Assembly: GCF_026571515.1 (NCBI RefSeq)
Contig: NW_026855281.1
Location: 1-64,000 of the forward strand
Length of the DNA: 64,000 nt
Direction: 5' to 3'
Source: Ruditapes philippinarum
Taxonomy: Eukaryota
Part shown: piece after piece, positions 1 through 64,000 of the stretch
How the letters are laid out: each line of letters opens with the position of its first letter
Position numbering within the stretch: the stretch's first letter is position 1
Made by a program: the position numbers and the translations under genes
The notes under the pieces: model-generated
What the model was told of the DNA's origin: nothing
Databases searched by the model: none
The model's input: the letters and a program-made list of their open reading frames with translations, nothing else

Positions 1-1499
1 ATAAACACCTACAATGTTTTGGGCTTGTCATGGCCGTAACGTCTGTATCAAGTGGGGCCCATTCTTAAATATTTCAGAATAATTTTAATTTTATTTTTAT
101 TCTATAAGTGTATACATTAAATAATTCCATGAATAACGGGATTCTGTTAAAGATTGAAAAACAAAGTGATTTAACGCTCAATATCAGCTGTTTAGCTGTT
201 TAGTTTAGCCCCTGCAATACTGAAGGTCTTTTATAATTGAGACATTAGAGGACAAGCTAAAAGCACTGTCCTATTATTTCTGACTAAACTCTTATTGATT
301 TCTAGTTGATTCTTTTTACCTACAAATGACAAATGAACATCCTTGTCATTTTTTATTTAACCCTCACCACCCAGTGATTGTCCCCCTGTTTTTTACAGCC
401 GAATAAGGTTTGTTTCCCCAAGATAGGTATGTTTTGGCAAATATGCTTATTTTTTCCAAGCTTTAGAAAGAAATCATATTCGAGCCGAAATTCCCGTTAT
501 TAAAGCTGACAATTTTGCTTCATTCAATTCCAATCCAATATGGTATAAGACAATGATGTATAAAATTATTTCATTGTCAATTTTTTATGTATTTTTATGC
601 TTAATATGATGTACTTTTTGTTGGATTAACAACTTTGTACAATTCACAATACTCTGCTGGTACTGAATACATTTCCCAATCAAGATGCAACATTTCCCAA
701 ATTGTGCTAGGTAATAGTCCCCAACATGTCTAGGAAAAGGCTTGAAACTGTTTAGTTTGTATTTCAAATCTACAGACTGAATAAGTCCAAAAAATAACAA
801 GAATAAAGATCAACAAGGCAAAGGCAACGTGCACAGGACGCCGCAAGACTTGTTCATATATAGTACAGTCTAAAATAACTTCAAATATGTCTGTCAATGA
901 CATTACATTACTATGACAGTCTTTTTCCTCTGCTTAAAATGATCACTTACATGAAATATCATAGTATGATGTTTTAAGATGTTACAAGTCAATCCTACAA
1001 GGCATTACAAGGAACTGCAATCCACAATATAGTTTTGTTGCTTTTGTTTTTTCACCAAATTATTTAAATATGTATAAAATGTTTCCCTGCCCTTTAATTG
1101 ACCATTTCTCGCTTCTTGCTTAATGTGCCTCAATTGCTAGGATCTGCTTAATGACAGGCTGTTCTTTAAGTTTGAAGAGATAATCTTTGGAACATTCATA
1201 TTGATAATCAAACTAACCATTATTTACAATGAATTATTTACAATTGTAGCCAATAAATAATTATACCTTTAAATTGTATGCGGTCTAAACAAATACATTG
1301 TATACTGTCTGAACCTATGTGACAGAAAAAAATCACAAACTAGTAATTTAGAATTTCTTTGCGTATTTATTAAAGACATTGTACATTGTATTTCAAATAT
1401 ATTTCAATAGTCTTATTGAAAGTCATTTTGTATGACAGACACACAAATCTAGTGCTCTGCATGATAAAAAGATGAAAAAGATAAAAAATGAACTTTCTC

Positions 1500-1860
1500 C
1501 TGGCTACCTATCAACTCTTTCCCTCCTTCTGTAAGTGAAACCTCCCGTAATAATTTACGAAATTTACATGTACAAGGCATTCCCCTACTAAAATATGTTT
1601 TCTAAAGCTTTCAGAGAATGGATCGAACTACCAGTTGATCTACGTGATGCCTCTTCATTGCCTTCTTGAATAGAATCATGAAAAATTGTGCAGAATTTTT
1701 CTACACAGGTATCGAATAACTGTCGTTTGCGAAACTATTTCAGCTTATTGTTACTCTTCACAACCTGTTTAACGGCGACACAAACTTAAATGACGACATC
1801 ACAATAAGTCATGTTGTTCAAATGTATAGCCGAGATAGCAAACATTTTCCATAGTTTATG
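1500..1860 (+). mobile_element. Degenerate 3' fragment of a CR1/L2-type LINE ORF2
   Basis: Manual translation around 1615-1670 gives EW.ELPVDLRDASSL.S, resembling the WNxLPxxxRxxxSLxxFK motif near LINE ORF2 C-termini; many stops and frameshifts. Confidence 0.45.
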
Positions 1861-2054
1861 TTACACTCTATTCGCCGAATAGATCTCTTATTGCGTTTTC
1901 TATTTATAACATTTAGATTATACTATCCATACTACTAGTTTCAGATATAAACTTCTACTGTATATCCGCTTTCGTTTCTAAATATTTTGTAACTGTGTCT
2001 TGATTCGATTCGTTCTTGGCCCTTTTTTATTTTTGTTATTTTAAACTTATGTTA

Positions 2055-2400
2055 AATGAGACCATATCTTGTTTTAAAGGACATGGTCATGTGTTCATTT
2101 AAATGAGACCTTATCATGTTATAAATTACATGGTTTTTAACCTATGTACAGAAGACTTATCCTGTTATAAGGTCATGATCATTATTGACTTATCAAAAAT
2201 GATACTATACTGTTATAAAGGCCGTGGCCTTTTACATTCCATTCTCGAACGAAACCGTACCCTGTTATAAAAGCAATGGTTTCTTGATGCCTATCTAGAC
2301 CATGTATACCAATATAAAAACCTGTGATCTCTGACGTGTATGTATATCTGTGTCTTTCCTAAATGAAATAATATCTTGTTATAAAGGCTATCTTGTATAT
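2055..2400. repeat. Degenerate minisatellite, unit about 45-50 bp
   Basis: Core (ga)ccNtatc(c/t)tgttataaagg.catggt recurs about 6-7 times (near 2060, 2107, 2155, 2201, 2253, 2370). Confidence 0.6.
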
Positions 2401-2599
2401 GTGAGTCAAGTGGGCTTAAAACTAGGTAACTATTGTGATTCAAGACATTGTTTAAATGGTTTATACTCTCGTAAACTCATTTATGATTCTATCTTGAAAG
2501 TTGTGGTAGATATTGAACCGAGCAAACATATGATCAAAAACACCTCAAAAATTGTAAATAGATTTTGGACGTTAAATTAGGTACAAAAAACGTGTCGGT

Positions 2600-2990
2600 C
2601 TATGGGATTTACTTTACTTACAAGAATGGCGTGCAGTTGTATCTGGAAATGGTGTGCTCAAACATTTATATTCATATGAAAATTGAATTATATTAAGACA
2701 AGATTATTTGTTATCATTTAGAAGTGCTCTTACACGCGTTCTAGTGTCCTCTCACAGACTTAGAATTGAGTTTGGAAAGTATGGTCAAAGCCGTGTAAAC
2801 GTCACGAAAGGACATGTCAATTCTGTGATGCTAAAGAGCCCGAAGACGAATATCATTTTGTTTTAAAATGCAGTGCTTATGAACATCTACGTAGCCAATA
2901 TATAAAGATTCTGCTTAGTATGAATTGCTACAATCTTAAAGCCATAAAGTACTTACAAACATATGTTATTATTTAAAAAAGTCAAAAATC
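2600..2990 (+). mobile_element. Degenerate non-LTR retrotransposon 3' end (C-terminal zinc-knuckle region)
   Basis: Translates across a frameshift as RSALTRVLVSSHRLRIEFGKYGQSR...ERTCQFCDAKEPEDEYHFVLKCSAYEHLRSQYI, the same motif class as the 3276-4103 ORF. Confidence 0.7.
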
Positions 2991-3029
2991 CGACGAAATG
3001 ATAACTCTAGAAATTTCAATGGTTATATA

Positions 3030-3031
3030 AA

Positions 3032-3071
<40 letters not shown>

Positions 3072-4120
3072 TTCTTTATTATAGTGACATGTGTTATACG
3101 TATATACATACACATAAATACACAAAGATGAACACCCGGCCCATAGGACCTATAAGTCACCTTCACAAAATATCATATTCTGAGCATGTGTTATAGTTTT
3201 TAACATGTTATTAACATAATAGTAAATTCATATCAATACATGTTATGCATTTACGGACAGTTCAATTTTAATTAATCATGATCTATTATACAATAAATCT
3301 CTCCTTAACAGATATGCTTGTACAATGAATTTAATAACTTTATTTTGATGGTTGTTTACGAGGTAAACTAGTTTTTCATTGTCTGCCATTGTATTAAATA
3401 AATTGTTTGAAATAACATTTCCAAAAACAACAGTTCTTATATCATTGTAAATGGGACACACAACAAGGAAATGAGCTTCGTCCTCAATTTGATTTGTTTG
3501 GCACAAATTACAAAGTCTTTGATTAGGCAATTCTCCGCTATATCTACCGGTTTCTATTCTTAATGGTAGGATACCACATCTAAACTGCGCGTATAATGAG
3601 CGTTCATTTCTTTTTAAATTTAATAATAAATAATTTTCACATGTGAAGGATGTCTTAAATAATGTGTAAGTTCTCAGTTTTGGTTCGTTTTCACAATCAG
3701 TAGTCCATATGTCTGCGTAATATTGAATCATTTTTGAATTGGCACAGTCCATATTGATGGCCAATTTATTTTCAAAATGATCACTGAGGTCTAATTTCGT
3801 CATTATATTCTTCACTTCACTGCACCAATTATTTATTGTATCACTTTTCTCATAGTCACAGTTGAATGCCTGTTTCGTAATCCTATTATTAGGTAACTTC
3901 ACAAGTCTATTCCAATAACGGATCATGCACAACCAACGTCTGTAATTACACGGTATCCAACCTGTTTCACCTGAAAGCGCAAGTTTTGGAGTAAATCTAT
4001 GAACTCCCAAGAAATAGCGAATGGCCCGGTTTTGTGTGTTATCTGCCGATTGAAAGTTTCTATAACTCCAAACAGAAGCACAATAGTCCAAAATGGGTAT
4101 CACGCAGGAGTTGTATAGTT
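3030..4120 (-). mobile_element. 5'-truncated non-LTR retrotransposon (ORF2 C-terminus, RTE-X/CR1-like) with microsatellite tail
   Basis: Open 275-aa ORF 3276-4103 (PILDYCASVW...AQFRCGILPLRIETGRY...CNLCQTNQIEDEAHFLVVCPIY). On the minus strand the 3' UTR ends in AATAAA followed by a (TTAC)n tail at 3030-3070. Confidence 0.85.
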
Positions 4121-5159
4121 TCTATATATTATGACGCTGTTTTGATTAGATATGATGTGATGTTCTATATGTTATATTGAGTAAATATTTTGTCAAATAA
4201 ATGCAATTCAATGCGAAGTCATAGTTTTTTCTCCGCTTAGATTTAGTGCTCTTCATTATTCATTTACAGAAGTCATTTATAGACATAATTCTAACACTCC
4301 TCGAAATTTTGTCTAAGACCAATATTATTTCTTAAATATATACTTAAGGACGATGAAGAAAAAAGGGTGTTAAACTGTCAATAAACACTGGTTAGGGACT
4401 ACTATTATATCCGGCTGTTATTTTTTCTACCTCGATTATATAGTTTAAAAAGCCTTTTAGAGCAACGATAAAAAAACATTTTTATTTACATTTTCAGGTC
4501 TTATAATTTTCCTTTTCATACAATATAAAATAATATCTCACATACACTAACGCCAAATATTTGATCGATATCAGCTACTAAATATTTAGATTAAAAATAT
4601 ATTTATATATTGACAAAACGGCGCCAATCCGTAAGCAGCGTAATGACGTCATCCTTAGTAACCAACTCATTCATAAACTCGCTAGAATGACGTTATTCTA
4701 AACATACAAGAATGATAAATTGGGCTCTGATGTAAACATTATACAAGCCAGTCGAAGACGTAAGTTTTTATTGTTGAAACTTTATACATTAACTTTTTTT
4801 CTTATTATTTCTTTTGTAAAACGATTTTAATATTTAAGCAACAGTAGGGTGCGAATTCGAACAGCGTTATACGAAAATCGGCACAGGAAGCAATTTTCGC
4901 TTGATAAAAAAAAAGTTTGTGACCTTTCTTATTTTATCTTGTTAGAATCGAAATATTATCGATCTGACCGGTGTTTATCGGCTATTTAACACCGGTTTTG
5001 TCGTTTTGATGAGAAAAGTTTAACGATTTCTAAAAATTTCCATTTACATAATTTCGTATTCATTTCCATGCTCATCTGTGTCTTACATTTCCAGAAAGGT
5101 GTGACAATCAGGTCACTTAATAACGGTTTAAAACATTAGATAATTTCATTTCATAAAGT

Positions 5160-6050
5160 AACAATTCAGTTCAATATTCAATATTTTATTGAGCATATGA
5201 ACATATTTAAATGTTCTTTACCCACATATCACATGCAAGGCGGTGACATTTAAAACAGTGAGCAGAGCGTGATTATACCATTACAATGAACTATATAAAC
5301 AACTAAAGAAAATATTCACACGTATATATACATATAACCAGTGACAGCAATAATATTGAAATAGAACGTATATAATAAAATTAATCATATCAAACAAATG
5401 ATCTATACAAAGTTGAAACACAAGTTAAAAAACAACAACAAATTACAAACATTTATAAAAGAACTATAATTATATTCCTTACCAGTACAACCTGACCAAT
5501 CTGATCACTAGTGCATACAAAGTAAATAATACAATCGGAGGCGGTCATTATGTTTATATAAGCAGGTCAGGCCTACTCTATACAGGTATTAAATAGTATA
5601 GTTTTATGACATCATATAGTTAAGATAATATTACATTTTAAATTTTCATTTTTAACTAATCTCTGGAGAACGTAGTTATGTTTCTAAGAATATATACATG
5701 TATTTAGCAAGTTATATTTGACTGTTGTGTACTTAGTAACATACGAAACATTTGTAGTGTTGGCCAATAACAATACTATTTTGGAAGACATTTATTCCTT
5801 ATTTCACGGTAGTGTTGGCATACAAGAACAAAGTGGTATTCATCTTCAACAACAGCCATATTGCAAAAAGTATATTTTCTATTTACCCTTGATATATTCC
5901 TAAATCTACCTTCTTCTTTTGCTAGCCTATGTGATGAACATCTAAGTCTAGTGAGAGGTATGCGATGAGAATCATTGTACACATAATAAATATATTTTCA
6001 AATCCTACATAGTTTTAAATAATTTATAAGTACACAGTTTTGATAATATA
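5160..6050 (-). mobile_element. Degenerate LINE 3' end
   Basis: ORF 5776-5982 LTRLRCSSHRLAKEEGRF...FCNMAVVEDEYHFVLVCQHY. Possible minus-strand AATAAA with a (TTGAA)-like tail near 5160-5190; the left boundary is uncertain. Confidence 0.7.
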
Positions 6051-7886
6051 GTCTTAGTTAGATAAATATGACCCGAGGTCCCAGTCAAGGCTAAAATTTA
6101 ATTCTCCCATGTATCCGGACTGTAACTTGTATAACAAACTTAAAATGATGCAAATCGTTATTGATGACAGGTTCATCAGAAAATCAAGAAACTCAAGTAT
6201 ATAAAGTCACCCTAATAAGATGTATCGTTCAACTTTTTTCTTTTTAGATAATGACATTTGAATTGAGAAATAAGCGACAAAGAACATTACGCAGTAACAA
6301 CATTTAAGCACAAGAATTTAATTGTCTACAACTTTGAAAGACATTGTTTATTTTGTGTGTGCAGTTCGGTTCTTCGCTGTTAAAAGGCATCGTATACAGA
6401 GTGTTTAAGTGTTTAAGAATCATATTCACAGAAGTAAAATGGCCTTATAAAACTTTTTTAAAAACATGTACAGTAGCATTTACTTTATACAACATAAAAA
6501 GAAAAAGACATTTATTTTTCAACGTGTTTTTGATTTTGGTATAACACTGATATTTCTTAAGAAAGCGTGGTTATTTGACAGTTGGCATATGCGGTAACCA
6601 TGGAATCTGCCCATTTACAAAATTACTAACACATCAGCATATTTTTATTTTTGAATTCACTATAGAATTTAACTTGATATATCAGAAAATGTAAAAAAAA
6701 TCTCTGAAAGAAGTGTTTCGATATCTTTAATTTTTACAGAATTCATGTTTTTATTTGAGTTAAGAAGCATGAAAAATTCCTTTTTAAAGAAACATTATCG
6801 GTTTTTGTTTTCATACACAACTAGTAGATAAATAAAGTGTTGTATTATATTTGCCTTTCATTCATTCATTGCCAAAAATATTAATTCAGAGCAACCATAA
6901 ACAGTTGGGCGATAAAACGGCCATCATGGCCTACTTATTTAAAGATACTTCTTTTTTAATGTAAAGGTATGAATTACCTAAGCGTTAAATAATAACATTT
7001 CTGTGTAATATTTTCAAGTTGGATATGAATGACTCTCTCACGTTTACAATTGCAAAAGTGGGCAATGCACTTTTTTCGTGCACTAAAGTTCAACGAGGAC
7101 GCATTTAAAATCTGAGCCCTCCGAATCTTGTACAGGTATGAAGCTGTGTACAAGTTCAATAGAATTAGTGTTGTTCTCCAAAATGTATAATTATAATAAT
7201 TACATAATAATTTCACACTTTCAACATAAATTTGTTATTTAAGTACAAAAATGATATGGAATATAGATTTGATAGCAGTTATTTGGACTAGGTAAATGAA
7301 CACGACTAATTACTACTAAATTTCAAGCAAGCGTTATTCCAATGTTTAAGTTGATGTTTCTAGCTATATTAAATCAGAGAACAATAGATTAACTCTCGAC
7401 ATAAGAGAAAAATAAATCTGTCTTTACACTATGTCTTTAAACTTTAACATTAACTACTCTCTAAATGGAAAATACAGTTTTAAAACATTTAATTTCTTAT
7501 ATTTGTTAACTGCGCAGTTAGTAAGAATGATTGATACCGGTATTTGAAAATACTTTGTCTCGGTTCGATTCGTTCTTGAACCTATTCTAATTTCAAACTT
7601 TACCAAATCAGATGACTATCTGTATTACATTATCTGTTTTTTTTTTTAATATATAAGTTCTCAACTAATCGGCATATCTCGCCATTTTTCGTATTCATAA
7701 AGATATTGATTCGACCTCGAGAATGGCTAGCATTATCGATTTTAACAAATCGATTTTAACAAATAATATTGAAAAGATATAAACTATTAATTGATAAAAT
7801 ACCTTAATTATGTTAAATGATAAAACGCGGGTAGTTTATGTGACTGCTGCGGAATAACCATTGTGCGGAAACAAAGTGTTTTGAAC

Positions 7887-8202
7887 ATGGCAACATCAAC
7901 ATGCAATGACTCGGCTTCAGATCAGGTTTTTATTATTTAATTTCATTTAAACATTTTACTTTCTGTTGTACACTTATTAACTGTTATGTTAAGATTTAAC
8001 TAAAAATATGCGAGCATTATTGATCTCATGTTCTTCAAAAATTATTACAAATTGTAAGTGAAAAAAGATATATTTATTGATAATGTAGAGACATTTATTC
8101 ACGGGCGACCAATTTAAACCAATGTTTTCTTATTATTCATATACTGCTTATCAGCTGTTCTTGTAGGAAATGATATGTACGGACAACAAGACTGGATTTA
8201 AA
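7887..8202 (+). CDS. Candidate 5' coding exons of the HSPA12 gene (7887-7925 and 8167-8202)
   Basis: aacATGG context; MATSTCNDSASDQ ends at CAG|GT in phase 0; ttcttgtag|EMICTDNKTGFK|gtaaac is also phase 0, compatible with the phase-0 acceptor at 21213. Linkage to HSPA12 is inferred. Confidence 0.35.
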
Positions 8203-8314
8203 GTAAACATGATTATCAACATAAATACATATTTTAAGAAAAACAAAATTGATATCATTACATGTATAGCATCATCTTATCACACCAAAAGTACCAGACT
8301 TTCATCACGTTATG

Positions 8315-8985
8315 GTATAAAGTCTCCCAAACATTTTTGGGAGACATATTAATTTGCCTTCGCCGTCTATCCGTCCGTCTGGTTGGTTGATTGGCCGTCC
8401 GTCCGCATTAAGCTTGTCCGGTTTTCGTAGGTCAAACTGCTAATTAAATTTCAATGAAACCTCACAGGAGTGATAAGTACCATATCTTGTGTGCATGTTC
8501 TTGGCACGTTCCGCTTCGCTGCACACAATGGCCATATAAAAAGAAAAATACTTTCCGGCTTTTACAGGTCAAACCTCTGGTAGGATTTCAATAATACTTT
8601 CAATAAGTAATCAGTACTATCCTTGGTTGTGAATAATTCTGGCATATTCCGCTTCGTTGCATTTAATGGCACCTAGAGCTATAGATAAAAGAAAATTGTC
8701 CGACTTTCAAAGGATAAACTGCAGGCAGGATTTCGACATCACTTTATGACTTTCCAAGGTCAACTGCTGGTGGAATTTTAATAAAACTCAACATGAGTGA
8801 TCAGTATTATCTCTAGTTGTGCATATTACTGGCACGTTCCGCTTCACTGCAGCAAATGGCCACCAGCGCTATAAATAGTAAATTTTTGGTCAAACTGCGG
8901 CTGGGATTTTAACAAACCTTCACAGGAATGATCAGTACCTAATCTCGTTTTGGAAGACATATTTTGTGACAAAACATTTTAGTTC
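8315..8985 (+). mobile_element. Non-autonomous Helentron-associated (HINE/pearl-like) element
   Basis: 5' hairpin gtctcccaaa...tttgggagac, then a (GTCC)n microsatellite, internal ~135-bp tandem cores (aaactgct...ttccgcttcgctgca), and a 3' tttggaagacatatt subterminal repeat. Confidence 0.65.
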
Positions 8986-10799
8986 AGATTTGCAAAAAAA
9001 GGAATAACTACAAGCAAATCATCACGACAAATGGCTGTGCGATCTTTTTTAACGTACCATTTGCAGCGTGTTATTCACAACACATAGACAAGCGTAGAAG
9101 TACGGTTTAATTCAGTCTTATTTACATAAAAACTGTAAATATGTAAAGTAAAATGTAAACGATTTGGAGTCTTGTTACAATATACCATTTTCACAACGAC
9201 CGGTATAAAACTGATATTTGCACAAGGACGTTTAAGCATGCTAAATAGAAGATTTTTTTTCAAGTAATTTACTTTTCATAATATTTACATTAACATGTAA
9301 TTGTATTCATAAGTAAATAACTAATGACATTGCATTAGATATTTACAATGAAGTTTAAGCATCTATATCAAATGATTTAAATTACAAGATATATTTAACC
9401 GATTTGATCTCACGTATTCACTTAAAAGTATGCGACCAATAAGGTGTAGAATTTATCAAAAACCTTAAAATGTAATCGATAACAGTTGTTGTATGTACTC
9501 GTATACCTTATGCTGTCTATGTTAGTAACTTATAAAGTCCGTTTTTTTCTCTCTGTTTACTCCGTCACTTAAGCGTGTCTGTCAAATTTCTGTTTCTTGT
9601 TTTACTGGGTGCCATTCCGGTGGTTTTATGATGGCTGCTGTGTTCCTTTTATATAGTTTTGTATTTATATTATATCATTTATGATTGAGGTAAGTTCAGA
9701 CACCTCACATAAATATAACGCATTTAAGATTATTTCTTAAAAGAAATTGTAAGAAGTCCTCAACTGCATTGTCAACGAATCATTTTTGTATTTTCTATTG
9801 TTATAGATATTGATACATATCTTTGTTTTTGAATCATTTTTATTCTCCAATCTGGTATCATAATCTAAGGCATCTATTATTGGACTTGACAAATCGTGTT
9901 TCCCGTCAGTGAGGATCCAAAATATTCGGAAACTATGCACGTGTCTTTAAGTGCAAATTAAGTGTAAACGTTTCCACCGTGCGAGATGCTTGGTGAACTT
10001 ATCTCACATATATATCTTTATTCCAATATCAAACCCTTTGTAGGAACATACACATGTCTGCGCGTAAGAATCGTTTGAATGTAAAATAGAGTTGTATAAA
10101 AGAGGATAAAAAAAGAATATTTAAAATGTTAAGAACATAAGAACAGGGGGCTGGGAAAACTAGGGTGACACATAATTAATGCAAGCTATGGCTGCACTTA
10201 ACTGCTCTTGGGTAGCTAGTCGGGCAAGTGCAGGGGGAAGAGAGTTAAGATATAGATATAATTGTTATTTATTCTCATTATCATAAATTTATAGTCAAAT
10301 ATACGAACGCCAATAAGGCACATTGGCAAGTCAAACATAATATGATATCAACTTTTTAGGATCTCCGGAAGTGTCATACAAATTAATATAAAAAATGAAA
10401 ACCCACTTGGCAACAAAGAAAAACCAATGTAGCATTTATGTGTTGACTGCGGGCCCATATGTACATAGCTCCTGAAGTCAGAAATGTGTACGTTTGAAAG
10501 TCAAAAGGAGGGTCATTCAAATGTAACCAAGAAGCAGTATAGAAACCCAAAATAAATCTTCAGGGTTTCTAATAGTTTAGATAGTTCAGTCTACCACATG
10601 CTAGTTATCTGTCTAACACATGACCTTTAAGCAACCGACAGGCTACAGTCATCTGTCTAATTTTTTTCTCATTTGTACAAATACTTTTAGCTTGATTTGA
10701 GTAATCAACAATTGTAAATGTCAGGAGAAATAACTGCCTTCATGTAATTTTATCTATGGAAAGATTTAGTAATAAATACTAGAACCAATTTCCAAGATA

Positions 10800-11777
10800 T
10801 GGGGGCTGGGCAGCCCCGCCTGACATAAAATTGAAATATTCTCAGTTGGAAAACTAGCATGTAATTGTTTAGTTAGCACTATTTTTTAAGTATTTTATCT
10901 TTTTCTATCTTAAATCAATATATACATTTAAACAACAAACTCTGATTATTATTTACACCCAAAACAAAGAACTCTGATCATTATTTACACCCAAAACAAA
11001 CACACATCATTTATCAGCCACTTATAGGAAATATCGTTTCACGTATACGTCTTTTATATGAAACAATACTAGACATCTGGCGAGCCGAAGCTCTAAACCA
11101 ATTATGACTAAACAAAACAATAAAATCACCACAAAATGAAGAACACAAAAATGAATATTTTTACAACTCTAAGATACACTATAAACCACAAACATTCATC
11201 CAACAATATTAACTTTACAAAATCTAATCAGCATCAGAAAACAAATTAAACTAAAGCACCCAATATTTACATATATCCTCAAAACAAAGCATCAACTAAT
11301 ATAATCTTGACCAGACAAGCATTCAACAAATTTCAACCAAATATTTATAACCAAACAGATATAACTCAAAAACCAAAACAAGAAATTACAACCAATAAAC
11401 CCTGATCAATTAAGATCACCAAAATAACATTCAACCAACTTCAGCAAATTAACAAAACTCTCTTCAAAACAACAAATTCTCTTCTCAACAAAAAAATAAC
11501 CGCCACACACTATCAGCGTGTCTCTCCTATCTGATGTAAAATCTCTCTATAAACCCGCATATTTTCTGTTTTTAACGCATTTGACCTTTAAATGCATAGA
11601 GAGTTTAATATACGCATATCAACAGGTTTACATTGAAATTTGATACGCTTCAATGTCTCGCTGTATGAAAACATTAACTCTTGTAAAGAAAATATCACAG
11701 TGAAACTGTATGATTATTCTGACAGTCCCTACTCAAGAAAACACTCCACTGTTGTCAAACAATATGAATAATCTACA
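10800..11777 (-). repeat. Putative 3' LTR of the Gmr1-like element
   Basis: On the minus strand the pol stop is followed by purine tract GAAAAGGGA and TGTAG at 11777, then ~1 kb of strongly strand-biased non-coding sequence. The distal end cannot be defined. Confidence 0.4.
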
Positions 11778-11784
11778 ATGTCCC

Positions 11785-13670
11785 TTTTCAGGTATCCAGT
11801 CTACTTAGGTAATCTGCACATACGTTGTCCTTTTCTTTTACAGCTACTATTCGAAACTTATAGTTCTGAATGAATAATTCCCATCTATGCGGCCACTTTC
11901 AACTTTACATTTCTGAATATATGTTAAAGGAGCATGGTCTGTATGCATCTCAAATTTTTCCCGTACAAATATTTGTTGAATTTCTTTATTCTAAATACCA
12001 TTGCAAGACATTCCCTTTCGATAATCGAGTAGTTTCTTTCTCTATTCAGCAATTTCTTACACGTGTAAGCTATTGGAAGCAGACCATCATCAAACTGTTG
12101 AACAAGTACAGTCACAACACCTGTGTCTGAAGCATCACATTGCAAAACAAATGACTTTGAAAAGTCTGGAAGTCGTAGTATAGGTGATCGTGTCAATACT
12201 TGCTTCAAGTAAAGGCTTTTTTTTCATGTTCTAGCTTCCACATGATTTTTTTTGGTTGTCATTTCTCCGTAAAATCTGTCAATGATGTAGCAATTTCCGC
12301 AAATGAAGCAATGAATTTTCGGTAGTATCCAGCGAGACCAAGAAATGATCTCAGTTGCTTCTTTGACTCTGGTCGCATAGCGTCTCTAATTTTGATTATT
12401 TGTCATCTTCCATTTGCATTTGTCTTTTGTAAACAACATGACTAGTAAATTGTATACTTTCAAATCCAATCATACATTTAGAAGGTTTAACTGTGATATT
12501 TGCTTCTCGTGTTCTTTCAAACAATTGTCTCAACATCTTCATATGTCTCTCCCATGTAACCGTATGTCCAAACACATCGTCAACATTTTTATCAGTATCA
12601 TTGACTCCGGAAAGCAACTTCCGCATCATTCCATTAAATGTTGCACCAGATTTGACCATTCCAAATGGCATCTTTCTGAATTAGTAACTACCTTCTGTTG
12701 TAGAAAATGCTGTTAGATGTCTTGATTTTGCTTCAATTGGTATTTGCCAAAAACCTTTGGTCAAATCAATTTTTGTGAAGAACTTATCTTCTTTGAGCTT
12801 TGCCATCACATCCTCAACATTGCCCTTTGGTTCTGTATTAAACTTTGTAACAGAGTTGAGTCTTCTAAAGTCAATACAAAAACGGTTTGTATTATCCCTT
12901 TTCTTCACCAAAACGATTGGAGAATTATAATCAGAATTTGCTGGTTCAATGATACTACATTCAAGCATTTTCTTAATTTCATTCTCTACCGCTGTCCTTT
13001 TTGCATATGGTATTATATATTGTCTAACACAAATTGGTGTTTTGTCAGTCAACTCAATCTTGTGAGATTCAAAATCTCTAGTTCCAGTAAAAATCCTCAA
13101 ATTCTTGAAGCAACGCATTTACTTCTGATTTTTGTTCAAGTGTTAATTGATCATTAACATAAACATCTCTGTACGTCTCTTCACCATGTGCGTCTACTAG
13201 TTCTAAAAGATTTTCATCATCAACTACCCCAGTATCATTATTAGTTTTGGCTTCTATTACAGCTACACTCGCACAAATTCTATAATCTCGTTCTTCATAT
13301 TTCTTCAGAAGGTTAATTTTTTACAGCCCAATTCTATCACCTACTTCAACTTTGTAGTCAAACTTGTTAACTGCTTCACTTACAACAATTGGATCTTTCC
13401 ATTGTAACATCAGTTTATTGTGTGTTGAAGGCAGGAGCAGTAAAACAGTGTCTCCTTTCTAAGGACTTCATGGTCGTGTTTTCTTATCATAATGATGTTT
13501 ATACTCTTCTTGTGAGTTGCTGAGATTCTCTCTAGCAATCTTGCATGTTTGTTCTAACCTATTTCTCAAATCTAGGACGTACTCATACGCATTGCATGTC
13601 TCTGGTACTTCTGTTTCTGTCCATAATATTTTTAGTGTTTGCATGGGACCTCTAACAGTTCTTCCATATT
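11785..13670 (-). mobile_element. Degenerate Ty3/Gypsy pol, Gmr1-type order: integrase C-terminus, RT, RNase H
   Basis: 13670-13200: YGRTVRGPMQTLKILW...YVLDLRNRLEQTCKIARENL...YDKKTR...GDTVLLLLP...LMLQWKDP (integrase C-terminus, GPY/F-like). 13118-12396: SPIVLVKKRDNTNRFCIDFRRLN, KIDLTKGFWQI, MPFGM...VDDV (RT). 12208-11790: LQCDASD...YSIIERECLA...ADYLSR (RNase H), then stop. Confidence 0.88.
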
Positions 13671-16445
13671 TGGTATTCGGACAAAAATCAGCATGAATAT
13701 GAAACTAGTGGCCTTAATCGAAACGGTTATAAAATTAGTGTAGCCAATCGAAAGAATCGAATCGGCGGTGGGATTGCTTTGACCTGTCGCACCGTTGTGA
13801 ATATGAGGAAATTGAAATCTGGAGTGACAAATTGTTTCGAATTTGGTATTTGGCAACTGGTATTCAGTAACATTACAATGCATGTAATTGGCATTTATAG
13901 AGCACCATCCATGTCAACAGATTGACAATTAATTTCTGACTTTTTCGAATTCATGGAATGGTTTTTTGCCTCAATATTCCAATTTTCTAACACTGGGTGT
14001 TTTTAACTTACATCTGAATGAAGAAAATAGTGTGATATCAGATTTTAGAGACTCTTTATTCGCTATTGGTTTGGTGCAGCATGTTAACTTTGGCACAAAA
14101 GTTTTTTGCAATACTCTTGATGTTGTTATTACGGAGGCAGTCAATGGGGTTGAAATTGTGGCATGTGAACCTAGTGATTATGTGTCTGATCATCGAGCAA
14201 TAACATGTGTTACAAATGTTCAAAAAGAAAATATAATCAGTAAGTCAGTCAAATTTAGAAACTTTAAAAATATGGACGAGTCATCTGTTAGAAAAGAGTT
14301 CAGTGAATTTACAATAGATCAGAGTGATATTAATCTATACGTGAATGAGTTTGAAGCTAAAATAAAGAACGTTCTGGACACGCATGCACCTGAAAAAGAG
14401 ATAACAAAAGTAATTAGAGCTCCTTAACCATGGTTCACTCCCGAAATACTCACCCTTAAAACATCGACTCGGAAAGCTGAAAAAATATGGAAAAAATATC
14501 GTCAACCACAACAATATGAATCATTCAAAAAAGTCTCGGAACCAGTACAATGATGAACTCGAAAAAGAGAAAACAAAAGTAATAAGTGAAAAAGTAACTA
14601 ATTAAAAAGGGTGATTGCAAGAAACTGTACCAGTTAGTATCTGAGTTAACAGGAACTAAATCAGAAAACCCAATGCCACCTGGCTACAGTGATAGCGGCT
14701 CTCCGAACACTTTGCCTCATTTTTATTGAATAAAATAGAGAAAATACTTGATGACCTGAAACCATTTGATAAATTCGAGCCAAATACTAGAAACGTTCCA
14801 TCTCTTCTTGCCTTCTTCTTGAATTTTCAAATGATAATGCTAAAGAGCTGATAAATGAACTACAGACAAAATCTTGTGAATTGGACATATTACCGACAGC
14901 AATATTAAAATTATTCCTTAAAATACTTCCAATTATAACAAAACTGGTAAACTTATCACTACAGCAAGGAATATTTCCAAATAAACGGAAAGAGGCTTTG
15001 GTGAGACCACTTTTGAAGAAAATTGGACTTGAACTTGTATTTTCAAATTAAAGACCTGTGAGTAATCTATCGTTTTTATCAAAACTGAAAATACTAAATA
15101 AACATGCTAATCAGTATGACTTACTACCTACACACCAATCCGCCTACAGAAAATACCACTCATGTGAATCTGCTCTACTGCGATTAGTTAATGATCTGTT
15201 GGCAGCCATGAAAAACAAGAAGTTACAGCGTTAATCGCGATTGATCTCAGTGCCGTATTCGACATGATCATGTGGATCATGATATACTCGTCGACGTGCT
15301 AGAGAAGCAGTTCGGCGTGAGCGGTTCAGTGCTCAGCTGGCTTGATTCATACCTTTGTCCGGGGGGCTGTCGCGTGTGTGTCAACTCGGCGATCTCGGCT
15401 CCACGACAACTAGAATGCAGTGTCCCCCAGGGTAGTTGTTTAGGGCCTTGGCTCTAGCTAACGTATGCTGGAACCTTGTTTGACGTGGTTTCATCTGGAT
15501 TATGGGTGTATGGATTCGCTGATGACCATACTGCAACCAAACGTTTTAAACCGACGGAAGAAAATAGTGAAATTTCTGCAATCGCTTAATTAGAAAATGG
15601 TGCGATTGATATCAACAACTGGATGGACGCTAATAAACTCAAGATGAACTCATCGAAAACAGAATTCATAACATTTGGAAGTGCTCAACAACTCGAAAAG
15701 TGTCACCTAAAATCCATTTGTATTAACGGAGATAAGATCAACTTCGAGAAGTCCATTAGATATTTAGGCGCATTTCTCGACCAAACACTTAATTTCAAGG
15801 AACATGTCAAACGAAAGTGCCGTACTGCAATGTTAAACTATCTTAGAATAAAACGTATCCGAAAATACCTCACGAAAGAAGCAGCTGAAATACTAGTTAT
15901 AGCACTCGTAATGTCCCACTTGGATAGTTGCAATGTCATTCTTTATGGTGTATCCGATTTTGAATTGAAAACAAATTCAACGTTTTCAAAACATGTGCGC
16001 TAAGTTAGTTCTGCAACAAAAGAAATTTGACAGTTCAAGGCAAGCATTGTTCAACCTTCACTGGTTGCCCATCAAATCTAGAATCGAATTCAAAATTTTG
16101 ACTTTTGTATACAATTGTTCAATCGGTCATGCTCCAAAATACATTTCTGAACTCTTAACCAAATACCCGACTACGCTCAGCTAAAACCTCTGAGAACTGC
16201 TACGTTATTCCATTCAATAAAAGAAAAACATTTAGTGACAGAAGTTTCGGAACTATTGGTCCAAAATTGTGGAATCCGCTGCCATTTGAGTTGAAACAAT
16301 CTCAGAATATGGATATATTTAAGAAAAATCTTAAAACACTTTATTTCAGAAAGTTTGAATCACTATTTTAAACTCTGAAATGAGATAAACATGAGTAACG
16401 TATAACTGATGACTGACAGTGTGATGAATGTGCAATATAAATGAA
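13671..16445 (+). mobile_element. Near-complete degenerate LINE ORF2 (L2/CR1 group): APE endonuclease plus RT
   Basis: Endonuclease motifs (NRKNRIGGGIA, LGVFNLH, NTLDVVI, SDHRAI) and RT motifs (RPVSNLSFLSK, DLSAVFD..DH, SVPQGSCLGP, FADDH, NKLKMNSSKTEFI, LHWLPIKSRIEFK, LWNPLP). Many frameshifts. Confidence 0.9.
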
Positions 16446-16519
16446 TGTTTTATTCTTTTTAATCTATTTGTAATCAAGTTACATGTATGTAAATAATCTT
16501 AATTCATGCTACATGTATA

Positions 16520-17140
16520 TCAATCATTTGAAGCATGTTTTCTGCTCCACGTTGACGGGTTCTGTATCTGCGAAGTCTGTGTAATAGCCGCATACGACCC
16601 TCTAGTAGTAATGTCTGTTGAATACTGTGTATAACGTTTGGCTCTTTTGCGACGTTCTTGCCGAACTTTACGGTTAGCCTGCATTTGAGCACGATAAATT
16701 TTCTTCTCGTCATCTGAATTCTCGGCGAGAGGATGCGCTTCGTGTTCCTCCACGACTTTCCACTCATGCTCGGAAGAATCAGCTTATTTAAACATTTTTT
16801 TACGATGCATAATAATGTCTATACCTTCTGATATTTTCTGTTTGGCGCCTTCTGTGTCTGCTGCGCTGAATGAATCGCCCGTGACGAGCTCTTCCGCCTG
16901 TCGCATTTTGTTAAGCACAAGGGTATTCACCTTGACCTGTTGCTCGTGACCCTTCTTCCTCAATGTTTATATATCGTCCATAGCTTTGATGGTAGAAATT
17001 TAAGACTGAAAAATCTCCCTTTGAACTGTATTGATACGCTGCTCAAAAGCTCCCAACTTCGAGTCGATAAGCCTCTCCATTTGAGACAAAAACTGATTTT
17101 CGCTGTGCATAGATCTAGACATTTCTCTGCTGCCAAGTGT
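16520..17140 (-). mobile_element. Degenerate gag/ORF1-like fragment of a probable DIRS/Ngaro-type tyrosine-recombinase retrotransposon
   Basis: Across a frameshift: KKGHEQQVKVN...ISEGIDIIMHRKK..K.ADSSEHEWKVVEEHEAHPLAENSDDEKKIYRA, a motif I recognise from invertebrate DIRS-group ORF1 proteins. No RT or recombinase seen. Confidence 0.55.
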
Positions 17141-17749
17141 AGTTAATAGCTTAAGTGCAACTTGATAAAACACGAGTTGTTAACGCTGTGAAATCGTCAA
17201 GTAGAGTGACCAATACACAATATTATTTTACACGCCAGTACAAAAAACCTTGCTTTTACCACCAATAAAAATGCCTACAAAAATACGTTACGCAAAGACA
17301 AATATTTCCCCCTATTCGATGAAACGCATGAAAATTATATTCTGCAGAACAACGGTTTTTGTTTACTATTGCATCATGGTTTAACTGGTAGCCATTTTGC
17401 TGAATGCTTTGGATGTTATAAAGAATTTCAATAAATAACTGCTTTAATAAAGTCATCTCAATGCTTGAATATTCATGAACAATAAAAAAAATACATTCAC
17501 ATGAAAATTATACTGATAACAATGTAAACCACCTAGCCATCTTACTTCTGTCTGTCTCGTCATAGTATGTCAAGACATAGAAACACATGGTATCAACAGA
17601 TTGCTGAAACTACAGTATCCTTTGCACGGGCATGCACTTTGTGTAATAATTTAACACAATCCAACGCCAGTTCAAGTATACAACCCCTTACCTCTCCAAA
17701 CAGCTTCTCAAAAGATGGAAGTGTGTCCCCACACACCATACCGGTACTT

Positions 17750-20330
17750 CTAAACCACAAACTAAAAATTATGGTTCAAAAGATAAAATTATCTGCGTTA
17801 ATTGCCAATCCATTGTGAACAAAAACATGATTTTCAAATTATGATCCTTTCTCAAAACCTGATGTTGTCACCATAACAGAGTCATGGCTAAAAAATGAGC
17901 ACATAAAAAGTGAAATCGTCCCAACATACATCGGACACACAGTCTTACCGAAAGGATAGACAAACAGGAAAAGGAGACATGGTGTATCAATACTTAAAAA
18001 TTATAATCTTAATACATGTGAACAACTAAAACTAAGCACTGACTGTGAAATTATATTGGTTAAATTAGAAATTAAAGGTAACAACCCATCTTTCATTGCC
18101 TCTTACTATAAAACACATAAAAACGAAATAAAATGTATACTCAAATTTGAATAAGAAACATGGCAATGCAATAAAACTAGGTTTTTAATTATCACAATTT
18201 TAGAAAGATTTGTTGTAGTTGAAAAACAAATACAAGCAACGAACAACGTAACTTTGTGCAATGTAAACATAAATAATGAAACGCCACATTTCCTTGTTGA
18301 TCATGTTTATCATATTTAACATTTTAGGGCCCAAAAGCTGTCTTATGCGAGGTCAGCACATAAGCTCAATTTTAAGCAAGTGCCATTAAAACATCTCATT
18401 CCAAACTCTAGTCATTGATCAGCAATTTATTACCTATTTTGAGGAACAAAAACCTTGACTTGATATCAATATCAATATCGTATTCCAAACTCTAGTTTAT
18501 GACTTGAACATATTTATTATTTCTACTAACCGTTACCTTGATCTTGGTTCTAAGGGACCCGAAAGAGATATATGAAAAATATTTACATAAGCTTGCTATA
18601 CATCAAGTTTATGTGAAATATTTCATTCCTTACTCTTGTTATTGACTGGAAGCAGATTTTCCATTTTGAACATCAGTGCCATTGACATTGACTCTACAGG
18701 ACCCAAAAGTGGGCAGATGAGCTAACAGGCGTTTAACAAACCAGATCGTTTCTGTTCAATAATTATATAAAGTTTGATTAAATGTTCAAGTTGTGATTAA
18801 ATGGATATGATTTGTAAATAATAAAATTTTATGGAAAAAACGAAAGACTATAATTAGGTCAAACGTTTTCCGATCACAAAACCCTGCCAAAATGCACAGG
18901 GCAATTGATAACAAAGCTTCTGTGAAAGTTTGGTGAAAATCCCTTGAGATATGTAGAAGGAATTGCGCACAGAAGAAATTGTGTACGCCTGCCCGCAAGA
19001 AATCTTAAAGGCACAAACATAATCCCAGGAGACTTTAACACACTTTCTTAAACTTACATGGGAACATGTTTATTCTTACTAATTTGTCCTTAGTCCAAAC
19101 TCCACATACAAAATAAATTCCTAGAGGTTATTGGAAATTACACCCTTATTCAAATGGTAATTGTAAATACAAGACATGTTAATATTTTAGATATCTACCT
19201 AATCCCGAGGGACACACTCAACAAAACAGAAATAATCTTATAATTATCAGATCATAACATCATCCCAACAACTCTACATGCAAGACCTATTATCTTAAAT
19301 AACCAAGAAACTGTCTAGTCTATAAAAAGCAAACTGATCTTAACTCAAAAATCATATGCAAATACTTACTCAAGAACTTATTTACAAGGTGTGAACTATA
19401 GACACATCTGAAATCTCAAAAAAACCTTATTTGTTCGAAATGAAAAAATAGGATCTTAAATATCCCTCCCCTAGTAACAAAATCAAATAAAAACTCATGA
19501 CAAAAAAAGCCATCTATACAAAAAAACTTACAAATTGTGAACTAAGGAAAATTTAAAAAAAAACTGAAAGTGCACATCAAAACCCAAATTAAAACATCTT
19601 ATGATTAATACTTAGAACAAAAACAAGAACTTGATGACAATGATCCAGCATACACTCAAACTAAATTTCTTACTAAAAAGCTATATTCACATTAAAAACA
19701 TTTTAAGGAAGATTCACAAAATGTATAAACCATCGAACATCAAACCATATGCTTTCTTTTATCAAACATCATTGACAATACCAATAAACTGAAAAGGTAG
19801 TTCAGGCTTTTTTACAGTGCACAGTTGTTACTTCAACAAACTTGCCTGCAAAAACTATATTGCCTTTACCCCACAAAACACGGTACCTATAAGTAAAAAA
19901 GGGATGCTGAAGCCTCTTTAGCCAACCTTCAGATAGACAAAGCTGCATGACCAGACCTTATTCGGCCAGTATTCCTCAAAGAACTGCTGAAAGAAGTCGT
20001 AGATATTATCAAAATACTGTTCCAAAAATCTCTATCATCTGGTGCTATTCCCTCTGATTGGACCAATGCCTTTGCTTGCCCTATTTACAAAAAAGTGATA
20101 ATACAAACCAAGCTTATTACCGGTCTATTCAACCAATTTGTATCCTTTACAAAACGCTAGGTCATGTTTTTGCTTCCCATCTATCTTCACACTTTAGTAA
20201 TTACAATATTCTTTTCGATCTTCAGCATGGCTTAAGAGAGAACAGTTCATGTGACACACAGCTTATTGAACTAAGAGATTCATCACAGCAGGCAAACAAA
20301 CATCTTATCTCCTTGACTTTGGCAAAGCAT
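17750..20330 (+). mobile_element. Highly degenerate CR1-like LINE (endonuclease and N-terminal RT), interrupted at ~18160-18995
   Basis: KPDVVTITESWLK (17866 on); IIPGDFN resumes at ~19018; KAA.PD.I...FLKE, QHGLRENSSCDTQLI near 19940-20270. Confidence 0.75.
18400..18995 (-). mobile_element. HINE-like repeat fragment inserted in the CR1-like LINE
   Basis: Recurrent gaccttga/ttgatc and aagtttg...aaat core motifs shared with other HINE-like elements in this window. Confidence 0.4.
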
Positions 20331-20352
20331 ATGTTTGAATAAATCAAAGTTT

Positions 20353-20436
20353 ACTCTCTCTCTCTCTCTGTCTCTCTGTCTCTCTGTCTGTCTGTCTCTC
20401 TCTGTCTGTCTGTCTCTCTCGCTCTCCCTCTCTCTC
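20353..20436. repeat. (CT)n/(CTGT)n microsatellite next to an assembly gap
   Basis: Directly visible; flanked on both sides by catatgtttgaa, the second copy running into the Ns. Confidence 0.95.
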
Positions 20437-21212
20437 ATATGTTTGAANNNNNNNNNNNNNNNNNNNNNNNNNNNNNNNNNNNNNNNNNNNNNNNNNNNNN
20501 NNNNNNNNNNNNNNNNNNNNNNNNNNNNNNNNNNNNNNNNNNNNNNNNNNNNNNNNNNNNNNNNNNNNNNNNNNNNNNNNNNNNNNNNNNNTTCCTGCCT
20601 ATCACACTCGCAGGAGGATGTCATATGAAATTCGTGACCAGGTCTTTCCTAATCAGAAAGATTCCTACTCGATATCCAATACGTATAGTTGCATGTCTTT
20701 CTGCCAATCAAACGTGTCCAGGTGTGAAATCATGTCACCACGAAAATTTAATAACTGTGATGAAAGGTCGGTTTGGACCTTAAAACGTAGTTTCTTGAAA
20801 CCGATGATACTCTATAAGCGAGTATGCCAAAAGCAGGTTTTATATAAAATAAAGAATGGAAAACATCGGTACAGCGCAAAGGTGCTTCCGAATTCTATTC
20901 GACTTTGCTGAAAGTAAATTTCTCTGTATAATGTCTCATCTCTTAGTAAGACATTCCTACGTTCATCATGATAAAATTCTAAACTTTTGCAGATAAATAA
21001 ATAGTTCCCCTGCCTTACGATTATCCATTTCTAATTTAGATATAACTAGGTGATTTCCCAAAGTTGCCACGCTCTGTCTAATTATAAAGCTCAAATCCTT
21101 GTGTTAGCCTGAACTCTTGTGACCTCATCTCAATGACAAAACTATCTCAGCAATCAAGAAACAAATTTGAAATGAATGCAAGTGACTAAGAACTTTATAA
21201 CGTTGATTTCAG

Positions 21213-24200
21213 GCGGACAATAAGCTTTTTGTGGCGGCCATAGACGTTGGATCTTCGTTTTCTGGTTGGGCATTTTCCTCTATTTCGGATTTAGAACAGG
21301 CAAAAACAAACATTCATGTAAAGTCTTGGTATTCAACATACACTTCATATTCCACTGGAAAAACACCAACATGCGCCTTGATAAAACCAGACGGTGAAAC
21401 ACTGGACTCGTTCGGCTATGAGGCAGAAAGAAGATATGATGAATTATTATCCAAAAACCAACACGAGAATTATTTCTTCTTTAAACACTTCAAAACTCGT
21501 CTGTATGTAAAGTATAATGAGGTAATATTATTTTCAAATTTTTTCCTCCTAGTGGTGGTGTATCTCGACGAATANNNNNNNNNNNNNNNNNNNNNNNNNN
21601 NNNNNNNNNNNNNNNNNNNNNNNNNNNNNNNNNNNNNNNNNNNNNNNNNNNNNNNNNNNNNNNNNNNNNNNNNNNNNNNNNNNNNNNNNNNNNNNNNNNN
21701 NNNNNNNNNNNNNNNNNNNNNNNNNNNNNNNNNNNNNNNNNNNNNNNNNNNNNNNNNNNNNNNNNNNNNNNNNNNNNNNNNNNNNNNNNNNNNNNNNNNN
21801 NNNNNNNNNNNNNNNNNNNNNNNNNNNNNNNNNNNNNNNNNNNNNTCCTTTTATCTGATCATCATATATGTATGTTACATTATTACCTTGTACTCTACCG
21901 TTCAATTTTTAATCTATTAATTTTTCGTCTAACATTTTTACAAAAAATACTTTACTATTAAAATAAACGATCCATCATGAGTGCACACTAAATGGAATTA
22001 TACAAAGACTGAATGAACTTTACAAAGGTTTTCTTTTATCTTATCATGATGAATGCATTGTCCATTTCACAGCCGTTGAACACAGGAATGAAGCTTGTTG
22101 ACCAATTGGGAAAGGTGCTTCCAGCAATAAAAGTATTTTCAGCAAGCATTTGGTTTTTAGCAAAGGACATGTTTTCTGATTTAGAGAAAAGATTTCAGGA
22201 TATTCGACTGGGAGATATAAGATGGGTTATTACTGTCCCTGCCATCTGGACAGACCAAGCAAAATATTTGATGAGAGAATCTGCTTTGCAAGTAAGGTCC
22301 TTTTCAAATAGATAGGTGTCCATTACCACATTTGCTGTCGGAATGGCATATTCACATACCTATACATATTTCGATTAAAGTTATATAAATATGAAATATA
22401 TAAAAGCTTTATTATAAATATATGTATTATTAAATGCCTCAAATATTTGACTTCTTTTCATTATAAACAATACTGTATCATCATCACCTACTGATCTTAA
22501 AACCAAAAGGGATCGTCTATAGTTATGACTTTCCTTCACAAGTTTTCATTAATCAAAACGTTGACTTTGATATGTCCACTTCTGACTTAAAGGTAAACAA
22601 GAAATGTTTGTATAACATGTATGTCCCCTATCGGCAGTCAATTAGTCAAGTGATCAGGTATTTGTGACCGTCTTTTGACCTTGTGATCAAAAAATTAATG
22701 AACTTCACCTTTGACCCTTGATCAATAGAAGTTATCTACTTGCCATGACCAATGCATGTACGAAGTTTGAGGGCCAACAATCAATGCGTTGTCAAGTTAT
22801 TGATCGGAAACTGTTTTACCTACTAGGTCAATGTGACCACCTGACATCAAAATCCATTTAGTTATTCTCATGGTCATGTGCCATAAATAACAGCGTATTT
22901 CTTATCAAGCTATTCATCAGACAATGAAATATTTAGGTAAGAAATTACTTACATACGTACATATATACGTACAGATCGATGCTTTCAAAGTATGCTTCCT
23001 CTTTGGAAAACAACTTGAAACGGATTAAATAAAAAGATAAAATATATACCAAAACTAATCAAGTGAAGATCCAAACTATGTCACCTACATTATGGTTTCT
23101 TGATTACAAATAACAACATACACATATCTGTTGTAGGCAGGATTACCATCGAACAGTATAGTTATTGCTCTTGAGCCAGAAGCTGCGTCAGTTTATTGTC
23201 GGCAACTTGATGTGTGTGCTGTTAATAGAGACACGGGTGTTATGTTATCTTCCCTGGAGGTTGGAAGTAAATACCTCGTGTTAGACGCTGGTGGTAGGTA
23301 TTCGGTTATTTTAAATAAAGGTACATTACAGGCCGATTACAATTGATATCATAATATATATTTAAAAAGGGTGAAATGTATTTTAGTTGTTCTCATACCG
23401 GTTTAAATTATTTACATGTATTTGTTTTTCATTATTACATCATAGTTCAAACACTGCAAAAATCCTCACTAGTGTTTTTTGATGTAAAAATAATTTAATA
23501 TCACATATTTTTGGAGTGTGAACAAAAAGAATCTGATTCTTTCAAAACTAATAATAAGATTTGTACACATGTATTATTCAAAGCACAACTTACTCTTCAG
23601 GTGGAACAATAGATTTAACAATACACGAAATTGCTCCTTCAAATCGTGTAAAACAAGTTGTTGTTTCAAGTGGAAATATTTTTGGTGGAAATGAAGTGAA
23701 CAATGAGTTCGAAAAGTTCTTAAAAACTGCTCTTTCTGATGAAAAGTATGAACAATTTAAAAAATTTGAAACTGAAGATTGGTTGTTTTTAATGGGCGAA
23801 TTTGAAGTGAAAAAGAAATCTTTTAATCCAGAAAATACCGATTGTGTGAATATGAGATTTCCGCAAAGTTTGAAAGATATATATGAAGCAGACAACCGAA
23901 AAACAATTCTACGAAAAGTCAAAAAGACAAAAAAAATTGAAAAGGCCTTGAACCGGACGGGCTTTGGCAAAGACATTATAATCAAACGAGACAAAATGTC
24001 CTTCCCATCAGATGTTTTCGTCAAGTTCTTCGGACCTGCTGTAGAAATGACAATACAACAAATGAAAAAGGTATTAGGAAACATGCTTGTAGGATCAATA
24101 TCCTGCATCTTAATGGTAGGTGGCTTCTCTGAATGTATCCTTTTGCAGCAAGTTGTAAAGTCTGAATTTGCTAACATTCCTGTTATTGTACCAGTAGAGG

Positions 24201-24688
24201 CGTCAACTGCAGTGCTTCAAGGGGCGGTTTTATATGGATATAATCCACCTGTTATTCTAGAGAGGGTGGTGAAATATACATACGGTGTTGCAGGTAGTTC
24301 AGATTTCAAACCGGATAAACACCCTATAGAGAAGCGTTTCGTCACTGATTTTGGAGTTCAGTGTAACGATATATTCTCAAAGCATGTTACTCGAGGAGAT
24401 TTAGTAAAATTTGACACGCAGCACAAGAAACGGTATTTCATACAGAATCGAAATCAGAACAAGGTACAAATTGATATATATGCATCAGAACTTTCAAACC
24501 CGAGATTTACTACAGACAAAGACTGTCATGTTGTTGGTAAGATCATCCTAGACTTATCTTGCACAGATGATATACGTAATAACCCAATAGAAGTTACATT
24601 TGCGTTTGGAGGCACAGAAATTACTGTAACTGCCGAAGAAGCAAAATCAGGGAGAAAAGTTAGTACAGTTGTCAGTTTTCTTGAATAA
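21213..24688 (+). CDS. HSPA12: Heat shock 70 kDa protein 12 family (HSPA12A/B-like); exons 21213-21521, 22073-22291, 23137-23293, 23601-24688 (~590 aa, start codon upstream)
   Basis: Canonical AG/GT junctions with matching phases 0, 0, 1. Motifs VAAIDVGSSFSGWAFS, KTPTCAL, FGYEAE, RWVITVPAIWTDQAK.LMRE.A, ALEPEAAS, YLVLDAGGGTIDLTIHE, GG..VN.EF, LMVGGFSEC, AVLQGAVLYG, FAFGGTEI. AATAAA at 24862. Confidence 0.93.
22598..23015 (-). mobile_element. HINE-like element in the HSPA12 intron between 22291 and 23137
   Basis: acaagaaatg...gtcccc terminus, repeated tgacc(t)ttgacc cores, and a (TACA/TACG) microsatellite remnant. Confidence 0.55.
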
Positions 24689-25819
24689 GATTGACACGAT
24701 TGACGTGAAGAGACAGAATAATATTTTGTCATCAACACTTCCGTGGATTAAGGTTAAGACTTAATAAGCAGAAAACTAACTATATATTTCACATTCCATT
24801 TAATGTATTCGAAAGTAATTTGGAAGTCTCTGTTCAGTTGTGTTTGTGCATAAACGTAGATAATAAATGATAACTATTACGAACTTAGAAAAATCCACGT
24901 ATTCAAATATATTCAAATACTGTTGACAGAATTGCTATGATAAAGATATTTCACCTAGTCATCTTGAGTCAGGTGTCAAACATCTGAGAAACATTGGTAT
25001 CAGCTTAGCCTTTTTTATTTCACAATTTAAATACGATTTGTTATTATTCCAAATTCATGATTATTTGTGACGGATAGTAGTACAATTTGAAAGTAGGTTA
25101 CCTCATTCTTGGCACCGAACTTGAAGTTAAAAAAAAAAACAGAACTTCAACAGGAAGCTAAAAATATAATACGGAAAACCCAAACATTTAGATTTGTATA
25201 ACATTATTTCTGGGCGCATACTATGATAGAATATTGAAAATTGAGACAATCATCATTAATCGTAGGTTTACTAGTACCTTAATTCGTAAGCATGTTTATC
25301 GGAAGTTAGGGTCTAAATCATATAGTTCTGTTATTGAGTGTGAAGGCGTAGTCTTTGACTTATTGCAGCAATTATTTGTTAATATTCAGTGGTATGGATA
25401 AATTTCAAACAAACCTATGTTTTCCTAAGGTAAGGATATTTGAAAATGTCTAGCCACATATGTTTGCTTATTGTAGCTACTACATGAAAGACGAAATATT
25501 GTGTAACACATATATGGTATTCATTTTTATATGAATTTGCAATACATTTGCATCGGATTTTAGGCACGACAAACCATTGTATGCCATTAAAATGATATTT
25601 TTAGTAAATCGACACATAATATAACATTTACAACAAATAAACCACCTACATATTGCATTTAATTTCGTTTTTAAAGACCAACATCGTGTAGTTTGTGTCA
25701 TTTGTCACTTGAAAACCATTTTGTGTAAACTCGTTTTTTTTCATTAAAGGATGTTTTTTGTTTTGTTTGTTGTTTGTTTGTTTGTTTTTTTTTTTGTTAC
25801 TGTCACTTGAAATGTAAAA

Positions 25820-26190
25820 CTATGTAAATGTAATAGTGTATATTGGTGCTACAGATGCAATGCAGTAAAATAGTAAAGAAATGTACGCAAAATTAAAATT
25901 TTTCAATTCAGAATTTGTATTTAACACAACTGCCTTTTTTGAAAGTAAATGCATATCAACAGAGTAAGTGGGACATTGCAAAAGCACATGTATTTTATTT
26001 TTAACAGAGTCTTTACAAAACAGACATACTCCTTTAGATTCAGGTAATATTTTCATTACGCCGTCCAGTTTGTAGTCGAAGTGGTGCTACCACATCTAGA
26101 CTTTGCTAATGCAGATCTATGTGCATATGGTAATTGTAATTTACAATATGTTTTATCCTCATACGTATTTTATTTTTGATAGAACACCAT
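25820..26190 (-). mobile_element. Degenerate LINE 3' fragment
   Basis: HRSALAKSRCG...VCLFCKDSVKNKIHVLLQCPTY zinc-knuckle remnant. Confidence 0.6.
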
Positions 26191-26554
26191 TTACCGTTTG
26201 TATTTCTTATCGAAAAAATGGAAAGGCTATTTGAGAAAATTATGAAAAAAAACATGTGTTGTTTAATAATATAGATAAAAACACATCTTCAGGGGATATA
26301 TATTGGTTACATCTCGAAATGGATGGATCTTCTTCCTTTCGATGAGAAATCTTTGAAATATAGTCATGAATAATTTCGATCTAGAACTTGTATTGACTCC
26401 AGTGGATTTTGCAAGACAACGATCCGACAAGACGCGAAACCGTTTTCACACCCGGCTGCCGGCATAGAATTCCTAGCTCACGGTAGCTTCATTCCAATGT
26501 TTTTTACAAATATAGCTCTCAAAGAACTAAATTTGTTAATAAAGAAAGGACCGT

Positions 26555-27100
26555 ATAATAATAATTATAATAATAATAATAACTCATTTGAACAACATAT
26601 CAATTTTGCAAGAGGCCCTTAACAAAGAACAATATAAATTTAACATATTCAAACTATTTAAATACATACATGTAAAAGTATACATGTGATAAACAACTTG
26701 TATACATTGATGTGTGATAATATCAGAGATGTAGCAGACTTGATATAATCAGGAAGTCCGTTCCAAATACAAGTTCCAGAATAAATAAAAGACTTACGAA
26801 ATTGTTCAGTATTTGGTCTAGGGGTGTAAAGTTAAAAATCAGATGATGAGTATGAACATCTGATGATGAAACGAATTTTATTTAATAAATAAGAAGGCGC
26901 CTGATAATTCATTATTTTAAACATCGTAAAAGCTTTTTGAAAAACAACCCTCTGTGAAAAGGTAATCCAGCGTAGTTCAGAAAATAGTTCAGCAGATGGA
27001 GTATCATAATATTTGTCTAGAATTAGTCTTGCAGCTCTCTTTTGGAACTTAATGAGTTTATCTTCAAGAACAGACGTGCAGTGACCGTATACCGTTTTTA
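26555..27100 (-). mobile_element. Degenerate CR1/L2 LINE 3' end with (ATT)n tail
   Basis: KLIKFQKRAARLILD...SAELFSELRW...FRKSFIYSGTCIWNGLPDYIKSA; (AAT)n run at 26555-26582. Confidence 0.75.
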
Positions 27101-27949
27101 TGAATAAATCTTACGGTAAGCTGTAATCACGCTTTTTGATTGACAGAGTATCATTACGCGATATGGAAACCTACTATAGCCAGACGCAGAACAGGAACCG
27201 GAAGAAGGGACTCGGTGAGGCTGGACTGTCTTTACTATCATTGAATGTAAATGGACTAAGTAGATCGAAATTGGAGGACAATGACTTTATGAAGAAACTG
27301 TGTAATAATGATACTATGTTTTTGTTTAATAAAATATCTAATTTTGATATAGATGGGTATACAACTTTTAATTTCTATCGTAAATTTCAGAACCGGCGAG
27401 CGAAGCGATCTAGTGGTGGGGTATTAGTATACATTAAAAATGAAATAAGTAAAATGGTTACCGTTGTACAGAATCATTTTGACACTTTCCTTGGTTGAAA
27501 CTTGAAAACATGTTTTTTTTTTTCATTTTACCGATGACATTTATTTAGCTGATGTATATATTTGGGTGGAAGATTCCCCTGCTTTAAACTTTATCAGTGG
27601 TGATTTATTTGAATTATGCAAAACAATATTTCTGTTTATGAATCACATGGCATTACATTTTTAACTGGTGAATGGAATGCACGTACATGTTATGGAGACC
27701 GCAAGGATGATATTGTTTGTGATCGTACCGGTAGTTTTATAGATTATGATGATTATTCTCCGGACATGCCTTTCGAACATGTGTCCAAGGACCATCTATA
27801 TAATAATTCGGATATCAAATTATTAGATGTGAGTACGAATTCCAAGTGATTGGCTTGGTCGTGATATTGGAAACAATACTTATAAATGTTCATCGGGATC
27901 TAGTGTCAGTGACTATCTAAAATTTTGGTGCAGTAAATTATTTTCTACT

Positions 27950-28675
27950 TTAACTTTTCCATTTCGTAAGGTATCAACTTCAAACTTCAAATATGTTATT
28001 TATCATCAACCACATCTTATGCGACAAGATAAATAACTCTCGCACCAATATTTGCAGATTTATCTCCCCTTGACGTATAATTGTTCTTTAAAATATTATG
28101 TTTTACTGTAACTTCTTTATTTCCTTAACGATCAACTTCATACTTCAAGTATATGTTCCTTATATCTGACAAGGGTCATAATTCTAGCACTAATATTGCA
28201 AAAAATTATCTCCTCATTAACTTGGATTTTTTACTTGAAAAATGTTATTTCTTCATTACAACTTCTTAAGTTTTAAAGGTATCTTACTCAAACTTCAAAT
28301 ATATACTCCTTATCATCAACCAGATCTTATTTGACAAGGTTCATAACTCTTGAAGCAATATTTCCAGATTTTTTTCTCCCTTTGAACGTTTTGAAGAAAT
28401 ATGATAACTTCTTATTAATAGGTTTCTTCTTTAAACATCAAATAAATATTTCTTATCATTACACACATGTTGTGTTACAATGTCCATAACTCTAATGTGA
28501 TTATTTCCAGAATTATTCCCCCTTGAACTTGGAATTCATGTTAACAAATTTAACTTCGTGTCATAAGAAGAATTATATTTATATCATAATTGATTTTCTT
28601 TTATAATTTCGTCTTCTTTACTGCGTCCAATATTTAATTATTCGAGCTTTGCTGTCTCCTGTGACAGCTCTTGTT
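27950..28675 (+). mobile_element. HINE-like element fragment with internal tandem cores
   Basis: Repeated aacttcaaatat...ttatcatcaacc...ataactct...ttatctccccttga units; 3' end cgagctttgctgtc...gacagctcttgtt hairpin. Confidence 0.6.
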
Positions 28676-29380
28676 CTATTAAATGTCACGTATTTGCACG
28701 AGGATAATGATATTTATTATGAAAGCACTACTTGACGATGGAATAGTGAGTTACAGAACGAATTCCGTAAAGGTCTTATAATGTTAAAATACTATTACCG
28801 AAAATGTTAATTTTAACGTAAGATTACATTTTAATTCATGTATCGCATTCTTTGTAAATGTGAGAAGTGTGGCAGATCCATTATTTAGTAAACGTAGAAG
28901 AATATATAATACGCCATGTGCCGATGGTAAACTATGTAAAAAGTCTGAGAAGTTTGATGAAGATTGAAACGTTCAAAAGAGGTATATTTAGGTTCTGTAT
29001 CTAAATATAAGATGAATAAAAAATAATGAAAATATAATAGTATAAAAAGAATGTGTACTAAAAACTGATTGCTAAAAATGATCAAAAAGAAATGTAGTTA
29101 TGAGATAAATATGTCAAGAACTATTGAACCCCTGCGTCACTGTTAACCTAAAAAGACGATACATAAGAATAATATTCCGATAGAAGATTTTTTGAGCTCT
29201 TTTTTTACCCTTAGTAATGATCTGCCAAATGCCTTGCATACCAAACGTAATTTTGCATGTTACAAAAATTAACTTGTATCTTATAGTATTGATGTACTGT
29301 ACGAGGAACTAGATGAACCTTTAGCAGTTGGTGAAACATATTGTGTTATTCGTTATTTAAAGAAAAATAAGGCTTTGAAG

Positions 29381-31266
29381 TTATTAGTCCTCTACCGGTT
29401 TAATCGGAGGGGACTTGAGATTTACCTTCGGTCCGTCTGTCCGTCCGTCCGTCTATCCGTCTGTCTGTCAGTCCGTCCGTCTGCATTGGATCCTGCAATA
29501 ATGCAAAAAGTACTGAAATTATTTTTATGAAACTTTATATATGAGTAGATACATAGTCTGGAGATTATGCACGTCTTTTATTTTTCTTATGTTGAAAACT
29601 TTGGTTGCTATGGCAACAAATTGACTGACAATATGGCTAATTTAACACATAAACTGGATCCAGCGAACACCCAAAAAGTAGTGAAAACATTTTTATGAAA
29701 CCTGATATATTATAGGAGTGGATGGCAGTCTGGAGAATATGCACGTCTTCGTCGTTTCTTCCTATGTTGAAATTCTTGGTTGCTATGTCAACAAATATGC
29801 TTAAATTATTGCAAATATAACATTTTTTGTCATTACTCAAAAATTAGGGAAAACAAATTATGAAACTAAAAATATATGTTACTGATCATCAACCTTATCA
29901 TATGTGACAAAGTTTACAAATCTAGCACAAAAGGAATCAGAACTACCCACCTTGAACTTAGAATGTTCATGAAAAATGATGATTTTTTAATAACTACTTT
30001 ATTTCATAATGTATCTATATATATGTGTGTGTGCGTGCGTGCGTGCGCGCGCGTGCTTGTGTGCGTGCGTATGTGTGTGTCTTATTTTTACTCAAGTAAT
30101 TTGGTAGAAGGTTCAATACTCCAGCTTGACTTTTTCCAGAATTATGTCCTCCTTGAACTTAGATTTTTTTTTCTAGAAATTATTATATTTTACTCAAACT
30201 TCTTCATTTTCTATCATAATAATATGACAAGGGTTTTAAATCTAGCGTCCATATTTCCAAAATTATCTCCTCCTTTAACTTTGAATTTATCTTTGTCATT
30301 CTTTTACTCTTTTACTTTCTTATTTCTCCATGGATTTACTTCAAATAAAAAAAAAACATTTATTATCAAGACCTACTTCATATGTGATTAGATTTATAAG
30401 ACATGCATTTCCATGATTATTTTCATTTCAACTTGAAATTTACTTGATTTTTTCTTTTTATAATTTTATTCTTTGTTATTATATATGGTAATTCTTTTTA
30501 ATTTTTTGTTTTCACTTATCTTCTTTATGTATTGTCCAGGTCAAGCAAATATAACTGACAAGACGAACTTGTTTGGTATGAGATAAAACACAACACTTAG
30601 GTTGAATGAAATAGGGCATTTATTAAATGCCATAAATGACAAATGTTACATAATAACAATTTAAACATGGCATGAACATATTTGTACCAAAATAACCAAA
30701 CTGGGAGATTGAGCATAAAATCTTATTTGTGACTTTAAATGGTATTTTCTTTAAACGTAAGATAATTGTTCTTTGTTACACTCACATCATGTATGAAAAC
30801 GTTTATAAGTCTAGCATCTTTATTTCAAGTTTAAGAATTTTGCTATTAAAATGTTATATTCTGGTAACAATTATGGATGTTTAAAGAATTATCCTCAGAG
30901 TATCTGTCGGTTGGTCTGTCTGTCCGTTTCTAAAAACTATTTTCTGAAACATTTCAACGGAAATTTTCCAACAAATTTGCTTAAAAAAGAGAAAAGTTGA
31001 AACATCAGCTATACATATTAATCCTGAGACAATTGGATCTTTTGATTATCTGGTCTATAAACATAATTAGGGAAACTTAACATATTACTTAGATACAGAC
31101 AAACTAAGAACTCAACATATTTCAGTTTATTCATATCATTCATTCATCCATTCATTTATTCATTCAATGACATAATTCAATGACCAATGGCCCTTCATAA
31201 TGTTGCTGGGGTTCTTACCGGTAGGGGACTAATGGATTGCTTGCAAAAGTGTGATGAGTGCTTGTT
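29381..31266 (+). mobile_element. Full-length HINE/pearl-like non-autonomous Helentron, copy 1
   Basis: Subterminal inverted repeats agtcctctaccggt (29386) and accggtaggggact (31217), 5' hairpin, (GTCC/GTCT)n microsatellite, internal tandem cores, 3' ...gcttgtt end. Confidence 0.75.
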
Positions 31267-31444
31267 CAATGAGTATTTTATAAATTCGTTCGATATTTTG
31301 TAATCACATTTAGTTGATAATTTTATTGGAATTCTGAACTCTGGCTTTTTTAAGAAAAAAATCTCTGTAGAAGAAGAAAATCCAAACCTAGTAATTATAG
31401 AGGAATCAGTCTCGTCGAAGATATTTACAGGTGTTTTAGATAGG

Positions 31445-33288
31445 TGATTGGAAACTGTTTTTACCTACAAGGTCAATGTGACCTTTATCTTTGACAACCT
31501 GACCTCAAAATCAAAAGGGATTATCTTATGGTCAGGTCCCATAAATAACGGCGTATTCCTTCTTAAGTTATTAATCGAACAATGAAATGTTTAGGTAAGA
31601 AATTTCTTACATACGAGCATACATACGTATACGGATCTATCCTTTCAAAGTATGCTTCAACTTTGGAAGTGGACCATAAAACAACTTGATTCGAATTAAA
31701 AAGAAAACAGATAAAATATATGCCAAAACTAATTCAATAAAGGTCTAAACTATGTAATTTTCATTATGGTTTCTCTATTACAAAAAGGCTGCGTCAGTGT
31801 ATTGTCGGCAACTTGATGTGTGTGTTGTTGATAGAGATTCGGCTGTTACGTTATCTTCCCTTGAGGTTGGAAGCAAATACCTCGTGCTAGATGCTGGTGG
31901 TAGGTTGTCGGTTATTTTGAGCTTTTAAAAAAATAAGGTACATTACCTGTCGATTACATGACCATAATTATAATAATATTTATCGTAAAAAGATTTTCAT
32001 TTCAAATTTGAAATGTATTTTGTTGTTCTTGTATCGATTTAAACTATTTATTTGTTTATCATTAATACATCATAGTTCAAACACTGCAAATCCTCACTAG
32101 TGTTTTCATGTAAGAGTTTTCTTAATATCACATATTTTTTCAAAACAAGTAACAAGATTTGTACACATGTATTATTCAAGCATATCTTATTTTTTAGGTA
32201 AAACAATAGATTTAACAGTACACTAAATTGCTCCATCAAAATGTGTTAAACAAGTTGTTGCTTCAAGTTGAAATATTTTGGCGGAAATGCAGTGAACAAG
32301 GAGTTCGAAATGTTCTTGAAAACTACTCTTCCTGATGAAAATTATGAACAATTTAAACAATTTTAAACTGAAGATTGGTTGTTTCTAATGGGATAATTTG
32401 AAGTGGAACAGAAATCTTTTCAGTCAGAGAAAACCAAATGTGTGTATGTAAGATTTCTGCTAAGTTTTAAAGATATATATGAATTATACAAACGAAATTC
32501 ATTTCTACGAATAATGAAGAAGACAAAGAGTATTGAAAAGGCCTTGAATCGGACGGACTTTGGCAAAGACATAAGTATCAAACGAGACAAAATTTCCTTC
32601 CAATCAGATGTTTTCGTCATGTTTTTCGGACCTGCGACAGACATGACAACACAGCAAATAAAAAAGGTGATAGGGAAAATGCAAGGAGGAACAATTTCCT
32701 GCATTTAATTGTAGGTGGCTTCTCTGAATGTATCCTTTTGCAGCAACTTGTAAGGTCTGAATTTTTTTCACATTCCTGTTATTGTACCAGTAGAGGCGTC
32801 AACTGCAGTGCTTCAAGGGTCAGATTTGTACGGATGTTGTTCGCCTGTTGTTTCAGAGAGGGTTGTGAAATATGGTGTTTTAGGTAGTACAAAATTCATT
32901 CCAGATAAACACCACATAATGAAACGTTTGGTCACTGATAGTGGAGTTCAGTGTAAAGATATATTCCACGAGCACGTTACTCGAGGAGATTTAATAAAAT
33001 TTGACACGCAGCCAAGGAATGGTATTTTCCACAAATTCGAAATCAAAAGAAGGTAAACTTCACAACAGCAGGTGTCAAGTGCTTTGTGGCAGCTGTAGCC
33101 TTTGCTAGGGGGCGTGAGGGATGTTGCACGTATTCATTATCCCTCATGTACAGACTCAATCAAACCGAGTCTGCAATTTTCAAGATCATCCTATATTTAT
33201 CTGGCTCAAATGACATGTGTAATCACCCACTGAAAGTGACATTGCCTTTAGAGGCACAAAAATTACTGTTACTGCAGAAGACCCAATA
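31445..33288 (+). pseudogene. Partial genomic duplicate of HSPA12 (last two exons and flanking introns), pseudogenised
   Basis: Colinear with 22800-24640 including intron sequence. The acceptor and start of the 23137 exon are deleted; in-frame stops (near 32269, 32364, 32394) and frameshifts; foreign insert at 33058-33181. Confidence 0.92.
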
Positions 33289-33778
33289 ACTTAAGATTCC
33301 TTTGACTCACAGTCTTCATATTTGGCATAAAGGTTAGTCATGATTAGTAGGTGACCGCTATTGATTTTAACGTCACGGGGTAAAAGGTCAAGGTCACATG
33401 GACTTGGACTTCAAAAAGATTGTTCGCCAATTAACTTAAGATTTCTTTGACTCACAGTCTTCATATTTAGCATTGATGTTGATCATGACCATAAAGTGAC
33501 CCCTATTGATTTTGCGATCACTGGGTCAAAGGTCAAGGTCACAGCGACCTTGGCTAAACAAATCTTTTCCCCTTAATTGCTTAAGAATGCCTGTCCGCAG
33601 TGTATTGATTTTGACATTTTCACAATTGCAGCATGTAGAATACATAACTTAGCAATGCACTGGCTTAGTAACCTCAGATTTGGCAGGGAGGTTGTCCTTG
33701 AGCTCCAAATGGCCACTGTTGATACTGACAAAGTGGTATGCGGAGGTATTCACGGCATGACAGTGGCAGCTCTAGTTA
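33285..33778 (+). mobile_element. HINE-like 3' fragment
   Basis: Two tandem cores with aaaggtcaaggtcac; terminal ...cagtggcagctctagtt. Confidence 0.6.
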
Positions 33779-36508
33779 CAATAGTGTTTTACGTGAAATC
33801 TTAATGGAATAAGAATGTCTGTTATAGCAATTTTTAATATGTTTCTCTCGCGAGAAGGACGGAACCGAGATAATGACGTATTATACCAATTTATAGTATA
33901 GTTATGTACGCTACATATATATTGATATATAACTTCTAATTCTTATTACATATATTACATGTATTAAAATGATTTTATTAATCTAACCACATATTTTAAT
34001 TCATTTAACCTCAACTTTATTCAACATCGACGATCAAGCTTGACGATGATCTCTGGCTACATGATTTACGCAATGTCTGCTTTATTTTCAAGGTAAAACA
34101 TTTTCATTTGCGAGCGTACATGTCACAATTCAGAACTGTTCACTTTTTTGAGGAGAAGATGTGTAAGCGGTCGAATAACTGCTCTGCCGGTAGAGCCGCG
34201 GTACGTTGTTTCGAGGGTGCGTTAACATTTGTTTTTATACATGTACATAATTTGCAAAAAAGTAAAACAAACCCATTACGAGTATACATGTTTGCAAATA
34301 AATAAAAGTCCTTTTTGTCATGTTGCAACATTGCATTTGTTATATTTGGTAGGAATTGACCCCCTTGTAATTACAAAGTTATAATGAATAAAGTTTTGGA
34401 ATATCCAGAAAATCCATTTTAGAATTAAAGGTAAACATCATAGATAAAAAACTCTTATTTTTACAAACAGTTACGATTCAGCCTATCTGCATACAGTTCC
34501 TAGAAATTTATGTCAAAGCTTTTTAAAAATGTTCTATTAATTGATGATAATATATCTTGATTCTAATGTGAACTGGTGATTAACGAATTTGTAATTTGGC
34601 AATTGAGGTGCCTTTTGGAAGAGGAAAACAGTATTTATGAACAAAACACATATGAATATGATTTTACTTTGCTGTAACATTTGAGAAAGTATTTCGTAAA
34701 CACAATATGGTGTGCTTTCCAAATCTATATGTAGTAAAAGGAAAATTTGTATTATCCAATTGAGTCAAATATGTACGTACAGACAGAAAGATAATGAAAA
34801 TTGCGAGTGATAATTTAAAGTTTTTCCCATAACAATGTCACGTTTATGCTGTTTATATAACATGGATTACTATACTAATATTTACGGAACTATATGAAGA
34901 ATTATAGATTTATAAATGCGTGTTGTAAAAAATGTTTTGTGTCTTTTTGTAATTGGCGAAATGCACGACATAAATGTCTATACCAAGGCAGATAAATTAA
35001 TGAATGGGTGATTAATTATATATGCATGAGTCAGATAGTTCCGTGATAACGTTTTTTTTTAATGAAGCTCAATATGTTTAGAAGTAGGCTTTGTGGTTGC
35101 AATTTGCTCTCCGTGTGCCGTCTTTAGTTCGCCATTATCCTTAATACCATTTGCGTAATTTCGACAGAAGTTCAAATGGGGTACAAAAATAATCTAAGGT
35201 CTAGCTCTATAAAGGTTATATAAATAGTGTCTCAATTTGTTAAGTATGTACGTCACAATACCTAAAAGTAGAAATATACAAACAAAGAGATCCTTCGGAA
35301 GCATAAATCACAACAAAATTGCAATAAATTAAAAGTCCAATTTTAAACAACGTCTTGCCCAGAGCATTGCATGTAACATCACCACGTGGTCCAGGTGGTC
35401 CGCTTAAAAGTAAATATAAATCATAACCCTGGGCAGTCACTTTGTGTATATATATCTATATAATTATATATGGGGACATTTAAGTCACCTTGTGTGCAAC
35501 TATAATTCAGATAGCTTGCATAATAGCATAGCCTTGAAGACCTTTTGAACAATTTTGTTCGAAGTTTACTCCACGGGTCAAGAATGGCGTGTGTTTTGGT
35601 CATACTTCATACATAGGAAACTATTATAACATATTAATCGAGATATAACAATGTATTTTCGGATGGACTTCTTAAGTTTTTAAAAGGCATTCTGGTTGGT
35701 CTAAAATGACATTGGCCAGTGTGACCCAATTGCCTTTTACATTTAAGAATTATGGCCTCAACTCATGCATATTCCTCAAGCTCTATTATCATTATTATAT
35801 ATATATTCTCACTCACCATTATTTACCTTTACTTTAAATTGGCTTTATTTGTGATTTACGATTTATTTTGTAACCCTTAATTATTTAAAGCAACTTTGAT
35901 TGTACTTACATAAGCATTGTGAATTTTATTAAACATACTTAATTTTCTTTCTTACTACAATTTGATCCCCAACTTATGTATATGTATATACTCTGGAAAA
36001 TCTAAAAATTATCAAGTTTTTGTTGCTGTTGTTTTTTTTGTACAATATTGATTTTTAAAAATTATTTTCAACTCTTTCGTTGTTAAAATCAAAGTATTTT
36101 TTAGAACATAAGATTTTTATATCTTACATCTTACACTCATTTAAATGATTTAATGATACACAGAGCTTACATGTTTTTTATTATTTTTTTTACATTTTAT
36201 CAAATTTATAAATTGCATAAACGAAATAATTGACCTTATGTTTAAATGCAATATATATTGTTTAGTAAACCTTTACCGTAATATTTGAATAGCAAAACGT
36301 TTTGAATTGATTTAAAAAGTATGTGTTTATGAAATACCAGAAAATTGTTAAGTGCATAAATATATATGAACGTTTATATATACGTTTTTTGTTGTTGTTT
36401 TTTTGTTGGTTTTTTTTTTTTTTTTTTTTGGGGGGGGGGGGGGGGCTTAGTTAATTTACGTGCGTTTAATAATTGTTAGATTTTAAAATCATTATTTTAC
36501 TGATATGA

Positions 36509-37653
36509 TTATTAGTCCAATACCGGTTTAACCGGCGGGGTTTTAGGTTTTACCCTCTGTCCGTCAACAAAAACCGGATCTCGTGATAACACAAAAAATA
36601 TTGAAAATAGTTTTATTGAACTCAAAATATACTAGGTAGAACACAGTCTGGATGTTATTCACGTCTTCGTATGTTCCTTATTGACAAAAGGTGGTTACAT
36701 GGCCACAAATAACCTAAACATATGGCAAAATAACAATATTTACGATAACTCAAAAATACTAAAAATATTTTTATGAAAAAAATATGGATAGGTGCCAGTA
36801 TTGAGATTGTGCACATCATTTAAAGATTGACTATAAGGAGAATATTGATAGCTATTCTACTTACCCAGGGTTACCGAACGCGTTTTACGCAATACATTTT
36901 TTTTACGATAACCTCTTTATTTCTAATGTAATTTTACTCCAAACTACAAATATATATTTCGGATCATCAACCACATCAAATGTGGCAAAGTTCACAACTC
37001 TAGCACCAGACTTGTCATAATTATCTCCCTTGAACTTCTTCTACACAATAATTCTTTTTTATTTCCGCATCGTAGTTATATGTCAAGGTTTATAAATAAA
37101 GCGTCTATATTTCCAGAATTATCTCCCCTTTAAACTTTATTCTATAACTTTTTATTTCTCTGAGTTGAGTTTTATCTAATATTTTAAAATATATGTTCAT
37201 TTTCAACACTTTCATCATGTGTTATTTGATTTATAAGTCTAGCGCCTACGTTTCCATGTAGTTGGTTTTTATTTTGAACTTCGAAGTTATATGATAATTG
37301 TTATATAATTTTCTAAATTTTCTTCTTTGTTACTAAAAATGGTCAGTCTGTCTGTTCCAAAATCTCTTCCCTGAGATCCTTTTTAAAATGACTTGAAACT
37401 TTTCCAGCAAATTTACCTCAAATAGAGTAAAGTTAAAACAAGCTACGCATATTCTTTCTGAGATAAATGGAACTTGAAACATAATTTCCGTATTAGGCAG
37501 GGAAAGTCAATACGTTTCTGGGATACAGACAAACTAAGAACTAGAAATATTTAGAAATGGCTTTGCCCGTTCAGAATGTTGCTGACATAATTCTGATGGG
37601 GTCTTTGCCGGTAGGGGATTTTTGCATTGCTTGCAATTTGATAATTGCTTGTT
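36509..37653 (+). mobile_element. HINE/pearl-like element, copy 2 (same family as 29381-31266)
   Basis: ttattagtccaataccggt ... gccggtaggggatt termini; internal blocks colinear with copy 1 (e.g. gatacagacaaactaagaact). Confidence 0.72.
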
Positions 37654-40600
37654 CATTTTGCTTAAGATGAATTTAAGATTTACAATTCCTGCTTATAATA
37701 TATTTTCTTCATTAATTAATAAATTATAGCTATTAACTAGATACAAAACTACTTTGTTTGTCAATTTTTGATTTTTTTTTTAATTCAAGTACATAATTTT
37801 GGGTTTATTCAGAGCTTGAATTTTTAAAAACCGCCCAAGGGGCTTCACATGTAAGCCATTTTTGTGACCCTGGGATTGTGTTGAAAAGAATTATCGGGTA
37901 CAATACGTCCTGTTGCTTCGTGAATTGATACAATTTAATATTAATATCCAAATAATTTAAAGTAAATATTTAGAACGGATACTACACAGGAATAATCCCA
38001 TATCCGGCTCCCCTATACCAAAATGGATATTAATTGATTGCCTAATCTTGTTTACAAGTAGAAATAAAGAGCGTGCAGTAGTACATTTATAATTTGGATT
38101 CTAAATCAATTCAGAATTTAAGTGCCTAAGATCACAACGTTGAGTTTGTAGCTTTAAAACTATTCTTTTTTTTTGGGGGGGGGGGGGGGGATTTTAGATT
38201 AAAAAATGTCCCGATTGTTTGGCCTGGTGCAGAAATCACTTTTTAAATTTTACGTCTAAAACCCGACGATAATAGATATTCATTTTGGGCCCTTTTCCCT
38301 AATCATAAAAATGTCTTTACGAAGTCAATTGGGATTTTTCATGCCACGGTACCCGCTTGGCTGGTTAATAAGACGTTCAAGGTATTTTAATAATAAATAA
38401 GGTTTTAACTACATGTAATATAAAGGGGGTTTTTATCGCTGAGAGCGAATATCTGTCCAACACTTGCATAGTTTGGTAATATTGAATAATTTAATTCTTA
38501 TGCTGCTGTATAAGTGTGGAAAGAGTGGCGCGTGTTATACCCGTAAGTATGTTCTTGATTGTTTTCTTTCAGTTTATAGAAATTATTTGCTTTTTCGAAC
38601 AAACATGCCTTTAAATTTAAAAAAAAGAGGGCAGAGGTTTATCAAAAAAAAATTAATTTTAAACTGTTGTGATGATAGAATATAACCCATAAAATCAATG
38701 CTAATTTTTTAAGAGATTTTATTTAAATAAAATAAAAAAAAAGCACCGCAGAATCATTCCTTCTCGTTGAAAGTGAGAAAACTAAATATGTAGATTCAGA
38801 TGGGAAATTGGGAACTCATAATGTTTTTCCGGGGATAATGAAGTTCAATGTAAATTGCAATAAATGTTTTGGCATAAATTCAAACTTTTCAAACAATATG
38901 CTCTGCAGTAAAAAGGTTATTAAACTACTTTTCTTTTTAACCACTTGCGGCCTCGGACCCGCACGACTCCCCTCATTTAAAAAAATTGTATGTATATTAT
39001 AAAAAAGAATCAACAAACTTTTTTTTTGCAAATTTTTGTTTCATCAAAATTGTAGACAAAACGTTCCCGAATTTAACCTTAAAAGGTAAATTCCATGTTT
39101 TTTGTTCCCAAAAATTTTAGAAAATTTGAATTTAAAAAACGGTAGTGTTTATTTCCAAAGTTCGAAGAAACTTTTGGGAATGTGCAAAAAATGTTAACCC
39201 ACTCTTTTGGGTTTAGGTTAAGTCATAAAAATGTCTAAATGGTGTCTTTAATTTAATTTTTTTTAAAACTAAAATTATCAATTTTCCTTAAAAATTTAAA
39301 GGGGAAATATATTTAATTTTGGGCAATTTTTGGGGGGAAAAACCATGAAACCCCAAAAAAAAAATTGGGGTTAAAATAAAATTTTAAAGTTAAAAAAAAA
39401 GAGGCCAGACCCCAAACCCAAAACTTAAAACCCCAAAAATAAAAAAGAGGAAAAGGGGCCCTTTTGGCCAGGCCTGAAAAAAATTTGGGCAAAAGTCAAA
39501 AAAAGTAGCTCCCTTTTAAACTCAAGGGGCAGCCAAAATCTTGGGAAAATTTAAAGAAATTGCAAAAAACTTAATTAAATGGGGAAATATTTTAAAACTG
39601 AAACAGAAAGTTGGGTTGTTGGGCCCCTTTCGTTTATTATTTTAACCTTTTCCTGGGGGGGGGGGAAAATTTAAAATAGTTTGTAAAACGAAGGGAGCTA
39701 AATAATAATTTTATATTAAAAAAGAGATAAAAAAACATTTGGTCTGGCTGGGGGGTTTGATCCCTTTTGCCCAAGAAGCACCCGAAAGCTAAGGGAAAAG
39801 ATGGGTTTTAGTCTGGTGCGCGAAGTACGGGAAAAAGTGCCCCGTGTAAAGCCCAAAATTTCCCCCCACTTTATCATCTAACCCAAAAAAAACGTAAAAA
39901 AAAAAATTAGAGAAAATAATTTCAAAATTCCCTTAAAAATGGCCAGAAAAAATAATTCCCGTTTTTTCGCCGAAGAAGGGAGCTATTTCTCATATAATTT
40001 TAAAAATTTGAAAATGAAAAAATTTTAAAAAACATCTAGACAAATTTTTTGGACTTAACCCCACTTAGAGTCCCCATAACTGTTTGCTTAAAATATAAAA
40101 ATTTTATATACATTTTTTGAATTTAAAAAAGCAAATTTTTTTTCCTATTTTTTCCTGAAATTTTTTTATGTCTTCTGTAAAAAATGATAAAACAAGAAAT
40201 TTTAACAAGGAAAAGGGGGCCCTTTAATGAACGCAACCTTTTAAAATTTTTAAACCCACAAAAAAGAACCCGTGGCAAGGGAGCCCACGGACCCCAAAAA
40301 AAACAGGACAGGGGGAAAGCAGAGCAAAAATTCAACATTAATTTGGGCACTTTTCATGTTTTTCCGAAATTTTTTTTAGGAAAAAAGTAATAAAGTGAAA
40401 TTTAATTTTTTTCTTTTAAATTTCCCTCCAGAGTTTTAGACCCCAGTTTTGGGAAGGTGGGGGTCCTGGTTTATGAAGGGCAAAAATTTTTCCTTTCCGT
40501 TTTGCAAAAATATATTTGCAAATTTAAAACATGAATAAACAAAATTTTTCCAAAGTCAACTACCTGGGGTTAATTTTTTCGAAAGGGCCCCTTCCCATAA

Positions 40601-42871
40601 AAAGAACAACAGAAACTTTTTTAAAGAATTTTGAAGAAGGAAATTTTTAAAAGGTTCGCCCAAATTTTTCCCACAAAATTTTTATATTTTTTTTGGAAAT
40701 CCCGTTTTAGCTAGTTAAGAAAGCTTTGACTTGGGGTTGTCGGCTTTCTTTTTTTTTGGGCCCGACTTTTGAAAAATAGGAGAGTTTTTTTTCAAACTCC
40801 AAAACGCCCGTATCACATCACCTTTGTTTGGGCTTGGTTCCCCCCTAAACCAAAGTGAAAAATTAAATTAAAACTTTAAAAAACTTATTGGAGAGATTTT
40901 GGGGGTCACATTTAAGGCCCCTAATTTTGTAAGTTTTTTTTGAGAACTAAGTACAACATTTCATCCTTTTTTTTTATTTTAAAGGGGTTAAAAGGCTTTT
41001 TAAAATTCCAAATTAAAACGTAATTTTTGTTTTTAAAGCCAGCACATGTTTTCTTATTTTATTTTATTTTTAAAAAAAAATTAAAATAATGTTTGTTCTG
41101 AAAAAATCGGTTTTTTATCGCTTTTAATTTTTATAATAAAGCAAAAATTTTTCGTTTGTTTAAAAAAATCTTATCTCAAAACCCCAATTTTATTTTATTC
41201 CAATTCTAGAAATTTTTACATAATTTTCCTTTTTTCCATCAAAGCATTTAAAAATATTTTCCCAAAATGAGGTCAGTTTAAACTTAACAAACAATATAAA
41301 AAAAGGGAACATGCGAAATAAACTTTAAAATTATCGCTGTTTTACTCCACTTACAAAATCTTTCAAAATATCCGATATTGACTCTCAGCATTGCTGTTAT
41401 TAAATACGCCGCGCTTTAAATATTATTGAAGCCAGGCTGGTTCTCACCTATGTCGTAAGAATTTGAAAATGGAGAAAACGGCGATAATTTTTAATTTTTT
41501 GTTGCCTGTTGGGTTGTTTATATTGTCGTTGAAGTTTTAAAATTTTATCAAAGTTTTTAAAGTTATATGCTCAGTTACAGAAATACGATAAAGCAGGGAA
41601 GTTGTTTTGTTTGATGATATCATTTTCAAAAGTATAGCAGTAATTATCAAGCAAGCACTGCTTACATTTTATTTATGTTTTCAAAAACTCTGAAATAACC
41701 CATAGAAGTAAAAGCAGGCGAACTTCGGCCGAGTATCTTTCAAAGACACGTTTTGTTTATTTATCTATAAACCATAGCAGGGCTTAGTTTTGTCTCTTTG
41801 TTTGCCCCCCCCCCTTCCCCCGAATTTCCTAGAATCTCCCTTCCCCCTGTGCCCTTTTTGTTAAGTGGGCTTTATTAAACCAAATGATTTTTTTTATTTC
41901 TTTTTTTTTTTTTTTTTGATTTCCTTGTCGGTTATTAAGAATTTTTTTAATGCAGGGATTATAGGGGATAAGCCGTCCGGCTCTCCCCTTTTGCCCTGTC
42001 CCCCTTTTTTTTTTGGGGTTTCCCCTTTGGTCCTTGCCGCTGGGGTTTTTGTTGCCCGGGTGTGTTGGGGGGTTTCCTTTGAACGCCGGCCCCTTTCCCT
42101 TTTTGGGCTTGTTTTATCATATTTTAAATTTTAAAACATCAAGGGGATTTGGGAAAGGGGAGAATTTTCTCAGCCCTTTTGGGCCCCGGGGTAAAATCCC
42201 CATAACAGAAATTTAATTTTTGGGGCTGTGGAAACAAACCGGGTAAAATTTACAATGTAAAACCCTAAAATGGTTTTTTTTTCCATTTTTTTCTTCCAAA
42301 AGTAACGTCAAAAATCTTTCTAGAGGCACCGTTTTTTGTACTTTTAAAATTTAAAGGGATTGCTTTATAAGCATGAACTAACAGTATATCGTTTAACTCC
42401 GCATATTCTTTTTAATCCCTGAGTAGAAGTCAACATTCAATTCCATGAGAACCCTCCTATAGCTTTCCTATAAAGTTTCAATTTCGCTGTAAAATATTTT
42501 CTTAGGGGATTGGTTTTCTTTCTATTTTAAGTAGCTGCTTGTATTTTCTGAACTAAAATATTCTTCTTTTGACTGTAATTAAATAAAGATATAAATGGGT
42601 TGCAAAAAGAAACAACAACAACAAAAAAACAGTATGTAACATAAATACATGTTTATATAAAACCACACTTCAGCAAACATGTATAGTTTAAGCCAAAAGT
42701 TTCTCTTTGAAACAATAAATAGTAAATACAATCCACCATAACATGTATTATTGGAAAGCAAAAAAAAAACTTATTGAAACTCATTTGCAAGAAAATATCC
42801 CTGCAGTATTAAATAGTACTAGTGTCTCAGTTTTCAGTAACTATTTTGTGTCTGGAATCAACTTCTCAGTG

Positions 42872-43330
42872 ATTATTGTTCCCCGCCTTTTCGACAAATA
42901 AGAGTGATTTAGAAATGAGTTCCGTCTGTCTATATGACTTTGTGTGTCTGTCTTTTTGTTTGTCTGTCCGTCTGTGTCAACATCTTGACACCTACCTCAA
43001 AGGTCAAGGTCAGACTTATAAATCTGAGATCAATATCTGATATTTCGTGTTTGGTCCATACAATTTTCATCCATGAAGAAATGTTAAAAGATCTTGTCAA
43101 AAATGCTTACAGTATGAATGCAATATACATAGCAACACATTGATCCCTACCACCAAGGTCAAGGATTAACTTAGTGGTCCAATGTTAACGTGGGTTTGTA
43201 TTTTCCTTTTCCATATAATAACTCTAAAAGTACTGAGAGATAAACTTATAATATGCATAGGGGAAGGGGAGTGAACTACAAAAATAACACAACTCAACTT
43301 TAAATTATTCTCTAATTATCTCTCTTTATA
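42872..43330 (+). mobile_element. HINE-like 5' fragment
   Basis: ttattgttccccgcc start, (GTCT)n microsatellite, aaggtcaagg cores. Confidence 0.55.
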
Positions 43331-43666
43331 CACATATTATTCAGAGATTAGAACTGCTGGAATGTATTTCTATTGACACATTCAATCAATTTTAGCATGT
43401 GATCACCTGTCAGTTCTTGCATAGTTTTTCATATGGCAAATTTCCAGCTTTACTGATTGAGAAAAACCTCAGGTAATCTTCCGTACATTGTTCCAGGCAA
43501 AAACGGGCATCTGAGTAGTAGAATCACGGTCAGTATAACTGACATATTTTGTTCTTCGACTAACATGTTATGTTTATTAAAGTACATGCATGTGCATTGA
43601 TTAAGCTACTTAGTTAAGTCACACAACAAATCAGTAGCACAAACCAAAAGGTATAAAAGCTTAACT

Positions 43667-43678
43667 TATATATATATA

Positions 43679-43730
<52 letters not shown>
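43667..43730. repeat. (TA)n microsatellite
   Basis: Directly visible. Confidence 0.97.
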
Positions 43731-43733
<3 letters not shown>

Positions 43734-46302
43734 ATGTTATTTAGACAAGTTGAGAGGGCAAAGCNNNNNNNNNNNNNNNNNNNNNNNNNNNNNNNNNNNN
43801 NNNNNNNNNNNNNNNNNNNNNNNNNNNNNNNNNNNNNNNNNNNNNNNNNNNNNNNNNNNNNNNNNNNNNNNNNNNNNNNNNNNNNNNNNNNNNNNNNNNN
43901 NGAGAGGGCAAAGCAAACTGGAATGAACTTTACATAAGGGTAGATTCAATATTCAGCATCTGCAGCATCTGACTTTCCTCTAATATTTGTGTGTACTAAA
44001 GAGCCATAGGTGGGGGCAAGAAAAGTCATTGACAGGAGATATATATCCTCCTTATTCGTTTCGATAGTTACACAATTTAGCATCGGATTCGTTGGATATA
44101 TTTGTTCTGGTACATCCAAAATATGCCATGCGTATGCAGCAATAAAACGATTTAAAATGTAAATTATTAACGTAATCTGACTGCAGGAGAATGCTTAACA
44201 TTCAAGCAAATCGTTTTAAAACAAACCTGTCTACGCATTGTGTCGGGGGCTTTATTCTGTGAACATTGCCTTGCCTTGTTGATCTTTATTCTCATTTTTA
44301 TAAACGCCTGTAAATGCATTAACAATTGCCGTAATTTACAAAAAGCGTTATAATATGAATTAAATAGTCATAATCAAAAGCGTGAATGCGCGATTAAATG
44401 CGTCAACACTTGTTAACAAAATGCGTTATACTTTATGCAAAATAATGTTAAATTATATATATTTCTTTCAAAACATGTAAGACACACAAATACGCAGAAT
44501 TTACAAAAATAATGAATACAACAGGGCTTACACAGAATAAAAGGAAAATATTTTGAATATATAACATTAGGTCGGTCACTAATCACAAAACAATATCTTA
44601 TTGAATTCTAAGAGTACAATATATTTTTTGTATCATAGTAAAAAGACCTTTCAGGTGCAAAAGTGTCGGAGTTAAATCATATACATCACATATATAAGTA
44701 TTTCTAATAAAATTCGTTTATTATCCCTGTACCTTTTGCATAATTATTCTTCGCAGTTTCAACAAATCAGAAAATGTTATATTTTTGCTTGTTTAGATAT
44801 ATATACATATCTGGACTTCTAGGAAAGATATTGAAAACATCGAATTTGTAGAAAACTGTTGAATTATGTGATATCTAGACCAAATTACCGTTTTTAAATC
44901 GGCTAGTTCGTGTTTTAGATTTAACAAAACAGTATAATAATGAATAACCTAAATAGCAGTAAGATTCAAATCCAAATGTCCTATGACTTTTCTGTTTAAT
45001 TGTAATTTGTAGAGAAAAAAGACCTTTTAATATGCCTTTCACGCCTTCTTTGTGTCCTTCAAAATTTGTAAACAATGATCAAAAAAGACGGTTGGCATTA
45101 AATGAAGGCATCTCCCAACAAAACCAACCGACACAGGACCACTCGCAAGAATCCGAGCAGGACACCTATGACTTAGCACAATCATGTCATTGAAATAGTT
45201 CATTGAACGCCGCCTTTCCTTGTTGATCTTGTTTTTCATAAATGATATTCATTGAAAGAAAAGGAATTACTACAAATGTAGTAGTTCTTTGAAATTCAAA
45301 AATTAATTAGTCATTTTTTAATTCAAATGCCGTCAGCGAGTTCTTATAGACTAACATTGACAACTTTTTTTTTTATTTAACTTGCCATAAGATTTAGTTT
45401 TTAATGGATTTATATAATAATCCGATAAAAGAAGCGTATGCTTTCAACAGAAATTCTTTATGTTTCATGCGAAAGCAATGAATATTGTTATGTTTATCAT
45501 AAAAAGTCAAAAAAAAAAATATATGCAGAAAACTTTTACATCGACATTTAATTTGAAACTTAATTGAAATTTTGGTTGTGTTCATTACTGTACACCATAC
45601 GAAAATTATTTGTCTACACGCGGGTTTTAGTGACGTAACACAACAAGTAACATGGCGACCTTTCGTTTAAAATCCTTAAGAATTTTGTGTTTTACATGGA
45701 TGGGATCTATTTTGACGGTATTTATGTTGTTTTGTCATTTATTTTAACAACTTTTATAGTTTGAAGTATAAATATTAACGTAACTAATTAATTTAGACTT
45801 TATATTCATCTGTTACGCGGAATCAAATCAAGCATATAAAGGAAATGCATTCAGTCAAAAGCATCTCACATGCAAAGTAAATCGGCATCTTAGATAAAAT
45901 ATAATACTTATAGTACTTATAAAGAATAATGGTGTGTAGATACGTTATTTATATCGTAAAATATTCGTAATATAGGTATGTTCAATTTTTTTTTCAACGG
46001 AAACGCAAATAGGTCATAAATCAGCTCGTGCAATATCTACAAAAATGTAAAATATTGACTTTATCAAATGTTTATTAAATGTTTTGTTTATTTCAGGAAG
46101 AAAATTTGCATTGTATGTAAATATATACTAAAATGATCAAAGTCAAGTACTTTAGTTATTTTCAAGTAACTTGTTCCATGAAAATTTTCTTCATATTAGC
46201 AAGTCGTTTTTTTATGAAACACCTTAATAGCAATTTTATTTCACAAGTCAAGTTTTCAACTTCAGTGTTTAATTTGATGATGTTAGTTTAGTTACCAGTT
46301 AA

Positions 46303-46810
46303 AGGGATACATAGGCAAAATAATGACAAAAATATCAAAATTATCTTATGTACTCAAAATCAAGTTAAAATGGCATTTGTGAAAGTCCCAGCATGCATTT
46401 TAGTATAAATTCTATATATTTTGGGTTTGAAGCGTAAATAAATCTATATATATTGAACAAAATTTAGACACCGACAAATTACCGAGTATGTTTAAAACTA
46501 GTCATTTGACTTGAACAAACCTTGGAAGTTACATTAACACATATTGTGGATATTGTATGATTGAAACAAACCTAAATCATTCATTTAATATATTCTTTAA
46601 CGTTTCCATAGTTTACGGTGACACATATGGTGAAATTTTAATGCTCTAACCTGACCCGCGTGGGTCAAGTTAGGAATCTGCCATTTTATTCTTTATAAGG
46701 AGAAAAGTTTTGTTCCGGTGACTGCCTATTGTATTTATTTTATGGACATTTACAGAAAAATAAATAGAAAGTTTGAAACGAAGAAAAGCAAATTTTGCCT
46801 GTGTCTCCCT
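46303..46810. mobile_element. Kolobok-type MITE (508 bp)
   Basis: 18-bp TIRs AGGGATACATAGGCAAAA and TTTTGCCTGTGTCTCCCT (2 mismatches), flanked on both sides by TTAA; RR...YY termini. Confidence 0.75.
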
Positions 46811-47719
46811 TTAATATAAAGTTCTCATCTGAAAAGAATCTGATTACAGAAGCGCATTATTTCAGTCTTGCTATTATTTCAATCAATTTTTGAATAAACA
46901 TAGGATAAAATAATTCTGAAAAGGAATAATTTTATTTAATTGTTTTATATTAAAGGTGATAATTTGCATCTGGTGTGTGCATACAGATTGAAATAGAAAA
47001 ATTAGAGATGTCTTCCAAGTGAATGAAGGTATGTTTAATATTGCTTTACTTTTGTCTTGCGTTCATTGAACGCCGCCTTTCCTTGTTGATCTTGTTTATC
47101 ATATTTTTTGCATCATAACATCTGCTTTTATTTCCTGAAATGAATATAATTACGAGGTCTGATGTGATGTGAGATTTTTATTAACTAGATTAATTTATAC
47201 ATGTTAAAACACACATTTCATGATAAAATTAAGATTTTATTATAATTTCATGTTTTGCAGTTTAGCCTCTATATCTCTGAATCTTTGAGGGACAAGAAGT
47301 AAAAAACGTAAGGATACATTTTGCCTATTTTTTACTAACATTGTAGCTCATAATAGTACAAAGCACATATGTATGTTATAAATACCGATTTAAAACATAA
47401 TGAAATCCGCCTTTAAACATGTGGATACAAATATATAATATAAACTATCTGTTCAAAGGTTTTTACAAACATATTTCAGGTTATATTTTTTGATTGACCA
47501 GATTAAAGCAAAACAAAACATAAATTGTAGGCACACGCAATTTTGCTACATGTATTATAAGTTGAAAGATTATTCTTATTATATCAATTCCTGTTCGGTT
47601 GTAGATAGAGAAATGTTCCATTTGTCAAGAGTATGTTAATGATGGTTAACCAGTTGTTCTACTAGGGTGCAGTGGCATACAAAATATTAATGACAGCACT
47701 TCAGTGTAGTTGTTGTAAA

Positions 47720-50445
47720 GCCAGGAGACAAGGCGTATGTCTAGTGTAGAAGAGACTACGAGCACACGTCGCAGAAATAAAGAAGTTATCACTAAAGCTT
47801 TGAATGTAGATCCACTTAGAAAATAAAGATCATATAACAACACATTTGATTTTAAAAACCAGATGTGTATTGTGTGCTTCACCTGCAACATTTTTTTCAT
47901 CAAGGAAAAGATCACATGAAGTTTAGATTTTCAAAATAAAATATTGGAAAACTGTCTTGAGCAGGTGTCAAGTGCCGTGTGGCAGCCGTAAAAAGTTGCC
48001 CCGTACTTCACTTCAGTGTTGTTATATTTTCTGGTCCTTCGGGATCATTGATGCCAACACTATAAAGTGTTGAGAATTGAGTACCGCTCAAGCCGGTGCT
48101 AGGGGGCGTGAGGGATGTTGCACTTTTTCATTATCCCTCATGTACAGACTCAATCAAACCGAGTCTGCAATTCTTATGTTATTTTGTTGTGATTAATGCT
48201 TCCGAGGGATCACTTTGTTTCCAGAGTTTTTGTACTTCACAACAGCAGGTGTCAAGTGCCGTGTGGCAGCCGTAAAAAGTTGCCCCGTACTTCACTTCAG
48301 TGTTGTTATATTTTCTGGTCCTTCGGGATCATTGATGCCAACACTATAAAGTGTTGAGAATTGAGTACCGCTCAAGCCGGTGCTAGGGGGCGTGAGGGAT
48401 GTTGCACTTTTTCATTATCCCTCATGTACAGACTCAATCAAACCGAGTCTGCAATTCTTATGTTATTTTGTTGTGATTAATGCTTCCGAGGGATCACTTT
48501 GTTTCCAGAGTTTTGTACTTCACAACAGCAGGTGTCAAGTGCCGTGTGGCAGCCGTAAAAAGTTGCCCCGTACTTTCACTTCAGTGTTGTTATATTTTTC
48601 TGGTCCTTCGGATCATTGATGCCAACACTATAAAGTGTTGAGAATTGAGTACCGCTCAAGCCGGTGCTAGGGGGCGTGAGGGATGTTGCACTTTTTCATT
48701 ATCCCTCATGTACAGACTCAATCAAACCGAGTCTGCAATTCTTATGTTATTTTGTTGTGATTAATGCTTCCGAGGGATCACTTTGTTTCCAGAGTTTTGA
48801 GAGAAATTATGAATGGGCAAATGAAGTGCAATTAAGATTGAGCCACGTAATAGATTTACCAGTAGCTGACGCGATATACCATCAGGCATAAATTGTTAAT
48901 TTCCTGACTGAAAAAAGTATCCCTATGGCATTTAATCTAGTAGGACAGTCTCTGATAGCAACGGAGATTAAATCCCCTGGAAGGCCAGTTATTAATAAGC
49001 AGTAAGACGCTTTTAACAAAGTTATAGATATGATTGAAAGTTGTGAAAATGCAAGCTTAATTGTCACAGACTTAGTGAACAAAATGACAGATATATGTGA
49101 GAGACGTCTTATTCAATCAAACATATGAAGGAGAAAATAATGGATAACTTTGGAGAAGCGGTTATTGTCAGTAACATTGGAGGAAGGAATGATATTGTGA
49201 CACTAAAAATAGTGTTCTTCTGTTGTTCAAAACTTTTATAAATAAATAAGAGAATTATCTGATAATGAAAAGAAACAACAAATCATTAATGCTGCTGCTA
49301 ACATTATTTTAACTGATATCAATAACTTAGTTGATCAAAAGAAAGTTATCCTTTATTCAGTGACATTTCATCACAAGAAAGAAACCTTAAATACTTACCA
49401 TACTGTGTATAATACAATCATGTCGACCAAAATATTTATCTGCTCAATTACAAGTTGGATTTGGTGTTTAATTGCACCACCATTTTGGATCAAGGTTCTT
49501 GGAAGATACATTAAATAGCCTTGGGATTTGTTGCTCCTACTATGAAGTCCAGACGTATGAAGAAAACGCTGCCGCTGTTTTATCAACAAAAATACCATGC
49601 CAAGATACAGGTTCGCCTTTTTGCATTTTATTGCTGACAATGTAGAACACAACTTAAGGAACAACAAGGAACACAACAAGGAAAGGCGGCGTTCATTGAA
49701 CGCCGCCTTTCCTTGTTGATCTTGTTTTTCATATTTAAGAACTCAGGATGGACAAAATACGTTACATGGAATGGGAATCATAGCCACTTCTTATCCAGGC
49801 TCTGCAATGACTGTACGTGTCCCTAGAATATACGTGTCAATGAATGATATATCAACACTTGAAAGAGTTGACACAAAGTATTTCGTGCAATCTGAGTCAC
49901 ATGAAGAGACCTTGCGGTTTTTTGCACTACCTGATATTCAAATGAAAAAAATGGTGAGCCATTGGACATGCTTTGCAAGCTTGTTTGGCCGTTTAGGCAA
50001 ACAAGACAAAAACTAGTCAAGGTTTTTGCAGACATTTGAAAAGCCTAGTGCATTATATCCGAAGAAGTCAACAATAACTTTTATGTCTATGATAGATCTA
50101 CGTCCAAGCGATGCTACATGTATCTATTTAACATTTCATTTCGTCTGTGAACAATCTCAAAAATACAGAAAATACACCAGTGTTAACATTTGAACAGCAA
50201 CTTTATCAAAAAGCACTTGATATCATCTTCTGACAAGGACCGTTAAAGAAAATAGTTTTGCGCTTAGGGGCGTTCCATACAGAAATGAGTTTTCTGGGCT
50301 GTATAGGATATATTATGACCGGATCTGACCTACAGGACGTGCTCGAGACAATATATGCACTAAATGCTGTTACACACATACTGTCTAGTAAAACTGTACA
50401 TCGTGCCATCAGAAGTCACATGCTAGTAGATAATGCATTAAAGAA
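47720..50445 (+). mobile_element. Degenerate Academ-like DNA transposon transposase
   Basis: Across stops and frameshifts: CLERNYEWANEVQLRLSHVIDLPVADAIYH, GRP, ADNVEHNLRTQDGQNTLHGMG, PVLTFEQQLYQKA, LRLGAFHTEMSFLGCIGYIMTGSDLQDVLETIYALNAVTHILSSKTVHRAIRSH. Superfamily assignment is from motif recall. Confidence 0.65.
47960..48798. repeat. Tandem array of ~3 near-identical 283-284 bp units inserted in the transposase relic
   Basis: agcaggtgtcaagtgccgtgtggcagcc at 47960, 48244 and 48527; units differ only by single-base indels. Diverged relatives at 33058-33181, ~35265-35325 (minus), 50830-51430 and 52015-52640. Confidence 0.95.
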
Positions 50446-50830
50446 GATACTTACCGTAGACGAGAAACAACAAGGGGCACAAGAAAAAGTATCACCAAAA
50501 CAGTTTGAAACACCATAGACATACATCTGAGGAACACGGAGGGGCACCGCCTTGGAACGGTCAGCAGCACAAGTACTGCTGGGGAATTTAAACCGGTTAA
50601 TGGTGCACCAGACCTCACTCTTAGCCCCACCATGTTCCTATAAACGAGACAGTTTAAATAAAATGAATCCTCGCCACGTGAAATTCTAACAGTTGTCATG
50701 GTTACAAAAGGTGAAATAAGTAAAACACCAAAATGATCATGTAGAAACATATAAAATTAAACCCAATGAGCATAACAAAAGTACTCGATGTCCTAAAGGA
50801 AGACAAAAAAAATCACATACAAGGGCCCGA
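50445..50830 (-). mobile_element. Probable Penelope-like element 3'/pLTR fragment
   Basis: Minus strand reads gagtgaggtctggtgcaccattaaccggtttaaa...ctgaccgttccaaggcggtgcccc, a common mollusc repeat end that I associate with Penelope-like elements. Inverted homolog at 51640-51750. Confidence 0.45.
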
Positions 50831-51639
50831 GCCTGCAAAACCGAGCCTGCAACATTTTCAATTTTGTCTATTTGCGTTCATTGAACGCCGCACTTCCTTG
50901 TTGATCTTGTTTATCATATTTTTGGGGGCTTTCTTAAGTCTTTATTTCACTATATTTTATCTCCACATCAGCGTTGTTTGTGCCGTGTGGAGGCTGTAAA
51001 ACCTCGCCCCGTACATTCAGTCAGGGATGTTATATTTCCGATCCTTAAATCGTTTAGCACGACATTATTGTTGTGCTTGTAGTATTTAAGTATTTTCTAT
51101 TCGGCATCTGCGGATGTTTAAATATTCTAAATGTTACCAGTTCATGTAGAATGTTGAATCCTGCTTAAGCCGGTGCTAGGGAGGTAAACGGTAAAATAGA
51201 GAAAAACAGAATCCCTTAAGAAAGTCCAACACGCCAAAATTGAAAATTTTGCAAGCTCGGTTTGATTGAGCCTGTTCATGGTAAAATATGGTTAACAAGA
51301 TCAACAAGGAAAGGGGGCGTTCAATGAACGTTCAATGGTAACTCGCACTTTCCATTACCAACCATGAACAGGCTCAATGAAACCGAGCCTGCAACATTTT
51401 CAATTTTGTCTTGTTTGGCTTTCTTTAGGGATTCTTTATTTAAATCTATTTGATTTAGCATGTTCATTATGACACGCAAGTGCCATTCCATGAAAAGCAG
51501 CGTATGGTCCCCAAGTAAAAGGAATGTGTGTGCCCTAAACGAGAAAACAATGAGCGAAATTAAATAAGAAGGTGGTCCAAAGATCAAGAAACGCAAAATA
51601 AATGACAAATTGAAAACAGACTCAACACACAGCGGCACA

Positions 51640-52010
51640 GCGGCGCCCCACTGTGTTCCTCAGATGTATGTCTTATGTTGTTTCATACTGTTTTGGTGAC
51701 ACTTTTGCTTGTGTCCCTTGTTGTTTTCTCGTCTACGGTAAGTATCTTCCCCATTGCCTCTAGTTTTTATTTCTTTGATTACCCCCCCCCCCCTCCCCCC
51801 CGGTCTCCTGTCCCCTTCCCCTTTGTGGGCCTAATCAGTTACAAAATTAATTATCATTTAATGATTAATCTGTCCGTGCTCTGTCTTTGCCCTGTCCTGT
51901 TTTTGTTTGGGGTCCCCCTGGGCTCCTTGCCATTGGTTTTTGTTGCTGGGTCATATGGGGGTTGCGTTCATTGAACGCCGCCTTTCCTTGTTGATCTTGT
52001 TTATCATATT
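51640..52010 (+). mobile_element. Probable Penelope-like element 3'/pLTR fragment ending in the recurrent terminal motif
   Basis: Ends ...gggggttgcgttcattgaacgccgcctttccttgttgatcttgtttatcatatt. The same terminus occurs at about ten other sites in the window. Confidence 0.5.
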
Positions 52011-52014
52011 CAAT

Positions 52015-52640
52015 CCAGCTAGGTTTGCAATTTTCAATTAATTTTGTTGTGAATTATGCTTCGATGGATCACTTTGTTTGAAGATTTCTATACTTCTCAA
52101 CAGCAGGTGTCAAGTGCTGAGTGGCAGCGGTAAAACGTTGCCCCGTACTTCACTCCAGTGTTGTTATATCTTTCTGCTCCTTCGGGATCATTGATGCCAG
52201 CACGATTTAGTGTTGAGAATTATGTACCGCTCAATCCGGTGCCAGGGTGCGTGATGGATGGTGCACTTATTTATTATACCTCATGTACAGATTCAATTAT
52301 TTATTATACCTCATGTACAGATTCAATCAAACCGAGTCTGCAATTTTCATGTTATTTTGTGGTGATTAATGCTTCCGAGGGATCACATTGTTTCCCGATT
52401 TTATTACTTCACAACAGCAGGTGTAAAGTGATGTTTGGCAGCTGTAACAAGATACCGCGTACTTCAATTCATTGTTGTTATTTTATGGTCATTCGGGATC
52501 ATTGTTGCCGCTCAAGCCGGTGCTAGGGGTCATGAGGAATGTTGACTTTATTCATGACCAATCATGTACATTCTCAATCAAACAGAGTCTGCAATGTTCA
52601 TGTAATTGTGTTTTGATTAATGCTTCTGAGGGATCACTGC
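52015..52640. repeat. Diverged tandem copies (~2) of the 284-bp repeat family
   Basis: cagcaggtgt(c)aagtg at ~52101 and ~52415; ccggtgc.aggg; caatcaaac.gagtctgcaat; contains a ~29-bp internal duplication at 52268-52326. Confidence 0.85.
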
Positions 52641-53493
52641 AAATATTTGTACATAATATGTAATCATTAAAATATATGCATTCATTTCTTATTGAAAACA
52701 ATGACTTAGAAAAACAAGAATAAAGATCAACAAGGAAAAGGCAACGTTCACAGAACGCAGAAATTAGACCATAGAAAATATTTTTTATTACCTCCATTTA
52801 TTTACATGGAATGTTAAATTCGGTAACATCTTTATAAATAATGTTTTTTGCACTTACAATAAAAAACATCTTAAATTTGAGCAAAATAGTCATGACATAA
52901 AACCATAAAATATTTGTGTTACAGGATCTTAAATGCTTATCAAATTATTACGGAAAACCTGTCAATAAGAAAAAACGATATTAACATTTCATAAATATTT
53001 CACAAATATGGTTTGATTGTCGCATATCTCCTGGTAACGTAATTAAACTGCTCATAAGGGAACATTTCATTTAAGAAGTACTGTCACAAAATACGAGGAA
53101 TTTGCCCTTATTAGGCTGGATGCTGAAATAATTATATGTTTATTTCTTATCATGTGAATGAGTTATTTGTTACCCGAAATTATAAACATAATTTTATATG
53201 ATATAAAAATGTCTAACCTATATCAAGATATATTCTCACTTAAATTTTAACCTTAGTATGTACATGAAACATACAATCTTATGTTATTAGTATGTTTCAC
53301 TTCACTGTGGATTCATGTTTACATAAGCGATAAAGCAATGATATTAGACCACTTAATGCGTCAGCAATCGCTTTTGATAACTTGAGTGTTATCATAGACG
53401 CTGATAGAAGCCAATTTAATTAGTTATATGTAATAGTTTTGTAATTATAACACAATTATTAAGATAGTCAACCTGTCTTGATCTTGAATCATA

Positions 53494-54403
53494 ATGGAGG
53501 CTTCTTTGTCTATTTGTTCTGATGAATTGCGGGAAATCTTTTGTGAACCTTGCGGCAAGGATCGACAAACAAACTTAGCAGAAGGATTTTGTGCTGACTG
53601 CTCTGAATATTTATGTGGTCTGTGTTATAAGTATCACAAGCGCTTTAGGCAATTTGAACACCATGTTCTACAAGATAAAAACAGCATGCCTTTTGATCCA
53701 ATGCATACTGTATCGGACTCGGCAATGTCGAAAGATGTCTGTATTACAAAGTGTCGGACACACACCGATAAAGTTGTGGAATATATCTGCATGTCCTGTG
53801 ATCTAGTTGGATGTCACGACTGCATTACGAACGATCATGAATTATGCGAAAGTGTAAGACATATTCCGATCGAAGTGAAAAAATCTAAGACATCAGTAGA
53901 AATTCAAGGCTTTGCAAGAAAACTGGATGCGATGAATGAAAATGTCAAGGAGTTACAGAACAAGATTTCCAAGAATTTCCATGTTTCCGACGGTATGACC
54001 AAGACAGCCCTTTCAGACCTTGGTCAACAGAAAGAACAGCTTTTAACTTTTTTTGAGCGCCTCTTTGAAAAGATCAAATCGGATCTAAAAGAAAAACAAA
54101 ACACAGATAATCAAGTATTCACAGATTGTCTGAAAGAATTGACAATTCTACACACGGATTTGCAGGAAAAGATAGCCAGGATGAGTAATTTAGAGAAAAT
54201 TAATCAAACTTGTGAAATTTTCATTTTTATGAAAGACACACAAACATTATTAAAAAATATGAAGAGTGACATGGAGAAAATTTCCAGAAATGGACAAGAG
54301 ACGGCTGTCAGATACGATCGATCTATAGAGATTGACGATATTAAAGACGAGATTGCAGATGTTGGATATCTGGTATTCGGTGAATCTGTCAAGAATAAGA
54401 CAA
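53494..54403 (+). CDS. First coding exon: two B-box zinc fingers plus coiled coil
   Basis: ataATGG start; 910 nt; donor A|GTAAGT at 54403/54404. Confidence 0.9.
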
Positions 54404-57400
54404 GTAAGTTAAAATGCATTATAAAAAATAACACATTTAAGTGTGTGGTGATTTCAAAAACGGTTTTTAATTTTCAAACATATTTTTTAAAATTGCCATG
54501 GTAAAATTAGTTTAAAAGATTTTTGATAATATTCATCACAAATTTTACTTATCTTAAAACATTTTGCACCGTGTTTTTTCACTTTGTAATAACTAACAAA
54601 ATTAAGTGGCTGAATTACGTCAAGTGATATGATCTCTTATTTTAGACGAAAAAGCAACACGTGGACATACACAAATGAAGTCACGTCTTACTTTGTCGTG
54701 TCTTAGTGTTTAAGAGGTGACAAAAGGAAAATACAAAATACAAAGCAACTTAAAACACATAACAGTTTTCTTATTTTCGGTTCTATTTTGTCATGTCTTC
54801 GAGTATTGTTTTTGCCTTTTTTAATTTTGTAAACAACTAAGGGATCACAAAAACTTTAAAAGATTAAACAAACAATGAAACTGATATCATTTGTAGAGAT
54901 CGACTCGAAGGAAACAAGGATGGAAAAAGTAATCAACAGTTTAAACCTTGAAAATCAGGATCTCAAGAATGACATTGGTAGGATGCAGGCTCAAGTAAAT
55001 GACCTTTGCAAACAAAATACCCAGTTAAAAACACAGGTATGTGCATTTCATTTATTAGACGCTGATGAACAACATGTCACAGAAGTTTACGGGATTAGAA
55101 TAAACTTTTAACTGAAGTGTTAGTGCCATGTTTTAATATCATATTCTTTTCATCATTATCTAATTTTATCTACATATTAAATAACGTGCCAATGAGCCAG
55201 TCTATAGTCGACCGTTGAGAGAGGTAACGGCTGGACAGTGTCACTCACTTCACTTGCTCCGCCCCTGTTGAAATTCGGGTCCGCCTTAAAGTTTCGCCAA
55301 ATTAAATATGATGATCCGTATGCTAGCATTTAGTCTCCGTTGACGGGGCGGAGGGAAACCAGGACAGCTTTGATCAATATCACTTGTTGAATCATCAAAT
55401 AACAAGTTACAAAGCCTAAACAACGCCAACTATCAGAGAGGCGGTTCTCCTTCATCCATTAAGAAAGTACGCCGGTAACGCTACGGCCAGTAAGGGGAAT
55501 TCACTGCATAACAGTTTGTCCTCCAAATAATTCGGACATTATGCAGTTCGAACCCATATTTAAATGGACATTTTCTTGGCACATATTGTCTTAAATTTAT
55601 TTTAAGTATACCAAGTTGTATTTCAATTTTACTTATTCTCCAATTTATTTTGCTTCGATATTTGTTGCAACAGACAAACATTTCAGAATTTATTTCAGAC
55701 ATGGCATTTTCTTGTGGATTTATGTATTAGGTTCTACTTTTTCACAAAATATGCAACTTTATTATTTAACAACGAGCGAACACCAAGAAAATGGAGAAAA
55801 AATTGATTTATGATTCGGATATTCAACTGAAATAAAGAACGATTTTCAATGCTGATTGACTGTTCACATATTTTGGCGGCGTCTTTGATGTGCAGCATCA
55901 ACATTTAACTTATTTAACATTTAACAGTTATATTTAACCCACCTGCGAACAGACGATGGATAATATGGTGATAGTCTTCGTCCGTCAATCTTTAATTCTG
56001 TCTTTCAGTCCTATATATTTGTCCGGAGTGTTACTCTACGAGGGTTGTCCCAAAATATCGTAGACAAAGCCTGTTACTCAATCAATTATAATACAATTGA
56101 GTCCTCCAGCTAGGGAAAAGTCAATACACCTTTTATGTGTGTCTATGCAAAATAAAATCAAAATACCTTCAAAATTGACCAAGTTATCAAAATTTAAAGA
56201 ATGCTACCTATACATACCCGGCGTACGCCGTCATAAACGTCATGACGGTATAACATTTTTTTTTTAAATTTTCAAAGTATTCACCGTGTTTCGCGATGCA
56301 CTGACAGTGTGGGGTAACCCAATTTTATCATAAACGTTTTCAAAACAGTCCTGCTTCAATGTACTCAACCCTCGCAGAGTTGAGTTTCCTGGCGGAGTTC
56401 GCTGAAGTTTTCGAACATGTGACCTCGTAATTGTGATTTCAAATAAAGAAACACTGCAAAGTCTTAGGGCGTACGGAAGTCTCTGAAAACCTATCACATC
56501 AAGTTCAATCTGTGTCTCCTTAGATCTATCGCAAGGTGCATTATCTTGATAAAATATAATGTTCTCCATGTTGTCAATTAACGCTGGACGCTTCTTCAAC
56601 TTAACATAGTATTCAGTGACATTGCGTTGCGCCGCATTTTCATCTGACGTCGCCATTTTGGGCGTTTTCAAAATAGCACTGCTGTTACGTATTTTGCTAC
56701 AGACTTTTTCAAATTAACGTTACATAAACGTCTGTTGGTGATATGACGTAAAAATGAATGAGGTAATTCCACATGAATGTATTTCCCATAATTATTATTA
56801 TGCTGGAAGTTAAAGGCATTATTTTAAGAAGCATGCTCTCAACACTGACTAATATTTTATCGTGCTCCGGGTATGTTGTACTGTTAAATATAAAACCCTA
56901 ATAAAAAGCGTTACCTAATATATTGGCTATTGACTTTCAGTAGGTAAATTAACAAATGACCAAGGAAGATATCTGGTAAATTTTAATAAGTTATGACGTC
57001 AGGTTGAAGAGAAAATAATGTAGTCTACGACATTTTGGGACAACCCTCGTAAAAGTATTGTGATATCTATTTTACCTGCTCCCTGAATAATGTATATATG
57101 ACTGAAAACACATTTTGTTAATTGATAGGTAAAGAATCGAAATAACATCTTCAATTTTATCTCTCTTACATCAATGTAAGGTTTGTAAGCGTTTGTACTG
57201 TGATATACTTTAATATTATCATATTTCATGGTTTACAAATACTTAGTTTGTGCACAATAAGTTTCAATACTTTGTACATGCATTGATAATCTTTCTATTC
57301 TTTGACAAAAATAAAGAAAAGAATATCCAAATTTGGAACAGGCAAACTTGTATTTCAGGTAGACAAAGAAAAAACGGTATTGAACACCGAGATTCAAAAC

Positions 57401-60400
57401 CTCAAACAGGGCTATGAAGCAAGGTATCGTTAACTTTTAATTTTTCGTAGTTTGAAACAAACAATAATTACGTTTAATGTTTTTTTTATGGAAACAGCTC
57501 TCATTTATAAATAAAATCATTCTGTTTTCCGGATGGGTTCTACTTGAATATAAAGATAAAATGTAATATATTCAAACATTTTATCATATGATGTTTCCTT
57601 GATTTGCGACTTTCCCTTCTGACACATATATAAATCGGCAAACAATAGGATTACGTAATAGAAAGAGCACCGAATCAATAGGCTATCTGATTTGTACGAG
57701 GGAGCGTAGCCCCCGAGTATAAATCATATTGCCGAGTGTTTTGGTGTTTTTTCTCTTTTGTATCATAGTCAAACATAAAAATACGTGCCCTGTTGTCCGG
57801 GAAAAAGTAATCAATGATCGAGCATCTGAATATGATATTTCTGCCGCTTTCCCTTTCTCTGCCGTCACAATATGTAAACCCCAGCAAAAATGAGCCAATC
57901 AACGGGCATGATCTGGAGTGCGGGTAACTAATACCTGCACTCCAGTTACCGCACTGTGCATGTATATGTATACGATTTAACTCTGACACTTTTTCAACAG
58001 AAATGTCCCCAAACTATGATACAAGGAACTTCTTCGGGAACAAAACAAAATTTTAAATATAGGTTTCATTGAGCCTTTAAATTGAAAAATGTAAAACTTA
58101 AAAATCCTACAAAGTTTCAATGACATTGATAAGTGGTACAAGTGAGTAGTGCAGACACAATAAAAAAATAAAGATCATTAAATGTGCATAACTCTTACAA
58201 ACATTTTTTCGACCTTATAATGCCTGCGATATGCACTTATATATTTGGTAGTACTGATCATCTCTTTAAAGTTTTGTTGAGATTGCACCAGTAGTTGTTT
58301 AGGAGTAGTCCGGACACATTTTTGTGATGGTCGGACGGATAGACAGGGAAATGATCTTTATATATTTTAACTACACTGTACAGGGGATTATGAAAAGAGG
58401 GCGTCTTACAGTAATGTTGGTGTTCCGGTTTACACTTAAGCGCTGTCCATATATTTTACGAAAACTGGAGAGATGGAGTACTAGACCATAGTCTCGTTCA
58501 ATCATTTTAGTTCAGGAGTGTCATAGTTTTTATGTCATTAATAATTATTAATAACTTTGATTTGTTCCAGGCTAATACGAATATATTTGATATAATAATA
58601 TATGATATGATTAGAGTTATTTAGACACACCTTATCCATGCATTACATAAAGAAGTGTATCGGATTATTCAGAACTAAACAAATTATTCATTTATAATTT
58701 GCCACACTTTTTTACATTATCTACTAAATCACAAAGTACATGTATTGTGTCATTAATTATAATAATTAATTTTAATTTTTCAGACGACGTGAAAAAGATG
58801 AAGCGTATGTATACATATATTACAAAATACTTCTATGGCACTTTGAAAAACGCAATGCAAGAATATGTTCTACGGATTAGTTCTTTTATTTGTTCTACTA
58901 ATATGTGTAAACTGAATACAATTTATTATATGTAAAATTTAAGTCCGTCTCTGAAAAGCATATTCAATTTATATTATGTATTTTTATATTAAATATATTC
59001 GTATAAGTTTGAAATATATCGAATATAATAAACATTATTGAAGAATAGCATAATTTTATGGCACTTTGAAAAATGCAATGCAAGAATATTTTTTCACGGA
59101 TGATGATATATTGATGGCTTTATTAATTTGATTTATGTGTCAATGTAATAAATTAATGTATTATTAATAAAATTTCAGTTCGTTGTTGAGATGCATTTTA
59201 CATAGTTACATTTAAAAAAAAAATATTCACCTGGTATTGTTAGATCAAATATCGTCCTGCAAGCTGGAATTTCTGAAATTATTTAGACAAAATTATATTT
59301 GCCTCATTATCATATGATATTGTTGCTAAAATGAGTGACAAATCAAGTGCAATTATATACGTTGCACGCTTTCTTGTTTATGTAAACAAATTTTTATTTT
59401 TATTAGAAAAACAAAATATTATGTTTGTATGAGTACATCAAAACATTTTTGTTTAATGGAAACCTTGGCTATAGTTTGGAAAAATAACTTTCATTTTGAC
59501 AGAATTTTGATGAAAAGGAAGACACGTTTTGACAGCATTAAGATCTTTAATTCGAATCATACAACAACTTGGCTAGGGTTTTGATACACATACAAAAAAT
59601 ATGAAACACGAAGTCATTTTTTGGAAAATATGATTTCAACAGATATCTCTATATAGCATAATCAAAAGCATTATCAATTAATCGTTGTTTAAAAGTTTGT
59701 TAGAAAAACCTCTCGTTTTAGTTTTGATATGCAAGAATGCCAAATTTATTTTTTTTAATTTATATGTGTGCAACTAAAATAGATAACTATAAGTAAGATT
59801 ATACATTCGCCTTTTGATATGTAGTTTACAGAGCAATATTTTTATAACATATGCATTTGTTATTGTTATATGAGTTAACATCTAAAGAACAATTGTATAT
59901 ACTTTTATATATCTTTACGAACTCTTATCTCGGGCAGTATCATACATGTTAGAATATATGAAATGATTGAGAAAAAAAAATTATTTATAATTCTCAAACA
60001 TGATTATGATGGAATAAAGCGATTAAGTCCATCTAAATATTTTGTTAAATAGGAAATATATTTGATGTAAAAGTGATGTCATATAAAATGCATATTTTGA
60101 CAGTTTTATGAAAGAAAAAATGAAACGTTTCGATAGCATTAAGATCTTGAATGCAAAAAGTAATACAGTTAGGAAGAACAAAAATCGGCTATAGTTTTTA
60201 GGTACAAAATTGAAACACTTAAGTCCATGTAGCGAAAAAGGAATCACAATTCACACAGATCCCGTACATTGTTGAGTTTCTTATGCCTTTAATAATGTTT
60301 ATTGTCTTCGATATATTTCAAACTTATACGAATATATTTGATATAATAATACATAAATAATTCAACGTGTTAGGACAAGGTTTAGGACACGTTATCTCTC

Positions 60401-61505
60401 GCAATACTAAAAGAAATGTATCGGGTTATTGATGACTTATAAATAACAAATTGATTTATTGTTGGAATGTCCTTCCCTACGTCATTCTTCTGTGAATATT
60501 AACCTTTCCTTAACAACTACGTCATATGTCATTATTTATGATAAATTTAATTGAATGTTTCAGACTACGTCAAATGGAAAGAGAGTAAGTATACATAAAT
60601 TACAAAAACAATTTAAAGACAATTTGAAAAAAATGCAAAAATAGGTTAAACGAATAGGCAAATATAGCACACATACGTTAAAAAATCTTCTGCTTTAAAA
60701 CTAAAATGTCAAGTACTTATTTGATATAAATTATTATCTTGTGGTATTCTAATATGTAATTTAAATTAAGGCTTAGGAATGCCAAAATCCCGGTATTCCT
60801 TAATTTACATTACACATTTTCAGGAAAACACATTGAAAGTTTCTTTAGTTTTTTACATTGACTTTTTTTATTCATTTTCATGCATCTTTCATCAACTGGT
60901 CCCGCCTTAGAGTTACATAGACTTATTAAGGACAGCGCATTTAAATATTGTTTTGAAAGGGATGAGTTAAAGCAAGAATCATTACCAAATTAATATGTAA
61001 TAGAGTTTTATGGATGCTGTCCCTATTGAAACCAACCAAATGAATACCAAACTGAATACTCACTTCTGAATAAAATAAATATGGTATTTCCTATTAGTAT
61101 TTTTGATGAGCTATCTGGCACCGTCATAGTCTCATGGTTATGGTTTAGATGTACGACATCATTTTAACGTTAATGCCTATTTTTAACAAGACTATAGCAA
61201 TAATAAACAATAGAAAAAAAACAGGACTATTAATAATAGATCTCAAATTTACTGATGGAAAGGTTCTGTTTACCAAATAATGCGTAATGCTAATTATTAT
61301 ATATTTTTGTTTCAGACATCAGCTGTATGACATTAAAATGTCGAATATTGTTTGATTGATTAATTGATTGATTGATTATAACATTCTTTGCCGAAGCAAG
61401 TTCTCATGCTTTATTTGTTTAATATATACAACATTTTGATGAATATTTTCAAAATAAAAAGAACCTCATTATAACGATAGTTAAATTTCTTATTTATTAT
61501 TATTA

Positions 61506-61568
<63 letters not shown>

Positions 61569-63890
61569 GTTTAATATAATCTGCTTGTTTCAGATTACGT
61601 ACAAAAGAGACGTAAGTATACTAAATACTGATTTTGAGATAATATGATAAGCGTAGCACAAAAACCAATGCTCAATCAGTTTATTGGATTAATTTATTGA
61701 TTGGTTTATTGTTTAATGTTATGGAGGAATAATAAATATTTTTGCCCAAAAGCTAGAATTTCGTTCTTACATATTGGCAATATGCATTCTATTCTTTTAA
61801 TCGTAATAAATGGCTCAAAAATGCCGAAAATGGTGGCGACGTTTCAGTTAATATTCTTAGCATATTTGCTTGTTTAATTTAAATTATAACCCTTTAAAAA
61901 GGCTGCGTTCTGTACTGATAGAATTTTCTAAAAGTTCAGTACAATATGAAGGTGAAATAATTTATAAAAGTATTGTGATCTGAGATACACTTCGGCTCAT
62001 TGTGTTTATTGACTACTTCTCATCACTAAAAAGACATAATACTTAATTTGTTGTTTTCGTTTTCATAAGATAAAAACTGATTATTAAATTCCTTTTTTTT
62101 CTTCAGCCAACTCAAACATGAACAAGAAGAGTAAGTATATTTGATACGGCTTTAAAATACATTGTCATTTGATAATAGCCACACTCTCGTTGGTTCAAAA
62201 TTAGTCAACAGAACAATTTATAAAATCATATTCACAGGGTGTAGTGTCATAATCAGTAGCTGAACTGGATTTTCCAAAGCTAAAAATTGAATGAGCCTCA
62301 TATTCAATAATCATACAGCTAAGACAATTAACTGTGCGTGCGTAAATCACCGAGTGAATATGAGTTATGAATAGGCGAAGCATCTAAAATGGATTCATAC
62401 TCATACCAAATGACCATACAACATAGCCTTTTTGAAAATGTTGCATTTAGATCTTTATTGCATATTTCTTGAATAGGTAAAAGTAACACCGCAATGACAA
62501 TTACATTGATAACTTGTTTATAATAAAGGGTGAATTTTGGGTTTTATTTTTATCTTAAGCTGATCATATACATGTAATTATCACCTGGCCAATATGACAT
62601 TTACTGTTGAAAATCACATCATATTCAATGGCTCACAAGTAAATAATTGTGTTATAAAATCTGTACACCGCAAAACATGTGAAGTATTGACGGTTGGATA
62701 AACTATTTAAGGTTTGTCCCAGCTAATGCATTACCTTTACTTTGAAGAGTATTCAAATAGGCTAGAACTACTGTCCACTGTATTGAAATTAAGGGGCATG
62801 GGTTCAAGCCCTAGAAGAGGCACTTTTTTTCTTTCTGTTTTTTTTAAACATTATATATGTGTTTCTCGGGTCGTTCTTGGTAAAAAAGGGTATTTCATTT
62901 TAATTAAAAAATAATTTTCAGTATTTGTTTGGCTTAATTATGATTAATTAATTATCAAATATGGTACCTGATATTTTCAAAGTCTTAATTGATTTTGAAT
63001 TTAAATTTGAAAGTTTAAAAATTATTGAACTTTATTTAAAGGAGTGAACTTTAACATTTTTCAAAAATGTCTTAAGAAAAAATTATTTGCATGTATTTGA
63101 TATTTTGATAGAACATGAATTATTTATAAATTTGTTTTGCAATGAGATAAGTCAAAGCAAAAATTCATGAATTTGCATTCACGCGTTCACAACTTTACGT
63201 GTTCTTTCATCACCAGACATGATCATGCACGTTGTTATTGTAGCAAGATAGTTTAGTTTTTGACTCATGAGCATAACAGAGCACATATTGCGCAAGAAAA
63301 ATGATCTCCCCATATTCGTCTTCAGTCGTTCGTCGCCTGTCATTTACCTTTTAACTTTACTTTGATAACATCTTTTTTCTACATAAGGTTAAGTGATTAA
63401 ACTGTACATAGCAAACAACTTGACGGTTTCTGTTTTATACAAAATTACCTACATGAATCCAGTCTTTAGCATATATAAATAAAATCCGGAAAAAATAAAT
63501 TAACTTCTTTTCTCAACATCCTTTAAAGAATTTATTTATGGATTGGCCCTTTTCTTTAAAAGTGAAGATGTACAAAATAGTTTTGGCCTGTTGAGCATGT
63601 GAGAAAGCTATCCAGCTAGCTTAAAGAACGTCGGTGGTTCTACCCGGGTGAACGTTCAAGCCTGAAATAATGCACAAAGTTTCCCTCAACACGTACATAT
63701 GTCCTCTATTGTGTTGATGTGACATTAAACCCAACACTTGAATTTGATATCGCATACACAAATGAAATCCTGTCTATCGACTACATTTAATTATCAAAAA
63801 GAAGTTTCATGTACTACTGTTTGCTTTTTCATATGATGAAAACTAATATTTACATTTAATTTGTTTCAGACTACGTAGAATACAAGAGAT
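53494..63890 (+). CDS. RING-less tandem B-box / coiled-coil (TRIM-like) gene, 3'-incomplete; exons 53494-54403, 54897-55036, 57359-57423, then microexons 58784-58804, 60564-60584, 61316-61324, 61594-61611, 62107-62130, 63870-63890
   Basis: B-box1 CEPC...CADCSEYLCGLCYKYH...HH, B-box2 CRTH...CMSCDLVGCHDCITNDHELC, then coiled coil. All junctions are AG/GT with consistent phases (1, 0, then 2 throughout) and the joined frame has no stop. Confidence 0.82.
56039..57049 (-). mobile_element. Mariner (Tc1/mariner) internally deleted element, 1011 bp
   Basis: TIRs CGAGGGTTGTCCCAAAAT(A/G)TCGTAGAC flanked by TA at 56037-38 and 57050-51. Transposase C-terminal remnants IIFYQDNAP, YLKSQLRG..FEN, GEYFEN on the minus strand. 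Confidence 0.92.
58784..58804 (+). CDS. Microexon 1 (21 nt, phase 2-2; RREKDEA)
   Basis: tttttcag|ACGACGTGAAAAAGATGAAGC|gtatgt. Confidence 0.75.
60564..60584 (+). CDS. Microexon 2 (21 nt; LRQMERE)
   Basis: tgtttcag|ACTACGTCAAATGGAAAGAGA|gtaagt. Confidence 0.8.
61316..61324 (+). CDS. Microexon 3 (9 nt; HQL)
   Basis: tttttgtttcag|ACATCAGCT|gtatga. Confidence 0.55.
61490..61568. repeat. (ATT)n microsatellite just upstream of microexon 4
   Basis: Directly visible. Confidence 0.95.
61594..61611 (+). CDS. Microexon 4 (18 nt; LRTKET)
   Basis: ttgtttcag|ATTACGTACAAAAGAGAC|gtaagt. Confidence 0.78.
62107..62130 (+). CDS. Microexon 5 (24 nt; QLKHEQEE)
   Basis: ttttttttcttcag|CCAACTCAAACATGAACAAGAAGA|gtaagt. 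Confidence 0.78.
63594..63737 (+). mobile_element. Truncated bivalve tRNA-derived SINE (MetaSINE-like core and tail)
   Basis: atgtgagaaagctatccagctagcttaaagaacgtcggtggttctacccgggtg...cctgaaataatgcac...tgtgacattaaacccaac matches my recollection of a common bivalve SINE body; the head is missing. Confidence 0.55.
63870..63890 (+). CDS. Microexon 6 (21 nt; LRRIQE plus split codon)
   Basis: ttgtttcag|ACTACGTAGAATACAAGAGAT|gtaagt. Confidence 0.8.
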
Positions 63891-64000
63891 GTAAGTATAT
63901 TATTTAGTAAACGATTAATAAATATAGTTATAAAATAAGATTAAACAAGATTTAAATCGGTTGTGTGTCCAATGATTAAGAGCAAAGCAACAATTCTTCA

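Follow-up and report, generated by a model that had tools for sequence, protein, structure and literature searches.

The 284-nt repeat that forms a short tandem array at 47960–48798 (+) of the window, by which we mean the whole 64,000-nt stretch of Ruditapes philippinarum DNA analyzed here, is a dispersed mobile element with several thousand insertions. We refer to it as family A. Its unit is very probably a non-autonomous derivative of Naiad, a Penelope-like element (PLE), and most likely an internally deleted Naiad that is copied in trans by the Naiad protein. The original prediction of a structured, non-autonomous, tandem element mobilized by a Penelope-type partner is supported, and the partner can be named as Naiad from a shared 5′ hairpin.

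The array and its surroundings in the window

Running TRF on the window gave a repeat of period 284 at 47960–48799, with 3.0 copies and 99% matches, which bears out the tandem repeat as first described; the array itself (47960–48798, +) comprises 2.95 copies of the unit. The unit had been read from 47960, and its natural start is instead 48231, right after a T-run. In this register, the array consists of one unit 5′-truncated by 13 nt (47960–48230) and full units at 48231–48514 and 48514–48798, with a T-run at its end. For the + strand of the array, the folding energy is −103.7 kcal/mol (z = −6.31), a value matched by 0 of 200 shuffles, and the − strand reaches a fold z of only −2.14. In the register that begins at 48231, a single unit reaches −107.7 kcal/mol (z about −9, 30 shuffles), and its fold comprises a 5′ hairpin and a long branched domain. 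The unit had been pictured as a chain of local stem-loops, half of which stood: ggcagc/gttgcc, tgagggat/atccctca, and cagactc/gagtctg have a mean pair probability of 1.0 each, and the other three of the six named hairpins (the UUCG hairpin, caacact/agtgttg, and ttgag/ctcaa) have a probability of 0.0 because long-range helices outcompete them. The long-range pairing gttgtga/tcacaac, also proposed, likewise came out at 0.0. None of the 44 family-A units examined had a both-sides change in any of the six hairpins. The A-T to G-C double change at ~51369–51391, which had been ascribed to a diverged relative of the unit, is present, but it sits in a piece of a sister family, family B (51337–51451), rather than in a diverged 284-nt unit.

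The host of the array is a decayed copy of a multi-copy, long-ORF element (46870–50441, +). It is interrupted by the array at 47960/48798 and again, at about 49658–49733, by a Naiad fragment. The empty site for the window array was seen in four other host copies. The host element has an open ORF of 1,112 aa at locus L195 (2177–5515, −) and occurs in few copies. The host ORF gave no match of note in Pfam; it may be related to Academ transposases.

Naiad and family-B pieces lie around the array. A 50-nt Naiad 3′-end fragment occupies 47057–47106 (+), with similar fragments at 45198–45240 (+), 50872–50921 (+), and 51284–51331 (−), and a short 3′-end fragment with an inverted (fold-back) 5′ piece lies at 49674–49736 (+). 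A piece of Naiad 3′UTR (50444–50830, −) contains a twister-like fold at about 50536–50636. Family-B pieces in both direct and inverted orientation, holding the double change at 51369–51391, span 50955–51567. Beyond them, a Naiad 3′ end of about 370 nt (51640–52010, +) is joined directly to an older family-A array (52010–52638, +), which is 76–81% identical to the unit and 5′-truncated at unit position 204. The window also contains other family-A fragments, one of them internally deleted, and a 145-nt tandem repeat of unrelated sequence (33057–33178, 35280–35319, 33282–33562).

Family A in the genome and its Naiad partner

A sequence search of the 1.41-Gb genome returned at least 93 matches, with 40 of 168 candidates scored. 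Exact-pattern counts reached 7,641 for 3′-end 22-mers, 2,901 for hairpin 28-mers, and 2,520 for unit-unit junctions, with 0 in reversed-pattern controls, and read depth in a DNA-like run corresponded to about 9,700–28,800 unit equivalents of family A. In two runs labelled RNA-Seq, X21 and X22, reads are chimeric at GATC sites and GATC junctions are duplicated. These runs have the appearance of proximity-ligation DNA libraries and served for copy number only. Each family-A array holds about 1 to 8 units. The unit is tandem and non-coding (no ORF), with a stable fold and with neither a SECIS nor a twister-like fold, and no relatives were found in viral contigs. Individual loci varied: one array mixes units of 82–97% identity (L012), two are built of 297-nt units with an insertion common to all units (L009, L020), and one ends elsewhere than at the T-run and is flanked by a 23-nt duplication (L016).

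The 3′ end of the arrays is fixed in the T-run, in 23 of 27 first arrays, 47 of 56 overall, and 40 of the 47 loci fetched with family-A queries only; the 5′ ends of the same array set are scattered. Seven of 47 5′ ends fall at unit positions 281–5, though these loci were picked as best full-length matches and a pile-up is thus not readable. No fixed target-site duplication was detected, with flank matches of 4.2 against 4.1 in the control. A test anchored on the T-run found duplications of at least three letters in 10 of 36 cases against 14% in the control, which is a weak signal, and a 5-nt duplication at the window array overlaps element letters on both sides. Targets are AT-rich and mostly not (TA)n. 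Family-B or Naiad pieces lie ≤200 nt from 11 of 47 array 5′ ends, and 19 of 94 windows taken from distal parts of those loci contain them as well, which shows clustering and not co-insertion; inverted 5′-adjacent pieces and composite insertions occur at several loci and in the window, again with no enrichment over distal parts.

The 50-nt motif that recurs near the array marks the fixed 3′ terminus of a second family, which likewise ends in a T-run. This family carries an upstream reverse transcriptase (RT) ORF with an N-terminal GIY-YIG domain, a CxC linker, a DKA motif, a C-terminal RT, and in-frame TGA. These diagnostics and the selenocysteine positions match those published for clam Naiads (Craig et al. 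2021, PMC8557442). The partner in the same genome is a young, selenoprotein-type Naiad PLE, with copies 98–99% identical. A SECIS-like stem 3′ of its ORF scored 33 bits against SECIS_1 (E = 0.0036), the gathering score of 35 not being reached. Pfam gave no match on the own-genome Naiad pieces; it did identify GIY-YIG in two Naiad relatives (65–66% RT identity), and homologues carry PF00078 and PF01541. The clam elements Naiad_Mmer and Naiad_Scon (PMC8557442) share these motifs, selenocysteine codon positions, and the SECIS-like stem with the partner; family A differs from them in having no ORF, SECIS, or twister-like fold and in its mostly non-(TA)n targets.

Several observations were made on Naiad-related sequences along the way. 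The own-genome Naiad ORF has four in-frame TGA codons, one of them in the CxC linker (L061–L062), and up to six occur in the long ORF of a metagenome contig (among L149, L138, and L141). A protein filed under a Campylobacter name (P0022) is 59% identical to the Naiad RT and is probably animal DNA in a bacterial assembly. At locus L063 (reverse strand, 2505–2837), a short ORF with a coiled-coil-like stretch lies upstream of a truncated Naiad; it probably belongs to another retroelement, and presumably ends in a 2A-like peptide.

The strongest link between family A and Naiad is at the 5′ end. Twelve of 19 Naiad loci reach the 5′ end, and in all 12 the element follows immediately on a Naiad 3′ end and opens with one common hairpin. 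This hairpin is 83% identical to that of the family-A unit over 60 nt and 90–94% identical to that of family B, and the Naiad_Scon consensus in the supplement of PMC8557442 starts with it too. The 3′ tail of the unit bears only a loose likeness to the young Naiad 3′ end.

Family B has a non-coding unit of 629 nt, also in tandem (L061, 4527–5155), with the same start and middle block as family A and its own fixed T-run end. Young copies are 96–99% alike, and an older subfamily ranges over 73–94%. Positions 131–224 of the family-A unit are 76–79% identical to family-B positions 478–572, and this shared block keeps its loop sequences and helices with double changes. Family B is closer to a Naiad other than the young one (L153; 68% over 82 nt, E = 9e−5). 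As part of its interior resembles the 3′UTR of another Naiad, sequence comparison suggests that family B descended from a Naiad by internal deletion. Among the 25 of 150 RT matches checked, none was a parent Naiad whose 3′ end resembles that of family B; this and the loose 3′ likeness of family A count against the Naiad-derivative reading.

The junction RNA domain

The unit begins with a 70-nt hairpin, located in unit 2 at 48239–48306 (+; unit positions 9–76), with positions 26–85 forming the stretch that resembles the Naiad 5′ end. In an alignment of 12 sequences, 96% of cells were paired and both-sides changes occurred at 7 of 20 pairs, a result reached in 0 of 500 shuffles and with slid controls far lower. 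The covariation that had been proposed as a check on the element is borne out for this hairpin across families. Within family A it is weak: 4 of 97 pairs were changed on both sides and 191 of 500 shuffles scored as high. Paired sites in family A are also as variable as unpaired ones (0.040 and 0.035), and there is one clear compensatory pair, 118/234, which is T-A in 22 units, A-T in 17, and otherwise in 5 (39 of 44 units paired). A metagenome scan yielded 53 Naiad-related loci, 12 of which hold the T-run and hairpin; these metagenome Naiads are partly close relatives and fall into some five or six lineages, whose RTs, where fully covered, are 63–66% identical.

Beyond the hairpin, about 55 nt are predicted to pair with about 55 nt before the tail, at −31 to −60 kcal/mol. 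This was examined in 11 sequences (family A, family B, Naiad, and eight from metagenomes, with L138 left out). Ten of the 11 beat all of 200 shuffles and one was beaten by 2 of 200, in a comparison in which the shuffles ignore relatedness. The pairing sequences differ between families, and the own partner was the best in seven of eight rows. The predicted pairing is stronger in sense than in antisense in all 11 and contains 4–10 G-U pairs. Within unit 2 (+), the predicted panhandle has its 5′ strand at 48317–48363, which holds the UUCG hairpin as a competing local fold, and its 3′ strand at 48464–48498. Between them lies a predicted four-way junction with three hairpins (48356–48463), and the 3′ tail (48499–48514) ends in the T-run that is the fixed insertion end and the putative start site of reverse transcription. 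Most families have a short local hairpin behind the linker (in family A, the UUCG one); it reaches p ≤ 0.05 in 6 of 11, in one of them via a different fold, and may represent another conformer. No panhandle emerged when distant Naiad-like contigs were coarsely scanned, though two of three known positives were missed as well.

In the structure that these predictions describe, both unit ends would pair over about 35–40 bp, and the panhandle, the U-rich tail, and the 5′ hairpin would constitute one junction RNA domain. We regard it as evenly balanced whether this two-end domain of ~200 nt marks the clam-type Naiad template, fixes the RT start, and allows read-on, with family A as a natural 284-nt minimal substrate that would have lost the ORF, the SECIS, and the twister-like fold. 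Read-on by the RT across the junction would explain both pseudo-LTRs and tandem arrays without a hammerhead. In the boldest version of this reading, to which we give a slim chance, family A circularizes through a ribozyme class not yet described.

Array formation, rival explanations, and known systems

Unit-unit junctions are exact, and junction length is constant save for homopolymer variants. Units in one array share one subfamily haplotype, with a mismatch of 0.042 against 0.433 when shuffled (0 of 1,000 as low; 23 arrays, 64 units), and in 14 of the 23 multi-unit arrays, a rare variant is common to all units. Exact-pattern counts place roughly one in three 3′ ends at a junction and give 0.87 junctions for each hairpin, against 0.84 expected with constant fall-off and no stop at the unit start, though the patterns differ in sensitivity; at this ratio, the template behaves as continuous across the junction.

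From these features, we infer that family A is mobilized by the Naiad protein. In the proposed scheme, the Naiad GIY-YIG domain would nick AT-rich DNA, and the Naiad RT would bind the junction domain, with the hairpin after the U-run as the putative binding site by analogy with the PLE PAc. Reverse transcription would begin internally at the U-run, as that of PAc does in vitro, and would run through successive junctions until fall-off, leaving arrays of about 1–8 units. As reported by Frangieh et al. 2024 (PMC11167929), PAc Poseidon in vitro starts internally, requires RNA 3′ of the start, can dispense with its hammerhead, and uses an AT-rich target. That element belongs to a C-terminal endonuclease clade and starts in an AC-rich stem-loop inside the ORF, whereas the start in family A would be a U-run beside the 5′ hairpin. 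Within the Naiad-derivative reading, the template could plausibly be a linear transcript longer than one unit, though we hold this tentatively; a covalent circle is possible; and an exact re-jump on a panhandle-closed monomer appears rather unlikely.

The original prediction had leaned on animal retrozymes, and its remark that no canonical hammerhead core is present was accurate: CUGANGA is absent from both strands of the circularly read unit, and without this core a hammerhead is ruled out, however its strands might be ordered. Searching Rfam with the array and two 161-nt parts gave no ribozyme at E ≤ 10, only weak unrelated matches, and we found no twister, with its UAA/GAGG loop, P2, P4-L4, and two pseudoknots, in family A. 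Having neither a hammerhead nor a twister core, nor an Rfam ribozyme match, the unit is not a retrozyme as defined. A true retrozyme would here require an unknown self-cleaving ribozyme, seated either in the bulged 5′ hairpin or in the four-way junction that family A has in common with family B, that yields monomer circles for rolling-circle reverse transcription. Such an element would be compatible with mobilization by Naiad, from which it differs in the processing step. The exact junctions and single-haplotype arrays agree with it, the rare variants carried by all units of 14 of 23 arrays are as expected from repeated multimerization of monomers, and the block shared by A and B is conserved in loops and helices. 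The lack of any known ribozyme in the unit speaks against it. A family-A stretch does look like the 3′ half of the twister consensus, but family B alters those bases in a way that preserves a plain helix instead. We consider a true retrozyme improbable.

The RNA-seq data also lean against a retrozyme. In two unstranded RNA-seq runs, family A accounted for 959 of 7.37 million reads (X23) and 2,070 of 11.05 million (X24), or 130 and 187 per million. These reads are 35–50 times rarer than in DNA and mostly 90–95% identical, as of old copies inside other transcripts. Monomer-length or circular junction reads had been suggested as a sign of a retrozyme-like element. Only 6 and 27 junction reads were found across the listed junction joints, depth dips at the junction, and there was no pile-up of starts or ends on the unit, nor was an abundant monomer seen in the two runs. 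The data argue against an abundant monomer in those libraries, from which a small non-polyadenylated circle may have been lost. In a further set, X1 (contigs, RNA origin guessed), depth is far greater on family A than on the Naiad ORF; depth is a poor measure there, and it was left uncounted.

Cutting is made plausible in the lineage by the twister-like fold of the autonomous Naiad. This 3′UTR fold, of P5 order with P2–P5 and both pseudoknots, is 89% paired in 13 sequences, with both-sides changes at 10 of 24 pairs and 51 of 52 pseudoknot cells paired. It lies about 420 nt from the Naiad 3′ end (window 50536–50636, −; L052, L138–L169). Rfam twister-P1 scored 24.1 bits (E = 0.0026) and 16.5 bits (E = 0.42) on the Naiad 3′UTR against a gathering score of 67.2, which is weak support. 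The fold has no cis P1 stem, with a palindromic stretch in its place; P1 has been reported as dispensable in twisters (PMC11662667). No pile-up of Naiad truncations was found at the predicted twister cut. Naiads are reported to be without a canonical hammerhead (PMC8557442).

The within-array homogeneity and shared rare variants could equally arise by local duplication, that is, by array growth at the DNA level alone (slippage or unequal exchange) after insertion of a monomer, the tandem state then having no role in copying. This is very unlikely: arrays are non-integer, with the first unit truncated and the last complete, the same junction recurs in many arrays, and a junction of this kind is also seen in the autonomous Naiad.

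A fixed end together with a variable end is also what rolling-circle transposition leaves. In bivalves, Helentrons are reported to be frequent carriers of short, dispersed tandem arrays (PMC7492417, PMC3879986), yet it is extremely unlikely that the unit forms the core repeat inside a non-autonomous Helentron/HINE or other DNA rolling-circle element, as there are no shared flanks among the 38 5′ and 40 3′ flanks compared once those holding A, B, or Naiad pieces had been set aside, the beginning of the unit shares homology with an RT element's 5′ end, and the end pairing, with its G-U pairs and its weaker other strand, is that of RNA and not of a DNA inverted repeat.

With a Naiad derivative as the preferred reading, family A can be set beside known systems. 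It shows 5′ truncation and partial or multicopy head-to-tail insertions, as non-autonomous Naiad and Chlamys PLE derivatives do. The MRC1-type Chlamys elements described by Craig et al. 2021 (PMC8557442) are, like family A, non-coding dependants of PLEs with an N-terminal endonuclease and form head-to-tail multicopy insertions; they are algal and defined by 3′-end similarity, whereas family A has an animal Naiad partner and its strongest match is the 5′ hairpin. For family A a covarying end-to-end pairing is predicted, and that text, as far as available, describes no such RNA structure for Chlamys elements. Animal non-LTR retrozymes (Cervera and de la Pena 2020, PMC7229834; Li et al. 2026, 10.64898/2026.07.22.740005) share with family A the dispersed tandems of a few hundred nucleotides, the stable fold, and the PLE origin. 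They differ, in the same sources, in having a type I hammerhead per unit and abundant circular RNA, neither of which was found for family A. Family A is thus retrozyme- or MRC1-like in its logic, and it is not a member of the retrozymes. The class is already known from algae (PMC8557442). The literature searched, in the parts available and outside Repbase, Dfam, and most subscription papers, any of which may list the family, held no description of non-autonomous animal Naiads, of such an element lacking a ribozyme, or of an RNA domain that joins the ends by such pairing.

These results bear on how PLE reverse transcriptases choose their template and make pseudo-LTRs. A conserved, covarying junction RNA domain in an autonomous element and two of its non-coding parasites names a likely cis signal, and family A supplies a 284-nt RNA with which that signal can be tested. 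Family A also shows that a tandem element can resemble retrozymes and yet carry no known ribozyme; screens that look for hammerheads would miss such elements.

Follow-up and report, generated by a model that had tools for sequence, protein, structure and literature searches.

A gene at the 3′ end of the window, a 64,000-nt stretch of the Ruditapes philippinarum genome (contig NW_026855281.1, here C3768, positions 1 to 64,000), is very probably an expressed, RING-less B-box/B-box/coiled-coil gene whose C-terminal leucine-heptad helix comes from 11 tandemly duplicated phase 2-2 microexons, joined mainly constitutively. This is a rare gene architecture, in which a helix is encoded one heptad at a time by tiny exons. 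The gene corresponds to RefSeq model XP_060587182.1 (449 aa), the single product that RefSeq lists for it, and its frame is intact over 14 exons. The array spans 10.7 kb and supplies 231 of the 1347 nt of coding sequence (17%), or 77 amino acids. RefSeq names the product 'golgin subfamily A member 6-like protein 7'; this 'golgin A6-like' name is a low-complexity match only. Transcript evidence was drawn from contigs of two runs, X1 and X2, from two independent studies; the RNA label of both is a guess, and their spliced joints and mostly empty introns argue for cDNA. The features are as follows.

53494..54403, + strand: exon 1, 910 nt, an ORF with ATG start, ending in phase 1; two B-boxes and the canonical coiled coil, no RING
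54897..55036, + strand: exon 2, 140 nt, phase 1 to 0, helical; in XP_060587182.1
57359..57423, + strand: exon 3, 65 nt, phase 0 to 2, the anchor exon 5′ of the array; covered by X1 and X2 contigs
58527..58603, + strand: intronic repeat D1, common to the m1 and m2 cassettes; second copy at 60278-60354, 79% identity (repeat search)
58784..58804, + strand: microexon m1, 21 nt, phase 2-2, RREKDE; in XP_060587182.1 and X1/X2 joints
60564..60584, + strand: microexon m2, 21 nt, LRQMER, cassette type B, duplicate of m1; in XP_060587182.1 and an X1 joint
61316..61324, + strand: 9-nt segment, a decayed cassette and probably no exon; missing from XP_060587182.1
61594..61611, + strand: microexon m4, 18 nt, LRTKE, first half of an 18+24 pair; in XP_060587182.1 and an X2 loose end
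62107..62130, + strand: microexon m5, 24 nt, QLKHEQE, second half of that pair; in XP_060587182.1 and an X1 loose end
63870..63890, + strand: microexon m6, 21 nt, LRRIQE; in XP_060587182.1 and an X1 loose end
65156-73 (18 nt) and 65554-77 (24 nt), + strand: microexons past the window, on the contig and in XP_060587182.1
66857-77, 67574-94, 68381-401 and 69418-38 (21 nt each), + strand: microexons past the window, then G TAA; on the contig and in XP_060587182.1

The exon 1 translation is 100% identical to residues 1-303 of XP_060587182.1, its donor reads acaa/gtaagt (slash at the splice boundary), and the exons, joined with the 9-nt segment left out, translate exactly into the RefSeq protein. 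A sequence-only reading of the window had proposed six microexons of 21, 21, 9, 18, 24 and 21 nt. Its coordinates and reading frame proved exact, with all six segments AG..GT-bounded and phase 2-2, and its expectation that the array continues past the window edge was borne out by six further microexons at 65156-69438. The microexons are indeed symmetric and heptad-sized, with lengths of 18-24 nt and phase 2-2 throughout. The segments of 21, 21, 18, 24 and 21 nt recur in RefSeq and in transcript contigs from the two studies, whereas the 9-nt segment finds no such support. Homopolymer-inflated, low-quality contig sequence starts about 450 nt after the last microexon, which ends the array at position 69438; the donor of this microexon is nonetheless perfect, and the gene may really end farther downstream.

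Splicing of the array was observed directly in the contigs. Exon 3 is joined to m1 across a GT..AG intron (57423 to 58784) in X1 (two contigs, depth 11.1) and in X2 (depth 12.6), and loose ends of contigs from both runs before 57356 match the end of exon 2. The m1-m2 joint (58804 to 60564, GT..AG) is present in X1, with matching loose ends in X2. Further along, an X2 loose end after 61611 (m4) continues into the start of m5, and an X1 loose end after 62130 (m5) continues into m6 and then m7. The m2-m4 junction is taken from the RefSeq model and is absent among the transcript matches listed. Runs from 10 studies, likewise labelled RNA by guess, contain words of exon 1, and depth over exon 3 was zero in two raw-read RNA runs, indicating that expression is not universal.

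The microexon splice sites are near-perfect (TGTTTCAG/ACT and AGA/GTAAGTAT), with a GTAAGT donor in 10 of 11, and the purine content of the microexons is 73%, against 49% in the introns. Such small exons are probably recognized through these near-perfect splice sites, with the help of short introns and of exon bodies whose purine richness would make them splicing enhancers. Candidates with the strict signature and a length divisible by 3 number 11 in 11.5 kb of the plus strand, compared with about 0.5 expected from the background candidate density elsewhere on both strands. Reading through any unspliced GA/GTAAGT donor adds Glu and then a stop.

The 9-nt segment is missing from the RefSeq model and from the transcript-contig matches listed, where a piece of 9 nt may escape placement. 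The flank upstream of it matches the LNKVxE cassettes of this gene and of loci C9401, C9502 and C1635 at 76-80% identity; homology to these cassettes (four paralogs) ends 2 nt inside the putative exon, and the donor is a weak gtatga. Judged from these alignments, the segment is probably not an exon and would represent a decayed 21-nt cassette that kept its acceptor and lost its exon body; the stutter exon formerly seen in it is thus better described as a decayed cassette. A dead H cassette lies in the m10-m11 intron, whose flanks match live copies at 77% identity across 166 nt; a 14-nt deletion took its exon body and the donor G. Two dead cassettes are visible in all.

The heptad pattern of the tail is pronounced. 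Of the 10 heptads, 9 have Leu or Ile at position a and 4 have a hydrophobic residue at position d. Charged residues make up 59% of the tail, and its period-3.5 signal was matched by none of 10,000 shuffles; it thus carries hydrophobic a/d positions with a period of 3.5 over several heptads. A periodicity of Met or Leu every seven residues (positions 15, 22, 29 and 36) had been read from the joined segments. That spacing needs the 9 nt, whose inclusion breaks the leucine register; leaving them out gives a cleaner one at 12, 19, 26, 33 and onward, and in the main transcript the register runs unbroken through ten heptads with no stutter. The proposal that the 18- and 24-nt exons introduce stutters does not hold, as the two are adjacent in every case, here and in the paralogs, and sum to 42 nt, or two heptads. 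AF2 predicts one continuous helix over residues 308-448 (141 residues, pLDDT 88-94) and, at low confidence from a single-sequence prediction, a second over residues 132-269. A score of 0.29 was obtained in the homodimer prediction, where the mark is 0.32. The tail may pair as a coiled coil; with position d hydrophobic in only 4 of 10 heptads, it might instead be a single stable helix. No relatives of the tail were detectable in protein databases.

Judged by sequence comparison, the cassettes are homologous tandem duplicates. Their in-register alignment covers about -30 to +15 nt, and up to 150 nt in some pairs; m1 and m2 align over 132 nt at 75% identity, and mid-intron control comparisons gave one weak match only. 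The D1 copies lie 1751 nt apart, compared with 1780 nt between the m1 and m2 exons, and the presence of this intronic repeat in both cassettes is evidence for joint duplication of exon and intron. Similar arrays occur at at least eight paralogous loci, and 61 cassettes at nine loci fall into types whose order is partly conserved, including a terminal block D-H-F-G, with type G last in three genes. C1635 holds 17 cassettes, with a five-exon higher-order repeat and including nucleotide-identical recent duplicates. Orthologous QLKKEQE cassettes, the counterpart of m5, occur in C15168, C9401 and C1635, and orthologous exons are 87% identical versus 64-72% for intron flanks. Family copies C14960 and C8189 carry in-frame stops and are pseudogenised. 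RefSeq models of the paralogs are inconsistent, either truncated after exon 3 or partial, and similar arrays are therefore probably under-annotated in bivalve genomes.

At its N-terminus the protein opens directly with a B-box1-like (ANCHR-like) motif at residues 16-58 (PF22586, 19.3 bits, below the cut-off of 27). The B-box assignment of the sequence-only reading is confirmed by PF00643 at residues 85-116 (27.2 bits, cut-off 24.1). A TRIM-type coiled coil follows the B-boxes, with weak matches to coiled-coil families in Pfam. The description as TRIM-like was apt for the B-boxes and coiled coil; the full tripartite motif is absent, as no Pfam match to RING was found in exon 1 or XP_060587182.1. 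In the latter, no NHL match and no other C-terminal domain was found either. That the microexons build the TRIM coiled coil has to be abandoned, since the canonical one sits in the 910-nt exon 1 and the microexons form a 77-residue C-terminal extension. The family is, as supposed, expanded: at least 130 B-box loci are present in the R. philippinarum genome, and B-box families are expanded in bivalves (PMC8382680). L025, L026 and L027, three more distant family members sampled in the genome from a group with open frames of roughly 600 aa, are B-box-coiled-coil genes with NHL repeats in a single ORF. The microexon-encoded tail occupies the place of the NHL propeller in these relatives, and may have replaced it.

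Several other readings of the array were weighed. AG and GT dinucleotides are plentiful in AT-rich introns and the RefSeq name is merely a low-complexity match, so one might take the microexons for a chance pattern or an annotation artefact; the excess of candidates over expectation, the independent spliced contigs and the homologous arrays in paralogs make the probability of this negligible, and the spliced transcript contigs effectively refute it. On a second reading, the tail serves no selected function and is low-complexity sequence that expands neutrally at the end of a decaying family member. Pseudogenised copies and dead cassettes in the family, and the lack of detectable protein-database relatives, fit that picture, but the frame is intact across all 14 exons, Leu or Ile holds position a in nearly every heptad, conservation is higher in the exons than in the intron sequence flanking them, and the gene is transcribed and spliced in runs of two studies, with exon 1 words in more (RNA label a guess). 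We regard it as very improbable.

The remaining alternatives concern a single observation: one X1 contig, at depth 2.1 compared with 11.1 for the canonical joint, connects exon 3 directly to m4 (57423 to 61594), dropping exactly 42 nt, or two heptads, in frame; this joint was not seen in X2. It is a hint of mix-and-match of exons. The earlier proposal of combinatorial skipping gains this two-heptad skip, which by itself does not make a diversification system. Regulated skipping that lets an immune-related TRIM-like protein vary widely in helix length and register would be favoured by the phase 2-2 symmetry, which keeps any subset in frame, and by the expansion of bivalve B-box families; nor is the joint accounted for by C14960, whose copy of exon 3 is near-identical but which lacks any exon resembling m1, m2, m4 or m5. 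Against this stand the single alternative junction in a single run, the single RefSeq product, uniformly near-consensus splice sites that favour constitutive inclusion, the 18/24-nt exons kept as adjacent pairs in an unbroken register, and the relic nature of the 9-nt 'register' exon; we consider such regulation unlikely. The same joint could reflect a structural allele that lost the m1-m2 cassettes by unequal recombination, with variation in the genome and not after transcription. The homologous cassettes are prone to recombination; differences between paralogs amount to whole cassettes, with nucleotide-identical recent duplicates in C1635; and X1 stems from a sample other than the reference, with variant letters in exon 3 and m7. 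A skip bounded exactly by exon ends is, however, equally expected from splicing, and we rate such an allele as distinctly unlikely.

The preferred reading, a mainly constitutive array in a RING-less B-box gene, implies the following course of events. The gene is one of at least eight loci in a small subfamily, nested in the B-box family of at least 130, and the array would have arisen by repeated tandem duplication of a cassette consisting of acceptor, microexon and donor, its present evolution probably proceeding by birth and death of cassettes. As every exon is symmetric, a cassette gained or lost lengthens or shortens the helix by an entire exon unit and leaves the frame intact. The main transcript joins all 11 microexons in order, with skipping at most a minor event, and encodes a highly charged leucine-heptad α-helix, essentially one heptad per exon. 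Variation in helix length may have a role of its own. A bolder and unlikely extension is that heptad-sized cassettes form a modular length code in a B-box subfamily of venerid clams, in which copy-number polymorphism, skipping and donor read-through would generate graded helix lengths; it would parallel the diversification of MEG or troponin-T products, but on a coiled coil.

Eleven exons of 18-24 nt in succession offer a natural test case for how the spliceosome defines exon runs far below the usual size limit, with cis signals that are unusually clear and replicated dozens of times across paralogs. They also offer one for the length evolution of fibrous and coiled-coil proteins, as the steps are visible cassette by cassette, in live duplicates and two dead ones. 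Some proteins named 'golgin-like' or 'trichohyalin-like' may hide such arrays.

Among known systems, the micro-exon genes (MEGs) of Schistosoma consist almost entirely of microexons; their products are small and secreted, and exon skipping is documented. A preprint on MEGs (bioRxiv 10.1101/2023.06.21.545858) describes symmetric exons of 3-81 bp, and the clam array is similar in its runs of very short symmetric exons, its far longer introns and the possibility of in-frame dropping. The resemblance is one of architecture and carries no implication of homology in sequence. The clam gene has eleven consecutive symmetric exons of 36 nt or less; unlike MEGs, it is only 17% microexonic (231/1347 nt), its product, with a B-box at the N-terminus, is probably not secreted, and its microexons are appended to a large B-box exon, each equalling one structural repeat, the heptad. 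The 5′ exons 4-8 of TNNT3 (fast skeletal troponin T) are tiny, share a phase class, encode a charged segment and are spliced in many combinations (PMC2447309). The clam array is likewise a cluster of consecutive tiny same-phase exons encoding a charged segment, but has twice as many exons, demonstrably tandem duplicates, and a heptad repeat, which the TNNT3 segment lacks; combinatorial use is demonstrated in TNNT3 and only hinted at in the clam. TRIM-NHL proteins (TRIM2/3/71-like) and the bivalve B-box family share the N-terminal B-box1, B-box2 and coiled coil, whereas the clam protein has neither RING nor NHL and carries instead a 141-residue predicted helix, partly microexon-encoded. Fibrillar collagens, with their 54-bp exons, and the PEVK exons of titin are repeat-per-exon genes that grew by tandem exon duplication, with integral repeats per exon and symmetric phases. 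We found no described case in the literature of one heptad per exon; in contrast to collagen and titin, the clam array has as its unit a coiled-coil heptad, whose 21 nt are far fewer than exon definition usually requires.

Translation of the 910-nt open reading frame at 53494-54403 returned, in a protein search, a 100% identical match to the 449-aa RefSeq protein XP_060587182.1, which bears the name 'golgin subfamily A member 6-like protein 7'. Pfam scored a B-box at 27.2 bits over residues 85-116 (cut-off 24.1), placed a weaker ANCHR-like B-box at residues 16-58, and found neither a RING nor a C-terminal domain in the protein; Rfam detected no families in 53000-64000. Elsewhere in the window, an ORF motif reading …YPSCTDSIKPSLQF…VVINASEGS… occurs at 48096-48891 and 52158-52663, three in tandem and again 3.5 kb on. 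Upstream of the microexon array, three exons have mutually consistent phases, and six further microexons lie downstream of those in the window, so that the array does run past the window edge, as had been proposed from the sequence.

Exons 1-3, and microexons past the window edge (contig NW_026855281.1)
53494-54403, + strand: exon 1, ends in phase 1
54897-55036, + strand: exon 2, ends in phase 0
57359-57423, + strand: exon 3, ends in phase 2
65156-65173: microexon of 18 nt, past the window edge
65554-65577: microexon of 24 nt, past the window edge
66857-66877: microexon of 21 nt, past the window edge
67574-67594: microexon of 21 nt, past the window edge
68381-68401: microexon of 21 nt, past the window edge
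69418-69438: microexon m12 of 21 nt, last of the array

When all exons except a 9-nt segment (61316-61324, m3 in array order) were joined and the last donor was read through (GA|G TAA), the translation equalled the RefSeq protein exactly. The array also stands out from its surroundings. When sites had strictly to show a pyrimidine tract, YAG, an exon of 15-36 nt and GTA[AT]GT, 11 donors with an exon length divisible by three were found in 58.0-69.5 kb; ~176 kb of both strands elsewhere yielded 21 candidates when any length was allowed, and just 7 when it had to be a multiple of three, a background that predicts ~0.5 in the array region versus the 11 observed. The sequence-only reading was largely right: its coordinates are exact, and its six short segments are indeed AG..GT-bounded and phase 2-2. 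Taken together, the gene architecture is real, unusual and already in RefSeq.

In the RefSeq model the stop codon comes from reading through the last donor (G TAA), and a separate terminal exon opening with a stop was sought downstream of m12 and not found. The contig is homopolymer-inflated at ~69.9-75.5 kb, with an onset ~450 nt past the last microexon, and behind such sequence a continuation of the array beyond m12 may go unseen. Same-letter adjacency exceeds 0.5 in window positions 39001-41000 and in contig positions 70001-75500, against a median of 0.31; such homopolymer-inflated stretches look like unpolished long-read sequence.

The 11 microexons encode 77 residues with a heptad pattern. 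Across the final ten heptads, Leu or Ile occupies position a in 9/10 and a hydrophobic residue position d in 4/10, positions b, c, e and f are polar throughout, and charged residues make up 59%; 0 of 10,000 shuffles equalled the period-3.5 signal. Each exon opens with the last base of a g-position codon, followed by an a-position Leu. Residues 308-448 were modelled as one helix (AF2, single sequence; pLDDT 88-94), and a dimer prediction for two copies of the tail (residues 304-449) scored 0.29 against a mark of 0.32, a value that counts neither for nor against pairing. Residues 345-449 matched only themselves in a protein search, and a search of 1.84 billion representatives returned 1412 relatives, with 0 of the 150 listed peaking within residues 372-449; the tail is without detectable relatives in the protein databases searched.

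Two proposals on how exon length might shift the coiled-coil register fared less well. The 18-nt and 24-nt exons, suggested to introduce stutters, always adjoin, here and in the paralogs; since they sum to 42 nt, the register is continuous, not stuttered. The 9-nt segment, proposed as a microexon, is not supported as one: its gtatga donor is weak, the RefSeq model lacks it, and splicing it in, which the letters ACATCAGCT between m2 and m4 would mark, would disrupt the Leu register. The 150 nt upstream of it are a 76% copy of the gene's own LNKVKE cassette flank (E = 7.5e-24), a cassette being an acceptor, microexon and donor, and are 75-80% identical to cassettes in three paralogs (LNKVTE, LTKMKE and LNFVKK). 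Each of these alignments loses homology 2 nt into the 9-nt 'exon'. An exon of this type, 21 nt long, precedes the 18-nt exon by 240-330 nt in the paralogs; here the distance is 269 nt. Flank homology, its stop after 2 nt and the matching spacing together argue, from sequence comparison, that the 9-nt segment is what remains of a 21-nt exon that was lost. The intron right after this decayed cassette holds a (TGAT)n run (61345-61381) and an (ATT)n microsatellite (61485-61579), both passed over as repeats in the read alignment.

Exons this small raise the matter of recognition. Donors read GTAAGT in 10 of 11 cases, with the consensus AGA|GTAAGTAT, and acceptors fit TGTTTCAG|ACT. Purines make up 73% of exon bodies versus 49% of introns, and intron lengths along the RefSeq exon chain are 380-1759 nt; the 269-nt interval between m3 and m4 in the sequence-only reading is void if m3 is no exon. 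Near-consensus splice sites, purine-rich bodies and introns of this kind are classical ingredients of strong exon definition, and the microexons are probably recognised in this way. Given phase 2 and GTAAGT, any unspliced donor reads Glu and then a stop, which is how the RefSeq model terminates.

Transcript evidence came from two contig-type runs (X1, X2) and two raw-read RNA runs (X21, X23) aligned to 57340-63339. X1 and X2 stem from separate studies, and their RNA label is a guess, yet the contigs are spliced and most introns are empty; exon 1 words are present in 20 runs from 10 studies. The GT..AG joint 57423->58784 appears in X1 (two contigs, depth 11.1) and X2 (depth 12.6), the GT..AG joint 58804->60564 is present in transcript contigs, and loose ends read exon 2 into exon 3, m1 into m2, m4 into m5, and m5 through m6 into m7. 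Neither the 60584->61594 joint nor use of the 9-nt segment appears among the alignment rows listed. X21 and X23 have zero depth at exon 3 and give no junction counts. In all four runs, the intronic repeats at 57540-58139 and 62540-63139 are deeply covered on either strand; because this holds even in raw RNA runs with zero gene depth, these reads are probably transposon-derived transcripts from elsewhere. Another stretch, 63597-63676, matches ~40 loci at ~90% identity.

A single contig of X1, at depth 2.1, links 57423 directly to 61594, omitting m1 and m2, 42 nt, in frame. Such a joint might have come from a second locus, as exon 3 has a 96% identical copy, flanks included, at C14960:59184-59280. 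That copy is part of a DNA stretch (C14960:56608-59466) 80-87% identical to exons 1-3 of this gene and with in-frame stops in exon 1, where the expected cassettes are absent until ~90.7-94.3 kb. It was rejected as the source: allowing up to three substitutions, no exon resembling m1, m2, m4 or m5 occurs at that locus, and the alternative joint hence originates in this gene or an allele of it. The proposal that combinatorial skipping diversifies the protein has this X1 junction on its side, its support being limited to that single junction of low depth.

The array shares its building blocks with related loci. Around the exon, cassettes align mutually in register, whereas controls from mid-intron gave a single weak match; intronic repeats preserve exon spacing. 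Across the 1.41-Gb assembly, the 'LR' cassette consensus has 15 sites and 0 in the reversed control; 13 of these lie on contigs with a B-box exon or a multi-cassette array, and the other two (C861, C14960) have few cassettes. Sixty-one cassettes gathered from 9 loci fall into types whose order is partly conserved, with a terminal block of D (LQKEQQ), H (THKLENK, 24 nt), F (xDELRK) and G (E-rich). The array here (C3768) closes with G, as do those of C9401 and C4533, a point in favour of m12 being its true end. Comparing microexons across paralogs, as had been suggested, revealed differing cassette numbers, for example 17 at C1635. There the whole 27-kb contig (C1635:1-27241) is microexon array, with a repeated five-exon unit (21, 18, 24, 21, 24 nt), some copies of which are nucleotide-identical, and without a B-box exon; it reflects a very recent expansion or else a duplication made in assembly. 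Loss is also visible: the m10-m11 intron contains a dead H cassette (contig about 67,980-68,005) whose flanks are 77% identical over 166 nt to live copies in C4533 and C9401, and whose exon body and donor G were taken by a 14-nt deletion. Orthologous exons are 87% identical versus 64-72% for flanking intron, in pairs that are not independent, so that the direction alone is meaningful.

B-box loci related to exon 1 number at least 130 in the genome; an expanded B-box orthogroup has been documented in bivalves (PMC8382680). In the eight closest loci (48-59% identity) the open frame stops at ~200-360 aa, like this gene, and many more distant loci are single ORFs of ~600 aa, with NHL repeats in 3 of 3 sampled. 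Gene predictors often miss exons this small. Models of the Mercenaria homologues P0005, P0007 and P0008 end after the exon-1-like part, and the paralog models P0003, P0006 and P0009 end at or before exon 3. The paralog models are inconsistent: P0003 (XP_060567489.1) reads into the intron after exon 3, P0002 (XP_060604874.1) is incomplete, and both P0006 and P0009 are fragmentary. The microexon-coded tail of P0002 was not found on the examined part of its contig, C8193.

Literature searches found no paper tying microexons to bivalves or to heptads and no description of a heptad-per-microexon array; as far as these searches show, the architecture is undescribed. Collagens, as repeat-per-exon genes, are counted among the closest systems. 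Also among them are TNNT3 exons 4-8, which share one phase and are alternatively spliced (PMC2447309), and the schistosome micro-exon genes (bioRxiv 10.1101/2023.06.21.545858).

Follow-up and report, generated by a model that had tools for sequence, protein, structure and literature searches.

Heptad-sized microexons in a B-box/coiled-coil subfamily of the clam Ruditapes philippinarum and their likely turnover as exon-plus-intron modules

A series of exons of 18 to 24 nucleotides, extending a predicted coiled coil, begins in the window analysed here, which covers bases 1-64,000 of contig C3768 (123,704 bases) of the 1.41 Gb R. philippinarum genome. The microexons are already annotated by NCBI, and the point at issue is their modular origin. 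The original prediction held that exons were duplicated in tandem together with their intron flanks, and that the 18- and 24-nt variants arose by later loss or gain of a codon.

A protein search returned the NCBI model XP_060587182.1 (449 aa, Ruditapes philippinarum) as an identical match to the large exon of the window, and 14 exons rebuild this model at 448 of 448 residues. Those inside the window lie on the forward strand. Exon 1, the large first coding exon (53494..54403), encodes two B-box-type zinc fingers and a TRIM-like coiled coil without a RING and is covered by contigs of public sequencing runs. It is followed by exon 2 (140 nt, 54897..55036), which encodes regular heptads, and by exon 3 (65 nt, 57359..57423), which has a phase-2 end and precedes the first microexon. 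Five microexons lie within the window, namely me1 (21 nt, 58784..58804), me2 (21 nt, 60564..60584), me3 (18 nt, 61594..61611), me4 (24 nt, 62107..62130) and me5 (21 nt, 63870..63890). Beyond it, me6 to me11 start at contig positions 65156, 65554, 66857, 67574, 68381 and 69418 (span 65156-69438). In order, the eleven microexons measure 21, 21, 18, 24, 21, 18, 24, 21, 21, 21 and 21 nt, and all of them (11/11) are of phase 2-2. Together they supply 231 of the 1346 known coding bases, which corresponds to 77 residues or 11 heptads. The assembly is noisy beyond ~69.9 kb of the contig, and XP_060587182.1 is therefore probably cut short at its 3' end. A terminal coding exon was sought and not found, the block at contig 92.9-98 kb being without an open exon; up to six other loci have counterparts of this ~5-kb block that are 70-80% similar.

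Most microexon junctions of the window gene are spliced. Joints were read from contigs of public runs (6 of the 24 listed runs were compared; X5 is RNA on record, whereas X1-X3 are RNA by guess only). GT..AG joints connect exon 3 with me1 at 58784 (X1, X2), me1 with me2 (X1, X3), me4 with me5 (X1), me5 with me7 (X1, X5), where the 18 intervening letters are me6, and me7 with me8 (X1, X5). Loose ends run from me3 into me4 (X1, X5) and from me1 into me2 (X5). Joints having an 18-letter side do not appear in the joint listing, and the me2-me3, me3-me4 and me8-me9 junctions are putative ones, for which loose ends, depths and record positions stand in for listed joints. The raw-read runs X21 and X23 (4-6% read, with repeats dominating) covered the large exon at a depth below 1 and contributed no listed joint. 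In X1 and X5, a me8-matching exon is also followed by an 18+24-nt pair that is absent after me8 in the assembly, and one X1 contig carries me1 and me8 without an aligned me2. These variant orders represent a second allele or a close paralogue with a different module order. For the joints me1-me8 (X1) and me2-me5 (X3) the intervening letters are unspecified; X3 gives none between me5 and me7.

The five microexons called in the window are thus real, each of them an exon of the NCBI model, and GT..AG joints in run contigs cover several of their junctions. As anticipated, four of them begin with A(C/T)(G/T)ACGT. The donor gta(a/t)gtata is present at all five. A sixth microexon was not found in the window; the sixth donor that had been counted possibly belongs to the 65-nt exon whose last base is 57423.

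At the protein level, a zf-B_box at residues 85-116 reaches 25.9 bits (Pfam cut-off 24.1). A further B-box at 16-58 stays under the Pfam cut-off, with its Cys/His residues kept in at least 90% of 32 sequences. A RING was detected neither by Pfam nor as a RING-like Cys/His pattern in five proteins and in the three forward frames of 24.7-53.5 kb; ubiquitin-ligase activity is unlikely without a RING. The known 449 residues, which probably stop short of the 3' end of the gene, contain no C-terminal recognition domain (NHL, B30.2 or PHD). AlphaFold, run on a single chain with very few tail sequences, predicts a zinc-finger region and helices at 131-235 and 308-448 (mean pLDDT 79, pTM 0.38). Foldseek lists KAP1/TRIM28 (E 1e-3, TM 0.27). 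Its top four matches are Toxoplasma rings, which we discounted as long-helix matches at an rmsd of ~20.

For the tail, a leucine-striped coiled coil seems likelier than a lone helix. Leucine, isoleucine, valine or methionine occupies one heptad position in 9 of the 11 tail heptads (p 0.0002), the L/I stripe is strict and is kept across an 18+24 pair, and the tail extends the regular heptads of exons 2 and 3 with a one-residue shift. All of this argues against the alternative that the tail is a charged single alpha-helix spacer instead of a dimeric coiled coil, its seven-residue period being the exon unit only. Such a spacer would suit a tail that is 58% charged, balanced between acids and bases and devoid of Pro and Gly, and in which a second core position is hydrophobic in just 4 of 11 heptads. 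Attractive i+3/i+4 charge pairs exceed those in shuffles (32 vs 24.7, p 0.037) and repulsive ones fall short (15 vs 23.4, p 0.016), which would again fit a single helix, yet attractive pairs suit coiled coils as well. We regard the single-helix spacer as rather unlikely, though it deserves to be kept in mind.

The coiled-coil tail may stand where other genes encode a propeller. Among the distant relatives in the genome, the majority show unbroken frames of roughly 500-700 codons by estimate, and long relatives carry NHL or propeller matches, three of the five scanned passing the NHL cut-off, whereas in the subfamily the open frame ends after ~305-360 codons at an intron and continues in microexons. 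The subfamily therefore likely traded the propeller for the microexon tail. We give about even chances to the full proposal that a leucine-striped, charge-rich coiled coil took the place of the beta-propeller found in intronless relatives and determines how long the rod is or which partners are chosen. Protein searches, in part of which the longer forms were queried, found no relative with a microexon tail outside R. philippinarum. Outside it, they gave only a partial Mercenaria model that stops close to where exon 1 ends, which hints that the intron arose before the two clams diverged.

Within R. philippinarum, exon 1 has eight close relatives (48-59% identity) on other contigs, with exons 2 and 3 common to them. 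Seven of the eight have microexons downstream, and the contig of the eighth ends 1,741 bases past exon 3. A splice profile trained on the 11 exons yielded 87 sense vs 5 antisense candidates in 580,631 bases, and the lengths of 81 of the 87 are multiples of three. With contig C1635 added there are 103 modules on 11 contigs; 98 are multiples of three, and a stop in the phase-2 frame occurs in 1 of these 98, vs 57 and 31 in the other frames, although the counts are non-independent, comprising inherited copies and the training set of 11. Before clustering, C14960:24325, C4533:24455, C13085:44412 and candidates upstream of the gene were left out by hand. Flanks sort the modules into classes, each present on 3-7 contigs, which we named after the exons of the window gene.

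The order of these classes differs between genes. While the window gene reads 1-2-3-4-5-6-7-8-9-10-11, C9401 reads 6-7-8-3-4-5-9-x1-10-11, C4533 reads x5-6-7-5-5-5-5-9-x1-10-11 followed by the me1/2 class, and C13085 reads 9-?-10-11 followed by three modules of the me1/2 class, of which C861 carries seven. The number of exons also differs between loci. Four me5-class copies stand in tandem on C4533, and C1635 contains a repeated 8-3-4-5-x0 block of 5.7 kb at 95.7% identity. C9401, C13085 and C14960 each carry a gene's tail together with the following gene's head in the same orientation, indicating that the genes are clustered in tandem. Some of these 'paralogues' may be haplotigs, alleles and paralogues being indistinguishable here.

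Inside the window gene, shared flanks are apparent for me1 and me2 only. The me1 module (exon plus flanks, 58525..58877, forward strand) is colinear with 60275-60655 (67.6% over 389 columns, E 1e-22), in agreement with the original prediction, and the motifs it quoted occur in order within this alignment. With splice signals removed, the two upstream flanks score 92, far above the 99th percentile of 30-34 obtained with GC-matched antisense windows (highest single score 77), but the downstream flanks score just 39. The remaining 54 of the 55 pairs among the 11 exons score at most 34 on either flank, a few of them marginal. A check proposed with the original prediction was whether exons and splice sites are more conserved than flanks. 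Between me1 and me2 this applies to the splice sites, which are better conserved than exon bodies or flanks, but not to the exon bodies, which agree in 13 of 21 bases (by eye) and are no better kept than the flanks. Tandem Repeats Finder saw no module array in the window.

Does the me1/me2 homology reflect doubling in place? The me2 module (59717..60655, forward strand) aligns at 70-79% over 820-950 columns with distal modules on C861, C9401 and C13085, and me2 is 76-82% like modules on these contigs vs 68% like me1. The me1/me2 class sits at the distal end in paralogues, and broken modules of this class remain in the distal part of the window gene. Between me1 and me2 lie an inverted copy (58969..59043, reverse strand, 92%) of the me2 upstream flank 60287-60360 and a second copy (59050..59199, forward strand, 71%) of the me1 downstream flank 58827-58964. 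The junction of the inverted copy recurs at contig 76394-76590, in the distal part of the window gene, and the intron after me1, inversion included, has its best non-self match in that same distal part (75%, E 8.6e-29). A tree of 19 modules places me2 among distal modules (94/96, below the starred level) and me1 beside a C5284 module (84/86); the long-branch row C5284:6692 was excluded from the second tree. As the AU test does not reject an me1+me2 clade (p 0.075), relocation is favoured rather than shown, and we lean towards me1 and me2 having been copied to the front of the gene from a distal array instead of having doubled in place.

A second trace of rearrangement is located between me2 and me3, where a dead me8-class module (60940..61500, forward strand) retains flanks and an acceptor that align with me8 and two paralogues. 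Its exon would begin at 61316, but exon body and donor are deleted (~90 bases by eye), and the module is absent from the NCBI model. It would fit a doubled 6-7-8-3-4-5 block trimmed at both ends. The order me3-4-5-6-7-8 is probably the paralogue order me6-7-8-3-4-5 rearranged by block duplication and loss, with the dead module as the scar.

These observations bear on the simplest form of the original prediction, in which every microexon of the window gene would be a local copy of the one next to it, and codon loss or gain would have produced the 18- and 24-nt exons thereafter. Besides the me1/me2 flanks and the clade that the AU test retains, it can draw on tandem in-place copies on C4533 and on codon-length variation in the me11 class. 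However, 54 of 55 exon pairs lack a clear common flank, classes and their lengths are common to paralogues, me2 resembles other contigs more than it does me1, module order varies between genes and a dead me8-class module interrupts the series. Simple in-place growth of the window gene thus appears improbable and is contradicted for me3-me11 on a recent time scale.

Among the 103 modules, 60 measure 21 nt, 22 measure 24 nt and 11 measure 18 nt. A 24-nt exon directly follows an 18-nt exon in 9 of 11 cases, against a background of 22/103 for 24-nt exons, the copies being non-independent. Length is constant in the classes me3, me4, me5, me6, me7, me8 and me10, and the constancy of the 18- and 24-nt lengths across paralogues implies that they predate the gene duplications. 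Judging from their flanks, the 18- and 24-nt exons seem to be fixed, paired classes with no traceable 21-nt parent. Codon gain or loss, as originally proposed for both variants, is apparent in the me11 class only (21, 24, 24, 27, 27 and 33 nt). Both 18+24 pairs of the window gene sum to two heptads, and me3+me4 keep a leucine spacing of 7, for which an exon boundary displaced by one codon would account just as readily as a separate loss and gain. It is somewhat likely that the pairs persist because their sum is two heptads. Unpaired 24-nt exons occur in the x0, x1 and me11 classes, so the heptad register is not always kept.

Do the classes have a common origin? No flank homology connects different classes, and the case for common ancestry is built on the exon start together with ~20 bases of splice context. 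When acceptor and donor were searched as an exact pattern enclosing 18-24 unspecified bases, 21 places in 1.41 Gb matched, and the family accounts for 20 of these (control: 2). A splice context that is near-private to the family yet common to different classes points to a single ancestral cassette, from which, on this sequence evidence, all module classes quite probably descend.

Genome matches to the modules number at least 36 for me1, 30 for me2, 10 for me3-4, 17 for me5 and 6 for me10, with at least 23 for the intron after me1, and all listed module matches lie on array-bearing contigs except five matches of 40-41 nt to one end of the me5 query. It is very improbable that the cassettes represent a small dispersed repeat, or a non-coding tandem array in decay, that happens to carry exon-like sequence: in the assembly the arrays on C861, C5284 and C1635 lack a B-box exon, several of the distal modules are defective (19-nt, 25-nt, stop-bearing, acceptor lost) and DNA searches skip very common words, but joints in the window gene are spliced, just one of 98 modules has an in-frame stop, the flanks and, bar those five, the module matches are restricted to family contigs, and C861 and C5284 have other segments in common with the family.

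We are confident that this clam B-box/coiled-coil subfamily carries spliced microexons that preserve the frame and extend a predicted 140-residue helix by about a heptad each, and that the array likely gains, loses and reorders exon-plus-intron modules through unequal recombination. Such recombination, within and between tandem paralogues, would copy, move and delete cassettes; growth would proceed by single modules and by multi-exon blocks, accompanied by deletion (61316) and probable relocation. Exon duplication by unequal recombination is a known mechanism. The idea of duplicated exon-plus-intron modules therefore holds at the level of the family, with young tandem cases in paralogues, while within the gene the flanks are clear for me1/me2 only.

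The family has remained hidden in annotation, its NCBI models being mis-named (golgin-like, trichohyalin-like) and cut short. With about 100 modules whose introns can be aligned, one can follow directly how single heptads are born, duplicated in blocks, relocated and lost, and coiled-coil length and the upkeep of register during exon shuffling become testable. Moreover, an intronless gene family is seen acquiring an intron-rich tail. More speculatively, and with the odds clearly against it, a venerid-clam branch of intronless B-box/NHL immune-type genes might have lost its ligand-binding propeller and independently evolved a heptad-per-exon kit. Recombination and exon skipping would then deal heptads combinatorially, and individuals would differ in their rods, which would serve the large B-box family as rulers of adjustable length or as decoys. 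The tail would then be the molluscan equivalent of that of chicken BG, shaped by diversifying selection.

How does this design relate to known systems? Like TRIM/RBCC proteins, the clam protein has tandem B-boxes followed by a long helix (131-235, predicted); unlike them, it has no N-terminal RING, and no propeller was found. A bivalve-expanded, RING-less B-box/B-box/coiled-coil/NHL type goes by the NCBI names TRIM33-like and TRIM71-like, and a B-box orthogroup appears in a table row of PMC8382680. The literature searched, mainly open-access main texts, yielded no description of the clam heptad-microexon family. For the Schistosoma MEGs, a section of PMC4350168 describes very small symmetric exons, gene-family duplication and at least one exon duplication. 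Small symmetric exons and gene-family duplication are found in the clam as well, but MEGs, as portrayed there, consist mostly of microexons and are secreted, whereas microexons make up 231/1346 coding bases of the clam gene and their unit is the heptad.

The closest resemblance is to the chicken BG genes of the butyrophilin/B7 family. According to passages of PMC5938342, the BG tail consists of heptads encoded by a variable number of 21-nt exons, with few of 18 or 24 nt, whose codons are split 1+2 and whose hydrophobic residues fall at the fourth and last codon. Passages of PMC4046983 place BG exons in sequence groups and BG genes in tandem, and propose unequal crossing-over or deletion. In the clam, 21-, 18- and 24-nt exons account for 60/103, 11/103 and 22/103 modules, and varying exon number, exon sequence groups and a tandem gene cluster are likewise common to both systems, as far as these passages go. 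In contrast, BG proteins are described there with an Ig-V ectodomain and a membrane helix and the clam protein has B-boxes only by Pfam; BG exons are of phase 1 with the core at the fourth and last codon, and clam microexons are of phase 2 (11/11) with leucine at the first full codon. In our comparison of the two, no homology was seen. Given this, together with the different phase and domains, the clam and BG designs are likely convergent, and the clam family would represent a second, likely independent origin of the heptad-per-exon design, in another phylum, protein family and intron phase.

Contigs from two public sequencing runs, X5 (on record as RNA) and X1 (presumably also RNA), carry me8, the microexon of the B-box/coiled-coil gene at contig positions 66857-66877, followed by a pair of 18- and 24-nt exons that is absent at this place in the assembly. 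Variants of the subsequent microexons me9-me11 are also present in contigs of both runs. This exon order and the variants represent another allele or an unassembled paralogue.

Downstream of me8 on the window's own contig, C3768, positions 69900-75500 are noisy and rich in homopolymers. This stretch is probably unpolished assembly and may conceal more microexons. The distal part of the gene further holds an exon of the me1/2 class of exon-plus-intron modules which has lost its acceptor (81458), as well as two more exon candidates of 21 and 12 nt (82349 and 84520, respectively) that are without a heptad look. Roughly 5 kb of non-coding sequence at 92866-97907 displays 70-80% similarity to up to six further loci of the family and is probably a long 3' untranslated end.

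Elsewhere in the family, contig C4533 carries four me5-class copies in tandem (6304, 9067, 11130 and 14428). The copies fall into two types whose exons differ, by eye, in 6 of 21 bases, and by the same inspection the 22 bases 5' and the 12 bases 3' of the exon are identical between types. Such exon differences amid identical flanking bases hint at fast exon change. P0002, an NCBI protein model tied to contig C8193, includes ~49 residues of heptad tail which were not found on that contig (32504-34245); these residues may have been derived from transcripts. Beyond the arrays already known, a single site matches the splice pattern of the family; it is of 24 nt and lies at C12718:185656-185696.

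Within the window, intron 2 harbors 29-base inverted repeats of 97% identity (56037-56065 and 57023-57051) and the ~960 bases between them are well covered by repeat reads. Repeats and enclosed bases are likely a small DNA transposon. A 284-base unit is present in three tandem copies of 99% identity at 47960-48799. Exons at 21207-24688 resemble those of an HSP70-12-type gene, and a broken second copy of the last of them is located at 32397-33056.
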